From a virus: 64,000 nucleotides of DNA. Location: positions 1 to 64,000 of the IMG/VR virus record IMGVR_UViG_3300033141_004852. One strand, given 5' to 3'. Within the stretch, counting starts at the first letter, position 1. Every line of letters begins with the position of its first letter. The notes below the pieces were generated by a model. It was not told the DNA's origin, did not search any database, and saw only the letters and a list, made by a program, of their open reading frames with translations. The translations under genes and the position numbers were made by a program. This document shows positions 1 to 64,000 of this stretch, piece after piece.

Positions 1-55
1 TATATCCAGGAGGGGGTTCTCATATCAGTGTCAGGAGGTATCGGTAGCGGGGGAC

Positions 56-562
56 TCAACGCCGTCGCGGGCGGAGATTCTCAATGTCAGGCAGACACGA
101 TTGGAAATCCTGCAATTTGGCGAACACGCGCTCGAACGGGAACGGGGTATCCGGGTAGTAGTATTCCCAGAGCGCGCGGGTATTCTCGCCGATAGATGCT
201 CCCTCACGAAGGACTGCCAGTCCCAATACAAAGAGGGAGAGAATGTACGACATGTGAAACAAGCGGTCCACGCAGGCACCGACGATGAATACAGCACCGT
301 AGAGCCCCACTTTGGTGAGCGTGCGCTGGACTCCCGCACTGGAGATACGGTGCTTGAATACCGCCATCGACGCCCATATTCCCAGCACGAAATCCAATAC
401 GAGGAACACCAGCAGAGTCTCCAGCAGATTTACCCACCCCGCGGGGGCGCCCAGAATGAAGTTGACACAGGCCGCGACAACAGCCGCGCCCGCGTACTTC
501 CACCAGGACCACGAGAACATCTTACCCGCGAAGCGAACTACGTCTTCCGGCGTACAGTCCAT
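56..562 (-). CDS. Phage holin (holin_4_1/TcdE-like)
   Basis: ATG 562 with AAAGGAGGT RBS; hydrophobic helices; LVLDFVLG..ISSAG..K and E.ASIGEN motifs; last gene of the tail operon. Confidence 0.8.
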   Translation of the reverse strand: MDCTPEDVVRFAGKMFSWSWWKYAGAAVVAACVNFILGAPAGWVNLLETLLVFLVLDFVLGIWASMAVFKHRISSAGVQRTLTKVGLYGAVFIVGACVDRLFHMSYILSLFVLGLAVLREGASIGENTRALWEYYYPDTPFPFERVFAKLQDFQSCLPDIENLRPRRR

Positions 563-575
563 ACGATACCTCCTT

Positions 576-959
576 TCAGTCCGAGTCAGGGGGAGCCTCC
601 ACCTCCGGTACGGGTGTAGATTCTCCTGTACCGAGCGCCTCCCATATCTGACCCAATACGATCCCGACGTACTGTAGAGCATTCTGCCTCGTGGCCACAC
701 GCAATAGATTGACCGCCGATTCCGTCGCGCGGAAGGGCCTTCCCGCCTTTTGTGCTCGACGAAGATGTTCGCAGAGGCGGTAGGCTAGGATCGCTTCACT
801 ACTACTTTGTGGGTGCATAGCACCCACTAAGCGTAGTAGCACATCCCCCAACGTGACTATTTGCTTACGGTCATCGATAAGTGGATCCCCTCCAAAGCCG
901 GTGATGGGGGTATCCAAGGCGATGACGCGCACTGTGTCCAGCAACATCTTCTCCTCCAT
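576..959 (-). CDS. Hypothetical protein, possible tail fibre assembly factor
   Basis: Tightly packed ORF downstream of the fibre gene. Confidence 0.55.
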   Translation of the reverse strand: MEEKMLLDTVRVIALDTPITGFGGDPLIDDRKQIVTLGDVLLRLVGAMHPQSSSEAILAYRLCEHLRRAQKAGRPFRATESAVNLLRVATRQNALQYVGIVLGQIWEALGTGESTPVPEVEAPPDSD

Positions 960-964
960 GATTT

Positions 965-1279
965 TCAGTCATCCTCCTTCTCTATATGTTCCGCATCGTG
1001 CTCCACGGTGATATGCCAGATACCCCCGGAGGGGGTTTCTATCCGAATACGGTGGCGGGAGCGGCCTCGGCGGGCTACCTCCTCCCCAGCATGGGTCCAC
1101 GCTTCCAAGAGGCGGTCCACGCGGTCTTGGGTCTTACGTACACGTACTGCTTCCAACACAGTCTGCAACCGCATGAGAGTGAATCGTAGTTGGCGGATGG
1201 TCGCCTGCCCAGTCGGACCAATTTGGCGAACAAAACGGTCGAAAGATGCTTCGATTTTTCGCAGATCAACGAATCGCAT
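965..1279 (-). CDS. Hypothetical protein
   Basis: In-operon ORF with G-rich RBS. Confidence 0.5.
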   Translation of the reverse strand: MRFVDLRKIEASFDRFVRQIGPTGQATIRQLRFTLMRLQTVLEAVRVRKTQDRVDRLLEAWTHAGEEVARRGRSRHRIRIETPSGGIWHITVEHDAEHIEKEDD

Positions 1280-1304
1280 TATCTTACCCCCAATTTCTTC
1301 TCGC

Positions 1305-1562
1305 TCACAGGGGCACCTCCTCTATCTCCGGCATCAACCGCGTTTCAAGTTTGCCTTCGGGCAACTCGGTCAAGGGCGGCGGCACTTCCGCCAACCGTTC
1401 CTCACGAATCGCCGATACCTTCGCGTCGAGCCGGTTCATCAGCCACGCGAAAGCCCGCGGGTATTCCTTCTGCATGTCGCGCAGAAGTGGGATTACCTGG
1501 CTGTCATTTCCCACAATTCTTCGTAGCGCATATAGCCGTGCGTGCATTCGGGTTTTGAACAA
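1305..1562 (-). CDS. Hypothetical protein
   Basis: TTG start preceded by CAGGAGGT inside the fibre gene 3' end. Confidence 0.55.
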   Translation of the reverse strand: MFKTRMHARLYALRRIVGNDSQVIPLLRDMQKEYPRAFAWLMNRLDAKVSAIREERLAEVPPPLTELPEGKLETRLMPEIEEVPL

Positions 1563-1563
1563 T

Positions 1564-3765
1564 TCAGACTACCTCCTGTATTACGAAATCACGTAGTTGC
1601 GAATATGCCGTTCCGCCCACTGGCGACACATGCTCAACCGTGCACTGTATCGTCTGCGCCGCGGTAGTATCCACAGACTGATTCCCCGAAAAGACTTTCA
1701 TCTGAATGTCAGGAGCGTTGATGCCCGAAGTATCCACCAGGGACTTCTGCTCTCCACTTGTAGGGTCGCTAGTGTGGTAGCCAGGTTTCCACATCTTCCC
1801 CCAGGCCTGCATATTCCCACTCACGCCCGTTGCCCGACAGGTCGCCAAACCCTCCAGTTCCCACCCTTGGTATCGCGCGGTGCCGTTCGTCTCCACCGTC
1901 CAAGACATCCGCGCCACCTCGACGCCCGCGACCTTTAGACGAATGATAATATCACCGCCGGTTGCTGCCCCACAGGGGGCATAGGAGATGCCGCGCGCCA
2001 CTACACGGAACCTCTTGCCAACCGCCCACAAATCAGTCGGGATGCTCCAGGAACCGCTAGCGAATGCCACCTCCGCAAATGAACCGCCGCTCTTCGTGTC
2101 CTCAGTCTGAACACTAGTCTGTTGGTACAAGGTTCTGACGAAGTTGCCGTTGGTGCCCCCGATGTAGCCTTGGAAATTGTTGTCATCTGAGGCCATCCCC
2201 AAGTCGCCCTCGCTACTCGGCGCGTCCGTCCCCGGCGTGAGGTTGAGCAGGTCCTTGTCGCGGTACAACTTCATCACGATTGAACCCGCCTCGCTGTTGT
2301 TGTGCCGACGCCAGATGTATTGGTTCAATCCACCGTCATATCCGACGGTGAATCCGTAGTTATCACTGAGTTCCCGATGCTTTATCATCGAGTCTTGCGT
2401 GCCGGTCTGGGTCCGCAACCAGATAGTAACATCGGTCGCCGAGTAGGTGCCGAGTGTCAGCGTGTACCCGCTCAGGCGCATTCTCTCGGAGGGTGAGCCT
2501 CCAGTATCAGTGAACCACGCAATATCGCCATACGCGTTCTTCATGGCGAAGTCGTTTGCGCTAGCGTGGCTGGAACCGTAGACGATGAGGTATGCGGCCC
2601 GCGTTGCGTTGTCCGTGCCCAGGCTTAGAATGGCATCGCTGGTGGCTCCCGTGGTCTCCACCCGCGCTTCCCTTCGGCCTGTTCCGTAGATATGCAGGTT
2701 TGTCGCAGGGCTGTCCGTCCCGATTCCGAGCCGCTTGTTGGTGTTGTCCCAGTAGAGGTTGTCGTTATCCTCGGATAGAAGCCCGCCCGAACCTATGAAC
2801 GGTACGCTCCCCTGCGTGAGGCCGGTTACCGTAATATCCTGTGCGGTCAACCCATAGGCGCCAAGGTCTACATCGCTGACCGCATTCTCGTAGGGGACAA
2901 ACAAGTATCGCAGGACTTCACTCGACGCGGGAATCTCCCACCTGGAGTCATAGTCTCCCTCGTAATAGAGCGTGATGCTCGGAGCGTTACCCGAACCGCT
3001 TACCCGCGCCCGAATCTTGCCGACAACCCGGCTTCCTGTATCGGGGTAGTAGTCATCGGTCAGCACTATCGGCGGAGCAAACTTGGTGATGCTCCCCCCA
3101 ACCTCATCGGAGTCAGCTGAGGTAGCAATCAGCACCTCCGAATCATCCGACTTCCGTTCGTACAACTCCCAGTATATCTGAAGGGTCTTGGTGCCCCCAG
3201 TCTTCTGCGCGTACATCGTAAAGTCATACACACCAGCAAGGAGTACCGGCGGGGTTGTGTCGGCCTCCGAAATCCAACCCTGGATGTAGTCGCCATCCGA
3301 CAGGCTGGCCTTTGACACGCTCTGCGTGCCGCCGCTGGAGGGTATGAGTTCGCATCGTTTGTAGTCGGAGACGCCAGAGGCGTCGTTATATGCGAAGTAT
3401 GCCGCGCCGAGCGATGTAACCGCCCTGTCCACATATCCCTTGGTGGTAGCTTGGAGTTCATCAACAGGGTCTCCCCCTAGCCACACAGCCTCAAACCTGG
3501 GGGAGCCCGTTGTGAGGAGTTCCGCCAACTGAGCATCGGGGGACGTGAGGTATCCGTAAGTTTCCGCACTGAGATGGTAGTATTCATCGGTTGCCCCGCC
3601 TTGGAGATCAGGGAGGGTATTGTGCAACCCCAACTCCGAGATGGGGATGGTAGTCTCCTCCTGAGGAACAAAGCCCAACTGCCCGCCCGCGGCGATACTC
3701 GTGGTGGTGTCCTTACCGCCACCGAGTACATCACGAAGTGTTTTCGGGTAGAGTGTGCGCCTCAT
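1564..3765 (-). CDS. Tail fibre / receptor-binding protein
   Basis: 733 aa, G/S/T rich; LQGG.DEYYHL and GSVPF..LYWDNTNKRLGIGTDSP..LHI fibre-type motifs; position after tail tip genes. Confidence 0.8.
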   Translation of the reverse strand: MRRTLYPKTLRDVLGGGKDTTTSIAAGGQLGFVPQEETTIPISELGLHNTLPDLQGGATDEYYHLSAETYGYLTSPDAQLAELLTTGSPRFEAVWLGGDPVDELQATTKGYVDRAVTSLGAAYFAYNDASGVSDYKRCELIPSSGGTQSVSKASLSDGDYIQGWISEADTTPPVLLAGVYDFTMYAQKTGGTKTLQIYWELYERKSDDSEVLIATSADSDEVGGSITKFAPPIVLTDDYYPDTGSRVVGKIRARVSGSGNAPSITLYYEGDYDSRWEIPASSEVLRYLFVPYENAVSDVDLGAYGLTAQDITVTGLTQGSVPFIGSGGLLSEDNDNLYWDNTNKRLGIGTDSPATNLHIYGTGRREARVETTGATSDAILSLGTDNATRAAYLIVYGSSHASANDFAMKNAYGDIAWFTDTGGSPSERMRLSGYTLTLGTYSATDVTIWLRTQTGTQDSMIKHRELSDNYGFTVGYDGGLNQYIWRRHNNSEAGSIVMKLYRDKDLLNLTPGTDAPSSEGDLGMASDDNNFQGYIGGTNGNFVRTLYQQTSVQTEDTKSGGSFAEVAFASGSWSIPTDLWAVGKRFRVVARGISYAPCGAATGGDIIIRLKVAGVEVARMSWTVETNGTARYQGWELEGLATCRATGVSGNMQAWGKMWKPGYHTSDPTSGEQKSLVDTSGINAPDIQMKVFSGNQSVDTTAAQTIQCTVEHVSPVGGTAYSQLRDFVIQEVV

Positions 3766-6700
3766 GGTAGCAAAATGATCTCCACACGAATAGATTCCCC
3801 ACTTCCACCGTGCATGGCGATGTCGTTGACTAGGTAGTAGTTATAGTCTAGGCCGTACATGTTCTGCACGTGAGTGGGAAGATACACTGTCTGCCCCAAA
3901 TCCACATCCGGTCTCAGGTCGGTGACGTGTACTTTCGCCGATAGACGCAGGAACTCGTGGAGGACGGTGAGGGCGCGGTAGTCCACCATCTCCTGTGTTA
4001 TCGCAGTGAGATCCACTGGCGACAACCAACTTTTCCATCCTAGGCGGGCTTGTAATGCTTGGTATTCAGCACTGTCGTAGGGTGCCGTCTGCCCGAGGAC
4101 GGCTTTCCCCCATAATGTATCCCCCATCCAGACTTTGATCTCCGCTAGCGGTGCCGTTGTTATACCCGTAGCGGTCTTTCCCCAGGAAAGTAGTGTAAAC
4201 CGCAAGCGGTCAGCATAGAGTTCCTCCCCGAAGGCACTCTTATCTACAGACCACTTCGGGCGTCCGAAGGCTACTCCGTCTGTCTCGTCGCAGAGAATCC
4301 GCCACGTGGGGTCGTCCACGGTTGTGTACTCAATACGGAACCGCGCTGATACCTGCGAATCCTGAACTTGCGCGGTCGTCGTGTAGACATCAATCGCCGA
4401 CAACTCCAACCGCGGGTAGATCTTCGTCACGCGGAAGCGAATCTTCCCCACATTCGTCAACCCCAGCTCACCATAACGGCGGAGACCGAGGGGGCCCGGG
4501 CCCACGTATATCAGCGGCTCCCACGCAGTCCCTCCGTAAGCCTGCCACTCGATGAGCCCCTCCCCGTGCATCAGGCAATGCATGTAGATGTTATCAATCG
4601 ACTGCCCGGACGCGTAGGAGATTTCGAAGCCCTCCTGCACCTTCGTGAACGTCATCCCCGTCGTGTAGTCATCATCCCCTAAATCGGCGGGGTCTCCAGA
4701 ACCGCCGCTGGCGGTGAAGGTCCCCGCGGGCTCAGACTCACTGAGTTCGTAGAGATCCAGTTGATAAAGTCGACCACCGCTCTGTGGGTATGAGGTAGCC
4801 GGACTTGAGTTTCGGATCCGCAGCTTCTGTACTGTCAGGTTCAAATTGGTGAAGGAGATTGTCTGTGGTGTACTAGTGTAGTTTGTCCCAGTCGCGACAG
4901 CGGTCCACAGTAATTGATTAGCACTTGACTTTATCTCAACGACGAAATTGTAGACGAGATCTGACACGCGCACATCAATGCGGTTTACTTTCCTCGGCGT
5001 TGAAAACGATACGTAGTCACCCTGTTGCCAAGGATAGTGACCGTAATAATAGATATCCTCACTTGTGGAATCGGAACCATCGGTCACTGCGTTGCCGTAA
5101 TCGTCATCCGACCACGTTACCCCCGCTGTCCCCGGCGTAATCGTGATACCGTTGTATGCTAACTGTTGCTTCGGTTCAAACTCGTTGACGACACACCGCT
5201 GCCGACTACCTGTCAAATCGATGACGAACAGCTGCTTCGGCAGGGTCACCCCCGACGCCAGCACCGAACCAAGATCCCGCACTGTGGATGCGTCCCCGTC
5301 CCCCAACCACGCGTACGTCTGATTTTCTTCATCGGGGTCATCGAGGTTGAGGAAGGCACCGCCGTTCGCCGCCAACGCAGCGTTGAAACGACTCCGAGCC
5401 TGTCCCCGATACTGAATCAGGGTCTTGATGTCATCGTCGTGGGGGACGGTGGGCGTCACGGTCAACCGCGTTTCATCCGCGATAGTGAAATCAGGAAGTC
5501 CGACCTGGAGGATGTCGTGGCGGGCTTCCAGTGCGCCATCTGCTGTCGCCCGCCATCGATAATTGGGGGGCGTGATGGGGCGTACATGTTGCTCCAGTAC
5601 CTCCGCTGGAGTCTGGTCGTCAGCGCTACTGATTCTGATTGGGCCGCATTGGATAGGATGCCCGGGGAGAATGTGGGATGCAGTCAAGTCCGCTCCCGTG
5701 CCCGAGACGATCTCCACCCGCAACCAGTACGCTTCCGGCACCGTTGCCGTATAGCGTCCCCGCGCCCACGCTGAGAGATCCTGATCCATCCAGGACCAGA
5801 CCCCACTTTGATGGAGATCCTGCGTCCCATCAAAATCGGGGGTGATCTCCACCCAGGCGGCGCCATCCCAGTAGTAGACCTTCGCCGCCGTGGTCGTGGC
5901 TGCATGTTCGGACGGCGAAGATAGATACCAATGCAAAGCGGGGAAACGTCGCGTCCGCAACCCCACGTAGAGATAATCGCCCTCCCGGAGTTGGATCCCA
6001 CTACCCTGACCCGCAGCATCCGCGGTGCGGTCGGTGCCCCCGCCGTCAAATGCGAGATCGGCGGGTTCCGGGTGTGTAGCATCCTCGATATTGGGGGAGA
6101 TGTAGCAGATCTTGTTCGCGTCGCCGCCATCGTCGCTGCCGCGGAACCCCGCCCAGTAAGCCATGTCCAATATGATGTCCCGCGGAGTGTTCATACGTAG
6201 AGTCGGATCAGTCCACAGATCCTCCCACATTGCCCAGCGGTAGTATTGTACCTCCAGGTGGTTGTTCGTCCCCACCATGTCGTGGAACCACCGCTTTCCG
6301 ATGCGAACAATCCCGTCCCCGAAGAGGACGCGCATATTCTCATCGTCGGGGACGACGAACTTCGTCGGATCCTCCTTCACGCGGAAGAGCGGCTTCGGTA
6401 GCGTCGCCCAGTTGACAGTGTGGTCAACTGGGTCGGTCCCATCATAGAAATCATAGTAGTCTACACCCTGGGGGTCTACACGCACCAACTCCACCCATGC
6501 ACCCCCACCGGGCTCCTCTATCTTGTCCGGCTCCAAGTTGCCAAAGTAGCGGCGCCGTTGGAGGAGCTTCATCACATCACGACACTCCACCAACCACGTC
6601 CCGGGGGCAGCGGGGTCCTCATTGGGCTCCACTTTGTCAATCAGAAACGTGCCCAGTTGGAGGCTCTCCGACTCTCCCCCACCCGCGATGTCTACCCAGA

Positions 6701-6986
6701 CCTGAATCATATCGCTGATTTGGAAACTCCGTAGGGTGGCATCGTCCATGTCGGCACGGAGTGTCAGAGAGAGCGTAGCACAGAGCTGGCGGATGCGTTT
6801 CTCCACCCGCCAATCCTGGACGTAGGAGGTGATGTCCGTCTCCGCGCCCTTCGTCGGCTGCACATAGCTGGGGTGGTTCGCGAAGTTGGTATCCCACGTC
6901 AGCGATATGAGGCGGAACCGTACTAGATATTGCAGCTCCGGTTGCTGGAGTATTCGTCTAATTCGTTCCTGGGTAGCACTCGCCAT
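3762..6986 (-). CDS. Central tail tip / baseplate hub protein with inserted beta-sandwich domains
   Basis: 1074 aa; LGTFLID..VECRDVMKLL hub-like N-terminus and RPDVDLGQTV C-terminus; second gene after tape measure. Confidence 0.7.
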   Translation of the reverse strand: MASATQERIRRILQQPELQYLVRFRLISLTWDTNFANHPSYVQPTKGAETDITSYVQDWRVEKRIRQLCATLSLTLRADMDDATLRSFQISDMIQVWVDIAGGGESESLQLGTFLIDKVEPNEDPAAPGTWLVECRDVMKLLQRRRYFGNLEPDKIEEPGGGAWVELVRVDPQGVDYYDFYDGTDPVDHTVNWATLPKPLFRVKEDPTKFVVPDDENMRVLFGDGIVRIGKRWFHDMVGTNNHLEVQYYRWAMWEDLWTDPTLRMNTPRDIILDMAYWAGFRGSDDGGDANKICYISPNIEDATHPEPADLAFDGGGTDRTADAAGQGSGIQLREGDYLYVGLRTRRFPALHWYLSSPSEHAATTTAAKVYYWDGAAWVEITPDFDGTQDLHQSGVWSWMDQDLSAWARGRYTATVPEAYWLRVEIVSGTGADLTASHILPGHPIQCGPIRISSADDQTPAEVLEQHVRPITPPNYRWRATADGALEARHDILQVGLPDFTIADETRLTVTPTVPHDDDIKTLIQYRGQARSRFNAALAANGGAFLNLDDPDEENQTYAWLGDGDASTVRDLGSVLASGVTLPKQLFVIDLTGSRQRCVVNEFEPKQQLAYNGITITPGTAGVTWSDDDYGNAVTDGSDSTSEDIYYYGHYPWQQGDYVSFSTPRKVNRIDVRVSDLVYNFVVEIKSSANQLLWTAVATGTNYTSTPQTISFTNLNLTVQKLRIRNSSPATSYPQSGGRLYQLDLYELSESEPAGTFTASGGSGDPADLGDDDYTTGMTFTKVQEGFEISYASGQSIDNIYMHCLMHGEGLIEWQAYGGTAWEPLIYVGPGPLGLRRYGELGLTNVGKIRFRVTKIYPRLELSAIDVYTTTAQVQDSQVSARFRIEYTTVDDPTWRILCDETDGVAFGRPKWSVDKSAFGEELYADRLRFTLLSWGKTATGITTAPLAEIKVWMGDTLWGKAVLGQTAPYDSAEYQALQARLGWKSWLSPVDLTAITQEMVDYRALTVLHEFLRLSAKVHVTDLRPDVDLGQTVYLPTHVQNMYGLDYNYYLVNDIAMHGGSGESIRVEIILLP

Positions 6987-6989
6987 GCT

Positions 6990-8363
6990 CTACTCCTCCA
7001 ACAAGTACAACAGGTTCTCAAATTGTACCCAGAGAGCGTAGTTGCCCGCGGCGATGACATCTCCCTTCGTGTACTGTTCGTCCTTTTCCCCGCCAGCGAA
7101 GTTCAACGTCGCTGCACCGCTGTGATCGTACTTCCCCCACAACTCCACGACGATGCGGTCTCCCTCCTGGATATGGATGTCGTCTGCGAGCGCGGCCCCG
7201 TTCGCCTCCGCCCAGATGTACTCTGTGCCCGCGGAGTCCTGCGGGCTACCTTCGAGAAGCGTTGTGCTGTCATAATTCGCGGAGGAGAGAGTCGCTACCC
7301 GTCCCACACCCGGGCGCCAGATGTAAACGAAGGCACAGAGAGTCAAGCCCTGTGTCGCCAGCGCATCCTCGCAGCCACCCACGTCGCAGGTAGTACCACG
7401 GGGGAGAATCTGCTCCGCTAGAGGATAGCTAACGTAGGACCCCCAGGGGTCGTAGTGTGTGGAGCCGTCGCCGGTAACGCTCTGGCTGGGGATATACTGC
7501 CCGGGGAGTGTGCTCGTCAGACCCCCCAGCACCGGCGTAGTCTGCCCATAGGCAGTCTGCCCCGCCTCCGGCGAGGATGGGTCGATGTCAGCCGCGGTGA
7601 TACCAGTCGGCGCCGTTCCCCCCAGGTGAAGCCGGTAAGCGCGCGTGACCGTCGGAAACGCCACCTCCTGAATCGTCAACCGAGCGGGGAAGCGCGGGTG
7701 CTCCCCCCAGGGGAAGGGTTCCATCGGGAACTCCATCAGGCGACCGTAGATGAGATGCTCGTACTCCGCGTACACCTCCCCCAGCTCCGGTAGTGTGGAG
7801 GGGAAGTACACACGCCCCTCACTGGCGTCAACCGTCACATTGAAGGTATCCGTAGTCCCCGTCCGCCCACCATACTGGTAGATGACGGTGCCGTTGCGGT
7901 CATAGAGGACCAGCGATTGCTCCACGAAGGGCCACACAGCCGTGTAATAATAGCCGTTGCCGTCCGTCCACAACGGGTCGCGATCCCTCCTCCGCATTGA
8001 GCCCCCATAAGGCTCCGCCGAAGCGGGGGGGATGTAGATGCCGATGTTCTTCCCCTGGTCTTGGTAGAGACGCAGGCGTCGGACGAACTCCGCATCGAGT
8101 ACTTCGGGGAACTCAATGTCCCAGAGAATCCTCTGTATACGCCGCGCCGACCACGCGGTGGCCATGTAGAGATGACGTGCGGGGGTGATAAGTTTCCCGA
8201 ATCCACTTTGCATCTGTACGTACTCGGAGGTAGACTGCGCCGTCCCCGAAATCTGGCTTGGGTTGACAGGCAGGAGATAGCGGTCGCGGGTCAGCGAGGC
8301 GAAATCCGCGAAGCACGTGGGTGCAATTCTCCCCGGGTAGCGATTGGAACCCTTAGCCAACAT
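6990..8363 (-). CDS. Distal tail (Dit-like) protein with extra domains
   Basis: ATG 8363 with GGGAGG RBS directly after the tape measure gene; call is positional. Confidence 0.55.
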   Translation of the reverse strand: MLAKGSNRYPGRIAPTCFADFASLTRDRYLLPVNPSQISGTAQSTSEYVQMQSGFGKLITPARHLYMATAWSARRIQRILWDIEFPEVLDAEFVRRLRLYQDQGKNIGIYIPPASAEPYGGSMRRRDRDPLWTDGNGYYYTAVWPFVEQSLVLYDRNGTVIYQYGGRTGTTDTFNVTVDASEGRVYFPSTLPELGEVYAEYEHLIYGRLMEFPMEPFPWGEHPRFPARLTIQEVAFPTVTRAYRLHLGGTAPTGITAADIDPSSPEAGQTAYGQTTPVLGGLTSTLPGQYIPSQSVTGDGSTHYDPWGSYVSYPLAEQILPRGTTCDVGGCEDALATQGLTLCAFVYIWRPGVGRVATLSSANYDSTTLLEGSPQDSAGTEYIWAEANGAALADDIHIQEGDRIVVELWGKYDHSGAATLNFAGGEKDEQYTKGDVIAAGNYALWVQFENLLYLLEE

Positions 8364-11300
8364 TGCCGATTTTCCTCCCCGAAGCCGTCTCAACTTCGAG
8401 ACGACGTGTCAATTCCCAATGTACCAGATTCGAGAGGCGGCGCGCATCCGTATGTGTGTACCCCGTCCCCTGGACGACGATGTTCAGACTCCCGATGACA
8501 GGTGCCGTCCGCCCCTCCCCAGAGAATCTATGCCAACGACTCATAGGCTGCCAAGTAGTCGTGGTCGGGGTGTATTCATAGGGGGTAATCTCCGCTCCAG
8601 CACCCCATGCAGGACCATAGGGGCCCCGTGCGAATCCAGCGTAGCCGAGAGCTCCGTAAAGAGGAGATACCGGCCACATGACATCCGGCGGCGTCCAGAT
8701 ACGCTCATACTGCTTCGGTGGCAACTGCTGGGTATCCTTCTTTTGCTTCTTCTTTCCAGCCAAACCCGCGAAAAAGCCTACAGCCGCACCAACAGGTCCC
8801 AAACTTGCTCCAGCGAGAGTCCCCAAGCTGTACCCAGCGAGGGCACCCGTCAGTGGATCCCCCGCTTGGTAGGCGCTGTAGACACCCAGGCCGGAAATGA
8901 CAGCCTTCCCCGCCTTCGTCTGGAAAAACCCCCGCTTTGAAGTCGCCGGAGCCCCCACAGCAGGGGCACCCTCCGCTGTAGCGGCGGTAGTTGCCTTCCG
9001 CGTCTCGGCAGTGTTCTGCACCGTCGCTATAGTATTCTCCGCCACCGCCCGCCCTAGGCGGGATATACTTTGTACCGCCAACCCCGCTAGGGGACCTACA
9101 ACAGTAGGTAGAGAAGTTATCTGCCCGCCTGCGGTCGCTGGAGGCGTGACCATGACGGCACCGCCGACTCCGGGGACAATACCTCCGCCGCTGAAAGTCG
9201 TGGCGGCGCTTTGGAATGCCTGCGTCAACGCCCCCAAAGCAGTGATGAGTTTCTCGCGCATGACCAACTCGCGCTCCCGCGAGGAGAGCTCGCGGCGTAT
9301 CTGAGTATCCATCATCGCAATACGAGGACCCAGGTCGGCCAAAGCCGCCTGCACGCGCTCGAATCCCGCGGCGATATTTGGCAACTTCTCCAACTGAGGA
9401 AGAGCGTACTGCCCAATACCAATCTGGGCAGCGAGTGCCTTCCCAGACTCGCGGCCGGCCGCGCGCTCCCGCGCCGCCATCAACTCCTCGAAGAAGGTCC
9501 CCATGTTCTCGCGGACAATGCGTTGCACCCACTCCTTGGTGATGTCGGCGAACATCTGGTGTACCGCCTGCCAGATGTCGCCCTCACCGCGGAATGCTTG
9601 TGTGATCGCGTCGGCGAAAGCGTCCGACATCCGCTCGATCCCCGCATACCACTCCTGGAGGAACCGCTCCGCATACCCTCGCAACTCATCGAAGTATTGG
9701 CGTCCGCGTTCGGTAGTTACCGGCCACTCCTGGAGCAGGCGCTGGAGTTCCTGCACGCGGTCGATAATGCGGTCGAACTCCGTGGGGAGATTCGCCCTCC
9801 GCATTTCTCCCGCTACCTTGAGTTGCCACTGCTCATAGTCCTGGCGGATTCTCGCCAAGGACTGCCATATTTGCAATTGTTCTGCAAGATTACCAGTTTC
9901 CTCGTAGCGTCGGCGGAGCTCCGCCGCCTGGGCTATAATGTCGTTCCCAGCGAAGTCAATCATAGCCATATTGTAGTCATGCTGGAGACGGAGAAGCTGC
10001 TCCCGGAGACTTACTTGCTCGCGGAGGACGGTCAACATCGCCCGCAGGTCCCCCACACGCTGTGCCTCCCGAAACTGCTCGTCGGCGATCTTCAGCATGG
10101 TCTGGTAGTCATCGACCTGGAGAGCATGAAACTCCCGATAATCGAGAACCAAATCACGTACCGTATCCCGAAATTGCTTGATAGCTTGTGTCGCTTGCAC
10201 CACGTTCTTCTGCGCGTCCAGGACTCGCATGGCGATGTCCCGCCAGTCATCTGACGACCCGCGGAGAGACTGGACGAGTTCCCACACAGTTTGTCCCCCA
10301 ACCCCGGGGATACTGCGGGCAATGTCCATCTCCGCACGGAGCCGTGCTTGGGCGGACTCCAGAGCCTGCTGGAGGAATCTGTATTGATCCATCGCGTACT
10401 TCCACCCAGCACCTGCCTGTGCCTGAGCAATCTGCTGCTCCAGCCGCATTTCCTCCTGGCGATAATCATGGAGTTTCTTCACATAATCTAGTTCGATCCG
10501 AAGAGTCTCCAGGATTTGGACCCGCGCCATGTACTCCACAGTCTGGGCGTCGGCGGTTTCCTTGCGGAGGCGCTCCATCTGCATCCGCAGGGCGTCGAGA
10601 CGCTGAGTCCGCTCTGCCTCGATAGCGGCGATACCACCCCGTGCCTGCTGCATAGCATAGAACCACTGGCGCCGGTAGGCGAGTGGGTAAGTTTCCTTGA
10701 AGAGGGTGCGCATCTGCTCCAAACGTGCGCGGGCATCGGCGAGCGCGGCCTTCGTCGCCGCGGAGATCCCCTTTGTCGCCATTGCGCGGTCGATTTCTTC
10801 CACAGCCTCCCGGCTGCGATCGGCCATGTCCTCCCAGCGTTGGGAAAACTGTTGAATGCGCGTGAACCACCGTCCGAGGACGGAGGCGTCTACTTGCTCC
10901 ATCGCCTGTCGGAGTTCGCGGGTGAGATTGAGGGCGCGTCGTACCAGGCGGTCGTAGGTTTGTACGCGCTTCCCCAGATTACCCAACGGGTCAGGCTCTG
11001 GTTCCGTCGGTTCGGGGATTCCCGCCTGCTCATGCTCCAGCTCGAGAATCAACAGGCGCGTCATCTCAATTTCAGCCTGGACTTGTTTTGTCTTCCCCGC
11101 GTACTCATCCAACTTTCCAAGTGCTTTCGCCAAATCTTGGGTGGCACCGTAGCTCTCTGCCCCAACCTTCTCCAAGGTATCTAGGAGATCTCGTGCCCCC
11201 CTCACCGTCTTCTCGATAGTATCCGGGAGTGGAGACTGACGTATACTCCATTCGGATTTCGGAGTGAAAGCACGTTTGACATCTTCAATTCGTTTGATTA

Positions 11301-13377
11301 CTGCTTTCTCCTGTGCCTCCACCGCGCGCTCTTGCTTTTGAAGGACACCCCGCAACTCCTGCTCTTTACCCTTGAGTGCCTGAATCTGCGCCTCGCGCAT
11401 CTTGTCCGTCATCTCCCCAATGCGAAGCACAGCCCGCGCTACTACCCGCTCGACTGCTTCCACCCCGGGGACGAAGGAATCCGTGAAAGCCAACGCGCTG
11501 TCCTTCGTGGCCTTCTGCAAGAGAATGAGAATCTGCCGTAGCTCCTCCTGCTTCTTCCCCGTCTTATCCGCGCCTTCCGAGACCTCCTTATACTGGTCGC
11601 GGAGTTCGTAGAGGAGATTTGCTCGACGGCGAAGACCCTCGATCTGAGTTGCGTACGCCTGCGCTTCCCTATCTTTGGCTGCTATCGTCGTCGCTTCAAT
11701 TTCCTGTACAGCCTTCGCCAACCGCTCGGCCTCATACGCAGCGCGATTGAACCAGCGGTCGGCAGTCTTCCAAACCGCCAACGCAATGGCTGCGGCTGCC
11801 AAAGCAACCCCAACTGGGCCCAGAGACAGGTATAGGCTGTGGAGTGCTGCTCGCACCCCCGTGATCGCTACGGTAGTCCCCGCCAAACTTACATTGAGTC
11901 TGGTAGCTACGACTTGCGCCCCTCCAATCGCGAGCATGGCAGCCCGCACGGCAACTGTGAGAGCCCTCGTACGGAACAACATAATCCCCAGAGGGACCGC
12001 CAACGCCGTAGCCTTCACCCCCACTACGTCGATTACCTGCACCAACTTGCGGAGAATCTCCAGCAGTCCCTTCAGGGTCGATTGCGTCTCGGAACTTACC
12101 GCCAACCCCTGCAATGCCGCCTTCAGGCGCCCGTAGCGCACCTGAATCGAATCCAGGAAGATGATGTTCTCCTTCAGCGCCGAGCCCTGACTCTCGTAGG
12201 CGATGGTCGTCGCCTCGATAATCGCCGGGAGGGAATCCAGCAGCGTGCGAAACTCCGTGACCCGACGGACACCGAATGCCTCCGCGATGGCCTGCTTCTG
12301 CACGTCGGTGAGCGTTACCCACTTCGCCGACAGCTGCGTCAGCACAGTCATCAGGTCGAGCATTTCCCCGTGCTGGCGGCGGATGAAAATCCCCACCTTC
12401 TCCAACTCGCGGATGTTCTTCTCCCGGAAGGTATAGGTGAAGAGAGTCCGCAGGGCGGTGCCGATCTGTGCCCCGGAGCGCTTCGTGCGCTCAATCAACA
12501 CCGTCACCATCGCACTGGCTTCCTGAATTGAGAGGCCGGCGTCAGCAGCCGTCCGCCCAAGACGAGCTACACCCTCGGCGATGTCGCGGGTCGTCGCAGC
12601 GTAGCGGTTCGACAACTCGTTCCAGGCATCAAGGGTTGCCATCGCTGTTGAAGCTTGGAGATCGAACTGGTTGAGCGCCGCAGTCAGATACCGAGTAGCA
12701 TCGACGGCGGACATCTCCGCGATGTTCTGCGCCAGGAGGGAGACGGTCGTGAGTTCCACGACCTCCTTAGCCCGATATCCCTGTCGTGCCCAGTCGCGCA
12801 TCCCATCGATCACGGCGGATATACTGGACCCATAGCGCTCGGCCATGTTCACCGCCGCGTCCGCCATCCCCTGAATGTCACCGACGTGGCCTTGATAGAC
12901 CTTCCGCAAACCAGTGAGAGCGAAGTCTACCTCGGTGATAGTCGTGACCGACTGCCGAAGCCCATTCAGCGCCCCATAGACGGCACCTGTAGCGATGGCC
13001 CACGTGGCGATCTTACCGATAGCGTGGTCGATGTCCTTACGGAGGCGTTGGTAGGCGGTAGCGGTGTCGTCGACAGATTTCCGATGTTTGTCCGCCGCAC
13101 GCTGTCCCCGCTCGGCTGCCCGGCGCTGCCGTTCGGCAGCACGCTCCCCCTGTACGGCAGCGCGTTGATACGCCTTCTCAATATCTTGGACTTGAAGCGG
13201 TGCCTGACGAGCCGCGGTCGCAGCCTGTGCTGCAATCCGCCCAGCAAGCCCGGCCGTAGTCTGCTGTACGCGGCGCGCAATTTGCCCCAGAGTCTGCTCC
13301 ACCCGTCGCAGATCCTGGGGACTGAAGCCGATACTCAGGACATAATCGTACTGACCTCCGCCAGCGCCTGCCGACAT
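8353..13377 (-). CDS. Tail tape measure protein (TP901-like N-terminal core)
   Basis: 1674 aa, Ala/Gln/Arg-rich helical; N..SN.YA.T..DIAEG..R.G..A and SG.QIGTALRTLF motifs; follows the chaperone pair. Confidence 0.92.
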   Translation of the reverse strand: MSAGAGGGQYDYVLSIGFSPQDLRRVEQTLGQIARRVQQTTAGLAGRIAAQAATAARQAPLQVQDIEKAYQRAAVQGERAAERQRRAAERGQRAADKHRKSVDDTATAYQRLRKDIDHAIGKIATWAIATGAVYGALNGLRQSVTTITEVDFALTGLRKVYQGHVGDIQGMADAAVNMAERYGSSISAVIDGMRDWARQGYRAKEVVELTTVSLLAQNIAEMSAVDATRYLTAALNQFDLQASTAMATLDAWNELSNRYAATTRDIAEGVARLGRTAADAGLSIQEASAMVTVLIERTKRSGAQIGTALRTLFTYTFREKNIRELEKVGIFIRRQHGEMLDLMTVLTQLSAKWVTLTDVQKQAIAEAFGVRRVTEFRTLLDSLPAIIEATTIAYESQGSALKENIIFLDSIQVRYGRLKAALQGLAVSSETQSTLKGLLEILRKLVQVIDVVGVKATALAVPLGIMLFRTRALTVAVRAAMLAIGGAQVVATRLNVSLAGTTVAITGVRAALHSLYLSLGPVGVALAAAAIALAVWKTADRWFNRAAYEAERLAKAVQEIEATTIAAKDREAQAYATQIEGLRRRANLLYELRDQYKEVSEGADKTGKKQEELRQILILLQKATKDSALAFTDSFVPGVEAVERVVARAVLRIGEMTDKMREAQIQALKGKEQELRGVLQKQERAVEAQEKAVIKRIEDVKRAFTPKSEWSIRQSPLPDTIEKTVRGARDLLDTLEKVGAESYGATQDLAKALGKLDEYAGKTKQVQAEIEMTRLLILELEHEQAGIPEPTEPEPDPLGNLGKRVQTYDRLVRRALNLTRELRQAMEQVDASVLGRWFTRIQQFSQRWEDMADRSREAVEEIDRAMATKGISAATKAALADARARLEQMRTLFKETYPLAYRRQWFYAMQQARGGIAAIEAERTQRLDALRMQMERLRKETADAQTVEYMARVQILETLRIELDYVKKLHDYRQEEMRLEQQIAQAQAGAGWKYAMDQYRFLQQALESAQARLRAEMDIARSIPGVGGQTVWELVQSLRGSSDDWRDIAMRVLDAQKNVVQATQAIKQFRDTVRDLVLDYREFHALQVDDYQTMLKIADEQFREAQRVGDLRAMLTVLREQVSLREQLLRLQHDYNMAMIDFAGNDIIAQAAELRRRYEETGNLAEQLQIWQSLARIRQDYEQWQLKVAGEMRRANLPTEFDRIIDRVQELQRLLQEWPVTTERGRQYFDELRGYAERFLQEWYAGIERMSDAFADAITQAFRGEGDIWQAVHQMFADITKEWVQRIVRENMGTFFEELMAARERAAGRESGKALAAQIGIGQYALPQLEKLPNIAAGFERVQAALADLGPRIAMMDTQIRRELSSRERELVMREKLITALGALTQAFQSAATTFSGGGIVPGVGGAVMVTPPATAGGQITSLPTVVGPLAGLAVQSISRLGRAVAENTIATVQNTAETRKATTAATAEGAPAVGAPATSKRGFFQTKAGKAVISGLGVYSAYQAGDPLTGALAGYSLGTLAGASLGPVGAAVGFFAGLAGKKKQKKDTQQLPPKQYERIWTPPDVMWPVSPLYGALGYAGFARGPYGPAWGAGAEITPYEYTPTTTTWQPMSRWHRFSGEGRTAPVIGSLNIVVQGTGYTHTDARRLSNLVHWELTRRLEVETASGRKIGNVG

Positions 13378-13802
13378 TAGGAGAGCTTCAGCCTCCTCTC
13401 TCGACGCCGGAGATACTCACTCATCCCCGGTACGTCATTGCGCATCAAACACTCACCATAGACTTGTTGTTCCACGCGGTCCCAGAGATCGAAGCGCGGC
13501 TGAATATCCAGCAACGCCGCCCATTCAATCTCATAATAGCCGCATTGTAGCCCTTTCTCCTCCTCGGCACCCTTACTGCGGTTTACCCACAGCATGTAGT
13601 CATTGAAGTAATTCTCGATCACCCATCGAGGTGGTCTTGGGAACTTCATCGATGTTGTCTGACGCAGTGTCTCCGCCACGTCGCTTAGGAACCACGCTCT
13701 CCTGACCAATGCCATCGTCCGCGCGGGCACCTCCGTCAGCGGGTACTGCTCCCACCCGGGGATTTTCCCCTGCTTCCTCGCCAGCGAACAGAGACTCTGC
13801 AC
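13377..13802 (-). CDS. Tail assembly chaperone T-type segment, probably a frameshift extension
   Basis: No RBS before GTG 13802; overlaps the upstream ORF by about 200 nt in the +1 frame; abuts the tape measure start. Confidence 0.65.
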   Translation of the reverse strand: MQSLCSLARKQGKIPGWEQYPLTEVPARTMALVRRAWFLSDVAETLRQTTSMKFPRPPRWVIENYFNDYMLWVNRSKGAEEEKGLQCGYYEIEWAALLDIQPRFDLWDRVEQQVYGECLMRNDVPGMSEYLRRRERRLKLS

Positions 13803-14817
13803 GAAAGGGGTTTTCTGCCGCTTTCTGTACTCGATCTCGCATTTCCTGTGAGATCAACCCGGCGAAGCCCGCCACACTGCGGGCAACGCGAATCAGTAGC
13901 GCCTCGTCGCCGCGGAACTTCGCAAGCATGGCATCCCATGCCTTCTGTGGGTCGCGTAGAGCATCCACTACGTTGTGGATACCGGCGTCGCTCAAGTCGA
14001 AGAAGTAGCGGCTCCGGTCGTTGAGGTCGCGGGCTGCTGCATAGAGGATCAGCGCCAGAGCACGGTCGGACCCGATAGTGATAGCGGGTTCCATCGCCCC
14101 CGCGAAGCGGAGACGCTTCCACAGGAGCTCCTCATCGATTTCCCGCAACTGCAACCGCCGAGCGTTGAGTTCCCTGCGCATGACCTCCTCCGAGCGCTTC
14201 CGCAACGCTTCGGGGTCGAGTTCCTCCGCCGGTGTCGTCTGACCAATGTCCGCGATGAGCATCTGCTGCGCCGTCTCGCGAATCGCCTGCGTCTCCGTCT
14301 GCAAGAGCATCTCCACCAACAGGAGCCGCAGGATTTCCTTCCGCAAACGCTCGTCGGCCCAATCGTCCGGGTAGCCTTCCGGGAATGGTAGTTTCTCCGG
14401 CGCGTCCTCATTGTCATCCAGTACCTCGGGGGTAGCCAAGTGCCAGAGTCTCTCGAACGCGGTCTTTAGCTCCAACCGCGCATAGAGTTCATAAGACGCC
14501 TCTATCTCGCGGAAATCATCCTCCATCGGGATCCGGCGCCGCCCATCCTCCGCCTCCTGGAGGAACTGGGTACGGAGATTACGAATCAGGACTCTCCGCG
14601 TGGCATCGAGGGCGCTCGTTACCGTCTCCGGCAACGCGACCAGACGCAGGCGCAAAACCTGCTTCGGTCCCAGGGGGATCTCCTCGATGATGTCCGAGAA
14701 AGAGGGATCGAAAGCCTCGATAGTGGTCAAGGCTGTTGCCTGCGCCTCCGTAGCACCATTTGTGTATGGGGTGTTGGGGACCTTCCCCGCACGCGGGTCT
14801 TCTCCCTGAGTAGCCAT
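13600..14817 (-). CDS. Tail assembly chaperone G-type
   Basis: ATG 14817 with AAGGAGG; lies between the tail tube and tape measure genes. Confidence 0.7.
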   Translation of the reverse strand: MATQGEDPRAGKVPNTPYTNGATEAQATALTTIEAFDPSFSDIIEEIPLGPKQVLRLRLVALPETVTSALDATRRVLIRNLRTQFLQEAEDGRRRIPMEDDFREIEASYELYARLELKTAFERLWHLATPEVLDDNEDAPEKLPFPEGYPDDWADERLRKEILRLLLVEMLLQTETQAIRETAQQMLIADIGQTTPAEELDPEALRKRSEEVMRRELNARRLQLREIDEELLWKRLRFAGAMEPAITIGSDRALALILYAAARDLNDRSRYFFDLSDAGIHNVVDALRDPQKAWDAMLAKFRGDEALLIRVARSVAGFAGLISQEMRDRVQKAAENPFRAESLFAGEEAGENPRVGAVPADGGARADDGIGQESVVPKRRGGDTASDNIDEVPKTTSMGDRELLQ

Positions 14818-14836
14818 TATGGGCCTCCTTCTTATG

Positions 14837-14874
14837 GGTCTAGGGGACAACACCGGAATGCTGCCCCCTAGACC
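14837..14874 (-). promoter_or_regulatory. 16-bp RNA hairpin upstream of the chaperone RBS
   Basis: GGTCTAGGGGGCAGCA-TTCCGG-TGTTGTCCCCTAGACC pairs fully on the minus strand using G-U pairs; no 3' U tract. Confidence 0.6.
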
Positions 14875-14900
14875 AAAATCTCAGTGTAGCCGGGGGAACT

Positions 14901-15713
14901 TTAGTCCGCCGGATAACGTGCGTCGTGAGTCTGCAAGCTGCTGGAATTGTGGGCGAAGATCACCCAGGCATCGACGGTGCCACTGAAGCCAGCATCCTGC
15001 ACGTCCTGATCTGCGATCGAGATCAGACCGCCGCTGCCCGATGACTGCACGTTGGTATCATCTACCTCCACCGCCGCCGTCTCGCGGTCGCGGCCGGTGC
15101 CGTTCTGAATCTCCAGGTAGACCGCGCGTACATCGGAGAGGTCGGCCAACGCCAACGGGACCGGATCGTCCCACGTGCCTTCCCAACGCCCAGTAGCGCC
15201 ATTGCTCGACAGAGATGCCACGCGCTTGGACATGAACTGCGCGCCCCTCAAACACTCCATCGGGACGTCAGCCTGTCCGGCGAGTGTTCGCACCGCCTCG
15301 GCCCCAGGATCGCCCTTGGCGCCGCTGAGCGTTGCCGCCCAGTAGCCCAAGTACGTACTCCCGTTTGCATACCCAGTCAATGCCGGGTTGAGTGTCTCCA
15401 CCACAGCGAACAGGTAGGGGACGGACGTGCCCGCTCGCGCGATGACGGGCGCCTCCGCATTACGGGTGGTGAACCCAGACAGCAGCTCGTTCACGAGCGA
15501 AATGTTCGGGTTCTCGATGATGTCCACCGACTGCGGGCCCGGTCCGTATGCAACGATCTGGACGCCGGATGGATCACCGTAGACCTCGCGGGTGACCTCC
15601 TTTCGAGTCGGCTCGAAATCCAAGCCTCCCGCAGCGTTGCCAACGAGGACGCCGTTCACCCACAGACGCTTCTGCTTGGTGAACATTCCCCCCGCTCTTG
15701 TTACCAGAGACAA
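14901..15713 (-). CDS. Major tail (tube) protein
   Basis: 270 aa, strong AAAGGAGGTGAT RBS, beta-rich, upstream of the chaperones. Confidence 0.7.
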   Translation of the reverse strand: MSLVTRAGGMFTKQKRLWVNGVLVGNAAGGLDFEPTRKEVTREVYGDPSGVQIVAYGPGPQSVDIIENPNISLVNELLSGFTTRNAEAPVIARAGTSVPYLFAVVETLNPALTGYANGSTYLGYWAATLSGAKGDPGAEAVRTLAGQADVPMECLRGAQFMSKRVASLSSNGATGRWEGTWDDPVPLALADLSDVRAVYLEIQNGTGRDRETAAVEVDDTNVQSSGSGGLISIADQDVQDAGFSGTVDAWVIFAHNSSSLQTHDARYPAD

Positions 15714-15737
15714 AAGACATCACCTCCTTTCAGTATA

Positions 15738-16487
15738 TTATTCCGTAGGTTGACGCAGCCGTGGTACATCCCGCAACGACAGCCTGGGGTCGTTGTAGGG
15801 GTGTTTCCAAGCGGCTGCTCGGATTTCCTCGGGGTGCCAGTGGGGCTGACACCCCCATTTGGTGATGTAAAACGACCGATTGGCCTGGAAAGCCTTGGGG
15901 GGCACTACCTGCTCCCGTCCCATATCGGCAGGTGGGTGGAACTGGGTCTGGCCTCCCAGGTGGTACATCGGCGCCGCTGTCGTCAGCAGCATCTCACCCC
16001 CGGAGAGCACCACGCGGGTGTAGTAGTCATTGTCCTCGAAGTACCCGGGGAAGAAGTTCTCGTCAAACTCCCCCACGAGCTCCCACGTGCGCTTAGGCAG
16101 GATGAAGAAGGACATATCAGGCTCGCGATCCCGTACCTCGTAGGGTGGGCGGATGTCGGAGCAGAGAAACGACGGGATCGAAATCCCTGTGTCGCGGACA
16201 TTGTACGCCGTCGCCACCAAGGGTCTGCGCTCACGCCAGAATGCCACGAGGCGGTCGATGGTCTCCTCGTGGCAGAGTACGTCATCATTGGCAACGATTA
16301 CCGCATCCACCCCCGCGGCGAACATCGCGCGGCATCCAAGATTCCAACTGGCGGCGATTGACCGCCGCGCCCGCGAGTTGTCGACAACGAAGATACGGAG
16401 GCGGTGGTGCTTACTCGTCCAGGTACTCAATGACTGCGCGAAGCCAGACCAATTGTTCAGCACGGGTACGACGATGCCGATGTTCAC
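15738..16487 (-). CDS. Glycosyltransferase family 2
   Basis: IGIVVPVLN, VVDN, ASWNLG, ANDD and FDENFFPGYFEDNDY motifs; GTG start overlaps the upstream TGA. Confidence 0.9.
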   Translation of the reverse strand: MNIGIVVPVLNNWSGFAQSLSTWTSKHHRLRIFVVDNSRARRSIAASWNLGCRAMFAAGVDAVIVANDDVLCHEETIDRLVAFWRERRPLVATAYNVRDTGISIPSFLCSDIRPPYEVRDREPDMSFFILPKRTWELVGEFDENFFPGYFEDNDYYTRVVLSGGEMLLTTAAPMYHLGGQTQFHPPADMGREQVVPPKAFQANRSFYITKWGCQPHWHPEEIRAAAWKHPYNDPRLSLRDVPRLRQPTE

Positions 16488-16906
16488 GATGGCTTCTCCT
16501 CTACAGGTTTTCGCTCGCGGAGCCACGCGACGAGGAAACTTAGTGCTGCATTGAAATCGGGGAGGACGGCGGCACAATGGGATGTTATCCAGCCTCCCGT
16601 GGGCGTTGTCTGCGTCACCCCCACGACGCCTTTCTCCAGAAAGTACCCCCACATCATGTGGGTCAGCGACTCAGCAGCTCCATTATCCAAGTCAACGAGG
16701 AGCACATCGCACTCCGCGATTTCCCGCTTGTCGAGCTGGACCGCCGCCGCTGGATGACGGGTGTAGAAATCACGACTGGGAAGATAGTCGGCGGATGTGA
16801 CGACGGTAGGGTCCACCCCGGCGGCGCGGAGGGCGCTCTCGACCCGCACCGCCACGGCGTCCTCCTCGGGGAATCCCGACAACAATACGCGAATAGGCTG
16901 ACTCAT
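16484..16906 (-). CDS. Nucleoside 2-deoxyribosyltransferase-like protein, catalytic Glu apparently missing
   Basis: DKREIAECDVLLV..THMMWGY..K.VV resembles the NDT pattern D..I..D...T.ME.GY..K with Glu replaced by Met. Confidence 0.6.
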   Translation of the reverse strand: MSQPIRVLLSGFPEEDAVAVRVESALRAAGVDPTVVTSADYLPSRDFYTRHPAAAVQLDKREIAECDVLLVDLDNGAAESLTHMMWGYFLEKGVVGVTQTTPTGGWITSHCAAVLPDFNAALSFLVAWLRERKPVEEKPS

Positions 16907-18433
16907 CTATCTGCTCCTCCCTCTCTCGGTTACGCGGCGCATCGCGTCGAGCATCGCGGCGGCGTCTGGCAATTTGGTGAGTGCGACGTCGTTGTAGGGC
17001 CGAATCCTCGGAGCAATCTGTGCAGAGGAAGACTCCCCCGTGGAGCCGCCCAGCCCGCACTCTCCCACAGTCTTCGCATTCCCCGATTTGCATCGTTCCT
17101 CCTTTGCTCGCGCGGCGGTAAGAATAAGATCAACCCAGTCGTCGGCGATGGTGTCCCAATCCCAATGTTTCCGCGCATACTGAACTCCACAACGACCTAA
17201 GCGGACACGCCACTCGGGATCCTGGTACAACCGCTCCAGCTTCTGGAGTAGTTGCCGCCGGTCTCCCCGAGGGCGCTCAATGCAATTTCGCACCCCCGTC
17301 ACGCCAAATTGCGGCCGGCACCGCAACCACGGGTGCGAGAAATAGTCGGTGATGCCCGCGTAGTCCACCGCGAGAGCGGGAATCCCCGCAGATTGCGCCT
17401 CCAGATGCGGGAGCCCACACCCCTCCCCATGATGCCAGAGTACGTGAACATCCAATGCCGCGTAGTAGTGATTGAGGATCTCGTGGGGGATCGTCTTCCC
17501 GGATTCCAAATCGGGGAAGCGGATCACGCGCTCGATTGGCATGTGAAGCGGCAGCAACCGCTCCAGATCCCACCCGTCCAACTTCCCGGGGTAGAAGCGC
17601 GTCCAGGGGAAGAAGTACACATCTTCGTGGCGACGCATAAACTCCCCCACCGCGCGGGCGATACCGGGCCAGTCCTTCCGCGATTGGTTCGTCGCCACCA
17701 TCCCGATGACGAACCCCTTCTGTACCTTCTCCGGGAAGCCAAAGGACTTCCGCGCATGTGCCTGCGGATATGGGTGGAAGACGCGGAAGTCCACGCCGTG
17801 GGGAATCACGCGGGTCCTCGCGAGGGCGTCATCCCGCACATCCTCGGGGAGACACCCTGCATAGAGGTCTCGCGCCCATTTCCCGTAGAGGACAGTCCAA
17901 TGCTGGCGGTACATCAACTCCTGCCAACTCAGGCGGTGGAGTTTCCCCTCCTCGTCCTTGATAATCTGGTGGGGGAGGGTGCCGTCTGCGACCATGCCGT
18001 CGATGGGTTGGTAGTAGATGAACTGCGGGCCCAGGCTATCCTGGAACGCACGGGAGCGCACGAGCCATGCCGTCATCCACAAGTCAGCGTTGGTAATCAC
18101 CACATCAAATTGGAACCGGCGAATCCAATCGTGGAGACAGTCTTGTCCCCAGGGGTCTTCGCCCACGACCTCGTAAGATGGGATACCCCCCGGGTGGCTG
18201 AAGTCGATGTCCCACGTGTGCTTTGCCACCGTGATCTCATTCAACCACCGAAGTTTCTCCGCGCTATCAGGCATCGTCGCCGCAGCCTGCACCGGATGGA
18301 AGCCGATAGCCAGCTGCCGGATCTCGAATCTACCCGTCCTCGCCAAACGAGAAAGAAGATTTCGTGCTACGGTGGCAAAACCCGTCCCGAGTGCGTACCA
18401 ATCTCCGACGTACCCTACGCGAATGGGTGTCAT
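16907..18433 (-). CDS. Glycosyltransferase family 4 (GT-B)
   Basis: TGFATVARNL, IPHGVD, NQSRKD and EGCGLPHLEAQSAGIP (EX7E) motifs; ATGA overlap with the upstream gene. Confidence 0.92.
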   Translation of the reverse strand: MTPIRVGYVGDWYALGTGFATVARNLLSRLARTGRFEIRQLAIGFHPVQAAATMPDSAEKLRWLNEITVAKHTWDIDFSHPGGIPSYEVVGEDPWGQDCLHDWIRRFQFDVVITNADLWMTAWLVRSRAFQDSLGPQFIYYQPIDGMVADGTLPHQIIKDEEGKLHRLSWQELMYRQHWTVLYGKWARDLYAGCLPEDVRDDALARTRVIPHGVDFRVFHPYPQAHARKSFGFPEKVQKGFVIGMVATNQSRKDWPGIARAVGEFMRRHEDVYFFPWTRFYPGKLDGWDLERLLPLHMPIERVIRFPDLESGKTIPHEILNHYYAALDVHVLWHHGEGCGLPHLEAQSAGIPALAVDYAGITDYFSHPWLRCRPQFGVTGVRNCIERPRGDRRQLLQKLERLYQDPEWRVRLGRCGVQYARKHWDWDTIADDWVDLILTAARAKEERCKSGNAKTVGECGLGGSTGESSSAQIAPRIRPYNDVALTKLPDAAAMLDAMRRVTERGRSR

Positions 18434-19020
18434 GTTGACTTCTCCGCTTTCCAGGTTTCGAGGCTGAAGTTGACAACTATCCAATCTTCTGTCCCCCGCG
18501 CCGCTGATACCTCCACGTGGGGGACGACGATGACATCGCTAATGTATGCCTGTGCGATAACGTCCTCGCCGCGGCTCACCGGCGGGTCCCCGGACACAGA
18601 GTACCAGAAGTAGATGGGAAGCGCGCCCTTGGAGGTGAGAAACGCCGTCAACCAATCCTGAATACGTTGACGCGTGAGGAGATTCTGCTCCCCCATCTTG
18701 ACGTTGATCTCCCAGAAACTCTGCTCCTTCGTAGCACCGCCGTACAACGTGTCGACGGCTGGCATCGCCTGGCGGGGGAACCAAGTGAGATAGGGCACCT
18801 TCGTCGCATCGTCCCGCAAATCAATTGTGGGGAGCTCCCGCAGAGTAGTATACGCAGGCCGCACGAGGATGCCCGGCATTACCTCGTCGAGCGTCACATA
18901 CTCGATCTCTCCCGTCGTGCGGTTGTATACGGGGGCAGTCTCCGTCTGGAGAGCATAGCCCAGGCTCTGATTGATGTCCTCCGTGAGCCCCACATTGTCC
19001 TCGGCACCAGTAGCAGCCAT
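18430..19020 (-). CDS. Putative tail terminator protein
   Basis: Position and size; ATG with GGAGGT. Confidence 0.5.
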   Translation of the reverse strand: MAATGAEDNVGLTEDINQSLGYALQTETAPVYNRTTGEIEYVTLDEVMPGILVRPAYTTLRELPTIDLRDDATKVPYLTWFPRQAMPAVDTLYGGATKEQSFWEINVKMGEQNLLTRQRIQDWLTAFLTSKGALPIYFWYSVSGDPPVSRGEDVIAQAYISDVIVVPHVEVSAARGTEDWIVVNFSLETWKAEKST

Positions 19021-19021
19021 G

Positions 19022-19795
19022 CTAAGATAGACCTCCCACAATTTCGAGGGCTTGTCCGAACAACTCCGGCCCCAGTGTTTGCACCATCATCTGCGACCGC
19101 CGGAAGGGAGCGGCACCCCACGGCTCTACGGAGATAAGCCCCACGGTATTCATTCCCAGGAAACGGCGCCGACGCGGCCACATTCCCGCACTCACCGCCA
19201 GCCCCGGGTTCCTCCCCCCAACACGCTGAAGTGCCCCCTGATCGCGGAAGGCACCAGGGTGGCGGACACGCTGTGCAAATGTCAACTGGTAATCCTTACG
19301 GAACCACACAAAGCGCATCCACTGACGGTCCGGTCGGGGACCATACTCGTGAGGGGATGTTCCGTACTCTACCATTCTCCAGATAGGGGGACCGTCCTGG
19401 CGAATCAACTCATCTTGGTAGCGGGGGCTGTCGCTCCCCCACCCGCGGCGGTAGTACATCGGGAGCAGCCGATCCAGTACCGCGCGGTTACCATAGAGGG
19501 CACGCCAGACCCTACCTGTATTGGAAATCCGCCCCATCTCCGGGAGCATCAGCACGTCGGCAAAGTACATCCGGTCGCTTTCAGTCGGATGCCCCGTAGG
19601 CGGCCAGCGAAAACCTCCCGCTACTGACTTAGCGCGGGCAGCCGTCCAACATCCGGGGACACCTCGGCCAGGAGTTGGATCTCGGTACATCCCCAACGCC
19701 AAACTCGCCGCCGCCCGCGCTGCCACCCGCAGGCGGTCACGCACCCGATTGAAACGATCACGACCGTGGCGGGTAAATTGTACCAGCGGCGGCAT
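19022..19795 (-). CDS. HK97 gp10-like tail completion protein
   Basis: Basic; VEYGTSPH...RFVW...FAQRVRHPG motif. Confidence 0.65.
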   Translation of the reverse strand: MPPLVQFTRHGRDRFNRVRDRLRVAARAAASLALGMYRDPTPGRGVPGCWTAARAKSVAGGFRWPPTGHPTESDRMYFADVLMLPEMGRISNTGRVWRALYGNRAVLDRLLPMYYRRGWGSDSPRYQDELIRQDGPPIWRMVEYGTSPHEYGPRPDRQWMRFVWFRKDYQLTFAQRVRHPGAFRDQGALQRVGGRNPGLAVSAGMWPRRRRFLGMNTVGLISVEPWGAAPFRRSQMMVQTLGPELFGQALEIVGGLS

Positions 19796-19798
19796 CTA

Positions 19799-20269
19799 TC
19801 ATTCCTCCCGAGACTCCGTTTGGAGGAGCAGCGGCAACAACGCCCGCAGATTCTCCGTCAGATGCTGCACATGCCGTGCCACAATAGCGCGGAGACGCTT
19901 CTCCACCAACTCCGCTACCGCCGCCTGGTACTCATTGGCATCGCGAGCCCATGTTGGATTCATGGCGCGGCGACGCACTGCCGCCCCCAGGACTCGGTAT
20001 GCCGAGCCTCGGAGCGGCTCCGTCAACGCCCCCGCTACCGTCTCCGCCGCCACCCGGGAAAGGCGCCTCTGCGGAGACTGTCGAGTTTCCCGCTGAAGCC
20101 ACGCGCGTACATCTGCCGCCACCCCGTTGATGAATCGCTGCTGTACCAACGTCACCACAAGTTGATCCGCTGCGAGTTCGCGCTCCAGGTCCGTGAGGAG
20201 CACCTTCATCAGGTACGTAGCATGATCCTCAATTTTCTCCTCGTACCGCTTCAGTAGATTCGCCTTCAT
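19799..20269 (-). CDS. Hypothetical protein in the head-tail module
   Basis: ATG 20269 with AGGAG; in operon. Confidence 0.5.
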   Translation of the reverse strand: MKANLLKRYEEKIEDHATYLMKVLLTDLERELAADQLVVTLVQQRFINGVAADVRAWLQRETRQSPQRRLSRVAAETVAGALTEPLRGSAYRVLGAAVRRRAMNPTWARDANEYQAAVAELVEKRLRAIVARHVQHLTENLRALLPLLLQTESREE

Positions 20270-20273
20270 CGTC

Positions 20274-20705
20274 TTACTCCTGTCTGGAAACATCCACGCT
20301 ACAGCGGACAGCAACCAGCCCCGAAGCGGGGCTCTTCAACACATCGATGACCCGGCACGTCATCTCCCGAACCCCCGTCTCCGTGTACTGCGGCACGAGG
20401 ACAATCTTCGCATCGCGCAGGATCTCGTAGTACATCTCGGGGATGTCCATGAGTGTCGCATCCACATCGATGAAGATATACCCACCTGCGCCATCCGGCC
20501 TCGTAAGTCGGTGGGTACGCCCACCCCAGACTATGCGAGCAGGGATCATCTGCGTAGTCGTCGTGCGCGTAACCCCCTGACCGAGGGGATCCGCCGCCGA
20601 GGGGGACCCGCTCACAGTGTACTGCTCTACCTTGAAATAGGTAGCTTCAGCCCCACCAGCGCGGGTGCGTTCTCGTTGCAGAGCAAGCTTGTCCACCGGC
20701 CTCAT
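20274..20705 (-). CDS. Putative head closure (stopper) protein
   Basis: 143 aa, beta-rich, follows the adaptor. Confidence 0.5.
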   Translation of the reverse strand: MRPVDKLALQRERTRAGGAEATYFKVEQYTVSGSPSAADPLGQGVTRTTTTQMIPARIVWGGRTHRLTRPDGAGGYIFIDVDATLMDIPEMYYEILRDAKIVLVPQYTETGVREMTCRVIDVLKSPASGLVAVRCSVDVSRQE

Positions 20706-21709
20706 ACGATGTTCCCCACATCCTCAGCCGCCCACACCTGACCCTCAAAATCTGAAGCATAATCGATGGCGGCAAAGCGAGGGAGTGTATACCCAGCATC
20801 CCGCACCAACAGCGACAACTTCGCTTGTAGCGTCCGCAACAATTGCTGCAAGTCCGCCGCCCGCCGTGTAGTATCCACCGCACCGAGACCGTCGGTCAAA
20901 CGCATCCCCTGCGCCGCCGCGTATGCTTGCTGGCCAGTCAGGACCTCCCGGGCAGCCATCAGCACCAGGATAGCACGGTCGATTCCCGTCGGCTCGGTAG
21001 CAAACGTCAACTCCGTACCGGACAGACTCACCGGGTACTTGTCCGCCCCCCAAACCCCGTAGAGGTGCCGCGCCGCCGCCCCAATCGCCCACTGGATGTA
21101 ACTGGTCCGGTAACGGTAGACGTTCCCCTCCAAATAGTGTCCCGATCCCGTAGCTGGTGCCGTCTCATACACCAGCAACCCCGTATCCACGTTGAGGGAA
21201 TACCCCGAGGTGATCTCGTTCCCGGTAGCATCAAAGAGTTTCGTTCCCCCGCCTAGCGGCATCAGCGACGACTGGAACCGCTTGTTCACACCGTCAATGA
21301 CTCCCCGGGGCACAATATGGGTTTGATACTCTCCCCAATCGCCGACCGCCTGGCGAACCTCCGTAACCAGGTTGCCCTCTACAGATGAGTCTGCCTGATT
21401 CACTGGATTGAGGAGGGGGTCATAGGAAACGATGGTGAAGGTGACATCCGCGGGGTCCGCTCCCGCTGATGTCGCGTGGAGAAGCAACGTCCCCAGGGTA
21501 TCTACATCCTCAGCAGTAGGATTCAATCGGTAGAGTCCGTAGCCGATTTCCTCCACGGATCCATCGGCACTTACCCACCCGGATGCGTCCTCCTTCCAGA
21601 GGAGAACCGTCGGGGAAAGTCCGGTCTTCCCCGTCCGATGGTCGGTGGAATCCACCATCAAGAACTCCAGCCCGACCGATGTATTCCCTTTTTGAATCAA
21701 TTGAGGCAC
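20702..21709 (-). CDS. Head-tail adaptor with N-terminal Ig-like and beta inserts
   Basis: First gene after the capsid terminator; FLMVDSTDH.TGKTGLSPTV domain; EVRQAVGD helical adaptor region. Confidence 0.6.
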   Translation of the reverse strand: MPQLIQKGNTSVGLEFLMVDSTDHRTGKTGLSPTVLLWKEDASGWVSADGSVEEIGYGLYRLNPTAEDVDTLGTLLLHATSAGADPADVTFTIVSYDPLLNPVNQADSSVEGNLVTEVRQAVGDWGEYQTHIVPRGVIDGVNKRFQSSLMPLGGGTKLFDATGNEITSGYSLNVDTGLLVYETAPATGSGHYLEGNVYRYRTSYIQWAIGAAARHLYGVWGADKYPVSLSGTELTFATEPTGIDRAILVLMAAREVLTGQQAYAAAQGMRLTDGLGAVDTTRRAADLQQLLRTLQAKLSLLVRDAGYTLPRFAAIDYASDFEGQVWAAEDVGNIV

Positions 21710-21739
21710 CGTTGTCTCCTCCCCCTATATTCCACAATC

Positions 21740-21779
21740 AACAAAGCCGGGGCCGGGCCGGTCGACCGGCCCGGCCCCG
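21740..21779 (-). terminator. Intrinsic terminator after the major capsid gene
   Basis: 32-bp perfect GC-rich palindrome at 21748-21779 followed on the minus strand by GCTTTGTTGATTGT. Confidence 0.75.
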
Positions 21780-21808
21780 TAGGGAGCGGTCTGTCATCCG
21801 CCCAGTTG

Positions 21809-23047
21809 TCAGGATGCGTACTTGATACGCACCACGTTCGGCTGCTGGTAGGCAACGCTGGTGAAGAGAACGTTCTTCATCAGCACGAATACATCGTACA
21901 CTCGCGGCCCACGGGTCTCCGTCCGCAGGTACTGCAAGTTATCGACGACATACGCCTGACCAGACTGCCCGAGATCCTCCGGCGCCGGCCACGTGTAGAG
22001 CCACGCGGCACCGCGCGGTGCCAGCATCTTCGCAGGCGGGTCCAACAGCGCCCAAGCATACTTGGTGCTGCCGGTGTTGTCGATGGTGTTATTCGGCTTC
22101 GGGATCGGGAACTGAATACCGAACAACTGGAAGTACGCGTCTTCCCCATCGCGCAGAACCTGCGCGCGGAAGGACTCCGGCAGAGCCGGGAAGTTCGAGC
22201 CGGTCTCGACGGCATCCCACATCGTCATCAGCCCGTCGGGGTCGATGTCGATGCGAGCGATGCGCCGATTGAGCTTCAGTGCATGACCCCCCAACGTCTT
22301 GAAGAAGTTGAGGTCGATCTTGTCGTTGTCCGATGCGTCCAGATCATTTGTGTCGGGGACACTGGCGGACACCACCCGACTGGAGATCCAGTCGAAGGCG
22401 TTCGACCGCATTCCCGAAGCCACGACCTGGTTGGTCACCGCAGTCACCGCGTCGGCGTCGATCTGCTCGGACATCGCAATCGCGGCCACATCGGCCACGT
22501 AGGCGATGTCCTCCAGGTAGCGGTCGGGATACAGCGGGTCCCACCGCGGAATCCAGATCTCGGGGATCGTGTAGACGATAGGATCACCCAAGGTGAATAC
22601 GCCATCACGATTCCGATGGATCTCCACCCAGTTTCCACCGGGTTCCGCGAGCTTGTACACCTTCGGGAGCTTCACTCCCTGTACCCGGTATGCAAGCTGC
22701 TCGCCGTACCCGACCTCCTGCGCGTCGCAGTAGTCGAGTGCCCAACTCTGAGCCGTGATCCGCTGGTGAATGCGGTTGATGATCTGCTGGCGGATCCGCG
22801 AGGGGACGGGAGCCTGGTCCGGCAAGGCACCACGCCCCTGGGTCTGGAACTCGCCGAAGATTCGCTTGAGTTCCTCAATCCGCTGCTCTCGCGAGGCTTG
22901 GCTGTTGGGTGCCTCCAGGGCCTTCACCGCACGCTCGTACAAAGCCTGGTTACAGGCGAGTACGCGCCGCGGCGAACGCAGGAGGGACTGCACTTGGTCC
23001 CGACTTGAATGGGCCGGGATAATCGGAGCGGCTGAAATCGCAGGCAT
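21809..23047 (-). CDS. Major capsid protein
   Basis: 412 aa after the scaffold and decoration genes; strong RBS; followed by a terminator. Confidence 0.75.
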   Translation of the reverse strand: MPAISAAPIIPAHSSRDQVQSLLRSPRRVLACNQALYERAVKALEAPNSQASREQRIEELKRIFGEFQTQGRGALPDQAPVPSRIRQQIINRIHQRITAQSWALDYCDAQEVGYGEQLAYRVQGVKLPKVYKLAEPGGNWVEIHRNRDGVFTLGDPIVYTIPEIWIPRWDPLYPDRYLEDIAYVADVAAIAMSEQIDADAVTAVTNQVVASGMRSNAFDWISSRVVSASVPDTNDLDASDNDKIDLNFFKTLGGHALKLNRRIARIDIDPDGLMTMWDAVETGSNFPALPESFRAQVLRDGEDAYFQLFGIQFPIPKPNNTIDNTGSTKYAWALLDPPAKMLAPRGAAWLYTWPAPEDLGQSGQAYVVDNLQYLRTETRGPRVYDVFVLMKNVLFTSVAYQQPNVVRIKYAS

Positions 23048-23119
23048 CTTATCCCAACACCTCCTTTCCTCAAACAATCGACTTGGTAGCCAAGTCGTTA
23101 CGACTTACCCAGCAGGCTC

Positions 23120-23632
23120 TCAGGAACCCACGTGGGTGATGTGGACGATGACGAACCCATCGTCGCCCAGACGGTTCTCCTTCAGGCGGGCGATCTCCAC
23201 CGAGCCGTCGCCGGAGTCCTGCTTCACGACGATCTCCCCATCAATGACGGAGAGAGCAGTCTCCAGAGCAGTACCGGAACTCAGGGCGCCGGTCCCACTG
23301 GTAGCGACCACCGAGGTCTCGATCTCCATCCCCGGCTTCAGGTTGATCTGCGCCACCGGGCGACCCGACTTCTTCACACTCTTGTGGACTTGGAGTAGCC
23401 GGTCTTGGAAAGAGGGGCCGTCGGCAGTCACCCGCTCCAGAAGCAACGCCTCCACTGGGGTGGAACCCGCAGTTGCCTTCTTCAGCTTGTCGAGAGTCTC
23501 CGAGTAGTCTACGTAAACGAACGATCCTTCATAAACCGTTCCATTCGTAGACAGAGAGAAGACACTCAACTGATCCGCCGCGGGGTTCACACCCTTCAGC
23601 CGACCAAGCTTTACTTCATAAGTAGTGGCCAA
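23120..23632 (-). CDS. Capsid decoration/cement protein
   Basis: 170 aa, beta-rich, directly upstream of the capsid gene; AAGGAGGTGAT RBS. Confidence 0.6.
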   Translation of the reverse strand: MATTYEVKLGRLKGVNPAADQLSVFSLSTNGTVYEGSFVYVDYSETLDKLKKATAGSTPVEALLLERVTADGPSFQDRLLQVHKSVKKSGRPVAQINLKPGMEIETSVVATSGTGALSSGTALETALSVIDGEIVVKQDSGDGSVEIARLKENRLGDDGFVIVHITHVGS

Positions 23633-23668
23633 AACGTATCACCTCCTTATAATCAGATTCGCTGCGGG

Positions 23669-24205
23669 TTAGCCGACGAGCAACGGCACCGGCTCTCCCG
23701 ACCCCTTATTGGGATCGTCCGCATTCGTCGCAGGCTCCTCACCCCCATCCTCGGAGGTGTGAGTCCCGCTGGTAGCGGGAGTCCAGGCTGCCTGTGCAGT
23801 CTTCTTCTTTCCGGCCTCCTGGTCCTGATCCGCACCTTGAGCCGCAGCCTTCTCCTCCAGGACCGCCTTTTCCCGGCGAAGGGTTTCCTTCTCCAGGTCG
23901 AACTCGCCAGCGGCCATCTGCTCCCGGAAAGCCTTCCGCTCCTCATCCGTGAGCGGCTTGATGGCGTCCAGGCTCGCCAAAGCAGCGGCTTCCTCTTCCA
24001 GGCGCTTCCGCTCCTCAGCACGAGCTTCCGCCAGCAACTTCGGAAGCTCCTTCTCCTTCCAGTCCTCCAGGATCGCCTCGCGGAACTCGGGGTCCTGACG
24101 AAGCTGCTCTTGGACGGTCGCCGACGCGGTCTTGCGAGCCTCATCCAACAAGGCCGCGACTTCCGCCGCCGTATACGACCGATCCTCCAGGTCTCTCATT
24201 GGCAT
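23669..24205 (-). CDS. Capsid scaffold protein
   Basis: Acidic coiled-coil (E/A/K rich) with disordered tail, downstream of the protease. Confidence 0.65.
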   Translation of the reverse strand: MPMRDLEDRSYTAAEVAALLDEARKTASATVQEQLRQDPEFREAILEDWKEKELPKLLAEARAEERKRLEEEAAALASLDAIKPLTDEERKAFREQMAAGEFDLEKETLRREKAVLEEKAAAQGADQDQEAGKKKTAQAAWTPATSGTHTSEDGGEEPATNADDPNKGSGEPVPLLVG

Positions 24206-25884
24206 ACTTCACCTCCTCTCCTGATCTTTTGCAGACCAGCAAGGCCTGCACAGACACCCACCCAGGAAGTGGGTTCTACCTTCATTTGACACTTCCAGGC
24301 CGCTGCCACCAAACGCTTCGCAATGAAGACGAGTTCCGGCCGCGTGTAGGGCGACTGCCCGCTTGCCACCGCGACGTTGAACTCCGCAAGCGACCCACTT
24401 ATTTGTTCCGCATCTCGTAGGGGGAAGCGTTTATTTGTGGGGTCCCCGTAGAACTCCTCTGACGCCGTATCCGCACTTGCGGTCCCAACCAACTGTCGAG
24501 GCCGCATCCCCTCGCCATACAACACCTCGATGAAGGGGGCACAAGCAACCCAGTCCAATTTGGCGCTGGATGTACCTGTCTTGACGCCAGCATATTTGCC
24601 CACGAGGCTCTTCGGGTTGACGGAGATGCCGAATCGTGCCGCGGCGCGCACGATCTTCTTCGCCATATACGTCAACTCCGCTTTCGAGTAATGGAGGCCC
24701 CGGCGACCCCTCACAGCATAGCGGAAGTAGCTGATTGCAGCGCGTACATGCTCCTCCGTATCCAGGGGATACATGTAGTTGGCGCCGTCAGCGTATTTCG
24801 ACCGCTCTTTCGGGTATCCGGCAGGCGGGGATTTATGCCCGCCGGACTTGGCCTTCGGTGCGGCACCCTCACCGTAGAGGATGTCCGTGAAATCGAGGAT
24901 CGCCGCCTCCGCACCCACGGGCATCGCGGGGTCCTCATCCACCATGTTCGCCAACGCTGCACGAGCATTCTCGCTCTTTTCGAGATACTGCTCGTCAACT
25001 TCCACGGGCGTCTTGTCCCCCAAAGTAATCTCGCCGTTATCACCTACTTCGATGCTGCATTTGTAGGTATTCACGCGCATTACATCGGGGGCCTCCACGA
25101 TCTCCGACAACTGGAAGACAACAGCGTCGGCGTAGGTAGCCACTACCCACGGACGCTCCCAGTAGCCATCGAAGGTCCGCCAACTGAACTTCTGCCGGAG
25201 TGCCAAGAGTACCCGGGTCAGAAACGCCTCCAGCGAATCCGAGAATTGGAGAGGCTTACCATCCGCAGCCGAAGCGGCGAGAACCGCCGCCGACGGGAAT
25301 GCAGGGCGAGAAGTCGTCAGGGGAACGAGCGCGATATCACCGAACTGCACGCCTCCCGGGTAGATCGTCGCGTCTGCAGAAGCGGCGATAATCTCCGTCC
25401 CACCACTGGGGATGGTATTCAGCGCCAGTAGCTCCCGCTCCGCAGCCTCCTCCATCGTCAACTTCTCGCCGTTGTGTTCCACGTAGGTCTGGTCGACCTG
25501 GTAGGTCCACTCACTGGAGACGCTGAAATCCGTAGTCAGACGTGCGGGGTCGATGTTCTCCGCCTGCAACTTCGCGCGGCTAAGTGCCAACGCCGCGTAG
25601 ATGGCACCGTCGGCTTGAGCGACTGCACGAATCGAGCCGTACAACTCCCCCGGCTGGTGCCCCATATTTACGAAGCTGCCAGCCATCGATTTCCACCCTT
25701 CACCAAGCTGCTCGGGAGTGAGCACCCAACCCTTACTCGCACGCTCACCCAACTTCGCTACATGGACATGGACGCCGACAACAGTAGGACTCTCCTCAAG
25801 AGGAGGCAGCCCCGTAGTCGCTCCCTGAGCAACTACAGTCACCGGCAAGGCCAGCGTTGCTCGTGTTGGCAGTTTGACCGGCAA
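24196..25884 (-). CDS. Putative prohead protease with two DUF6582-like repeats
   Basis: After the portal; VNMGH..G and SVSSE protease-like motifs; YAD..N..YPLDTEEHVRAAISYF-type repeat present twice. Confidence 0.65.
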   Translation of the reverse strand: MPVKLPTRATLALPVTVVAQGATTGLPPLEESPTVVGVHVHVAKLGERASKGWVLTPEQLGEGWKSMAGSFVNMGHQPGELYGSIRAVAQADGAIYAALALSRAKLQAENIDPARLTTDFSVSSEWTYQVDQTYVEHNGEKLTMEEAAERELLALNTIPSGGTEIIAASADATIYPGGVQFGDIALVPLTTSRPAFPSAAVLAASAADGKPLQFSDSLEAFLTRVLLALRQKFSWRTFDGYWERPWVVATYADAVVFQLSEIVEAPDVMRVNTYKCSIEVGDNGEITLGDKTPVEVDEQYLEKSENARAALANMVDEDPAMPVGAEAAILDFTDILYGEGAAPKAKSGGHKSPPAGYPKERSKYADGANYMYPLDTEEHVRAAISYFRYAVRGRRGLHYSKAELTYMAKKIVRAAARFGISVNPKSLVGKYAGVKTGTSSAKLDWVACAPFIEVLYGEGMRPRQLVGTASADTASEEFYGDPTNKRFPLRDAEQISGSLAEFNVAVASGQSPYTRPELVFIAKRLVAAAWKCQMKVEPTSWVGVCAGLAGLQKIRRGGEVCQ

Positions 25885-25898
25885 TTGACATCACCTCC

Positions 25899-27941
25899 TC
25901 ACTTTTTGTGCTCTTTCAACCACTTACGGGCTTCCTTCAACGTCCACTTCGGCCGCTTGAAAAGCACCGTCGCTACTTCACTCTTTCCATCCTCGCGTAT
26001 GCCGTAGAGGAACTTGATCCCCCCTGCTCGCGTTTTTCCATACCGATAGGACTTATAAGGCCCCTTCCCCACAGGAATGTGAATCCAATCCTTAGTCTGT
26101 TCTACAGCATGGACTTGTATAATCGGCCCCAACGCCGCCTCCACCAATACAGCGTCCACCTCCGCCGCGGGGTCTACCCACTCGTCCAACTCACGGATTC
26201 CCGCGTCGAAGAAATCGCGGGAGACATCCGCATCCACTAATTCTCCACTGAGCGAGGATGTAGACGGCTTCGGTTGCACAGAATCATCGTCGTCAACCGG
26301 CTTGTCACTCGTACGCGGGCGCCCAGGATCCCCAGCGGGCGACTGACCACTGCTGGGGGCGAAGTAGGGCATGATGAGGAGCGGGTTCTTCTCCATCAAC
26401 CGCAGCTCCTCCTGCCGCCGCACCAGTTCCGCATCGTAGTTTCTACCGAGAGCATCCGCCGCTGTACGATTGCTGATAATTCCCTGCTTGGCGGCAAACA
26501 TCACCTCGGCCAGCACGGTGCGGCTCTCCTTCAATACGTTCGGATCGTACTCAACTTCCACCCGAGACGGTTTCTTCTGTTCACCCGAAACCCCAATACC
26601 GTTGATGTAGCAGAGCATCCAGAAGAATCGCTCAATTACCCGCTGGATCATCCGCCGCCGCGCCAGCACCGCCTGAGCAAACGGCTGCGTGGCAATGTAG
26701 CTCGATGCAAACGCCATGTTCCGAGCCGAATCCTCCTGCCCATGAGCAAGCGGGTAGAAGATCGAGGGGATGTCGAGGAGATCCATCACCCGCCCCAATG
26801 CCGCCCGATACTTCTCCGGTGAGAAGAGCTCCTTCGGTGGCACAACCCACTCCACAGTGAAATCGTTGCCGACGAAAATGTCCTGGTGCAACGCCGCCAA
26901 ACTCTGGCGAATCCGCTCCTCCAATGCCTTGAGGACAGGCTCATTCGGCGCCGGGGTATCAGGGCGTGGCTCCTTCGGACCGACTTTCCAGAGGACGATC
27001 CCCGCGCGGAGGCGATGAATCGCGGAGTAGTCAATATCCTGACAGAGAAGCAGGTATTCAATATCCGACAACACCGCGTAGAGCGTCGGAACCGGCCACT
27101 TCTGCCAGTCATCCTTCCCCCAGTGGGACATCACCGTGTATCCCATAATGTTCCTATTCTCGTCGGAGTTCAGCCTCTCCAGGGGGTAGATAGCCTCAGC
27201 ACCGCGGGCACTCGCCGCCTTCACCAAGTCGCGGGGGAATTGTCGCAGATACGCCGTCTCCTCCGAACTCAGGTTCCGCTTCCGCGCCAAGGATGCCAAC
27301 GGCTCCAACATGTTGGCCTTCACCGCCACCGCCCCCGTATTCGTGAAGGTGATAACCGTGGGGGGTATCTGCTCAATCCACTTCGGGACCAGCGTGCCAT
27401 TCTGGGGGGCGAGGGGATCCCGCTTTTCCCCCGCATCATAGTACCGCCACCAGAGCACACACTGCTCCGCCAGTGCCAGCGTCTTATGGAGTCGGTAGCT
27501 CACGGCGTCGAAGTTGAGCGCCGCCGCTATCTGATTACAGAACTCCTGCTGCTCCTCATTAGCACAGGTCAGCTCGAACCCCGCGGAGCCGAAATCCGCC
27601 ATACGCCGCTCCCAGAGCTTGATCAACCCGATATCACGAGCGTATGCGTAAATCCGCTGAAGGATACGGTTCCGGTCAGTCGGGGGCGGGAGAAGCAATT
27701 CGCGCAGAGAGGGAGTCAACCCCTTCAGACTCTGAATCGTATGCCCCACCCGACCAGCTTGTCCCCCCAGAGTCGGCATCCAAAAAGGTTGCTCACTCTG
27801 AATCACCGCCCCTAGATGGCGGAGCGGTTTGCCCGTATGCACCCGCGCAACATCCCCGCCTCCTGGAATGGTGACGAGCGCCATACCCAAGGGCGCGTTC
27901 TGCGGGGAGCGCCGTTGTCGTCGTCCTCGTCGTCGAGCCAT
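25899..27941 (-). CDS. Portal protein with C-terminal accessory domain
   Basis: Follows the large terminase; about 680 aa; GIIS..TA...LG.NYD.E..R..EE and GRP portal-like tail. Confidence 0.8.
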   Translation of the reverse strand: MARRRGRRQRRSPQNAPLGMALVTIPGGGDVARVHTGKPLRHLGAVIQSEQPFWMPTLGGQAGRVGHTIQSLKGLTPSLRELLLPPPTDRNRILQRIYAYARDIGLIKLWERRMADFGSAGFELTCANEEQQEFCNQIAAALNFDAVSYRLHKTLALAEQCVLWWRYYDAGEKRDPLAPQNGTLVPKWIEQIPPTVITFTNTGAVAVKANMLEPLASLARKRNLSSEETAYLRQFPRDLVKAASARGAEAIYPLERLNSDENRNIMGYTVMSHWGKDDWQKWPVPTLYAVLSDIEYLLLCQDIDYSAIHRLRAGIVLWKVGPKEPRPDTPAPNEPVLKALEERIRQSLAALHQDIFVGNDFTVEWVVPPKELFSPEKYRAALGRVMDLLDIPSIFYPLAHGQEDSARNMAFASSYIATQPFAQAVLARRRMIQRVIERFFWMLCYINGIGVSGEQKKPSRVEVEYDPNVLKESRTVLAEVMFAAKQGIISNRTAADALGRNYDAELVRRQEELRLMEKNPLLIMPYFAPSSGQSPAGDPGRPRTSDKPVDDDDSVQPKPSTSSLSGELVDADVSRDFFDAGIRELDEWVDPAAEVDAVLVEAALGPIIQVHAVEQTKDWIHIPVGKGPYKSYRYGKTRAGGIKFLYGIREDGKSEVATVLFKRPKWTLKEARKWLKEHKK

Positions 27942-28026
27942 AGAAGTCTCCGCGGTCTCTATTCCATAGAAAACCGCCACCTGCGACAACACAGGCGGCG
28001 GCTCGACGACATAATTTCTCGGACGA

Positions 28027-29829
28027 TTACGCCTCAGGAGTGAGTGAGGGGAGAATGTTTGTCCCCCGAGGAAGCATCCCCGCATACCCTACCTGCCCCC
28101 CACGAATCGGAGGAATATCCAACAACTCCGCGTAGTGAATCATGGCCGCGAAGACTTTGAATGTGGAGACAATATGTGGGTGTGGAGGCTCGAAACGCTT
28201 CCCACCTGTCAGAGTCTCGCGATAGCTCGTCACCTCCGCGAATAGAGCCCGGTCTTGTCCCTGACTAGGAAGCAGAAGCCGGGGGTTATCCTCCGTCATC
28301 AGCATCTGCAACACCCGCACAGTGAAGATGTCCGTGTTCTCCATCTCCGGCTCCGGGCCGACGAACATGCTCGGCATGGTCCCCGCGAAATCTACGGGAA
28401 TGACTACCTGCCCCTCCCAACCCTTTGTGCGAGCGATTTCCTCCGCGATCTCATCCCCCTTCGTCAACCCACGCAATTGCAACCGCCGCCGGCCATGAAA
28501 CGCGAAGAGATCCTTATTCATCAACCAATCCGCTACATAAACCGACTGACTGGTACTATCCGCCCCAATCCACTCCGCCTCCCAGAATCCCGCTACCCGA
28601 TCTACTAACACCGTCAACAACGTCGTGTCCATCAACTCCACGAAGTCCAAACGTTGGAGGAGATACCATTCCGCAGTATGATGGGGGTGTTTCTTCGCGA
28701 GCTTACCCCACACCGTCACCGCGCAGAAAGCAGGACCAGGGTCAACAGCGACGAATACTCGCTCTACCGGATACGCTAACGTCGGGCGTGACGATTGCTG
28801 CATCAACAACTGAAGCAACAAATCCTCCGCGGGGATACCCGTCTGCGCCACCACTTGCGGGTTGAGTTCCACAACTGAGTAATCTGAAATCTCAGGCTCT
28901 ACCGTACACGCTTCATACACTCGCAGGGGGAAACATGCTGCCACCGGGTCCCCCCATTGCCCGAGAGTGTTCCGCTTCCCATCATTGGAATACTGAGTGA
29001 CGACAATCCGCCCCGACTTCGTGCGGTAATATGTACACCCGTTTTCTTCCAACACGCCCAAGAACGATTCCTGGGTTACCTTCGCGGAGAGGAAGGACGG
29101 AATACGACGCTTCCATCGATACCAACGCCCTGCTTTGTTGTGGCACATTTCCGCGTATTTCGTCGTCCGATTACCATCGGGGACCCCGTAGTATTGCCAA
29201 CACGCATCCCGATCCTTGGGATCGAAGGGGATAATCAGATCGACGAGGAACGTCCACCCCTTATCGGGGATGTCCTGCACCTCGTCCCCCCGAGCCCTCC
29301 GAGGATGCTCCCCCTTGTACCCAATACCGCCCCGCCCGGGGATCAACGCCCGCAACCCCCAGCCGTTCTTCGCCTTGATCTCCCGCTTAGATTGTCGAAC
29401 CCCGGGCTTGCGCGGGTCCTCCTGCATCCACCACTTGAAGAAGGGGTGATCCAGGAGAAGAGCCACGACCTCATTGTATACCCGCATAGCGTGCTGATCC
29501 GTCGGGCCGAGAACCCCCGTCTCCTGGTTAGGGTAGTTGATCATATCGAAGGCGGTCGCCCCCTGCAACCCCACAGTCGTCTTCCCAATCGCACGCCCCG
29601 CTTCGCAGAGGACCATCGGCCACAAGAGGAAGTAATACTGGTAGTACCAGACATCACGGGCGTGCTCGTCATCGTTCCAGATATAGTCCGCCAACGGTGC
29701 CGTCGACGCCGGGTCGGGGAGGAGGAACATCTGGAAAAGTACCGGATCCGTGAGGATCTCCCACAATGCTAGATCCTCATAATCAGGGGTTCGCTCTACC
29801 TGCCCAACTGCATCGCTAATCACCGTCAT
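28027..29829 (-). CDS. Terminase large subunit
   Basis: Walker A GRAIGKTT, DEVQD Walker B, YYGVP coupling motif, nuclease VAVDPG and GADST. Confidence 0.88.
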   Translation of the reverse strand: MTVISDAVGQVERTPDYEDLALWEILTDPVLFQMFLLPDPASTAPLADYIWNDDEHARDVWYYQYYFLLWPMVLCEAGRAIGKTTVGLQGATAFDMINYPNQETGVLGPTDQHAMRVYNEVVALLLDHPFFKWWMQEDPRKPGVRQSKREIKAKNGWGLRALIPGRGGIGYKGEHPRRARGDEVQDIPDKGWTFLVDLIIPFDPKDRDACWQYYGVPDGNRTTKYAEMCHNKAGRWYRWKRRIPSFLSAKVTQESFLGVLEENGCTYYRTKSGRIVVTQYSNDGKRNTLGQWGDPVAACFPLRVYEACTVEPEISDYSVVELNPQVVAQTGIPAEDLLLQLLMQQSSRPTLAYPVERVFVAVDPGPAFCAVTVWGKLAKKHPHHTAEWYLLQRLDFVELMDTTLLTVLVDRVAGFWEAEWIGADSTSQSVYVADWLMNKDLFAFHGRRRLQLRGLTKGDEIAEEIARTKGWEGQVVIPVDFAGTMPSMFVGPEPEMENTDIFTVRVLQMLMTEDNPRLLLPSQGQDRALFAEVTSYRETLTGGKRFEPPHPHIVSTFKVFAAMIHYAELLDIPPIRGGQVGYAGMLPRGTNILPSLTPEA

Positions 29830-30727
29830 CACCAAACACTTGTGCCGCGCCACCCTCCACTCCCGCGGGCGCATCATCCTCCGGCACCGGCGACAGCCCA
29901 TCTGCCTGCCGCCACGCCTGCCACATTTGATCCACCCCGGGCACGGATGTCTTGAGGATACGGGCCGCATCCTCCAAAGTCAACTTCGGGCGCCCACACT
30001 CGCACTTCTCCTCCAACATCTCCCGCACAGCCGTGCTCCAAATCGGGAAAGTCGGGTGGTTGAGGAAAGCATGAGACCACGGCGTGTGGACGATCTTCCA
30101 CTCGGCGGGGATACCATTCCCCTTCAAGGCGGCTATCACCGTCTCCGCCAACACGGTGTCGATCCCACGCCGCTCTAGAATCTGCTGAAACTGCGTCCAG
30201 TCCGGTCGGTACTCCACGCTCATCAAAGCGTAAACCATCTGAATATGCCCACACGCTCGGCATGCATACGCCCGCTCCAAGCCGTGCTTTTCCATGAAGC
30301 GCCCCACCCGCTTCCGCAACGCTTCCACATAGCGCATCGGATCCTCGCGGTCCGCGGAGGATCCAACGATGCCCATCTTCACGTACATATCCAGGAGATC
30401 CCGGCGGAGTCGGCGCGCCTCAGAGCGGAATCCCGAACTCACCTTCAAGTTCGGTACGGGCTTCGCATCCTCCATGCGCGCCTTCGCATCCAGGCGCAGT
30501 ACATCCAACTGCATCTGCAACAACATCCGCAACAAATGAGCGTTTGATACCTGCTGGAAGCTCTGGTAGCCCTCAAGAAGATTACGGAGAGCACTCGCCA
30601 TCTCCGCCCGAAACTCCGCAGGGCAGTCAAGACTCGAACCATCGGGGAGACGCAGATCATCCTCCGAGACTATGGGAGCCGTCGGATCAACCTTCCCCGT
30701 GAGAGTGGCTTTGGAACTCCGCCGCAT
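29816..30727 (-). CDS. Putative terminase small subunit or packaging-associated protein
   Basis: Immediately upstream of and overlapping the large terminase; helical, with CxxC and a C-terminal HTH-like segment. Confidence 0.5.
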   Translation of the reverse strand: MRRSSKATLTGKVDPTAPIVSEDDLRLPDGSSLDCPAEFRAEMASALRNLLEGYQSFQQVSNAHLLRMLLQMQLDVLRLDAKARMEDAKPVPNLKVSSGFRSEARRLRRDLLDMYVKMGIVGSSADREDPMRYVEALRKRVGRFMEKHGLERAYACRACGHIQMVYALMSVEYRPDWTQFQQILERRGIDTVLAETVIAALKGNGIPAEWKIVHTPWSHAFLNHPTFPIWSTAVREMLEEKCECGRPKLTLEDAARILKTSVPGVDQMWQAWRQADGLSPVPEDDAPAGVEGGAAQVFGDDGD

Positions 30728-31154
30728 CCGGCACCTCCTCTACTCGGTAGTAAATCTGCTTCAACCTCGCTTGTGCTACCACCTGTTCAATTCGACATCC
30801 CTTGGAATCACCCCACCCGGGAAGAAACAACACAGCATCGGAACGATACAGCCACGCAATATCTGCCGGAAGCACGCGGTCGTAATCCGCCCACCACTCC
30901 AACTCCGCCCCGTACAGGGCCGTTACGTGCGGACAGTACACCGCCCAACCCTTACGAGATACCTCGAAGAAAGCAGCCACAGCCGCCGCAACGTTCCGTT
31001 CGAGAATCGCCCGCCGACACGCTGCATCCGCAGGCGGGCTAATCGGCCCCGCCAAGTACAATGTAGGTATCTCCAGAGCCTGCTTACCGTACATCTCCGC
31101 GAGATCCCAAATATGATCGTCCGTGCCCTTGGGAACTACGATGTTATCACTCAT
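30687..31154 (-). CDS. DUF4406/DUF1937-like nucleoside deoxyribosyltransferase-fold protein
   Basis: LYLAGPIS, CPH, D..WL..SDAVLFLPGW..SKGC..E motifs. Confidence 0.8.
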   Translation of the reverse strand: MSDNIVVPKGTDDHIWDLAEMYGKQALEIPTLYLAGPISPPADAACRRAILERNVAAAVAAFFEVSRKGWAVYCPHVTALYGAELEWWADYDRVLPADIAWLYRSDAVLFLPGWGDSKGCRIEQVVAQARLKQIYYRVEEVPDAAEFQSHSHGEG

Positions 31155-31926
31155 CAGCACGCGGCCTCCAATCCCGAATCCGCCGCCACACCCCGCCAGG
31201 ACAAGCATCCCACGACCAGAAGTTCGCTCCCAACAGCTTGGTATCATCGCACGCTTGGAGAAACACCTCGAACTTCTTGATCGCCTCCGATTGTTTATCC
31301 TCCGTCGGAGCACCCATCCCCGCCCAATATGCCGCGCCTGTGGGAATCAGAGGAATGTCGTCCCAGAAACCAACGTCTCGATACTGGCGGATACTCTCCG
31401 CCAATGCCCACTTAGGATCATGTGAGTACCAATACACCTGCGGCATCACGAAGTCTACTTGGCGAGCGAACTCCCGCCAGGGAACACTCGCGTGCCGATG
31501 CGGGAGATAATACGATGAGAGGCCGATTCGCGTCTTCGCCCGCGCTCCCGACAACAACCGACATCGTAAGTGGCGGAGAAACTTCCGCACATCCTCGGGG
31601 TGGTTCTCCACCTCAACTTCCGCATCCACAACATACCAATCCACGTGATAATCATGGATGACCGACGCCGCCAACTCCGCTTCGAGAACATCCATTTCAC
31701 AAGTGTGATACCCCCACAGCATAGGGATAATATCCGCTTCACGGAGTGCCCAAACTAGGTCCCCCAATTGCTGAGAATTGTAGCGATGTAGCCCCCGCGT
31801 CGTCGCCACCGCCTTGATCAGCACATACGACAACCCCGCGCGCTGCGCCTTCGCCACAATCTCCCCCACATCTCCCTCACATGCTTGGGAGATCTTCCAA
31901 ATCCACATTCCCTTGCCAGTCAACAT
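31147..31926 (-). CDS. Putative endolysin, GH25-like TIM-barrel glycoside hydrolase
   Basis: GKGMWIW, VLIKA, WGY, VVDAEVE (DxE) and MPQVYW motifs; no cell-wall binding domain seen. Confidence 0.6.
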   Translation of the reverse strand: MLTGKGMWIWKISQACEGDVGEIVAKAQRAGLSYVLIKAVATTRGLHRYNSQQLGDLVWALREADIIPMLWGYHTCEMDVLEAELAASVIHDYHVDWYVVDAEVEVENHPEDVRKFLRHLRCRLLSGARAKTRIGLSSYYLPHRHASVPWREFARQVDFVMPQVYWYSHDPKWALAESIRQYRDVGFWDDIPLIPTGAAYWAGMGAPTEDKQSEAIKKFEVFLQACDDTKLLGANFWSWDACPGGVWRRIRDWRPRADE

Positions 31927-31930
31927 AGCC

Positions 31931-32437
31931 TTACTCCTCGTCGGCAGTCACTCGCCGCAACGCCCCATCATCCTGAATCTGATAGACACGCAAGGCGCCG
32001 CAGCGAACGAACTCCCGGGACAGGTCGTCGTACCACAACCCCACACCCAGCGTCTCCTGGACAATAATGTCCCTAACGCCGACCTCCACCAAAAAGGCAC
32101 AGCACTTCCCACACGGCACCCCACAGTCACAAACAAGCACCGACCTCGCCAAGGTCTCTGGGGACACCCCCACATCCAGTGCTTTCCACACGGTACGCAC
32201 CTCCGCATGTATGGCGGGGCAACCAGAGAGATCACTGCGGAAGGCGCGTCGGTTGAGAGGCCAGCGACAACCCATAGCGCACAAACCACTCGCCGCCGCA
32301 GGCGGTCCGTTCCAGCCCTCAGCAATAAGTGCCGCTTTCCGCGTTACCAGCACGCACCCAATCAGGCGGGAGTAGCATGTTCCAGTCCACACACCTACTT
32401 GGTGTGCCCGCCGAAACAAAGACGGTAGCCGCTCCAC
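31931..32437 (-). CDS. dCMP deaminase (start uncertain)
   Basis: TC.SR.IGCVLV, GWNGPP, HAE and PCGKC zinc motifs. Confidence 0.88.
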   Translation of the reverse strand: MERLPSLFRRAHQVGVWTGTCYSRLIGCVLVTRKAALIAEGWNGPPAAASGLCAMGCRWPLNRRAFRSDLSGCPAIHAEVRTVWKALDVGVSPETLARSVLVCDCGVPCGKCCAFLVEVGVRDIIVQETLGVGLWYDDLSREFVRCGALRVYQIQDDGALRRVTADEE

Positions 32438-32441
32438 TAAC

Positions 32442-32873
32442 TCACGATGATTGCTCAGATCGTCTTCTAGCTCGGCGTCGCTCAGCCTTTCGTCGGTTGT
32501 ACTCACGAATCCTCTCCTTCCGACACTTCTCACAGAGTTTCTTCCCCTTCTCACGCGGGCGGTTACAGGAGATACACCGCCAAATACCAAGTTGGCGGCG
32601 AAGTTCCCGCAGATGGCTCACCGAATACCCGGTAGCCCGCGCCACCTCGTCAAGCGTCAACCCCGAACGAAGGAGCCGGCGCGCCATCTTAGCATAGTCG
32701 GGGAGTCCCAGAGTCTTTCTCCCACCCGCGCGACTAACTACCTGCTGCACGTAGGAACGGCTGACGCCTACCTTACGCGCCACCGCAGCGTAGCGACCGC
32801 GGTACATGGGGTCCAGGCCCGTCAGAAGTTCGAGGACCTGATCCTTCTTCGATTTACCAGTAGTGGGAGCCAT
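32442..32873 (-). CDS. Double HTH plus zinc-finger DNA-binding protein
   Basis: AAVARKVGVSRSYV and LDEVARATGYS HTH motifs; CISC..CEKC. Confidence 0.7.
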   Translation of the reverse strand: MAPTTGKSKKDQVLELLTGLDPMYRGRYAAVARKVGVSRSYVQQVVSRAGGRKTLGLPDYAKMARRLLRSGLTLDEVARATGYSVSHLRELRRQLGIWRCISCNRPREKGKKLCEKCRKERIREYNRRKAERRRARRRSEQSS

Positions 32874-33024
32874 TACGCACCTCATCATGCCAATGCGGAC
32901 GTTGTGTAAAGTCCGTGTTCTGTTGTCGTCGTTGCGAACTCGGCAGGTTGTATCGCTTCGATTGCTCGTTGAGGATGTGGAATACCACCCAAACGAGAAA
33001 GCCCAGGATCACGATGCCCCACAT
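32854..33024 (-). CDS. Small membrane protein, 56 aa, not in the ORF track
   Basis: MWGIVILGFLVWVVFHILNEQ..., GAGGT RBS, fills the gap exactly. Confidence 0.55.
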   Translation of the reverse strand: MWGIVILGFLVWVVFHILNEQSKRYNLPSSQRRQQNTDFTQRPHWHDEVRNGSHYW

Positions 33025-33510
33025 CTAGATCACCACCTCGTCGGTGCCGTATGCCTTCCCCACCTTCTGGCGAACAGCCTCCGCCACAGTCGTCTGCGAC
33101 TCACGTAGCCGCATCGCCACCACAATCGCCGCCAACCAGAGAATGTCCTGCAACGACTCCACCCAATCCTCGTTGGCGGGCGAGACCTCGCCCTTCCCAA
33201 GAATCCGCGAGCGAGTATCTTGTCCGATTAGATTGAGGAGGCGGATTGCCTTCTCCCCCAACCGCCGCGCCGGGGCGTGCCAAGGAGGACTCCCCTCACT
33301 CCGCGCCTGTGCAGTGTAATTCCAGAAGGTGTCCCCATCCGTGCCGTAGTCCTGCCCCTTCCGCACCGCCAACCCCGACACCACATCCAACATCGCCGCC
33401 ACCGCGAGCACGCGGTCGGGGGGCATCTGCTGCAACTGCGCCAGTAGTTCATCGAAGTCGATGGTGAAGGGCCCGGCTACCAACGTTCGGTCTCGAATCT
33501 GCGCCGTCAT
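33025..33510 (-). CDS. DUF1599-like / nucleotide modification-associated helical domain protein
   Basis: KGQDYG..D.F.NY, R..EK..RL and E...ESLQDI motifs. Confidence 0.7.
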   Translation of the reverse strand: MTAQIRDRTLVAGPFTIDFDELLAQLQQMPPDRVLAVAAMLDVVSGLAVRKGQDYGTDGDTFWNYTAQARSEGSPPWHAPARRLGEKAIRLLNLIGQDTRSRILGKGEVSPANEDWVESLQDILWLAAIVVAMRLRESQTTVAEAVRQKVGKAYGTDEVVI

Positions 33511-33576
33511 CGCAAACCTCCTCCAGGAGATGTGTGAGGGCCCGCCAGAAACGACGGGCCCCCGGCCAAGTGTGCA

Positions 33577-34062
33577 TCAGAACCGCACGGAAACCCCTGC
33601 GGCTACAGCCACGGCCCAGTTCGGCAGGCCGATCGGATCAAGGGTGTAAGAGCTGAGTTCATCGGGGACGAACTCCACGTAGATATTCAGCGAAGCACCC
33701 CGAACGCTTCCTGCTTTAGTGCCCACTCCCATGCCGAGACGCCCCTTCGCCGGTTCCTTGGTCAGGACCCCGATGTTTCCCAAGAAAGGGGCGCCGTCGT
33801 AGCTACCGAAGCCGGCCTGCACGCCGGATAACACATTCGTGTCTCGGTCACCAGTTACGTACAGTAGATTCCCTGCATCAGGGGATTTGACCGCATCGGC
33901 GAGGAAACTCGCCCCCTCGGCCACCGCACCAGTCGCCACGACACCCGTATCCAGGGTATCGAGCAGGAACTCCGACAGCACGCTCGCCGTCGCCGGAGTC
34001 GTAGTCATGCTCACCATGCAAACGAGCAGGACCGTCAGCAACAACCATCGCATGAGTCGCAT
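33577..34062 (-). CDS. Exported protein, possible small outer-membrane beta-barrel
   Basis: Signal peptide MRLMRWLLLTVLLVC..ATA; alternating beta pattern ending GVSVRF. Confidence 0.55.
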   Translation of the reverse strand: MRLMRWLLLTVLLVCMVSMTTTPATASVLSEFLLDTLDTGVVATGAVAEGASFLADAVKSPDAGNLLYVTGDRDTNVLSGVQAGFGSYDGAPFLGNIGVLTKEPAKGRLGMGVGTKAGSVRGASLNIYVEFVPDELSSYTLDPIGLPNWAVAVAAGVSVRF

Positions 34063-34082
34063 AGCGACCTCCTTCCGCCCCA

Positions 34083-35093
34083 TCATGTATGGGACACGTA
34101 GTCTAGTACGCGGTCCACGAACCGCGGCACGTCCTCACACGCAAAATCATAAGCCGGTGGAATCGTACCCCCGGGATCACTCATACTCGCCCCGTGCCGT
34201 ACCGAGTACACGAACAACTGCGCCCGGTTCTCAGCGGCGCGGGAGAGAGCCCATCGCATCGCCCAGTGATTCCCGACATCCACCACGTACTCCACCGCCC
34301 GCTCCAGAAGTTCCACCGCCCCGAGATCATCGATACTCACCCACGGCTGCCGCTGCGGTGGCTTCGTCACATCCGCCGCATCGAGGGCAATCACCACATC
34401 GGCATAGACACTATCCCGCGAGCCGTCAGCGGGACGCGGGTGTGGATTATCATGCAACAACGACAACAACGGGAGCGCGCACCCAACCCCACCGTCCCAG
34501 TACCCACATGGTCGCCGAACTCCCGCCTGTGCCCCCACAATAGTCTCATGCCGGAAACCAAAGGGAATCGCCGTACTCGCGCGCACCGCCTGCGCCACCT
34601 CCACCGGCTCGGGAGTCAACTGCGGGCCCATCATCGTCGTGACTCCGCAGTTGATGTTCCAAGCGGGAATGTACAATGCCGTCGACAAATCCTCAAAAGT
34701 GACACGCCCTATATGCCTACGCACCCACTCACGGATCTTGCCCCCCTCCAAGATTCCCGTAAACCCGGGGAGGAACTTCCGCTTCCACAAACTACGAAAG
34801 AGAGCGGTGTACACTCGACGACGGTTCCAATCCTCCCACACCGCACGAGAAGTAATGCCCAACAACGCCCGCTCCATATCCGCCGCAGGAAGACCCCGTG
34901 CGGCCAATGCCGCCCACGGCGCCGAACCACTCGACCCCGCATACGCCACCACGCGCCGCCGAAGCCCACGCCGCTCGAACTCGCGTACCAACGCCACGTA
35001 CGCAGCAGCGGGCTTCAAACCACCGATAGAGCCTGTAATCGCAAAGGTATGCTTAGTCACCGAGCGCTCACCCACGTTTTCCCTTTCCCGCAT
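34083..35093 (-). CDS. Patatin-like phospholipase
   Basis: GSIGG oxyanion region, AGSSGSA nucleophile elbow, AVRASTAIP and YWDGG. Confidence 0.85.
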   Translation of the reverse strand: MRERENVGERSVTKHTFAITGSIGGLKPAAAYVALVREFERRGLRRRVVAYAGSSGSAPWAALAARGLPAADMERALLGITSRAVWEDWNRRRVYTALFRSLWKRKFLPGFTGILEGGKIREWVRRHIGRVTFEDLSTALYIPAWNINCGVTTMMGPQLTPEPVEVAQAVRASTAIPFGFRHETIVGAQAGVRRPCGYWDGGVGCALPLLSLLHDNPHPRPADGSRDSVYADVVIALDAADVTKPPQRQPWVSIDDLGAVELLERAVEYVVDVGNHWAMRWALSRAAENRAQLFVYSVRHGASMSDPGGTIPPAYDFACEDVPRFVDRVLDYVSHT

Positions 35094-35475
35094 TCTCCCG
35101 TTCCCACTTCTTCATCGCACTCCGCACAGCCGTCTGTTCGTGCTGCGCCTGCAACTGCTCGATCACTTCACCCTTCGACATTCTCTGCCAATCCGCCGTG
35201 CGTGAGCGAACTCCGCAGATCCCACACGTCAGATACTTCGGCAAAGGATCCGCAAACCGACGGATTCCCCGCTCACAACGAGGACAACGAAGCCCGAACG
35301 GGGGCGCTGGCGCATCATCGGTTACCATGATCTTCTGCTCCTTTGAGAACGAAGGTAGTAGGTGATACCACTGTGGTCCGGTATCTTCGAGTCCTACCCG
35401 CCACACCTTGGGCATATCGACCCCGCACAGAAGCGCTCGAAGTCGCGTCTGGTTCCCGTAGGGGAACTTTGGCAC
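35068..35475 (-). CDS. Zinc-ribbon hypothetical protein
   Basis: CPRC..CGICG. Confidence 0.5.
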   Translation of the reverse strand: MPKFPYGNQTRLRALLCGVDMPKVWRVGLEDTGPQWYHLLPSFSKEQKIMVTDDAPAPPFGLRCPRCERGIRRFADPLPKYLTCGICGVRSRTADWQRMSKGEVIEQLQAQHEQTAVRSAMKKWERENAGKGKRG

Positions 35476-35514
35476 GAGGTCTCAGCGCGGCCTGCCTCCT
35501 CTCACCCACTACTT

Positions 35515-36045
35515 TCAAAATACTGTACCATCCAACGTCTGCAATACCATTCGCGCCGCTTTCCGCGCACGGCACAAACGCACCCGCTCCTTCCCGCGCA
35601 GACTCTCACCCACCAGAGCCCTCTGAAGAATCTCCTGATAGTGCCGTGGCAACTGCGAGCAAACAGCGCCGAACAAACAACGCGCCACAGCATCGGCCTC
35701 CACATTTACTCCCGCACTCACCGCCCCCCGTTCTCCCGTCGGCAACATCCGTATCTCCGCATCCTCATCCGGCAACTCCATAACGGGATGGACACTCATC
35801 GCCCGCACCCAATTACTCGCCGCGCCCCGCAGCGACGCCCACACGTAGCCCCATTGTTCCCGAAGTGAGCGTGTACTATCAACCCGCGGAAGAATCAACG
35901 CATACAACGCCTCGATCAACGCCTCCTCCAGATCCTGATACTCAACTTCATCCTGCACCGGCAACCATTTCCGACTAAGCCTCCCCACAACTACCAACCA
36001 CGTCTCCCCCGATACATCCTTCGGTGCTACCTCTTCCAGAAACAT
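35515..36045 (-). CDS. Degenerate sigma-70/ECF-like protein
   Basis: Region-2-like YQDLEE..D.TRS..YVW..LRGA and region-4-like LPRHYQEIL..RARK. Confidence 0.55.
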   Translation of the reverse strand: MFLEEVAPKDVSGETWLVVVGRLSRKWLPVQDEVEYQDLEEALIEALYALILPRVDSTRSLREQWGYVWASLRGAASNWVRAMSVHPVMELPDEDAEIRMLPTGERGAVSAGVNVEADAVARCLFGAVCSQLPRHYQEILQRALVGESLRGKERVRLCRARKAARMVLQTLDGTVF

Positions 36046-36054
36046 TCTGGCCTC

Positions 36055-36387
36055 CTAAGCCGCCCACTGCAATCGCTTCGCACCACAGAGTGGGCACCGT
36101 TTATCCATCAACATCGCATCGGGTTTCAACAACACCCGCGACGTTCGTCCACACGCACGACACAACACCTCCGGCAACTCCTGGAGGAATTGCCGCACCC
36201 GCTCCGTCCGCAAGTACACCACCGAGGGTCCGCGTGTACCTCCGCTGAATAGCACTTCCGCCGTCAACCCCCGGACCAACAGGGTCCGCTTCCCGCTGGC
36301 AGCCCGTCCGAGTATCACCGTGAAACCGGGGCTACCTACGCGCTCCGCGTCTCGACATCTCCTTTCCAAGTCCACTAGACTCACCAT
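36055..36387 (-). CDS. Zinc-ribbon hypothetical protein
   Basis: CRACG..CPLCG; directly behind a promoter. Confidence 0.55.
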   Translation of the reverse strand: MVSLVDLERRCRDAERVGSPGFTVILGRAASGKRTLLVRGLTAEVLFSGGTRGPSVVYLRTERVRQFLQELPEVLCRACGRTSRVLLKPDAMLMDKRCPLCGAKRLQWAA

Positions 36388-36389
36388 TA

Positions 36390-36418
36390 TCTATACCACA
36401 TTTAGCCTGAAATGTCAA
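36390..36418 (-). promoter_or_regulatory. Sigma-70-type promoter
   Basis: TTGACA-N17-TATAGA with extended TG; the spacer contains the inverted repeat ACATTT..AAATGT. Confidence 0.65.
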
Positions 36419-36779
36419 GTGCTAATTTCACCCGCTGGAGAGACCGTACCCGCTCAATAGGTACTTCCAGAAGTCGCGACGCCGACTCGTGGTCCCAGGG
36501 CATCAACGCCTGACACTTTGCCTCCGCCGCACGGTAGTTCGTCCGCACAGCACCCTGAAGCCACCGTAGGGCGTCCTGCGCCAACACCACCGAAGTCCTC
36601 GCCCCACTCAGATAGCGCCGGTACAAATTAGCGCGCACCAAATCGGCAGTCCACGGCCACACCCAAGACCAACGGCGGTCCACCAACCCTAGCGGAAACG
36701 CGTCGTCAAAAAGCCCCGATACACCATACTCGATCAGGAGATCTCTGCCATCGGCGTCGAGGAATTGGTAGCTATGCAC
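36402..36779 (-). CDS. Hypothetical protein
   Basis: In-operon ORF. Confidence 0.45.
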   Translation of the reverse strand: MHSYQFLDADGRDLLIEYGVSGLFDDAFPLGLVDRRWSWVWPWTADLVRANLYRRYLSGARTSVVLAQDALRWLQGAVRTNYRAAEAKCQALMPWDHESASRLLEVPIERVRSLQRVKLALDISG

Positions 36780-37222
36780 GGCGCATGTTCTCCCTGTCGC
36801 GGAACCACGCGAATATACACATACAACCCCACTTGCTCGTCCTTATCGGGGTAGAATTGCCACACTTCCGCCTGCACACATACTCGCGGATATTGAAGCC
36901 ACTCAGACACCTGAGTCGCCACCCCCCGCTCCCACTGATCCCGCGCATCCTCCCCACAGTTCGGACAATGAGAATACTCGTAATCGGGGAATGTCTGCTC
37001 GCAAACATGACACAGCGCGCGGTTCGGAAGGTAGCCGACAAACTGCCACCCATCACCTACCCAAGCATGGACTTGCACTGCATGGGAATCATGGGAGTTT
37101 TCCGGTTCGGGGACCAACTGCAACACATGCGGCCACATCCGCCGAAATCTCCCGAGGGCCCCCTGTACCTCCGGGCGGCGAGTCCCAACCAAGTGAGTAT
37201 ACCAGAAACGGAGGATTTTCAT
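36734..37222 (-). CDS. HIRAN domain protein with zinc-ribbon insertion
   Basis: LVG, LVPEPENSHDSHAVQV and VGYLP; CHVC..CPNCG insert. Confidence 0.8.
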   Translation of the reverse strand: MKILRFWYTHLVGTRRPEVQGALGRFRRMWPHVLQLVPEPENSHDSHAVQVHAWVGDGWQFVGYLPNRALCHVCEQTFPDYEYSHCPNCGEDARDQWERGVATQVSEWLQYPRVCVQAEVWQFYPDKDEQVGLYVYIRVVPRQGEHAPCIATNSSTPMAEIS

Positions 37223-37998
37223 GGCGACGCTCCCGCTACTGCATACTTCGTCTGATCATCGTCACCCATACACCAACGCCGCACCCGCTCCACCGACCGG
37301 CGTATCCGCGCAGCAACCGTAGAAGCCGGGAGTCGATACCCAATAGCCAACTCCCGATACGACTGCTCATCCACATAGTATCCCCACACCAACTCACGAT
37401 CAAGTGGTGGGAGGCGTTGCAGTCCATCCATCACCGCCACGCGACGAAGAATCCGATCCTCGAAACGCTCCCCCGTCTCCGAAGTCACCACATCCTGCAA
37501 GGTAGCGGGGGTTCCACTCTCACCACTATCCAGTGGTAAGTCAAGGCTCGTGACATTGGTGCAGATGTACCAGATCTGCGAGAGGCGCTCCACCATCTCC
37601 CCCGTAATTTGCTTCCCCAATACGGTGGCCTGCACATCTACCGCAATTTCCTCCGGGGTGGGTTGTCGGCGGAGCTGATCCGCCAACCGCTCCTGTGAGC
37701 GGTGAATCTTTGACATGATCTCCTGAATCCACGCAGGGCGCCGGATAAGGCGTCCCCGATCCCGGAGGTAATGCTGCATCCCACTGCGGCCGCGGTTCAC
37801 CAACCAGGTCACGATAGACGACTTACTCGGGTCGAACCACGCCATCCCACTAAGTGCCGACACCCACCCGGCCTGCACAAGATCTGCCCACTCATCCCGC
37901 GGCGCGCCCCACTTCCTCGCCAGATACCAAAGCGACTGCGTCACCTGGGCGATAACCAGAGGATTCAGATCCGACAGCGGAGAATCATCGGTAGCCAT
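37219..37998 (-). CDS. RNA polymerase sigma factor, SigB/SigF/FliA-like (group 3)
   Basis: DLVQAG, FDPSK, YLRD..LIRRP, PTPEEIA, SLDLPL and region 4 HTH. Confidence 0.88.
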   Translation of the reverse strand: MATDDSPLSDLNPLVIAQVTQSLWYLARKWGAPRDEWADLVQAGWVSALSGMAWFDPSKSSIVTWLVNRGRSGMQHYLRDRGRLIRRPAWIQEIMSKIHRSQERLADQLRRQPTPEEIAVDVQATVLGKQITGEMVERLSQIWYICTNVTSLDLPLDSGESGTPATLQDVVTSETGERFEDRILRRVAVMDGLQRLPPLDRELVWGYYVDEQSYRELAIGYRLPASTVAARIRRSVERVRRWCMGDDDQTKYAVAGASP

Positions 37999-38003
37999 GC
38001 TAC

Positions 38004-38366
38004 TCAACACCCCTTACCATGTCGCAAAGGTCTGCACTCGTTGACACCCATTTTCCGCTCCACCGCCGCGCCCATATCCATCCCAACCGCTGCCGTGAGA
38101 TCGAGGAGGCGAATCAACGTGTCGGCGAGTTCCTCCTCGATAGCATGGCGCGCAGCCTCATCTCGACGAGGCAGCCAGAGTCGGTAGGCTTCCATCGCCT
38201 CCCCCAATTCCGTGACAATCAACATGAGTTTCTCGGGGAAGTTATGCCAGCCGGTAGTGAATCCCTTCCTCTGCCGCCAGTCGGTGATATATTCCGAAAG
38301 CGAGCGTAATGCTCGCCGCACCCGTCGCCAGTCAGCCTGTGTCAACCTCGTACCATTCTCCATCAT
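38004..38366 (-). CDS. MazG-like nucleotide pyrophosphohydrolase
   Basis: LIVTELGEAMEAYR..EEELAD..IRLLD..KM.VN..RP..HGK. Confidence 0.85.
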   Translation of the reverse strand: MMENGTRLTQADWRRVRRALRSLSEYITDWRQRKGFTTGWHNFPEKLMLIVTELGEAMEAYRLWLPRRDEAARHAIEEELADTLIRLLDLTAAVGMDMGAAVERKMGVNECRPLRHGKGC

Positions 38367-38369
38367 GTA

Positions 38370-38843
38370 TCACTCCGTGACCACCAAACGCTCGTCATCC
38401 CCCTCCCGCATATCCATCTCCGGCATCCCCGCGGCGCTGTGGTCATCCGTATAATACGCCGCCAAGAAAGCTCGCGTCAGCACCTCGACAACACGCTCCT
38501 CCACATCCTGCACCCAGGCAATCCCGACGCGCAACGACGCGTCAATCCCCTTTCCCAGAATCCGCTCCGCGACGCTCACCCCCGCCCACGTCAGATCCGC
38601 CACCAGGATATGAACGACCTCGTGGCAAGCAACTCGCCGACTGGGCTCCGCGCCGCGGGGGATCGTCACCGTCGCCATCCGGTAGTTGACCCACTCAGTG
38701 TCAGTCTCCGCGTCCACTTTCGCTGGTAAGTCATCCCCCCACCGGACACGAATCATCCAACCCGGGTCGCGTAGCAACCGAGTGGCCCAAACCCGGATCA
38801 GTTTCTCCCACACTGCTAGTTTATCGACTTCGGCGTCCGCCAT
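38370..38843 (-). CDS. Zincin-like HExxH protein
   Basis: CHEVVHI plus downstream EE. Confidence 0.6.
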   Translation of the reverse strand: MADAEVDKLAVWEKLIRVWATRLLRDPGWMIRVRWGDDLPAKVDAETDTEWVNYRMATVTIPRGAEPSRRVACHEVVHILVADLTWAGVSVAERILGKGIDASLRVGIAWVQDVEERVVEVLTRAFLAAYYTDDHSAAGMPEMDMREGDDERLVVTE

Positions 38844-38850
38844 AGTCACC

Positions 38851-39426
38851 TCACTTCATCTCGTGTACGGTAATCTCCACCACACACCCCTCACAATACC
38901 ACAGAATCTCAGTTACTGCATCCCGCCGTGCAGGGAGACTGAAAGTCCGCCCCCGCCAATGCTCCCCTAGGGGACAAATATGAGCAACGTGGTTCTGATA
39001 GGAAACCAGATACTCCAGTTGCCGCCCACTATCCACCTGGCTCGTTGAGGGTCCCATTGTCATCACAATACGCTGGTCAGCAGGCTCCGGGCCCAACACG
39101 ATCCCAGCTCCCACCTGATTCGCTCGAAAACGAGCGTACCGTAGCGGCCACACCTGCGCGGTCTCACGCGTCGCCCACCAGAAATCCGCCCACTTACGAC
39201 GCGGAAGCCAGCAAGCAACGCGCTCAACCCGCACCCGCAAGTGGGAACCACTCCAGCGCAATGCCGCAATCGCCGAGCCGATCCCATCCCACTTCCCCAC
39301 ACGAACCTCATCCTGCGACCGCGGAGCCGCCAACTCCCATCGAGAATCACCGAGATAGGTCAGGCCTCGGTTATGTTCGGGTTTACCATCCCGACCCCAA
39401 AGGGGAAATACGCGGAGTGTGGACAT
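38851..39426 (-). CDS. Hypothetical protein
   Basis: ATG with GGAGG; packed in operon. Confidence 0.45.
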   Translation of the reverse strand: MSTLRVFPLWGRDGKPEHNRGLTYLGDSRWELAAPRSQDEVRVGKWDGIGSAIAALRWSGSHLRVRVERVACWLPRRKWADFWWATRETAQVWPLRYARFRANQVGAGIVLGPEPADQRIVMTMGPSTSQVDSGRQLEYLVSYQNHVAHICPLGEHWRGRTFSLPARRDAVTEILWYCEGCVVEITVHEMK

Positions 39427-39427
39427 T

Positions 39428-40270
39428 CTACTCAGCCTCCATCCGCCGAATCTTCGCCACCAACTCCTCCAACGATTCCCGAGACCACAACGTCCCCTCA
39501 CCCTCTACATAGGTACGCACCGCCCGCAAGGCTTCCAGTGCCAACTCCCTTCGCTTCACAAACGTTGTCAAGGACCGGAGCAGTGTCTCCACCTGCGAGA
39601 CATACACGTCCGGGCCCAGAAGTTCCCGAGCGGCGTCCATAATCCGCCGGGCATCTCGCTCATCTTCCCCCTCCACCTGCGCGAGCCTCCGCGCAATATC
39701 AACCCCCAACTTACGAGCCCGTTCCGCTAAGCTCGCGTTTTCCTCCTCAATCAGACGATCACGAAGCACCCGCACCGCACTCCGACGCTCATCTATCGCG
39801 AAGAGGAGCGACTGCCATTCCCACTGATCAAGTGAACACTCCCGCCGCTGCGCACTCTTCCGCACCGTCCACGTACCCTTCGCGGGATTGTAGAGAATCA
39901 CCCCACACTCGACCGGGACTTCCTCCAAACGGACCAATCCTGTAGGGAACGCGAAGAAGAGGCGATTACACAACGGCAGATAACGGCGGTACTTTCCCTG
40001 ATGAACATCCCCGCGGAAATCCGCAGCGGAAACCTTCACTTCGTACGCTGTAAGGTCGGGGCGAGTATAACTCCGCCGCATCGTGAAGACATCGGGAACG
40101 GGAATCCGCCCCCGGGCCAACCACCGGCTGCCGATGCCTACCCCCTGCCACACCAGCATGTTGTTCATAGACTCACAATGTTGGACAAGCAGATCGCAGA
40201 GGTCGCCGTGGGAACCAGACCAAGTAGAAGACCGTTGTGCTGACAACACCCTACCAGTCAAGTGAGGCAT
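39428..40270 (-). CDS. MmcB-like PD-(D/E)xK nuclease
   Basis: PDV..YEVKVS.ADF..D..K...Y...C..LFFA.P.GL...EVP..CG. Confidence 0.8.
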   Translation of the reverse strand: MPHLTGRVLSAQRSSTWSGSHGDLCDLLVQHCESMNNMLVWQGVGIGSRWLARGRIPVPDVFTMRRSYTRPDLTAYEVKVSAADFRGDVHQGKYRRYLPLCNRLFFAFPTGLVRLEEVPVECGVILYNPAKGTWTVRKSAQRRECSLDQWEWQSLLFAIDERRSAVRVLRDRLIEEENASLAERARKLGVDIARRLAQVEGEDERDARRIMDAARELLGPDVYVSQVETLLRSLTTFVKRRELALEALRAVRTYVEGEGTLWSRESLEELVAKIRRMEAE

Positions 40271-40773
40271 CAGCGCTCCCCCCTCGGCATCCCCTGCTGA
40301 TACCACCAGAGGATCCCCAAGGCGTCGGCCTCGTTATCATCGGCGATCTCCCTCCCATAATGCTCCGACACCGCCGCCATCATTTCCGCCTTACCAGCAT
40401 TCCCCCTTCCCGTCACCGCCTTCTTCAGGGTGCCCGACGGAACACTATCATGGTCTGCCCCGCGCTCCGCCGCCCACTCTATCACGCGCGTGACCATCCC
40501 CACACATACAGCAGTGGCGGCGCCACCACGATGGTGCGCCGCCTCGAAAAGCACGAGATCCCCCGGACCGATGGGGAAAGTCTTCCGCAACCATTGATTG
40601 AATCGCCAGAAACGCATTCCCGGCGACTCGTCCCGCCCTACAGCGAAACTCTGTACCCCTGATTCAATCACCTCACCATCCCAAACCGCCCACCCGGTAT
40701 GGGTGGCCACGTCCAAGCACACAACCAACGGATGTGACCGCGCCGGTATCACCCTGCCGGTCAATTCCGGCAT
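40270..40773 (-). CDS. RuvC-like Holliday junction resolvase
   Basis: CLDVATHTGWA, FEA, LKKAVTGRGNAGK and DDNEADA. Confidence 0.85.
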   Translation of the reverse strand: MPELTGRVIPARSHPLVVCLDVATHTGWAVWDGEVIESGVQSFAVGRDESPGMRFWRFNQWLRKTFPIGPGDLVLFEAAHHRGGAATAVCVGMVTRVIEWAAERGADHDSVPSGTLKKAVTGRGNAGKAEMMAAVSEHYGREIADDNEADALGILWWYQQGMPRGER

Positions 40774-43086
40774 CAATCAAACCCCTCCACACACCCATAG
40801 CAATAGGGTGCCAGATCCGCTTCGAAGGCCTCCGGCGCTCGCAACCAAGTCAGAATCCGCCGTATTTCCTCAGCGAACTCCCGATTTCCCGCTTTCTCCA
40901 CCGCATCCGCATACGCCCGCATCGCCTCCCGAGCGCAGGGGTCCTCGTCCAACCGGAGCACGAAGTAGATGGCACGCGGATCTACTGCCGAACCGTCAGC
41001 GTGAGTAATGATGTACTTCCCCTTCTTCCACCCACCATCCAAATAATCGTGATCAGCCATGAGACACCTCCTGTACTCGCGGAATACGTACCACCGTCAC
41101 GACCACCCGCACCACTCCCAACCACACCGACAGCGACCACACACCATTCCACCGCACGGCGCCGCAACCGAACTCCATCGTCCAGCAACGCCACCCCCGC
41201 CACAAACCAGATCCGAAACAGATAATGTCGCCCCACTTACCCAAAGTCAGGCGCCGCCACCACAATCGGTGCTCCATGCTCATACTCCTTCATTCCACGG
41301 GAAAATCGCGGGAGACGACCAGTACGGCGAAACTCCTTACGTTCTCGTTGAGAGCGATCCTCCGCTTCCTCGGCAGTTTCCACCTCCTCCGCCCCACATT
41401 TGGAGCACCCCCACCGAATCCGCTGGGTGGAAGTAGTGGCGATATAGTACATATACTCCCCACAATGTCGAGGAGAATGTAGACTAGCCACCGATACCTC
41501 CCTTGTAGAAACTCTCCGCGGAGAAGGCGTGTAAGGTGCTGGAGATCAAGCAAACAGCTGCACAAGCGAGAGCAGCACAAGATTCGCAAGCAGAGCACCC
41601 ATGCGTACCTTCTCCGCGGAAAGGTCGACAACCTCGGTTGCCAACTCATCTCCACTTATACACTTGTCAAACTTCGGGGGAGGACAATCCCACCCACAGG
41701 CTTATCCTCCCCCCGGACTGCATCCCGGAGCGGATGCACTCACCTCAGCACTCGTTTCCCCTGTGGGGGAGTATCACGACCAGCAGTGCATCGGGTACTC
41801 CCCCACATCGGGGACCGCGGGGGACGGCCAGGCGCGCGGGAAATCTCAACGCACATCACCCGCACCCACCACCGTGATATTGCGCTGCTTGATTGCCGAC
41901 CCCACACGGCATTGCCCATCCTCGCCGATCTCCAGAATCCCCAAGCGTGCCAGGGTAGTAAGGAGTCTCTCGATCTCCTGCCCCACCCCCTGACGCTGCT
42001 GTTCAAGCGCCTTCATCACCGCTTGGTGGAGTTGCTGCATATCCGCCACGGCAGCCTGCACCTGCGCCCGCAACTCAGCCAAATCCTTGCCGATTTGATA
42101 GGGGTCCGTCACCAACCGAACTTCCGAGATCTTCTGGTCGTTATCAGCCACGATGAATCCTTTCCTTTCTCACACCCTATATACCGACGACTCGCTGAAA
42201 TGTTACATCCACTCGTAGCCGCAACAACCCCACCAACAGTACCTCATCCAGCATCCCCCAGCGCCTCCCCCACCTTGTCGGGAAGCAACCATCGCCCATC
42301 ATGCTCCTGAAGCCATCCGCCAAGACGCTGACGTGAGGAGAAAGGTTTCTCAGGAGGAACCACTCCAGCAGGGAGAAGAACTACGGCATCTAGGTGACCG
42401 GAAGCGTCGCAACGATCCACCCAAAACGCCCCCGACTTATCATTCACCAGGCGCAGATAGTATTCACACGGTTGGCGGGTTTCCGAGTTCCCCGGACTCC
42501 AGATCACCACTCCGAACTCCCATTGACGATACAATTCCCGCTGTCCTTCCAATGGCATAAATCTCAGCCTCCTTTTTCGCACCCACAAGCCCTACCACTA
42601 GGCGCCTCATCCAGTTCTGCCAACGCCGCCTCGACTGCCTCCGCCAAGCCCTTATCCGTTACCAGCGGAGTAATCACGCAATATTCACCTTTGGGGCATC
42701 GATAGACCATCCCCACCTTCGATGAATCCGCTGCCCATTGTATCTCCAACACCGAGACCTTGCCATCTGGAGTCGGAGGGCCAGCAACGGGGATACATTT
42801 GAAATCAGAAGCGGCATGATGCATCATAACTACCTCCAGAAATACCTACACTACCAACATGTACCGATTGCCAACTAGAAAGTTACACTCCCGACCTCCT
42901 ACGCAACCGTCGTATTCGAGAGGCTAGAAGCCGCGCACATGTCCGCGCACCCCGCAACACATCCAATGAGGCAGTATTCGGATTCCCAGCCTCAATCACC
43001 AACTCCAACTCCGCCGCTATGTAATCGGGGTCATGGCGGCGCATCCGCGCAATTTGTTTATCGTAGCGTTCCTTGAGACTACTCAC
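40773..43086 (-). other. Run of small hypothetical genes (40773-41060, 41053-41283, 41237-41491, 41846-42151, 42244-42588, 42564-42827, 42883-43086)
   Basis: Co-oriented short ORFs, several with overlapping stop/start codons and GGAGG. Confidence 0.5.
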
Positions 43087-44014
43087 GGTGTGTCGCCTTC
43101 TCCCTCAACCCAAGGCTGCGACAAACACCCCCCACCTCATGTAACCGACGACGAGCCACACCCAACCACTCTTGGCATATCTCTATACCTATACACTTAC
43201 GCCCCGTCAACTGTGCCGCGACCGCGGTAGTGCCGGAACCAAGAAAGGGATCCAAAACTATCTGCCCGGGGCATGTAAACAACTCGATCAAGTGCGCGAG
43301 CAACCGCACCGGCTTGACGGTTAGATGTGTATTGTAAGCCTCTTTCGTCGGCTTCTCAACGTACATCAAAGTTGTGGGAGACGAACCATCGAGGGTCTTT
43401 GTACTGTCTATCAGACCTACACGGTATCTGAGCCAGTTCTCGATAAATGACCCCTCCCGCGGTTTCATAGCCAACATGATAGTCTCGAACTGAGGACGAA
43501 GTTGAGGTGTCTTCCTACCCCGTAAGTCTGCAAGTATCTCCTCTTTCTTCTTCTCAGACAGGTCCATCTTCCTGACAAAGTGGGTCATCGAGAACGCTTT
43601 GAACTGCGCACGCTTCTTATAGTGCCAGGCAAGCAGATCTCGTATCTCAAACCCAGTGTTTTCGGCTGCCACTGCTAAACGATGATAGAGGCGAGGCTGG
43701 CTAAAACAAAGGAAATATCCACCCGGGACCAACACCCGAAATAACTGCGAAGCAATAGGCTCCATAAACTCCTGAAACGCCACAGCCTGCTTGCGGTCAA
43801 ACTTCATACCAACCGGCAAACCTCCGACCACCCCCGTTGCCCGCGGTGCAGCCCTACCACCCTTGCGCCATCGCGCGTCCAACCCATCAAGGAAATACGG
43901 TGGATCAGTTAGCACCAACTGAATCGAAGAATCGGGTATCTTTTTTAGCCGATCCCTGCAATCACCGAGCCACAATTGACTAGTCATAAAGGTCTTCTTT
44001 TCACGTAGGTTCAA
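43079..44014 (-). CDS. Orphan DNA methyltransferase, N4-C/N6-A beta class
   Basis: GDC, TDPPY, H.TVKP and DPFLGSGTT..GIE; start may be ATG 43987. Confidence 0.93.
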   Translation of the reverse strand: MNLREKKTFMTSQLWLGDCRDRLKKIPDSSIQLVLTDPPYFLDGLDARWRKGGRAAPRATGVVGGLPVGMKFDRKQAVAFQEFMEPIASQLFRVLVPGGYFLCFSQPRLYHRLAVAAENTGFEIRDLLAWHYKKRAQFKAFSMTHFVRKMDLSEKKKEEILADLRGRKTPQLRPQFETIMLAMKPREGSFIENWLRYRVGLIDSTKTLDGSSPTTLMYVEKPTKEAYNTHLTVKPVRLLAHLIELFTCPGQIVLDPFLGSGTTAVAAQLTGRKCIGIEICQEWLGVARRRLHEVGGVCRSLGLREKATHRE

Positions 44015-44067
44015 GTTGTGCCTTTATCACCACACCGAAGACCAACCACCCTCCGCTTCATTTCCCC

Positions 44068-44859
44068 TCATCCCCCAACTACCCGCAAATGAGTCGCCAC
44101 CACATAAGCCGCCTGGAAACACACAACCACGTCCTCGAAAACCACCCTGAGTTCCCGCTCCTCTCGCGGGCTAGTATGCCAGTAGATCATCTGCACCCCG
44201 CGCGAACCCGCCTCATACACCGTCGGCACCAACACATCCGGCGCCCGCCCTTGGGGATGATTATCCTGGACATAAACATCCATCACCACCGCCCGCACAA
44301 TCTCTCCACCTGTTACCTTCTCCATCGTTGACTCCTTCTGAGCAAGCAACCGCCAGTAAAGTTCCTCGCCTTTACTCACCGAAAGTAAAGGTATTTGCGA
44401 ACGCGCCCCACAACTACTAAGGCATCTAGTACAAAGCGGCATCCGAGGACGACGGGGGAGAAGCGTCACGCGGATATACTCAGGACCATCATCCTCCGAA
44501 CCCATCTCCCAAAAACTCCAACACATCTTCGCCCACGCGCCATATTTTACCGCCATGACGCAATTCAATCCTCATAGCACGTCGTCCTCATCCACGATCT
44601 CGTAGTCTTCCCCCACGCACTCCACCCCCAACGATTCCGTCAATTCGGGGTCCCGCAACATAGCGTCCACATGCCAGGGCCAATCCGGCGACTTCGCAGG
44701 ATGATCATCCGGTAGCCGGACCATATCCCCACTCGTCCCCTCGAAGTCCTCCAGCGGCGGATGGTGGACACCCCATTTGATCCCATAGCCGGTAAGACCG
44801 TGGAACACCACCGTCCCCACACGCCTATCCAGTAGTCGTACAAGCGTACCGATCTCCAT
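44068..44859 (-). other. Two hypothetical genes (44068-44568, 44572-44859)
   Basis: Co-oriented packed ORFs. Confidence 0.5.
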
Positions 44860-45677
44860 TATCCACTTTCCTCCTCAGCAATCTCCACCAAGCGTTGGCG
44901 GTCCCTGCACTCCTGCTCCTGGGCTTCCTCCCAAGCACCCTCATCGGTGATATGCTCACGCACTGAATCCTCAATCAATTTCTCCAACACATCCGGTGGC
45001 AGAGCATCCAACTCCACCGTGTCCTCACCGTGCGCCGCGAGGAAGCCCGCTGTCCGACTATCAGTATCCTTCGGCGGCGTCGGAGGAAGTTGATGACGCT
45101 CAATCTGCTCGGGGAGCAGCGCTACCCGCTTCAGCGATACCCGCCATCCCCACGTTACCCGCAATTCCTCCTCGATAGAGCGGTTGATGTCAACTCCCGA
45201 GGGGTCCCAATCCCCGAAGTAGAGGATATTCCGCACCCGCCGATCCTTCGCCGCCACCAAGGTGCTCACCGAAGGATAGCCTCGACAAATCTGCAACGTC
45301 ACTTGGAGGCGGTCTACCACCGGCAGGAACACTGTCGCCAGCGCCTGCTTCTCCAACCATACCTCTGGAGGTGAGTCCTGCTCCGCCCAATAATCGCGGC
45401 GGTAGCCATTCACCAACCCTCGCAAGAAATCACCCAAATCCGACCAACCACCGTGGTGCTGGGGCATCCGCGTCAAATCGGTGAAGGCATGAGGGGAAAG
45501 TTTCCCGTTTTTCCGCCACCGGGTCAGATGCGCGACGAGACGCTTGTACGAGCGCAGCGAGTTCGGAATGACTAGCCCTGCCACAAGTCGATAATAAAGT
45601 TGTCGGACGGTAATCGCCGAACCGTATTCGGCCAATACACACCGACACGCTCGCAAGAGATCGTCAGTCTTACTCAT
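44859..45677 (-). CDS. Winged-helix plus Toprim protein (Topo VI-A/Spo11/JetD-like)
   Basis: TVRQLYYRLV, EVWLEK, RGY.S, YFGDWDPSG and ELDAL. Confidence 0.8.
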   Translation of the reverse strand: MSKTDDLLRACRCVLAEYGSAITVRQLYYRLVAGLVIPNSLRSYKRLVAHLTRWRKNGKLSPHAFTDLTRMPQHHGGWSDLGDFLRGLVNGYRRDYWAEQDSPPEVWLEKQALATVFLPVVDRLQVTLQICRGYPSVSTLVAAKDRRVRNILYFGDWDPSGVDINRSIEEELRVTWGWRVSLKRVALLPEQIERHQLPPTPPKDTDSRTAGFLAAHGEDTVELDALPPDVLEKLIEDSVREHITDEGAWEEAQEQECRDRQRLVEIAEEESG

Positions 45678-46021
45678 TCTACCACTCCATCCTGTGCCAA
45701 ATCTGCCTCGGCATCCACGTCCCCCGGATAATAATCCGGGAGAAGAAAGACAGTACCCCACCACTCCCCATTATGCACCCGACAATCCCCGCATTGTCGC
45801 GGATGGGCACACTCAACCCCACACTCCCCCGACCCCTCCTTCCAAGTGAAGAGGTACATGTTAGCCGTGAAGAAAACGGTGCTACAACACCGCTCACACC
45901 ACGCCCATCGTACCTCATACGATAACGAATAACTCCTGACAACGCCTTGCTTCCGCGGGTGACCAAATAGGCGACACAACAACCTACCCCATGCCAACGA
46001 CAACCGCTGCCAGAATCTCAT
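45674..46021 (-). CDS. Cys-rich hypothetical protein
   Basis: LCRLFGH..CERC; overlapping starts and stops. Confidence 0.5.
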   Translation of the reverse strand: MRFWQRLSLAWGRLLCRLFGHPRKQGVVRSYSLSYEVRWAWCERCCSTVFFTANMYLFTWKEGSGECGVECAHPRQCGDCRVHNGEWWGTVFLLPDYYPGDVDAEADLAQDGVVE

Positions 46022-46545
46022 CAACTCAACTCCTTCATCAGACGACGTAGCACGGGCCTCAGCAGCCGCCAACTCGTTACATGGAAAATCAACGGAGCAG
46101 GCTCTCCCAGACGCTCCTGCACCGCCTCCGCGATCTCAAGTTGGTCTTCCAAATACAGACACGGCAATCGGCTAGATACCCTGGGGATCACAGTCAGACA
46201 AGATACCTTGTGCTCCACAGCGTCTAACCACGGAGGGCGCATACACAAATCACCATATGGAACATCATGCTCGCGCAACCACTCGACAGTCAGGTGCATA
46301 AAACGGGCTTCCCGAGCCGTCACCAAGCGAATATACCACCCTGCCTCGTGAAACTCCCGCAACAACGCGAGCGCATCCGGGTCCGGCAGTGCTCGCCGGA
46401 GTAGCCGCTCCGCCAACCGCGTCGCGACGAGGAACTTCCACACCGCGTCTCCGAGGCGCCGGTGTCCACGTAGGAACGACAACTCCTGCCTCGTCAGCGT
46501 ACCATCGATGTCGCAGACCACCACCGGCCGCGTATCAGTCATCAA
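46021..46545 (-). CDS. HAD-family phosphatase (polynucleotide 3'-phosphatase-like)
   Basis: CDIDGTL, LVTAR, T.EWL, L.MRP, K and LED. Confidence 0.8.
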   Translation of the reverse strand: MMTDTRPVVVCDIDGTLTRQELSFLRGHRRLGDAVWKFLVATRLAERLLRRALPDPDALALLREFHEAGWYIRLVTAREARFMHLTVEWLREHDVPYGDLCMRPPWLDAVEHKVSCLTVIPRVSSRLPCLYLEDQLEIAEAVQERLGEPAPLIFHVTSWRLLRPVLRRLMKELS

Positions 46546-47179
46546 CGGGCTCCTTTCTTCGAGTAGATGGTATCCACGCTAACTCGCCAGGCTCCGGCGG
46601 GAAGTCGATCACTCGCGGCTCCCCATCCTCTCCCGAGACCCGCCTTACGTAGCAGGGAACGCCTGCCTCGCGGCATTGCTCCTGAATAGAGCGGAACCAC
46701 GCGCACTTCGCTCCACCATCGTCCCCACACCCCGCCACCACCTGTCGGAGATCCCGAAGATAAGGAGTAAGATCCACTTCCTCCCATAGAGGTTCCAATA
46801 CCACGCCTCGATTACCGTGAGCGATCTCCAGCAACTCAGGTACACGCTCGTTCACATCCGCCTGCGTCGAACAACGCACGAGAAACCACACGTTCTCCCA
46901 CGCGGGGACTTGGCCATCACTGCGGTGGATGAAACTCGCGAGGGACCACGACTCCAACTCCCGCCGCAACTCCACCACGTGAGTAGTCACGACCAGGAAG
47001 GTATGCTGAGGGTGTCGCAGCATCTGCCCAAACACGCGGTCGCGAGTATCGCCATCCACGCCACCACCCAGGAGATCCATGCCCACGAGTACAACCAGCG
47101 GTGCATAGATGTCCGGGAACGTCGGCTCCGCCCGCGGGTTCCAGATTCGAGACCAAAATGCTAGTCCTGTACCGATCAT
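46535..47179 (-). CDS. Degenerate DUF5131 (Gp37/Gp68)-like protein
   Basis: PQHTFLVVT, NVW...TQ..ERVP.L, EPL and W.RSI.EQC..AGVP; the N-terminal Cys cluster is absent. Confidence 0.7.
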   Translation of the reverse strand: MIGTGLAFWSRIWNPRAEPTFPDIYAPLVVLVGMDLLGGGVDGDTRDRVFGQMLRHPQHTFLVVTTHVVELRRELESWSLASFIHRSDGQVPAWENVWFLVRCSTQADVNERVPELLEIAHGNRGVVLEPLWEEVDLTPYLRDLRQVVAGCGDDGGAKCAWFRSIQEQCREAGVPCYVRRVSGEDGEPRVIDFPPEPGELAWIPSTRRKEPVDD

Positions 47180-50100
47180 TCTAAGTCCTCCAGATCCTCC
47201 CATCGTCTCCACCCCTCACCTGAGCGCCGCTCCCACACCTGCAAGACCGCGACAGTCTTGACGACTCGGAAATCATCCCCTTCACCAGAGCACTCATGCC
47301 ACGGCGGCGGCCCATACTCGGGAATAGGAAGCAGCGGGCCGCCCCAACGTACCTGCACCCGCATCTTCCTCCCACAATGAGGGCACTTCACCGCCAGGAG
47401 TGCCACCTGATAGTAGTAAGGCGCCGGACACACGTCGGGGTGGAACTCACCGTACCGGGGCGTGCCGTTGAAGTCCCACCACGATGGTGGCTCCGCTATC
47501 CGCGACAGAATATCCTCGTACCGTTGGTGCATCATCATTCGGTCTCCACTCCCTCAAGGACACGGCGAACTTCCCGCTCCCTAGCACACACACAGCGCCT
47601 ACGTCGCAAATGTTCTCCCGCGGGCAGTCATCCAGCAAGTCGTAGTGGTGACACTCACAGCGGAGACTCCTTTTCAACGCCGCCCGTCGTGCCTTGTCGA
47701 TTCGGTCGCGTAGTTGATCCCGCTCGGCGACAAGATGCTCCAGGGCCTGCCCCATATCGAATATCCAACTCGTTATGACATCTGCATGACGCGCCGCGGC
47801 ACTCGTCAAACCCAATGCCGTACATGCCGCCCCATGCTTCGGACACTCATACTGCTGAGTCGCCGCATCCCCATCACCCTCGAAATCTTCGGCACCCTTC
47901 ACTACGAGTTCTTCACCACACCAACAACTAGGCATCGCTATCATCCTCCTTCGGGTACTTCTCGCAGAGGGATTCGTGGGCGAGGAGGGATGTGCAACGC
48001 GGACAGGAACACTCGCGAAGCGGCACGTCCCAAGACCGACGAGTAGAGACGCGCAATGCCTCCGCCAACCTCTCCGCGTCTGCTCGCCAGGCGTCGCGCT
48101 CGTCCTCTAGGCGGCGATAGCATTCTCTGCTGACGGGCATCATGGCCGCGAGTTCCTCTGGGCCCCATGTGCCTCCTTCCACGTCCGTATTCTCTTTCAT
48201 CATTCCTCCTTCATTGCGGAATATCAGGGGCCGCCTTGGCGTCAATACCACGAAGTACGCGTGCCAATTCATTCCTCGCCGTTGCCCGTCTGCTGGAACT
48301 GACGTTTACTTCTATAGTGGTAAGTCGCCCATCAACCCACGTTCTCCGATAAGCAGATTCCTCGCATAGAGTGAAGGAGTTCCACTGAGTATGACGCGGG
48401 GTACAATACACCCACCCCATCTCCCTAATAGTTTGCTCAAAATCTCTTATGCCCTTTCCCTTCATTCGCTCTCCTTCCCGCCGAGGGCGCGGGGTGCTTC
48501 CTCTACACATTTCATCATTTGGGTATGTGTGGAGTGAACACTTAGTGCTTGCAACCTTTCCCGCGCCTTCCTCACGCACCCTTCCTCCGGCTCACCCTCG
48601 AAGCCGTAGAACTTGTTGGCCGCGCGGGCAAGCACGCCATATCTCATGCGTATCGGTTCGGGTGCAGTCTTCCAATCACGCTCGGCATCCTCAAACTCTG
48701 CGCCTCGGTATGCTTGACAGAAATCTGCGTGGTGTATTGCCTTCGCCATCTCCTCAAGGCTCATCTCATGCTCCTCCACTACCGGAGAATAGCCCACAAC
48801 GCCAACACCACGACTCCCAGAACGAAGCACGCCGCCGAATTGCGACGATCTCTATCCCCAAGCGGCCGGTAATGCACCCAGAAAACAAGGGGGACCAGCA
48901 CCCCCAGGCACGCGAGAGTTCCCCCCAGAGCCAGCAACACGCGGAGAACCAGGGCGTGGAGGTCAGACATTCAGGGCCTCCAGATCATCCAACACCCGCC
49001 GCAGGGCGTCGAGCGCCGATTCCGCCGTGATACGACCGCACACGACATACCGCGCGATCATGTAGGGTTCCACATCCACCAACTCCCCCGACGGAGCATC
49101 GCAGACGTAGTCGCGCTCGCACAACTCCGTCGCCGGACACGTCGCATGGCAATCTCCCGACTCCACTAACCCGGGACCGGCAACCTTACAGAAGGGACAC
49201 TGCTCCCCGTTCGTGAGGGCCTCCGCGCGCTCCCACTGCCCCCGCTCCGCCGCCTTCACCGCGGCGCGGTACGCCCGAAGAGATTTCCGGTAAGCCTGCT
49301 TGTAGGTCATTTTCCCTCTTCCTCTAGCAAGCAAGGCGGAGACTAACCAACTCCGCACTCTCATCTATTTCGAGACGCTCTTCATCAAACCACTGCCCTT
49401 TACCAGGCGCGCCCTCGATAACGACACGAGGCGTCACCTCCACACGCACGTTAGCAAACAGATACTCCGTGCGTCCTGTTACCACACCGGAGAATCCGCT
49501 GATACGATCCTTCACCGTCTGACCCAACCGCGTTGTCATCGAGATCCTCCCGAATGTCTTCTCCTCGGCTTTCGACTATAGGCACCGGCCAACCCCGCCA
49601 GTCGACGAGCAAGGTATCCCGTAGCGCTAGCGGCTTCGCGTAAGTCAGCCACCAACTCAGCGTCGCTTTGTCGCGTAGCGCCATTCTCTACCCACTCATG
49701 TACAGCCCCCTGTGCCGCAGCCGCCATGACAACGAGTAGGGACGGCACCTCCCTGCCCAATGCCTCCAAACGCGACGCTAACTTATCCCGGTCAATGGGC
49801 TTCATCAGATCTCCGACCGCCTTCCCCGCCGAGGGTGTGGAGTGCATCGCTGACAAACTCGGACGCGTCTCTCAGCGCGCAGCCGAGTATCTCACGTGGG
49901 TGCTCCCGACAATTTGGATACGGCCCCGCACCGCAGCTCTTACAGTTGTTTCGATGAATCACCAGCAGACTGTGCTTTGCCTGTCGCAGGAGCTCGCGGA
50001 CATGCTGCACACAACCCGCCTCGGGATCACCCTCGATACCGTAGAACTTACTCGCCGCGCGGGCGAGGGCATAACTACGGTCCCGGGCGTGCTGAGACGC

Positions 50101-50613
50101 TTCCGCCCACGGGATGGGAACGTGCTCCGACCACGCGTCCTCCCCAGACTGCTCATAACGATACTCCGGGGCCGCCTCGTATAGTGCCTTCGCCAGGTCC
50201 TCCCTCATTCCCCCATCCTCCCCACTCGCGCCGCCTCCTCCACACGTACCAGCACCTTCCGCAACTCGGCAATTTCATCGCGGATAGCGCACAATCGCTC
50301 ATACAGCACCAACCCCCAGCTGATCACGGACCCGAGGATGCCCGTGCAAACCAGGAGAATAAGATACAGCATACGTTCCTCAAACATCGTCTTCACCATC
50401 CTCTCCATCCCCGCTACCTACCGCGGGAAGTCCCAGCACCTCCCCGAAGTCGGCCCCGCAATTCCAGCACCTATTCGCACCCGGGGGACAGAGACCCCCG
50501 CAGCCGCCGTCGCGGGGATTACAGAGCAGCCTCTCCCGCCACGAGTCCGCCCGAATATCCCCACTGGACTCCACCACCGTCCCCAAGTTTACCGGATGTA
50601 CCACCTTCTTCAT
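47176..50613 (-). other. Run of about 12 small hypothetical genes (47176-47538, 47447-47935, 47928-48203, 48211-48465, 48462-48764, 48779-48970, 48963-49310, 49324-49539, 49536-49805, 49792-50208, 50205-50408, 50380-50613)
   Basis: Co-oriented, mostly ATGA-coupled with GGAGG; several CxxC or transmembrane segments. Confidence 0.55.
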
Positions 50614-50874
50614 ACGGAAGCCGCCCTCCTCTACCTCCGGTGACAATCGAGGTAATAGATGTTGTTGGGCTCGATTTTCATCATAATTGTCAACGCTCAC
50701 CTCCTATATACACCCCCGCACCCGAAATTGTTTCATCGAGACGGTGAAACTACCCCCCGAGGATAGTATTCCCATGTAGTGGGGGGGGGGGGGGAGCGTG
50801 GGGAATCTACCACCTACTACAACAGGAGATCCGGGGGGAACCCGCTGTAAAAAGACTAAGTACCCTAGTACCGC

Positions 50875-51319
50875 CATTTTCGTCATATTTATACCAAATG
50901 GGACCCGTTTCAGAGGAGGAGCTTATTTCATCGCCGGGGGGAACTCCCGGTTGAAAATGATAGTCCCGTGCAGTTGGTAGCAGATCCCGCAACCTACGGC
51001 GATTTTCTATCACTGAAAAATGACTGAGGGGGGATTGTAGGCGAACTTGCGACAACAACTTACGTCGAGGGGGATCCTACGAGGGGATACCAATTTGGTG
51101 CCCATTGTGAATCTCGAAGTACCTATCTCCCTGTTCCCATCACATTGGGGATAGTATGGGACCCATTCTAGAGGTCGAAATTAGGGAGGGAGAATACAAT
51201 ATAGATCAGGATGTGCACGCGGGGACAAGGAACAGACTGGGAAGATTACCTTGGCACTCTCATTTTCGTCATATCTAGATAGTATGGGACCCATGCTAAG
51301 ATGTTGAAATTGGGGAGGG
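50875..51319. repeat. Direct repeats with ATGGGACCCAT core in the divergent intergenic region
   Basis: GATAGTATGGGACCCAT..GAAATT.GGGAGGG at 51150 and 51278; CATTTTCGTCATAT at 50875 and 51261; ATGGGACCC at 50898. Confidence 0.75.
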
Positions 51320-51634
51320 TGTGCGTAGGAGGTGTCGATAATTGGTATGAGAATAGCCCACCCCTTGCTACCTCGGCAGGCGGAAACATGGGGGTGTACT
51401 GCATAGGCCGGAGGGATAACGGGCCTTATCAACCTGGCCGCGCGGCCGCATGATCCGCCGTTAGCGGCCGGGAAGAGGGGCATTTTCGCCAATTCGGACA
51501 GGGGCAGATTCGGGCATGCTGAACACGCCGAAACGGTCCGCCGAATGGCGCGGCACACCCGAAGGTGTCTCCCCCTCTCCCCCTCACCACTACCCCCTTG
51601 GTGATCTTTTATCCCGGATCGCCACAATTCCCTG

Positions 51635-51663
51635 TTGACAGTTACGGCGATATATGGTATATA
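51635..51663 (+). promoter_or_regulatory. Early promoter P1
   Basis: TTGACA-N17(ending TGG)-TATATA then CAGGAGGTAG RBS. Confidence 0.75.
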
Positions 51664-51694
51664 AGGATAGTAGATCAGGAGGTAGAGCACAACA

Positions 51695-52708
51695 ATGACT
51701 ACTAGCAAAGCGCAGGCAATCGTGAACTACTACCGCGAACACCCTCGGCATGGTATCCGGGTATGGTTAGAGGAGGCAGATGTAGACGGACTCTACGCCG
51801 CGATCATTGTCGAATCCGATGCGCGTGATTGGCGCCGGTCTATTCGGCGACTAGCACGGCGCCACCACCTGCGGGTTGAATCCTGGTATCAACCCCTACA
51901 CCAGGGGACGCTAGTCTAAACCGGGATAGGTGTCCCGGAATCACTCTATGGAGGTAGAGGAAGATGGTAGCAAGACACACCTATCATGTGGCGGTATCAA
52001 TCCGCTATGCCCGCCAGGTGCTGGACAGCATGGAGCAGGAAGGACGCGAGGTGATTCCCCCGTGTGAGAATGTGGACCGGGCAGGCAGATGCCGCGGCCA
52101 CCAAGTAAAGGAGGGAGAATAATGGTGGGCGACAACACAATCCACCTGCATACAATCAGATGCTACTGCGATCCCGGCCGCGTGTGGATTGTCGCCACAC
52201 GCGGCACACAATCGCGAATTATAAACCCCTGGCCTGCTACACCGCAGGAGGCGGCCAGGCAGATACAACGCCTACGGGAGAAACTGGAGGCGGAGGGAAC
52301 ATGCATACAATCCAGGTGATATTACGGGATTGTACCACGCAAGAGGACCATGTAGCCCTGCCGGAGGCAGGTAGCCGCGATCTGCGGGAGATGCTGGAGA
52401 GCAAGGGGGACTATGTGCTACAGCGCCTGGCCGCGGCGTTGTCGCCCGTTGTAGCGGCAGAGGAGGCGGAGGCGCGGGCGCGCGCCGCGCGCACCCTCAC
52501 TCCTGCCGAACAGGGGATACTACAACGGGCCATACGCGCCGAAGGTTGGACAGTAGAGGCGATCACGCATGAAGGGCGCGTGATGCTGAAGATCAAGAAC
52601 CCTCCCGAATCCGCCACCTGGCGGGCCGATGCCTATAGGGTGGCCAGGGCATTCGGGCTTCGCGTCCTGGAGTTTCTCCCGGAAAGGAGCGCGATCCTGT
52701 CCCGTTGA
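51695..52708 (+). other. Four small early genes (51695-51919, 51964-52122 not in track, 52122-52319, 52301-52708)
   Basis: Each ATG has GGAGG; TAATG coupling at 52120. Confidence 0.65.
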
Positions 52709-52715
52709 TATGCCG

Positions 52716-52942
52716 GGCGCGCGGGTGTCCCCGCGCGCTCTTCCCTCTCTGCCTCCGGGAGGGGACAGAGAGGGAAGAGGTAGCACCTTGACAACGGAAT
52801 ACGCGCCTCTACTCTACCTCCGGGAGGGGAGGGACTAGGATCACCAATCCCCTCCTCTCCTGCTAGGGAATTAGCGATCCTAGTCCCCTAGCAGGAGGGC
52901 GCGACGCGCCCTCCCGAATCTAATCTACGGAGGTAGAGGCAG
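52716..52942 (+). promoter_or_regulatory. Structured leader A with anti-SD pairing
   Basis: Several 9-14 bp stems; CTCTACCTCCG 52812 complements CGGAGGTAGAG 52928; TTGACA-N16-TACTCT. Confidence 0.55.
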
Positions 52943-53503
52943 ATGGTAGCAGGACAGCAACAGATAGTGGGTATGGACGTCCCGGCCCGGAACCTGCTGG
53001 ACTTGGACGCGGACGCCGTGCGCGAGGAACTGAATCGCGCGCAGATGGTGCTGGAGGACGGAAACATTATCCAATCCGTGTACCTCGGCCAATGTTGGGT
53101 GTTGTGTCCCGACGAGGCCGAACTGCGCGAACTGTTCCCTGCCAACGCCGACGCGACACGCGGTGAACTCGAAGATTATTGGTGGCAGGAGGCGGAGGCG
53201 TGGATCACGGAGAACATGCCAGGAGTGTTCCTGCAGCAGGAGGCGGGAGAAACATACCTCCAGCAGGTGGCCCAGGAACTCCACGAATGCTTGCAGGTAG
53301 ACGAATGCCAAGGAACCCTCTCCTATGGCGGCCGCGTGGTATACCGTCTACCAGATGCCGCGCGGGAACACGTGGAGTGTGTGTTTGATGCCCTCCTGCG
53401 CGCCGCGACCAGGTGGTGTAGACGCAAAGGGTTTTGGCCATGGGTTGTGTCCGTAAATCCCTCCGGCGAAGTGTTCACGCACATCCCGCCCGTCAACGCG
53501 TAG
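52943..53503 (+). CDS. Acidic hypothetical early protein
   Basis: GGAGGTAG RBS, 186 aa. Confidence 0.7.
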   Translation: MVAGQQQIVGMDVPARNLLDLDADAVREELNRAQMVLEDGNIIQSVYLGQCWVLCPDEAELRELFPANADATRGELEDYWWQEAEAWITENMPGVFLQQEAGETYLQQVAQELHECLQVDECQGTLSYGGRVVYRLPDAAREHVECVFDALLRAATRWCRRKGFWPWVVSVNPSGEVFTHIPPVNA

Positions 53504-53509
53504 AGGATC

Positions 53510-53811
53510 GGGCCGGCAACCTTGCCGGCCCCTCCCGGAAGGTGATCGCCACCAATCACCTTCCGGGAGGGATAGAGTAGAGGTGTAGATTCACACATTC
53601 GCAGGTGATCCGCTGATCCTGCGAAGTGTCTAAATTGTCCTGCCCGCGCGCCTTGCCGCGAAGCAAGCAAGTGCTAGGTTGGTATGATCGCAGAAGCAGG
53701 CAAGCACCTGGCCCCCTGGACACCTGCGGCAGGAGGCCGGGGGAGGTCGCGGGCAGGGGAGGTAACAGGGAGGTAACAGCACCTCGCGTAACACAACAGG
53801 AGGCCAGGTAA
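53510..53811 (+). ncRNA. Candidate structured RNA or leader B
   Basis: 10-bp and 17-bp perfect stems in tandem, further stems, and long-range CCTGCCCGCG/CGCGGGCAGG pairing; no ORF with RBS. Confidence 0.4.
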
Positions 53812-54906
53812 ATGGACTACGTAGATGGTGGTAACGGGAATATCATTGTAACGCACGCAGGGAAACCTGTAGCGGTGATCCTCTCCGAGGGTGAACACCT
53901 CTGTGAAAACTGCTACAGGCGGCCCGCGGAACATACCCTCTATATTCCCGATGAACCCGACGGCGAGAACAGGCCATTCTCCACAGGAAACACCAAAAGG
54001 GGGTGTAACACAATTCCCTGTTGACAATTCGGGGGAATTGTGGTATAGGTAGAATACCAACAGGAGGTAGGACACTATGGCGAGGTTATACGCAAGGCTG
54101 AATGCCGACGCAAGCAAGCACGAGGTAACCCGCCGCGGCCACCGCCGAATCACCGCCCGCCTAGAGACGTGGGGTGGGGCGGTGGAGGTAACGCTATGCG
54201 CAAACGGTTCCTTCACTGTCACGAAGGGGCCGAAACATAACCCGCAGGAGGTGATCGCCGTCGGAAGCCTCCCCCTGGAGTAACACCCCCGGCCACCCTC
54301 CCCTCTCCCGGTCGCGCTGATCTACACGGCAGGGAGAGGGGATGGGAGAACACATAATAGGAGGCAGGACAGATGCCGCCGTCACCGTATGAACCCGCCC
54401 CGGTAACTATCGGGGAGAAGTGGGCGCACGGACGCCCCTGCCCGGCAACAGATAGGTTTTCGCGGGCGCTCCTGTATCTGCGACAATTAGACAAAGATGC
54501 CGCGGACCGCGTAGAACACCACGCCGCGGCGTATGTAACAGTGCTCCACCAAAACCCCGACGACGTACAGGCCGATGAGAGAGTGTGGGAATACCTGCAA
54601 GAGGTATATACGCTGATAGAAGAGCACGCAGAGGCCTATACGTACTTCGGCGCGTGTCGCGAGGGAGGCCCCGGTGTCGGGTGTTGGCCGGATTGGGATA
54701 GAGTACAGGACGCCCTCGCGAATGGTGATCTGCTAACCGCAGATACGGTCCTTGCAGAGGATTCTCACACTATCAATAGCCCGCGTGATCTGCGCGAAGG
54801 CGCGCTGATATTCGCGGGCGACGCCGCGCAAAACACGGGAACCCTCTGGCAGGTGGTGGAGGTCGCGGGCGACCGCGTAACCCTGCGGAGGTGTTGGGAA
54901 GAGTAA
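53812..54906 (+). other. Three small early genes (53812-54024, 54077-54283, 54373-54906)
   Basis: AGGAGG RBS before each; the last carries a YFGA.EG..G.G.W motif. Confidence 0.65.
54021..54049 (+). promoter_or_regulatory. Early promoter P2
   Basis: TTGACA-ATTCGGGGGAATTGTGG-TATAGG; overlaps the stop codon of 53812-54024. Confidence 0.7.
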
Positions 54907-54981
54907 CAGGAACCTCCCTCCTGCGACTAGTGATCTGGCCGCAGGAGGGAGGGGACAAACACAGAAGGGAGGTAGGTAACA

Positions 54982-55325
54982 ATGGTAACAGCGTATGAAA
55001 AGGCCGTAGAACGGGGCGGTGAAGGTCTCGAAGGCTACACCCCGGTATCGGGGCGAACTGCCCGACGTGTTGCCGCAGGTGGGGCGTGGACGCTGAGGAC
55101 GCCGCCGCGGTCGCCAGGTTCAGCGACCGTATCAGTGGGGGGGAGGTAGAAGAGGATGGTGGGTTTTCCTGGGCCGCCTGTGATCTGTGCGGAAGCACGT
55201 TGGGCGGGGATAGATTCGCGGCCCACGGATTCACCCCGGAAGGCAAACTGATCCACCTGGATATATGCATGGACTGTTTGCAGTACCTCGCCAACGGAAC
55301 AATCCCGGAAGAGTGGGAGGGATAA
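54982..55325 (+). pseudogene. Zinc-finger gene split by a 1-nt frameshift near 55035
   Basis: RBS and ATG at 54982; the -1 frame LHPGIGANCPTCC..CDLCG..ICMDC aligns with intact paralog 58129. Confidence 0.6.
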
Positions 55326-55329
55326 CACT

Positions 55330-56086
55330 ATGGACAGGTTTGAGAAGTACGCCCCTTATCACCCTTGGGGGGACGTTGCGCGGTATGCCGCGCGGTTGTA
55401 CCCCAATGCCCACGAGATGCAAGCGTGGACACAAGCCACCGCGGCCGCCTGCGGCCGCGCGTACTTGGAGAATCGTGCGCTCCTGCGGCTTTATGCGCGT
55501 GATTTGGCGAAGAAGGCCGTCACCCTTCTCCGAGGCGAGGTGACTGTAACGGAGGTGATCCCCGACTACCTCCGGGACGCGCCGAATGCCCCGCGGACTA
55601 TCCCGGAAGCACTGGCGATCCTCGCCCAAGAGTCTATTTGGGCAGCAGCAGGACTATAGACAATCAAGAAGAAGGAGGTAGGACACTATGCGCGTAACAA
55701 TTGAGTGGGGCCACCCCGACGCGGGGCAGAACTACGTGGAGCGGATTCGCTTGTGTCCCGCGTATCGGGACTACGTGAAGGACCCGCGGGAGGTGGTGCT
55801 GGAGGCCGACGGCGGCGACCTCGGCATGATTCGCAACGGCGGGCGCGGGTGGGTTTGCGTCCTCTATCCCGACGGTAACTGCCCACACACAGAACCCCGT
55901 AACGGAGAATGTGCGGCATGTAAACTGACCTGCGCAGTCCCCGTGTTCGCCCTGGACGGGACACCCGTAGACGGGGAGGCCGCGGAGGTATGTACCCCCC
56001 AGGAGGCCGCCGCACAAGCGGAGGCGGCAATCCGCGAGGTAGTAGACGAATGGATTATTGACCTCGTGGAGGCCGCAGAGGAATAA
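55330..56086 (+). other. Two early genes (55330-55659, 55688-56086)
   Basis: GGAGG RBS; the second is Cys-containing and acidic. Confidence 0.65.
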
Positions 56087-56091
56087 CCCTG

Positions 56092-56122
56092 TTGACAATT
56101 CGGGAGAATCATGGTATATACT
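56092..56122 (+). promoter_or_regulatory. Early promoter P3
   Basis: TTGACA-ATTCGGGAGAATCATGG-TATATA(CT). Confidence 0.75.
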
Positions 56123-56142
56123 ACCGGGAGGTAGGAAAAACA

Positions 56143-58112
56143 ATGGCGAAACGCGTAACTGCCGGAAAGTGGTATCGCTACACCGCCGCGCACTTGATGG
56201 ATCGGGTGATTCACCCGCCCGACAACCTGCAACCGGGCGACCTCGTGCAGGTCAAGAACCTGACCGGGTGTCCCCCCTGTAACACAATGGGCATGGCGCA
56301 CGTGGTACACCCCGACGGCACCCTTGGAGGACTGGTATACACGGCAAGCCTAGAACCTGCCCGCGCCCCCCAGAAGGAGAATGCCGCATGACTACTACCC
56401 ACCAGGTAACAGGTTGGACTTCTGAGGAATGGCAACAAGCAAGCGTGATCGGTTACGGGGATTACCGCAACAGTATTCCCGGAATCACGTATGCCTTGAC
56501 CGCGAATGGGGATGTACTGGTAGCCCGAAACGCAGGTGCTGATCTGCGCCTCCGCTACAACGTTCCCCCGGCTACCCCGGACTTCGGCCCCGCGGAGAGG
56601 GCGGCACTCGCTCGCCGTCGCCTGCGCGCCGACGGCTGGCCCCTGCGAGGGAGGTAACAATGAGAATGAGAACACCTCCCCACCAAGTGACAACGGAACC
56701 CGTGGACTGCACCTGCGCGAAGTGCGGTGGCCCCGCGGTTATCTACCCCGTCCCGCGACCGCGGGGAACCTGTATCTGCAAACGGTGTTCCCCACCGTGG
56801 GCCGCCGACTTCGTAAACTTTCTCCTGCAACAGGAGCAAGAAGGGGGCAAGTAACATGCGAATGATCTTCGCCCTCCAATACGCCGAGGGCTACCCGACG
56901 GCATACCACGTTCCCGCGGAACGGTGGCAGGAGGCGTCCCGCCATACTCGCTACCCCGACGCGCTGATAGCGCAGAGGAAGCACAACCTGCGAACCGGGG
57001 GTAAATGTGTCTACCGCGTAGTGCCCCTCCGGGATACCTTCGCGACGTTTACCTTCCTCTGCCAGGGGGCGCGGGCAACGGACTATCGCTGCCCACACAA
57101 CGCTCACGAGCGTGTAACAGTCCCCTGGCCCGCGGGGACACCGTACCCCCTACGTCCAACCCTACCAAGGTGGGCCGCCAGCAACCTCTGCATGGCATGC
57201 GCCAACGCGGCAGAGGTCGCCGACACACACAAGAAAGGTGAGGAAGAACATGCTCTTGACCGCAGAACTTTGGTATGAATCTCACCGCGGGAGTGGGCGC
57301 GTGATCTGCCGATCTGCCGCAGAATTGAAGCGCGCCCTAGCACGAACCCGCCCGGACTATGCTAGCCTCACCGTCGCCCGGAGGGGTGCACCTGCCACCT
57401 CGTGGGATTCTGCCCACAATGCAAGGCAGAACTACACGCTGATCTGCGGGGGGGTGTATGATCTACCGCCCGCCAATTATGACGGGGATTTTTGATCTAC
57501 TACAGGAGGTAGGACCCTATGCTAGAGGAAGAGTGCAAGATTCGCACCACGTTTGAACTGTGCCGCCGGGGTGTAACAGTCACAGATGCCCTGCGCTTGT
57601 TCCGCACGGCACGGAGGCTACGCCGCCTCTGCCTGCACTATGCCGAACGCCCACTCACGCCCGGCGAACTCAGAAGACTAGTGGAGGCGAAGGCCGTCCT
57701 AGAAGCAGCGGACGGCGTGAGCACGCAGCGCGACCCGCGCTACACCGTCGCCTATCTAACGGTGGAGGGCGCAACGGGAGAGGAAGTCAAACTCCCCCTA
57801 GACTGCTGATCTGTGAGGAAGGCTACCATGCCCACAGCGAATGATAGCGACGTAGCACTCACCCCGACGGTGCAAGTGGGGCCGGGGGGAATCACTTGGC
57901 GGGAGGCGTTAGCACAAGCACCGCCCGGAGGGCATTATCGGGCGATTCCCTATCCACAGGTTCCGGGCCTGCTTGTACAAGTAATCGTGGGGGCACGCGT
58001 GGTATTCTCCGGGATGGTAGTATGCCGCCGCTCCCGATCTGATCTGGCGCGGTGGACGCGTGAGGTGAGGAAACTCCACGGATGGATTGTTCTGCCAAGT
58101 CAAACACCGTAA
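56143..58112 (+). other. Seven small early genes (56143-56391, 56388-56657, 56660-56854, 56856-57278, 57250-57495, 57519-57809, 57828-58112)
   Basis: Packed ORFs with purine-rich RBS; 56660 is a CxCxxC..CxCxxC zinc finger. Confidence 0.6.
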
Positions 58113-58128
58113 CAGGAGGTAGGAGAGA

Positions 58129-58821
58129 ATGACACTAGGACTATACCAATACCTGCGCGACCTTGCCCCGAAAACCCGAACCTACGCGGGTAACGGGAAC
58201 AACAAGGTCGTACCGGGAGCGGCACCAAACTGTCCGACCTGCCTGCGCCTCTACGGACTGACCAGCCCACAAGCCTTCGCTGATCTGCTAGAGGTAGAGG
58301 GTGAGCCGGACCCCTTCACAGGTGGGGACCCCTGCGATCTCTGCGGGGCACCGCCGGGCCTGCGTGTAACAGCGCACGCTGAGGACCGCGAAACAGGAAG
58401 GCTAGTACACCTCGTGATCTGTGCCGACTGTGCCGCCTACTTCGCTAACGGCACCCCTCCGACCGACGTTGACCTCACGTTTGAGCGGTGTTGGACAGCG
58501 CCCATAAACCCCGATGCCTGGGGCGTATGGTGGGAGGGCAAACGCTTTCCCGACGGGCGCGGAATCCTCTTCGTGGAGGTCGCCCGTAGTCCAGCACCAC
58601 CCGACCCGGCACTCGTGCAGGACGTGCTGAATAACGCGGGTGGCGATCCCGTGGAGAAAGTCCGGCATGGCGACGCCTGGATTCTGAAAACTTGGCATGA
58701 CTCCCCGGAGCGAAAAGCGCTAATCGCTGCCCGCGTGATCCGACGCTGGCGACAAGGGTGGCGCCGCGGAGTGAATAGCATGTATAAGCACCACCCCGAA
58801 TTAGCGACAATCACTACTTGA
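58129..58821 (+). CDS. Zinc-finger early protein
   Basis: CPTC, CDLC and CADC; CAGGAGGTAGG RBS. Confidence 0.7.
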   Translation: MTLGLYQYLRDLAPKTRTYAGNGNNKVVPGAAPNCPTCLRLYGLTSPQAFADLLEVEGEPDPFTGGDPCDLCGAPPGLRVTAHAEDRETGRLVHLVICADCAAYFANGTPPTDVDLTFERCWTAPINPDAWGVWWEGKRFPDGRGILFVEVARSPAPPDPALVQDVLNNAGGDPVEKVRHGDAWILKTWHDSPERKALIAARVIRRWRQGWRRGVNSMYKHHPELATITT

Positions 58822-58846
58822 CAATTCGGGCGAAACATGGTATGCT
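58818..58846 (+). promoter_or_regulatory. Early promoter P4
   Basis: TTGACA-ATTCGGGCGAAACATGG-TATGCT. Confidence 0.8.
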
Positions 58847-58868
58847 GAGTAACAGGAGGTAGGAAAAC

Positions 58869-59351
58869 ATGTACTTGATCTTACAAGAGGAAAACGTCGG
58901 CGGGTGCGTTGTCCGTTTCGGCACAGATTGTCACGGAATGTATGAACTCACTATGCACCTGTCCAACGAATCCCCGCCTAACGCACCTTCGTTAGCGAAC
59001 TTGATAGAGAGGTGGGGCCTGTGTCCCCTCACTTCTGACACCCCCGAAGAAAACGCGACACGAATCCCCGTAGCCCCACGAGTCAGCGCGCAGGAGGTAC
59101 TGTCCCGAATCCCGGAGGCACAAACACTCGCGGACCGGATGCCGGGGGGTAGTAGTATTATACTGTTGCTCGGCAAACAGCGATATGACGTAGTCCCCAC
59201 CGTCCAATTCGCTCTCCCAAACTGGGCCGACCGCTATGCCGCGGTGGAGGTAGCATTCTGTGATGACTCCACCCGCGAATACGACCCCGAACTACGTCTA
59301 GGGCTACTCCAAACGCGCTGCGCAGAGTGCGGCCTAGTCCTTGACGACTGA
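58869..59351 (+). CDS. Hypothetical early protein
   Basis: First gene after P4. Confidence 0.65.
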   Translation: MYLILQEENVGGCVVRFGTDCHGMYELTMHLSNESPPNAPSLANLIERWGLCPLTSDTPEENATRIPVAPRVSAQEVLSRIPEAQTLADRMPGGSSIILLLGKQRYDVVPTVQFALPNWADRYAAVEVAFCDDSTREYDPELRLGLLQTRCAECGLVLDD

Positions 59352-59385
59352 TCCAAAACACCATTAGGAGGCAGGAGGCGTAACA

Positions 59386-60015
59386 ATGCAAGAAGTGTCA
59401 GAGGTATTGGAGTTTGCGGACGGTGCAACGCTAAGAATCATGCCGGACCCCAACCCTCCGAATCCCCGCGAATCGGATAACTTGGGGAAGATGATATGCT
59501 GGCATTCACGGTACAACCTCGGCGACCGCCACGACTTCGCGACCCCGCAGGACTTTCACGAGTGGGAGGCAAGCCCGGCCGGAGAGGGTGCGGAGGTTCT
59601 ACCCCTCTACCTGCTAGACCACAGCGGTATCACCATGAGCACCAAACCCTTCTCCTGCCGGTGGGATAGCGGCTGCGTCGGATTCATCTCCGTAACAAAG
59701 ACCCGGATTCTCCAAGAGTACGGAGAAGATACCAAAGAGGTACGCGCTCGCGTCCGCGAGGTACTACGGAACGAGGTGGCCACTTATGACAAGTGGCTCC
59801 GGGGGGACACTTGGGGGTACGCCCTATTCGGGCCTCCGGTCACCTGCGACAAGTGCGGACACACGGAGACCCCGCTCCTGGACTCTTGCTATGGGTTCTT
59901 CGGATCGGACCACGAAGCGTCCGGCATGTTCGACAACCTCCCCGATCCCTACGGCAAGTGGGCAAAAGAAGGTAACTACACTGAGAAAGAGGACCGGACC
60001 CCATGCAGAGTATAA
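59386..60015 (+). CDS. Conserved mobile-element hypothetical protein
   Basis: NPRE.DNLG.M.C.H.RY.LGD, LPLYL.DHSGIT, WDSG.VGFI and DSC.GF.G motifs; I recognise the pattern from phage/ICE proteins of unknown function. Confidence 0.75.
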   Translation: MQEVSEVLEFADGATLRIMPDPNPPNPRESDNLGKMICWHSRYNLGDRHDFATPQDFHEWEASPAGEGAEVLPLYLLDHSGITMSTKPFSCRWDSGCVGFISVTKTRILQEYGEDTKEVRARVREVLRNEVATYDKWLRGDTWGYALFGPPVTCDKCGHTETPLLDSCYGFFGSDHEASGMFDNLPDPYGKWAKEGNYTEKEDRTPCRV

Positions 60016-60164
60016 CCGCCATGATCTGCCGATTCGTGGACGTTGTCACAGACTGCATGGACGCGGCGACGCCCTACGTACCCTACGCTGGAGCGGCGAT
60101 CCTCACGTACATAGCCTGGCGTATGTACGTTGGGATAGAGCACACTCTCGGACCCATACCCTAG
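60003..60164 (+). CDS. Small membrane peptide, 53 aa, not in the ORF track
   Basis: MQSITAM..VPYAGAAILTYIAWRMYVG; GAGGA upstream. Confidence 0.4.
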   Translation: MQSITAMICRFVDVVTDCMDAATPYVPYAGAAILTYIAWRMYVGIEHTLGPIP

Positions 60165-60259
60165 CCGATCCCCCGCCCACCCCTGGGGGAATCGGTAGCG
60201 AAGGGAGGCGGAGACAATGTAATACTGATCCCCGATAATCGCGTGCTAATAGGTTGAAC

Positions 60260-60493
60260 GGGGAGGGTTCCCCCGGTCGGGGGGACTCTCCCCCAAGGAA
60301 GCGGGAGCACCGTATCCTTGGGGGAGGGGCTAGAGAAACCTTGACAACCTGGCAGGGTGAGTAACTTGTCCCCACGGGGGCACGGGAGGCATTCCTACCT
60401 CCGGGGACACCCTCGCGGTGCGGGGGTGTCCCTCCCTCCCGTGACGGTCCACGGGGATCGCCACGGGAGGGCAAACTACTAGGAGGTAGTATC
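60260..60493 (+). promoter_or_regulatory. Structured leader E with anti-SD pairing
   Basis: Two tandem hairpin pairs flanking ACCTTGACAAC; CTACCTCC 60395 complements GGAGGTAG 60482. Confidence 0.55.
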
Positions 60494-60879
60494 ATGTACC
60501 GAGTGACGTTGGAGTCCGAAGAATATGGGGTAGAGGAGTTTCGCTACCCCACGCTAAGGGATGCGCGGGAAGCAGTAGCCCGCCTCAGTGAGGAATGTGT
60601 AAATGCTCACAAGCGGGACGGGGTAGAACGTAGGATTGTCCTGCATATCCCCGCACGAAGTGCCGACCCCGCCGCCGCCAAAGAGGAGGCGGAATCATGC
60701 TGAAGTGCCTTCGCCGCCACCTTCTGTATCTGGAGTGGTGGTGCTACAAGACTGCCGCCGACGCCTTCGTGGCGCTGGCGCGGAGCGCGGGGGACGCGCT
60801 CCTGCAAATCCACGGATACCCGGCTGAGGAAGACGCTATCCACCGGGCCGCGACTCCCCCACACGCCCGCCCGAAGTAA
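60494..60879 (+). other. Two small early genes (60494-60703, 60697-60879)
   Basis: AGGAGG RBS before each. Confidence 0.6.
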
Positions 60880-60880
60880 C

Positions 60881-60909
60881 TTGACACCGCGGGCGAAACA
60901 TGGTAACAT
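60881..60909 (+). promoter_or_regulatory. Early promoter P5
   Basis: TTGACA-CCGCGGGCGAAACATGG-TAACAT. Confidence 0.75.
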
Positions 60910-60940
60910 GCGCGAGGTAACAAACAGGAGGTAGCACAGA

Positions 60941-63278
60941 ATGTATACCGCCGAAGACTTGAGTATCATCGCCGTTGGCTTCCGCCCCGAAGACCGGGAC
61001 TTCACGGTTGACGACTCCCGGTACTGGGTATGCACCACCATGCTCACGACCGAGCAAGAGCACCGCTACGGACTTCCCCTGTACCCACAGACCCCCACTT
61101 GGTGGCCGCTCGACTACGGTAGCGCCACCCCCACACCAGAGGAGAGGGCGGCAAAGCACTTGGGGGACGTGATCCTCAACAACCTCTCCACAGTCCTGCT
61201 TGTCCATGATCGGGAACAAGACGCGTACGGTATCTGCTACCGCGAAGAGAGGACGGCTCCAGAAGAGGTGATCGCCGCCTATCTGATCTGCGGACTCCTG
61301 CCACCAGTCTCCCTCGTGGAGCACTTCAGTACCCGCCTCGACCCCCGCGGGAACCTCCCGACCTCCACTTATCAAGCGGTACTGGAGGCGTGTCACCTCA
61401 CCACGCGGGAGGCACGGCGAGGCGATACCGCGCAGAAGGTCGCCAACCTCTGGACCGGGTGGGTTCCGCCCTCGGAGATTGGCGGGGCTATAGAGCGGTG
61501 GACAGAAACACTCCCCGTCGGCCCGCTCCAGGAACGGTTGGGGTTCTGGATTGATCTGAAAGACAGTCCCGACACAGACGAAGAGACGGGGGAGCCGCTC
61601 CTACGACTGGCCGTCTGCACCGAAGCCGGGAACGTCCTCACCAGCACGGGGACGGGCGTCCCCGCCACCGCGACACCGGAAGAGCGCGCACAGGCGCTCG
61701 CCAACGCCGCCGCAGCCGTCCACCGCGCCTTCGAGAAGGCTGCCGAGAAGATTGTCGCCCGCCTCTCCGGGAACGACTTCCGAGAGGGAGTGCCCGATGC
61801 CTAGACCGCACCAGGGAGCACGGTATACTTGGCCGAAGAAAGATGAGGAGTACCGCCTCTACCGACTACACCTGCGCGAAGACGGCGAATCCTGGACTGA
61901 GTACATGCTCGTGTTGCAAGGGGATGATCACAAGGATACCAGAGGCCGCCCGGATGCCCTGGTTTGTGGTGTCCGCGGTGACCCCAACAGCCTCTACTTC
62001 GGCTCCGTAGACGTACAACACATACTAGGTTCATGCTCGCACAAGCGGGTAACATGGGATGAACTTCCCCCCGAATGGCAGGACGCCTATCTACGCTGGG
62101 GGGTAGACGCTTCAGCACGGGGCCTCCACCTCACCACGGAGCCGGATACTCCCGTCCACAAGGTCGCTGATCTGCTTTGGAGAATCCGACGCCTGGCGGT
62201 GGACTGCGACCCCGCGGAAGAAGACCCACTGGCGGTGATCAATAACTTAGCGAAGGAAGCCCTCGCTACGCTACAGTCTGTCTCTACCTCCTAGCGACCC
62301 CCCGGTCGCGCCCGGTCTCTGGGCCGGGCCGTGCTCACCCCCACAGCGGGTACGGCCGGGCCTGGAGAAACCCAGGTAACACATACAGGAGGTAGCGAAG
62401 ATGACGTGTAGTATCTGCGAACGTACAGCGCCACTCACTCCATGCAAACTCTGCGACAGGATGATCTGCCACCAATGCTCCGTTCGCGTTGGGGAGCACA
62501 CCTACTGCGGACCCTGCCTTGTGCGGGAGCAACCGCCGTTCAATCCCCAGCGCGGACACGTCCCCCAAGTGGACCAGCGAGTAGTGGTAACGGACCCACC
62601 CGCTGATCTTCGACACCGCGCCCAGCAGGTCGGCGCCGTCCAGGCGATCACGTGGGAGTGGGAACCGGACGAGAATCTCGAAAACAAAGGGTACTGGGAT
62701 GCCATAACGGGGGTAGTTTTCCGCGATGGTAAGGTCGAAACAATCCCCTGCCGCTCCCTCACCCCGATCCACCAAGCACTTCGGGTAGTCCGCCGACTCG
62801 TCTGCCCGAAGGAGGCAACACACTTGCCGGATACGTACAATGACGACGTGTATATCGTCAATCCGCCGATCGGGGCAGGCAAGGACGGCGACTTGATCTA
62901 CCACGAGGTTGGCGTCTTACTGCAGGCAGACGGGACCTGCACGAATCGCTGGGCGGACGGCACCGTCGGCGTCCCCTCCAAACTGGCGGAATTGGTGGAG
63001 GAACTCGCCGCCGATATTGACGGCGCAAACTGCGCCCACTGCGGGGAGATCGCCGAATGGCGCGACGTGGATGTGCCACTATGAAACAGGGAGCCTGCAC
63101 GATCTGCCACTCTTTCCCCGTTCCTACCCGCACCTGCCCCGGCTGCGGCAGGATAGTGGGGCAGGAATGCTTCGCCGACGCGGAGCGATGCCGACTCTGT
63201 GACGAATGCTCAGAGCACCAAGAGGAGGTAACAAACAATGGCGAAACCCGCCCTGGACTGCACCGTAACCTACGCTGA
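60941..63278 (+). other. Four early genes (60941-61804, 61797-62294, 62401-63084, 63081-63278)
   Basis: RBS or coupling; the last two have multi-CxxC zinc fingers. Confidence 0.65.
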
Positions 63279-64000
63279 TCTGAACAACGGCGCCGCCGTA
63301 TCGCGCGTGATCGGTCGCGGTCGCTACGCCCTGCCGATCTGTGAAAATGTGGCGATCCGAACAGAAGGGCAGAAAATCCGGTGTTGGGCGTACCCCGCCG
63401 GACCCGCTGCTGCTTGGGACTTCAACGCGCGGGTAGCAGTCAGTGGGGGAATCACCGTCCCCGCCCGGACCCTCAAACGCGTGCTCAAAGCACTGAAAAC
63501 GAAGGCGCGGGAACCCCTGCGGCTCCAAGCACCGGACCCCTCTCACTTGACTATCACCGCGGGTAACACCCAAGTCAGCCTCCAGGGGCTCCCGATAGAA
63601 GAATACCCGCCCCTCCCCCACATCAAAGACCCCTCCACCTACCAAGTCACGGTGGGGATTCTCCGTGAGGCATCCACCCGCCTACTCCCCCTCGCCAAAG
63701 CGGCGGTGGAGGAGAAGTGGCAGGGGATTCACGTCATCCCCACCGACACAGACGCCGTGGGCTTCTGGGCCACAGACAGATTCCGAGTAACGCACATACC
63801 ACTCACCCCCACCGCGCAGACGGGGATGCAGCATATTCTAATCCCTACCGAGGCCCTAGAACACTTCCTCGCCCTCAGCCGCCGACTCGACGGCGAGGAA
63901 CCCGCATACATCCACGCAGGACAGAGTGCAGAGAGAGACGATCCCGCACCGCGGGTAACACTCACCTGTGGCCCCCTAACTGTTACTGCAGGCTCCTTCA
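63238..64000 (+). CDS. dnaN: Divergent DNA polymerase III beta clamp-like protein (partial, runs off the window, not in track)
   Basis: My translation gives LPICENVAI, GITVPARTL, LQGLPIEEYPPLP, ATDRFRV and ILIPTEAL, matching the DnaN pattern; GAGGAGGT RBS. Confidence 0.75.
   Translation, partial: MAKPALDCTVTYADLNNGAAVSRVIGRGRYALPICENVAIRTEGQKIRCWAYPAGPAAAWDFNARVAVSGGITVPARTLKRVLKALKTKAREPLRLQAPDPSHLTITAGNTQVSLQGLPIEEYPPLPHIKDPSTYQVTVGILREASTRLLPLAKAAVEEKWQGIHVIPTDTDAVGFWATDRFRVTHIPLTPTAQTGMQHILIPTEALEHFLALSRRLDGEEPAYIHAGQSAERDDPAPRVTLTCGPLTVTAGSF

Follow-up and report, generated by a model that had tools for sequence, protein, structure and literature searches.

The short words (G)GTAAC(A) and TGATCTG are concentrated on the coding strand of a 14-kb early block in an uncultured tailed phage

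Results

Genes, promoters and junctions

The genome analysed here is a 92,603-bp viral record from a very isolated, uncultured 92.6-kb tailed phage, and the window is its first part, a stretch of 64 kb. The contig is a circular assembly opened in a terminator hairpin, and its ends are not taken as physical DNA ends. We found no relatives of the phage in any collection searched, no cultured relatives among them, and searches bearing on the host found no tRNAs and no close cellular homologues.

The genes and promoters of the early block lie on the plus strand. Five small same-strand genes (51695..53503), which gave no informative family matches, form an operon that serves as an unlabelled control: it has the same promoter and ribosome-binding-site (RBS) style as the genes that follow, and contains neither word. 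A hairpin-rich intergenic region of 308 nt (53504..53811), in which inverted repeats can be read, parts this operon from the labelled block. The proteins of the block are nearly all orphans, and none of them matched an RNA-binding or nuclease family. No repressor or helix-turn-helix (HTH) family was matched above the cut-off in the block and the upstream operon, where an orphan protein could hide one, and no RegB homologue was detected among the proteins encoded at 51.7-92.6 kb.

A sigma-70-type promoter with an extended -10 element (TTGACA, 17 nt, TG-n-TATAGG) lies at 54021..54049, and similar promoters are found at 51635-51663, 56092-56120, 58818-58846 and 60881-60909. Only the last of these holds GTAACA within its -10 box (TAACAT). 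Gene junctions are also built from recurring parts. The cassette GTAACAGGAGGTAGGA (58109..58124) consists of the upstream gene's TAA stop, CA, and then a Shine-Dalgarno (SD) sequence; this 16-mer is repeated identically at 58849-58864, with variants at 53788, 60917 and 62376. At 54280..54372, a stop-codon GTAACA precedes a hairpin of the CCTCCC/GGGAGG type, whose loop contains TGATCT, and an SD sequence and ATG come next; this layout recurs at 54903-54981. Eight of the block's ten TAA stops read G-TAA-C. A promoter or PeSL-type cassette is nonetheless ruled out as the source of the GTAACA copies, since 1 of 35 lies in a -10 box, about 5 share the junction cassette, and there is no flanking consensus.

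Two words enriched on one strand

The original prediction, made from the window, described GTAACA as strongly enriched on one strand of the early arm, and it is confirmed in stronger form, with every position that it listed recovered. Between 53762 and 64000 there are 28 copies on the plus strand and one on the minus strand (at 63981). The rest of the window holds 5 copies in 54 kb, and its first 50 kb has 1 on the plus strand and 4 on the minus strand. The window as a whole contains 34 copies, against 14.7 +/- 3.6 in 100 dinucleotide-preserving shuffles, the largest of which gave 24. In the full record, the cluster continues 3.6 kb beyond the window to span 53762-67607 (~14 kb), with 35 copies on the plus strand, where a first-order Markov model expects 2.2, and 1 on the minus strand. 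The polar enrichment in the early arm thus stands, while the motif and its domain are revised: the core is the pentamer GTAAC with G favoured before it and A after it, the domain runs to 67,607, and a second word, TGATCT(G), accompanies the first.

Within the block, GTAAC occurs 58 times on the plus strand and 4 times on the minus strand. The plus strand is enriched 5-fold for GTAAC, and 15-fold or more over Markov expectation for GTAACA. The minus strand is at expectation for both (4 vs 6.8 and 1 vs 1.2), as are the sense strands of other gene blocks for GTAACA (structural arm, 4 vs 4.6; later plus-strand arm, 3 vs 2.8). In a sliding 14-kb control that took in all hexamers and heptamers, this domain gave p 3e-20 for GTAACA, 2e-17 for GGTAAC and 1e-12 for TGATCTG, while the best word of other 14-kb domains reached only p 1e-4 to 1e-7. 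The (G)GTAAC(A) domain (window part, 53762..64000) is therefore unique among all 14-kb domains.

The second word, with the consensus gcTGATCTGc, has a domain at 54318..63281 that holds 24 of its 26 copies in the arm, the other two being at 66,058 and 66,119. TGATCTG occurs 18 times in the block against 0.6 expected, an enrichment of about 30-fold on the plus strand. TGATCT(G) is split 26 to 2 between the strands, and GATCTG 23 to 0. Most copies of TGATCT(G) are intragenic and are shared equally by two frames, and the density of TGATCTG is uniform at 1.7-2.7 per kb. A preference of this word for initiation regions was looked for and none was seen. Taken together, (G)GTAAC(A) and TGATCTG are 15-30 times commoner than chance in the 14-kb early block, which is made up of small genes, and nearly all copies lie on the coding strand.

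These strand counts bear on the idea that the bias arose as an escape from host defences that act only on an asymmetric site present as inverted pairs (type III, type ISP, MANTIS or BREX-like systems). The words do resemble typical asymmetric 5-7-bp defence sites. Evasion, however, requires depletion of one strand, whereas here the minus strand is at expectation and the plus strand is enriched, 5-fold for GTAAC to about 30-fold for TGATCTG, and the effect is limited to 14 kb out of the 92.6 kb of genome. Defence-site avoidance is contradicted by the counts, and we consider this explanation extremely improbable.

The left edge of the domain is abrupt. The first labelled gene starts at 53812, and its 5' leader holds three GTAACA copies within 32 nt (53762..53793, spacings 11 and 15); the same-strand genes directly upstream have 0 GTAAC in 2.1 kb. 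At least one word is found in 27 of the 28 genes of the block, but in none of the 5 genes upstream and in neither of the 2 downstream. The right edge, at 67,607, falls within a helicase gene, and no convincing terminator was found near it. The domain stops about 2.1 kb from an origin-like element at 69.7-70.1 kb that comprises an AT-rich dip, four direct iterons and one inverted copy. The words are spaced slightly more evenly than expected at random, and the largest gap is 691 nt.

Placement and selection at synonymous sites

It had been proposed that the copies within genes fall in more than one frame, that others coincide with TAA stops, RBS spacers and non-coding DNA, and that codon use alone seems insufficient to explain them. 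These points are borne out. Plus-strand GTAAC is found 26 times in frame 0, 13 times in frame 1, 8 times as TAA stops and 11 times in intergenic DNA. Inside genes, the (G)GTAAC(A) word was observed 18 times against 4.3 +/- 1.9 in synonymous-codon shuffles, which never reached the observed count, and TGATCTG 15 times against 3.4. The counts therefore exceed both the Markov and the codon-shuffled expectations, the statistics by which the original prediction proposed that it be checked. GTA is the Val codon before Thr in 63% of cases in the block and 25% elsewhere, and codon coupling across boundaries spells GTAAC in two frames (OR 5.2, p 2e-6; OR 5.4, p 5e-5); both effects are seen in this block only. 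Val-Thr dipeptides are also doubled in the block. Codon usage is thus no explanation for the enrichment, and the words are kept by selection at the nucleotide level, silent codon positions included.

The distribution has two components. Both words form a baseline of about 2-3 per kb that is uniform over coding and non-coding DNA, on which GTAACA superimposes an extra peak of 13 per kb directly upstream of start codons. A tally from codon positions places 10 of the 39 GTAAC copies found in genes within the first 20 codons (~13% of coding length). In the 30 nt that precede start codons, the density of GTAACA is 5-7 times that of the remaining non-coding DNA or of coding DNA, and its placement is therefore not a matter of freedom from coding constraint. 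The peak follows from ribosome-site grammar, in which a TAA stop is followed by CA and an SD sequence, or an SD GGAGGT by an AACA spacer. The interpretation of GTAACA as an overlaid polar code at the nucleotide level accordingly survives for the baseline, while the start-adjacent copies are more simply read as RBS grammar.

Could such grammar account for everything? On this explanation there is no dedicated reader, and the words are a by-product of RBS and stop grammar, shuffling of junction cassettes, and the local codon and dipeptide preferences of a mosaic module whose history differs. Junction grammar does account for about 40% of GTAACA copies (G-TAA-C stops, GGAGGT + AACA, the 16-mer cassette), promoters and junctions are repeated cassettes, and the block uses GTA for Val unusually often. 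Yet in-gene copies are about 4 times the synonymous-shuffle expectation, codon coupling acts in two frames, and TGATCTG behaves alike while being unrelated to junction grammar. The upstream operon has the same grammar and 0 copies. One-mismatch neighbours of GTAACA are not enriched, GTAACN excepted, which argues that the copies are not decaying cassette remnants. We regard a purely incidental origin as quite unlikely. Coding tandem repeats of the collagen-like Gly-X-Y type are ruled out by the two frames and non-coding copies, the irregular spacing and the spread over 28 genes; the dense polar GTAACA that such repeats produce in four other loci (L063, L097, L099 and L161) keeps to one frame, multiples of 9 nt and one gene.

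Context of the words

Outside the 5-7 nt of the words, information content is near zero, with no wider consensus or dyad around them and no partner element within +/-45 nt. Two of the readers first suggested for GTAACA do not fit this context. Decoys for an OmpR-type regulator would be expected as paired direct repeats at 10-11 bp; only 53762/53773 are so spaced, and no partner is found in +/-45 nt. Antitermination RNA sites would be expected as a few leader copies in a structured context, and neither is seen. GUAACA is predicted to be unpaired at 0.64, compared with 0.63 for composition-matched hexamers, which indicates no single-strand preference beyond composition.

The context also bears on a stoperator-like polar roadblock or silencer, in which a duplex DNA-binding protein would stop transcription according to orientation, in lysogeny or late infection. 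In L5-type phages, stoperators are asymmetric and their orientation follows transcription and is required for function (PMC9283540). Orientation likewise follows transcription here (58 plus vs 4 minus), within a single block that has one transcription direction only, and the words are spread over many genes, often at junctions where they overlap stops and RBSs. The labelled block includes a tyrosine recombinase gene, so a temperate lifestyle is possible. However, stoperators are 13-mers read by a two-domain monomer, and 5-7 nt is too little information for a specific duplex-binding repressor; no asymmetric site of about 13 bp is present, most copies are intragenic rather than intergenic, and the block and upstream operon gave no repressor-like or HTH family match. 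Such a silencer seems unlikely to us.

Discussion

The main rival to the reading that we favour is a Chi-like signal, in which a host helicase-nuclease of the RecBCD/AddAB type would recognise the words or their complements (TGTTACC / CAGATCA), and a dense one-way array would halt the degradation of ends arising beside the origin or at packaging cuts. Like Chi, the words are short, polar, devoid of a wider consensus, present in several frames and selected at synonymous sites. The even baseline density of both words, their spacing that is slightly more even than random, and the proximity of the domain's end to the origin-like element would also suit such a role, and some lambdoid phages carry extremely many Chi sites between origin and cos, while T5-like and P1-like phages over-represent Chi (PMC3784561). 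The geometry of the array carries no weight, because either strand could be recognised and any geometry would then fit. Against a Chi-like role, two unrelated words need explaining, the start-codon peak of GTAACA is not expected, and there is no enrichment beyond the origin or in the structural arm. A Chi- or KOPS-like function of the kind first suggested is possible but, on this evidence, doubtful, and the accompanying premise that this DNA is injected first gains no support from a contig opened within a circular assembly.

We tentatively favour a reading in which the words are a transcription-coupled, one-strand address label of early operons, most likely read during or after transcription, although we hold it with well under even confidence. 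Host RNA polymerase would start at the sigma-70-type promoters at 51.6-60.9 kb, and messages crossing 53.76-67.6 kb would carry (G)GUAAC(A) at intervals of about 240 nt and UGAUCUG at intervals of about 400-500 nt. A sequence-specific factor of phage or host origin would recognise the word in single-stranded form, either on nascent RNA or on the non-template strand of the DNA. It could then handle the messages of the block collectively; cutting, silencing or stopping them when early expression gives way to middle expression are examples. We infer that reading takes place on RNA or the transcription complex, and the same holds for the reader's identity and the consequences of reading.

Several observations are consistent with an address label. 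The words occupy the sense strand (58 vs 4; 26 vs 2), and their domain begins right behind the hairpin-rich intergenic region, within the first labelled operon's 5' leader, spans the early promoters and extends about 7 kb past the last one. Coverage of 27 of the 28 genes, the crowding of GTAACA before starts and of GTAAC in the first 20 codons, and the selection at synonymous sites with its codon coupling and doubled Val-Thr dipeptides point the same way. A single-strand reader also fits the short words, which have neither dyad nor partner, better than a helix-turn-helix operator would. A precedent for recognition of short words in early messages is T4 RegB, an enzyme that cleaves at GGAG where this lies single-stranded between genes, and does so in early messages and not in late ones (PMC1702504). 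Transcription runs in the same direction throughout the block and so coincides with DNA polarity, and reading at the RNA level is not separated from reading at the DNA level. The control operon at 51.7-53.5 kb, with its shared promoter and RBS style, indicates that the label is not simply that of an early host-polymerase transcript. The missing right-edge terminator, the ordinary pairing of GUAACA, the indifference of TGATCTG to initiation regions and the lack of an RNA-binding or nuclease family match among the block's largely orphan proteins speak against a transcript label.

More broadly, it is plausible, if somewhat short of an even chance, that the block carries an undescribed viral cis-code, in which two one-strand words, kept by selection in genes and spacers of this block only, would let a phage or host protein tell early nucleic acid apart from the remainder of the chromosome. 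If a dedicated factor reads the words, then a whole block of unrelated early genes could be handled as one class without long operators, with timing, shut-off and nuclease protection as possible uses. This would add a layer of phage regulation or DNA self-marking beyond promoters and terminators, and the words could serve to recognise the early regions of uncultured phage genomes from sequence alone. Should they instead be a host's Chi-like sequence, they would help to predict the host and would represent a new Chi specificity. Whichever holds, the block is a clear case of a phage word of 5-7 nt that is selected for at synonymous sites.

Each of the known systems closest to this block shares some of its features. 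Terminase small-subunit arrays at cos (Serratia BZS1 / Citrobacter phiNP-like, loci L060 and L062) consist of protein-read GGTAACA direct repeats, but there the 5-8 copies are packed into roughly 250 bp at cosL/terS with a spacing of about 12 bp, whereas the copies described here are spread over 14 kb and the terminase gene is about 24 kb away. Type III and MANTIS systems (T7 and EcoP15I; preprint 10.64898/2026.09.23.753747) also involve asymmetric 5-7-bp words on one strand; there one orientation is depleted, and here one is enriched 5-30-fold with the other at expectation. The stoperators of Cluster A mycobacteriophages (L5 gp71 / TipsytheTRex repressor; PMC9283540) are similarly asymmetric, transcription-oriented and often at junctions, but are 13-mers distributed genome-wide and read by a two-domain repressor, in contrast to words of 5-7 nt in one block that are mostly intragenic. 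T4 RegB targets (GGAG with an A-rich 11-nt context; PMC1702504) are likewise a short word marking early messages near the RBS. For RegB, the word is identical with the Shine-Dalgarno sequence and copies count only if they lie between genes, while the words here are not SD sequences, are mostly intragenic, lack the GGAG plus A-rich, single-stranded intergenic form, and are under synonymous-site selection. Chi clusters (Bobay, Touchon and Rocha 2013, PMC3784561) resemble the block in having a short polar word that runs through genes and is over-represented in a domain by the origin. Chi is one host-specific word with a known reader, RecBCD, at about 0.2 per kb, whereas this block has two words at about 6 per kb, one of which has an extra peak at starts.

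Two one-strand words are concentrated in the early-gene region

The hexamer GTAACA occurs 28 times on the plus strand and once on the minus strand at 53762-64000, and the first 50 kb hold five copies on both strands together. These direct counts, and every coordinate checked, agree with the original prediction, which had proposed an overlaid polar code in this arm. Across the whole genome, the cluster extends over 53762-67607, with 35 plus-strand copies against 2.2 expected under a first-order Markov model; three further copies lie outside it, at 73.8-74.5 kb. The pentamer GTAAC forms the core of the word (58 copies on the plus strand, 4 on the minus), with G favored on its 5' side and A on its 3' side. 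GTAACN is enriched and the other one-mismatch neighbors are not, and thus the word is sharply defined. Markov models of orders 3-4 do not flag it, which we judge uninformative rather than negative because GTAA and TAAC are almost confined to the word itself. A second word, TGATCTG, is found 18 times against 0.6 expected, at 54.3-63.3 kb plus two copies at 66.1 kb, and its shorter form GATCTG has 23 copies on the plus strand and none on the minus strand. In the structural arm and among the later plus-strand genes, both words are at expectation on the sense strand.

Concentration was controlled by sliding 14-kb domains along the genome and scoring all hexamers and heptamers. The block yields p-values of 3e-20 for GTAACA, 2e-17 for GGTAAC and 1e-12 for TGATCTG, and no word passes p ~1e-7 in any other 14-kb domain. 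Window 28000-49000 shows a mild concentration of CCACAC, CCCCACA and CACCCA-type words on the plus strand (p ~1e-6 to 1e-7), antisense to the minus-strand genes; the early-block words are concentrated far more strongly. At least one word is present in 27 of the 28 domain genes, in none of the five same-strand genes directly upstream (51.7-53.5 kb), despite a promoter and RBS style that they share with the block, and in neither of the next two genes downstream. Copies are spaced slightly more evenly than at random (CV 0.8-0.9), with a largest gap of 691 nt. A literature search found no reports of GTAACA in phage early genes.

Models with a distal partner, a promoter box or a fixed spacing were tried and returned nothing within +/-45 nt. 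No information is present beyond the GTAAC core and its adjacent flanks out to that distance, and the two words keep no constant mutual spacing. The OmpR-type decoy of the original prediction finds no support. A stoperator-like roadblock would fit the orientation of the words (PMC9283540) but not their size of 5-7 nt, and we consider it unlikely. Evasion of defenses that need inverted site pairs predicts depletion, whereas enrichment is seen, and we give this explanation almost no credence.

Codon usage does not account for the enrichment, and gene starts account for part of it

Our gene model is heuristic, built on Shine-Dalgarno (SD) strength and GC3 periodicity. Under this model GTAAC falls 26 times in frame 0 (GTA-ACN), 13 times in frame 1 (NGT-AAC), 11 times in intergenic DNA and eight times at TAA stop codons, occupying eight of the block's ten TAA stops, while TGATCT uses two frames in about equal shares. 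In 1000 synonymous-codon shuffles across the 28 block genes, none reached the observed word counts (GTAACA, 18 in genes against 4.3 +/- 1.9; TGATCTG, 15 against 3.4 +/- 1.4). Codon usage is not the explanation of the enrichment, and the comparison with shuffled codons that the original prediction had proposed thus gives a GTAACA count away from the codon-shuffled expectation.

Selection is also visible codon by codon. GTA makes up 26/41 of Val codons before Thr and 69/275 elsewhere (OR 5.2, p 2e-6), codons ending in GT account for 13/28 of those before AAC against 128/922 (OR 5.4, p 5e-5), and ACA supplies 12/26 of Thr codons after GTA against 55/275 (OR 3.4, p 0.005). Val-Thr dipeptides are themselves doubled, at 41 against 21.5 expected. 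The structural and late gene blocks show neither of the Val-GTA and NGT-AAC couplings and no excess of Val-Thr; for them the Thr-ACA coupling is not clean, with an OR of 8.3 (p 0.03) in the late block that comes from only five Thr-after-GTA codons.

The copies form two layers. The first is a near-uniform label of both words throughout the domain: GTAACA and TGATCT each have a density of 1.7 per kb in coding DNA and 2.7 per kb in non-coding DNA more than 30 nt from a start, and the expectation for GTAACA is ~0.16 per kb. The second is a peak of GTAACA at start codons, reaching 13.1 per kb in the 30 nt before them, against 2.4 for TGATCT. This peak arises from the very regular initiation regions of the block, roughly (t)aACA-GGAGGTAGG-a.aca-ATG, in which either a TAA stop and CA lead directly into the Shine-Dalgarno sequence, or an AACA spacer comes after GGAGGT. 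It is more than freedom from coding constraint, since non-coding DNA elsewhere holds no more of the word than coding DNA does, and the initiation-region grammar accounts for ~40% of GTAACA copies. That the words are purely a by-product of this junction grammar and of module history is contradicted by the selection within genes and across codons, and by the second word, and we regard it as distinctly improbable. Internal starts were also considered; ATG and SD-like sequences near the copies exceed background only to a modest degree, and true start sites account for them.

Two intergenic regions, at window 54284-54372 and 54907-54981, have a common layout in which a stop-codon GTAACA is followed by a hairpin, an SD sequence and an ATG. 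Their hairpins are long and of CCTCCC/GGGAGG type, carry TGATCT in the loop and can mask SD-like sequence.

Overall, these results establish that the two words are a selected, polar and domain-limited nucleotide code, and the overlaid polar code of the original prediction is supported.

The label belongs to an isolated siphovirus-type phage

The window covers the first 64 kb of a viral record of 92,603 bp, and the two ends of this record share a 114-bp overlap. At the junction (genome 92,470-92,603 joined to window 1-40), the overlap starts in the loop of a perfectly paired hairpin (GAGAACCCCCTCCT ... AGGAGGGGGTTCTC) that sits between two convergent gene arms, and the record is therefore a circular assembly; the hairpin is probably a terminator acting in both directions and the point where the assembly was broken, not a physical end. 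The phage is siphovirus-type. Its structural arm (~1-50 kb, minus strand) includes the tape measure (8353-13377, minus) and the large terminase, TerL (window 28027-29970, minus). The plus-strand arm starts at 51.7 kb and continues to the genome end; it opens with ~30 small orphan genes, followed by a sliding clamp, a tyrosine recombinase, a dTMP-kinase-like protein, an SF2 helicase and DnaB. It also encodes an N6/N4 methylase, a PolA-UDG fusion, a primase, SbcCD-like proteins and glycosyltransferases. The family A polymerase (L003:12082-14727 in the genome part beyond the window, genome 75,082-77,727) has an N-terminal uracil-DNA-glycosylase-superfamily domain, a fusion also present in its distant relatives. 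A DnaG-type CHC2 zinc ribbon (Pfam E 1e-9) occurs in a stand-alone protein of 178 aa (L003:9148-9684, genome 72,148-72,684), which is encoded separately from the Toprim primase at 80,083-81,330.

By sequence comparison, the phage is very isolated. Among 50,697 phage records, megablast found no nucleotide match and tblastn no match to TerL, whose PHROG match is weak (E 5e-8), and the lineage therefore has no cultured relatives there. PolA is at most 27% identical to cultured phages and at most 30% to viral contigs; in a collection of 5.8 billion proteins its nearest relative, encoded on a 10.9-kb contig, is 38% identical, and the sliding clamp matched only itself.

Edges of the domain and a nearby origin-like element

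On its left side the domain starts abruptly: the leader of the first labeled gene packs three GTAACA into 32 nt, directly after a hairpin-rich spacer of 308 nt. Strong promoters of the sigma-70 type with an extended -10 are confined to the plus strand, at 51635, 54021, 56092, 58818 and 60881, and the last alone has the word inside its -10 box. The right edge, at 67,607, falls within the helicase gene, in its first third, and we found no convincing terminator near it. An origin-like element (L003:6741-6939, genome 69,741-69,939) lies ~2.1 kb past this edge, in an ORF situated upstream of DnaB. It contains four direct CTTGACAAAAA(T/C)G iterons, spaced 27/27/39 bp, together with one inverted copy, and GC content drops to 43-47% at 69.7-70.1 kb. 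Beyond it, at the 3' end of the methylase gene, one of the three outlying GTAACA copies (L003:10762-10806, genome 73,762-73,806) forms a 9-bp hairpin with TGTTAC 20 nt downstream, and a comparable GTAACA ... TGTTAC pair lies inside the clamp gene at window 63955-63986.

The main rival to the reading that we favor is a Chi-like signal, which we hold to be possible though rather doubtful, and which we rank above the roadblock, by-product and defense-evasion explanations. It would account for the uniform baseline of both words and for the domain's position adjoining the origin-like element, and it has a precedent in lambdoid phages, where Chi sites are piled up from the origin to cos (PMC3784561). 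Such a reading needs the host, and neither line of host inference supplied one: a tRNA search of the genome found none, and the methylase relatives are at most 37% identical and spread across many phyla.

Searches for a reader and for look-alike phages

Pfam and PHROGs searches of the block and of the unlabeled upstream operon gave nothing usable as a reader protein. The block proteins are orphans, except for one PHROG family of a promiscuous gene (59386-60015) of unknown function, which is all that the loci L208 and L209 have in common with the phage. An AlphaFold model of a 186-aa upstream-operon protein was too poor to use (mean pLDDT 51).

Three motif probes found no look-alike phages. A 16-mer junction cassette gave six low-GC chance matches. 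The triple GGTAACA retrieved collagen-like coding repeats and cos/terS arrays but no relatives; among the arrays, those of the unrelated Serratia BZS1 and Citrobacter phiNP-like phages (L060:1206-1475 and L062:1983-2240) have GGTAACA at ~12-bp spacing at cosL and the terS start, and are probably binding repeats of the terminase small subunit. The promoter cassette found a single 37-kb viral contig of 51% GC (L162:4095-4146), with 81-91% identity over only 34-53 nt to the cassettes at 54,014 and 56,069; the contig has no coding similarity to the phage, and the likeness may reflect a common host promoter type.

A possible transcription-coupled label

Because the whole block is transcribed in one direction, readings at the RNA and DNA levels are inseparable by sequence alone. 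In predicted folds, GUAACA is as unpaired as composition-matched hexamers, and the suggestion that the words are antitermination sites gains no support from this pairing. We tentatively favor a transcription-coupled label of the early operons, in which a putative reader would recognize the words on the nascent RNA or on the non-template strand. We prefer this reading since the label starts in an operon leader, extends to almost all genes that lie downstream of the early promoters, and is concentrated in initiation regions and gene 5' ends, and since its information content matches a reader of single strands, not a duplex operator. The functional analogue of the early-message label that we propose is T4 RegB, which cuts GGAG in early and not late messages (PMC1702504).
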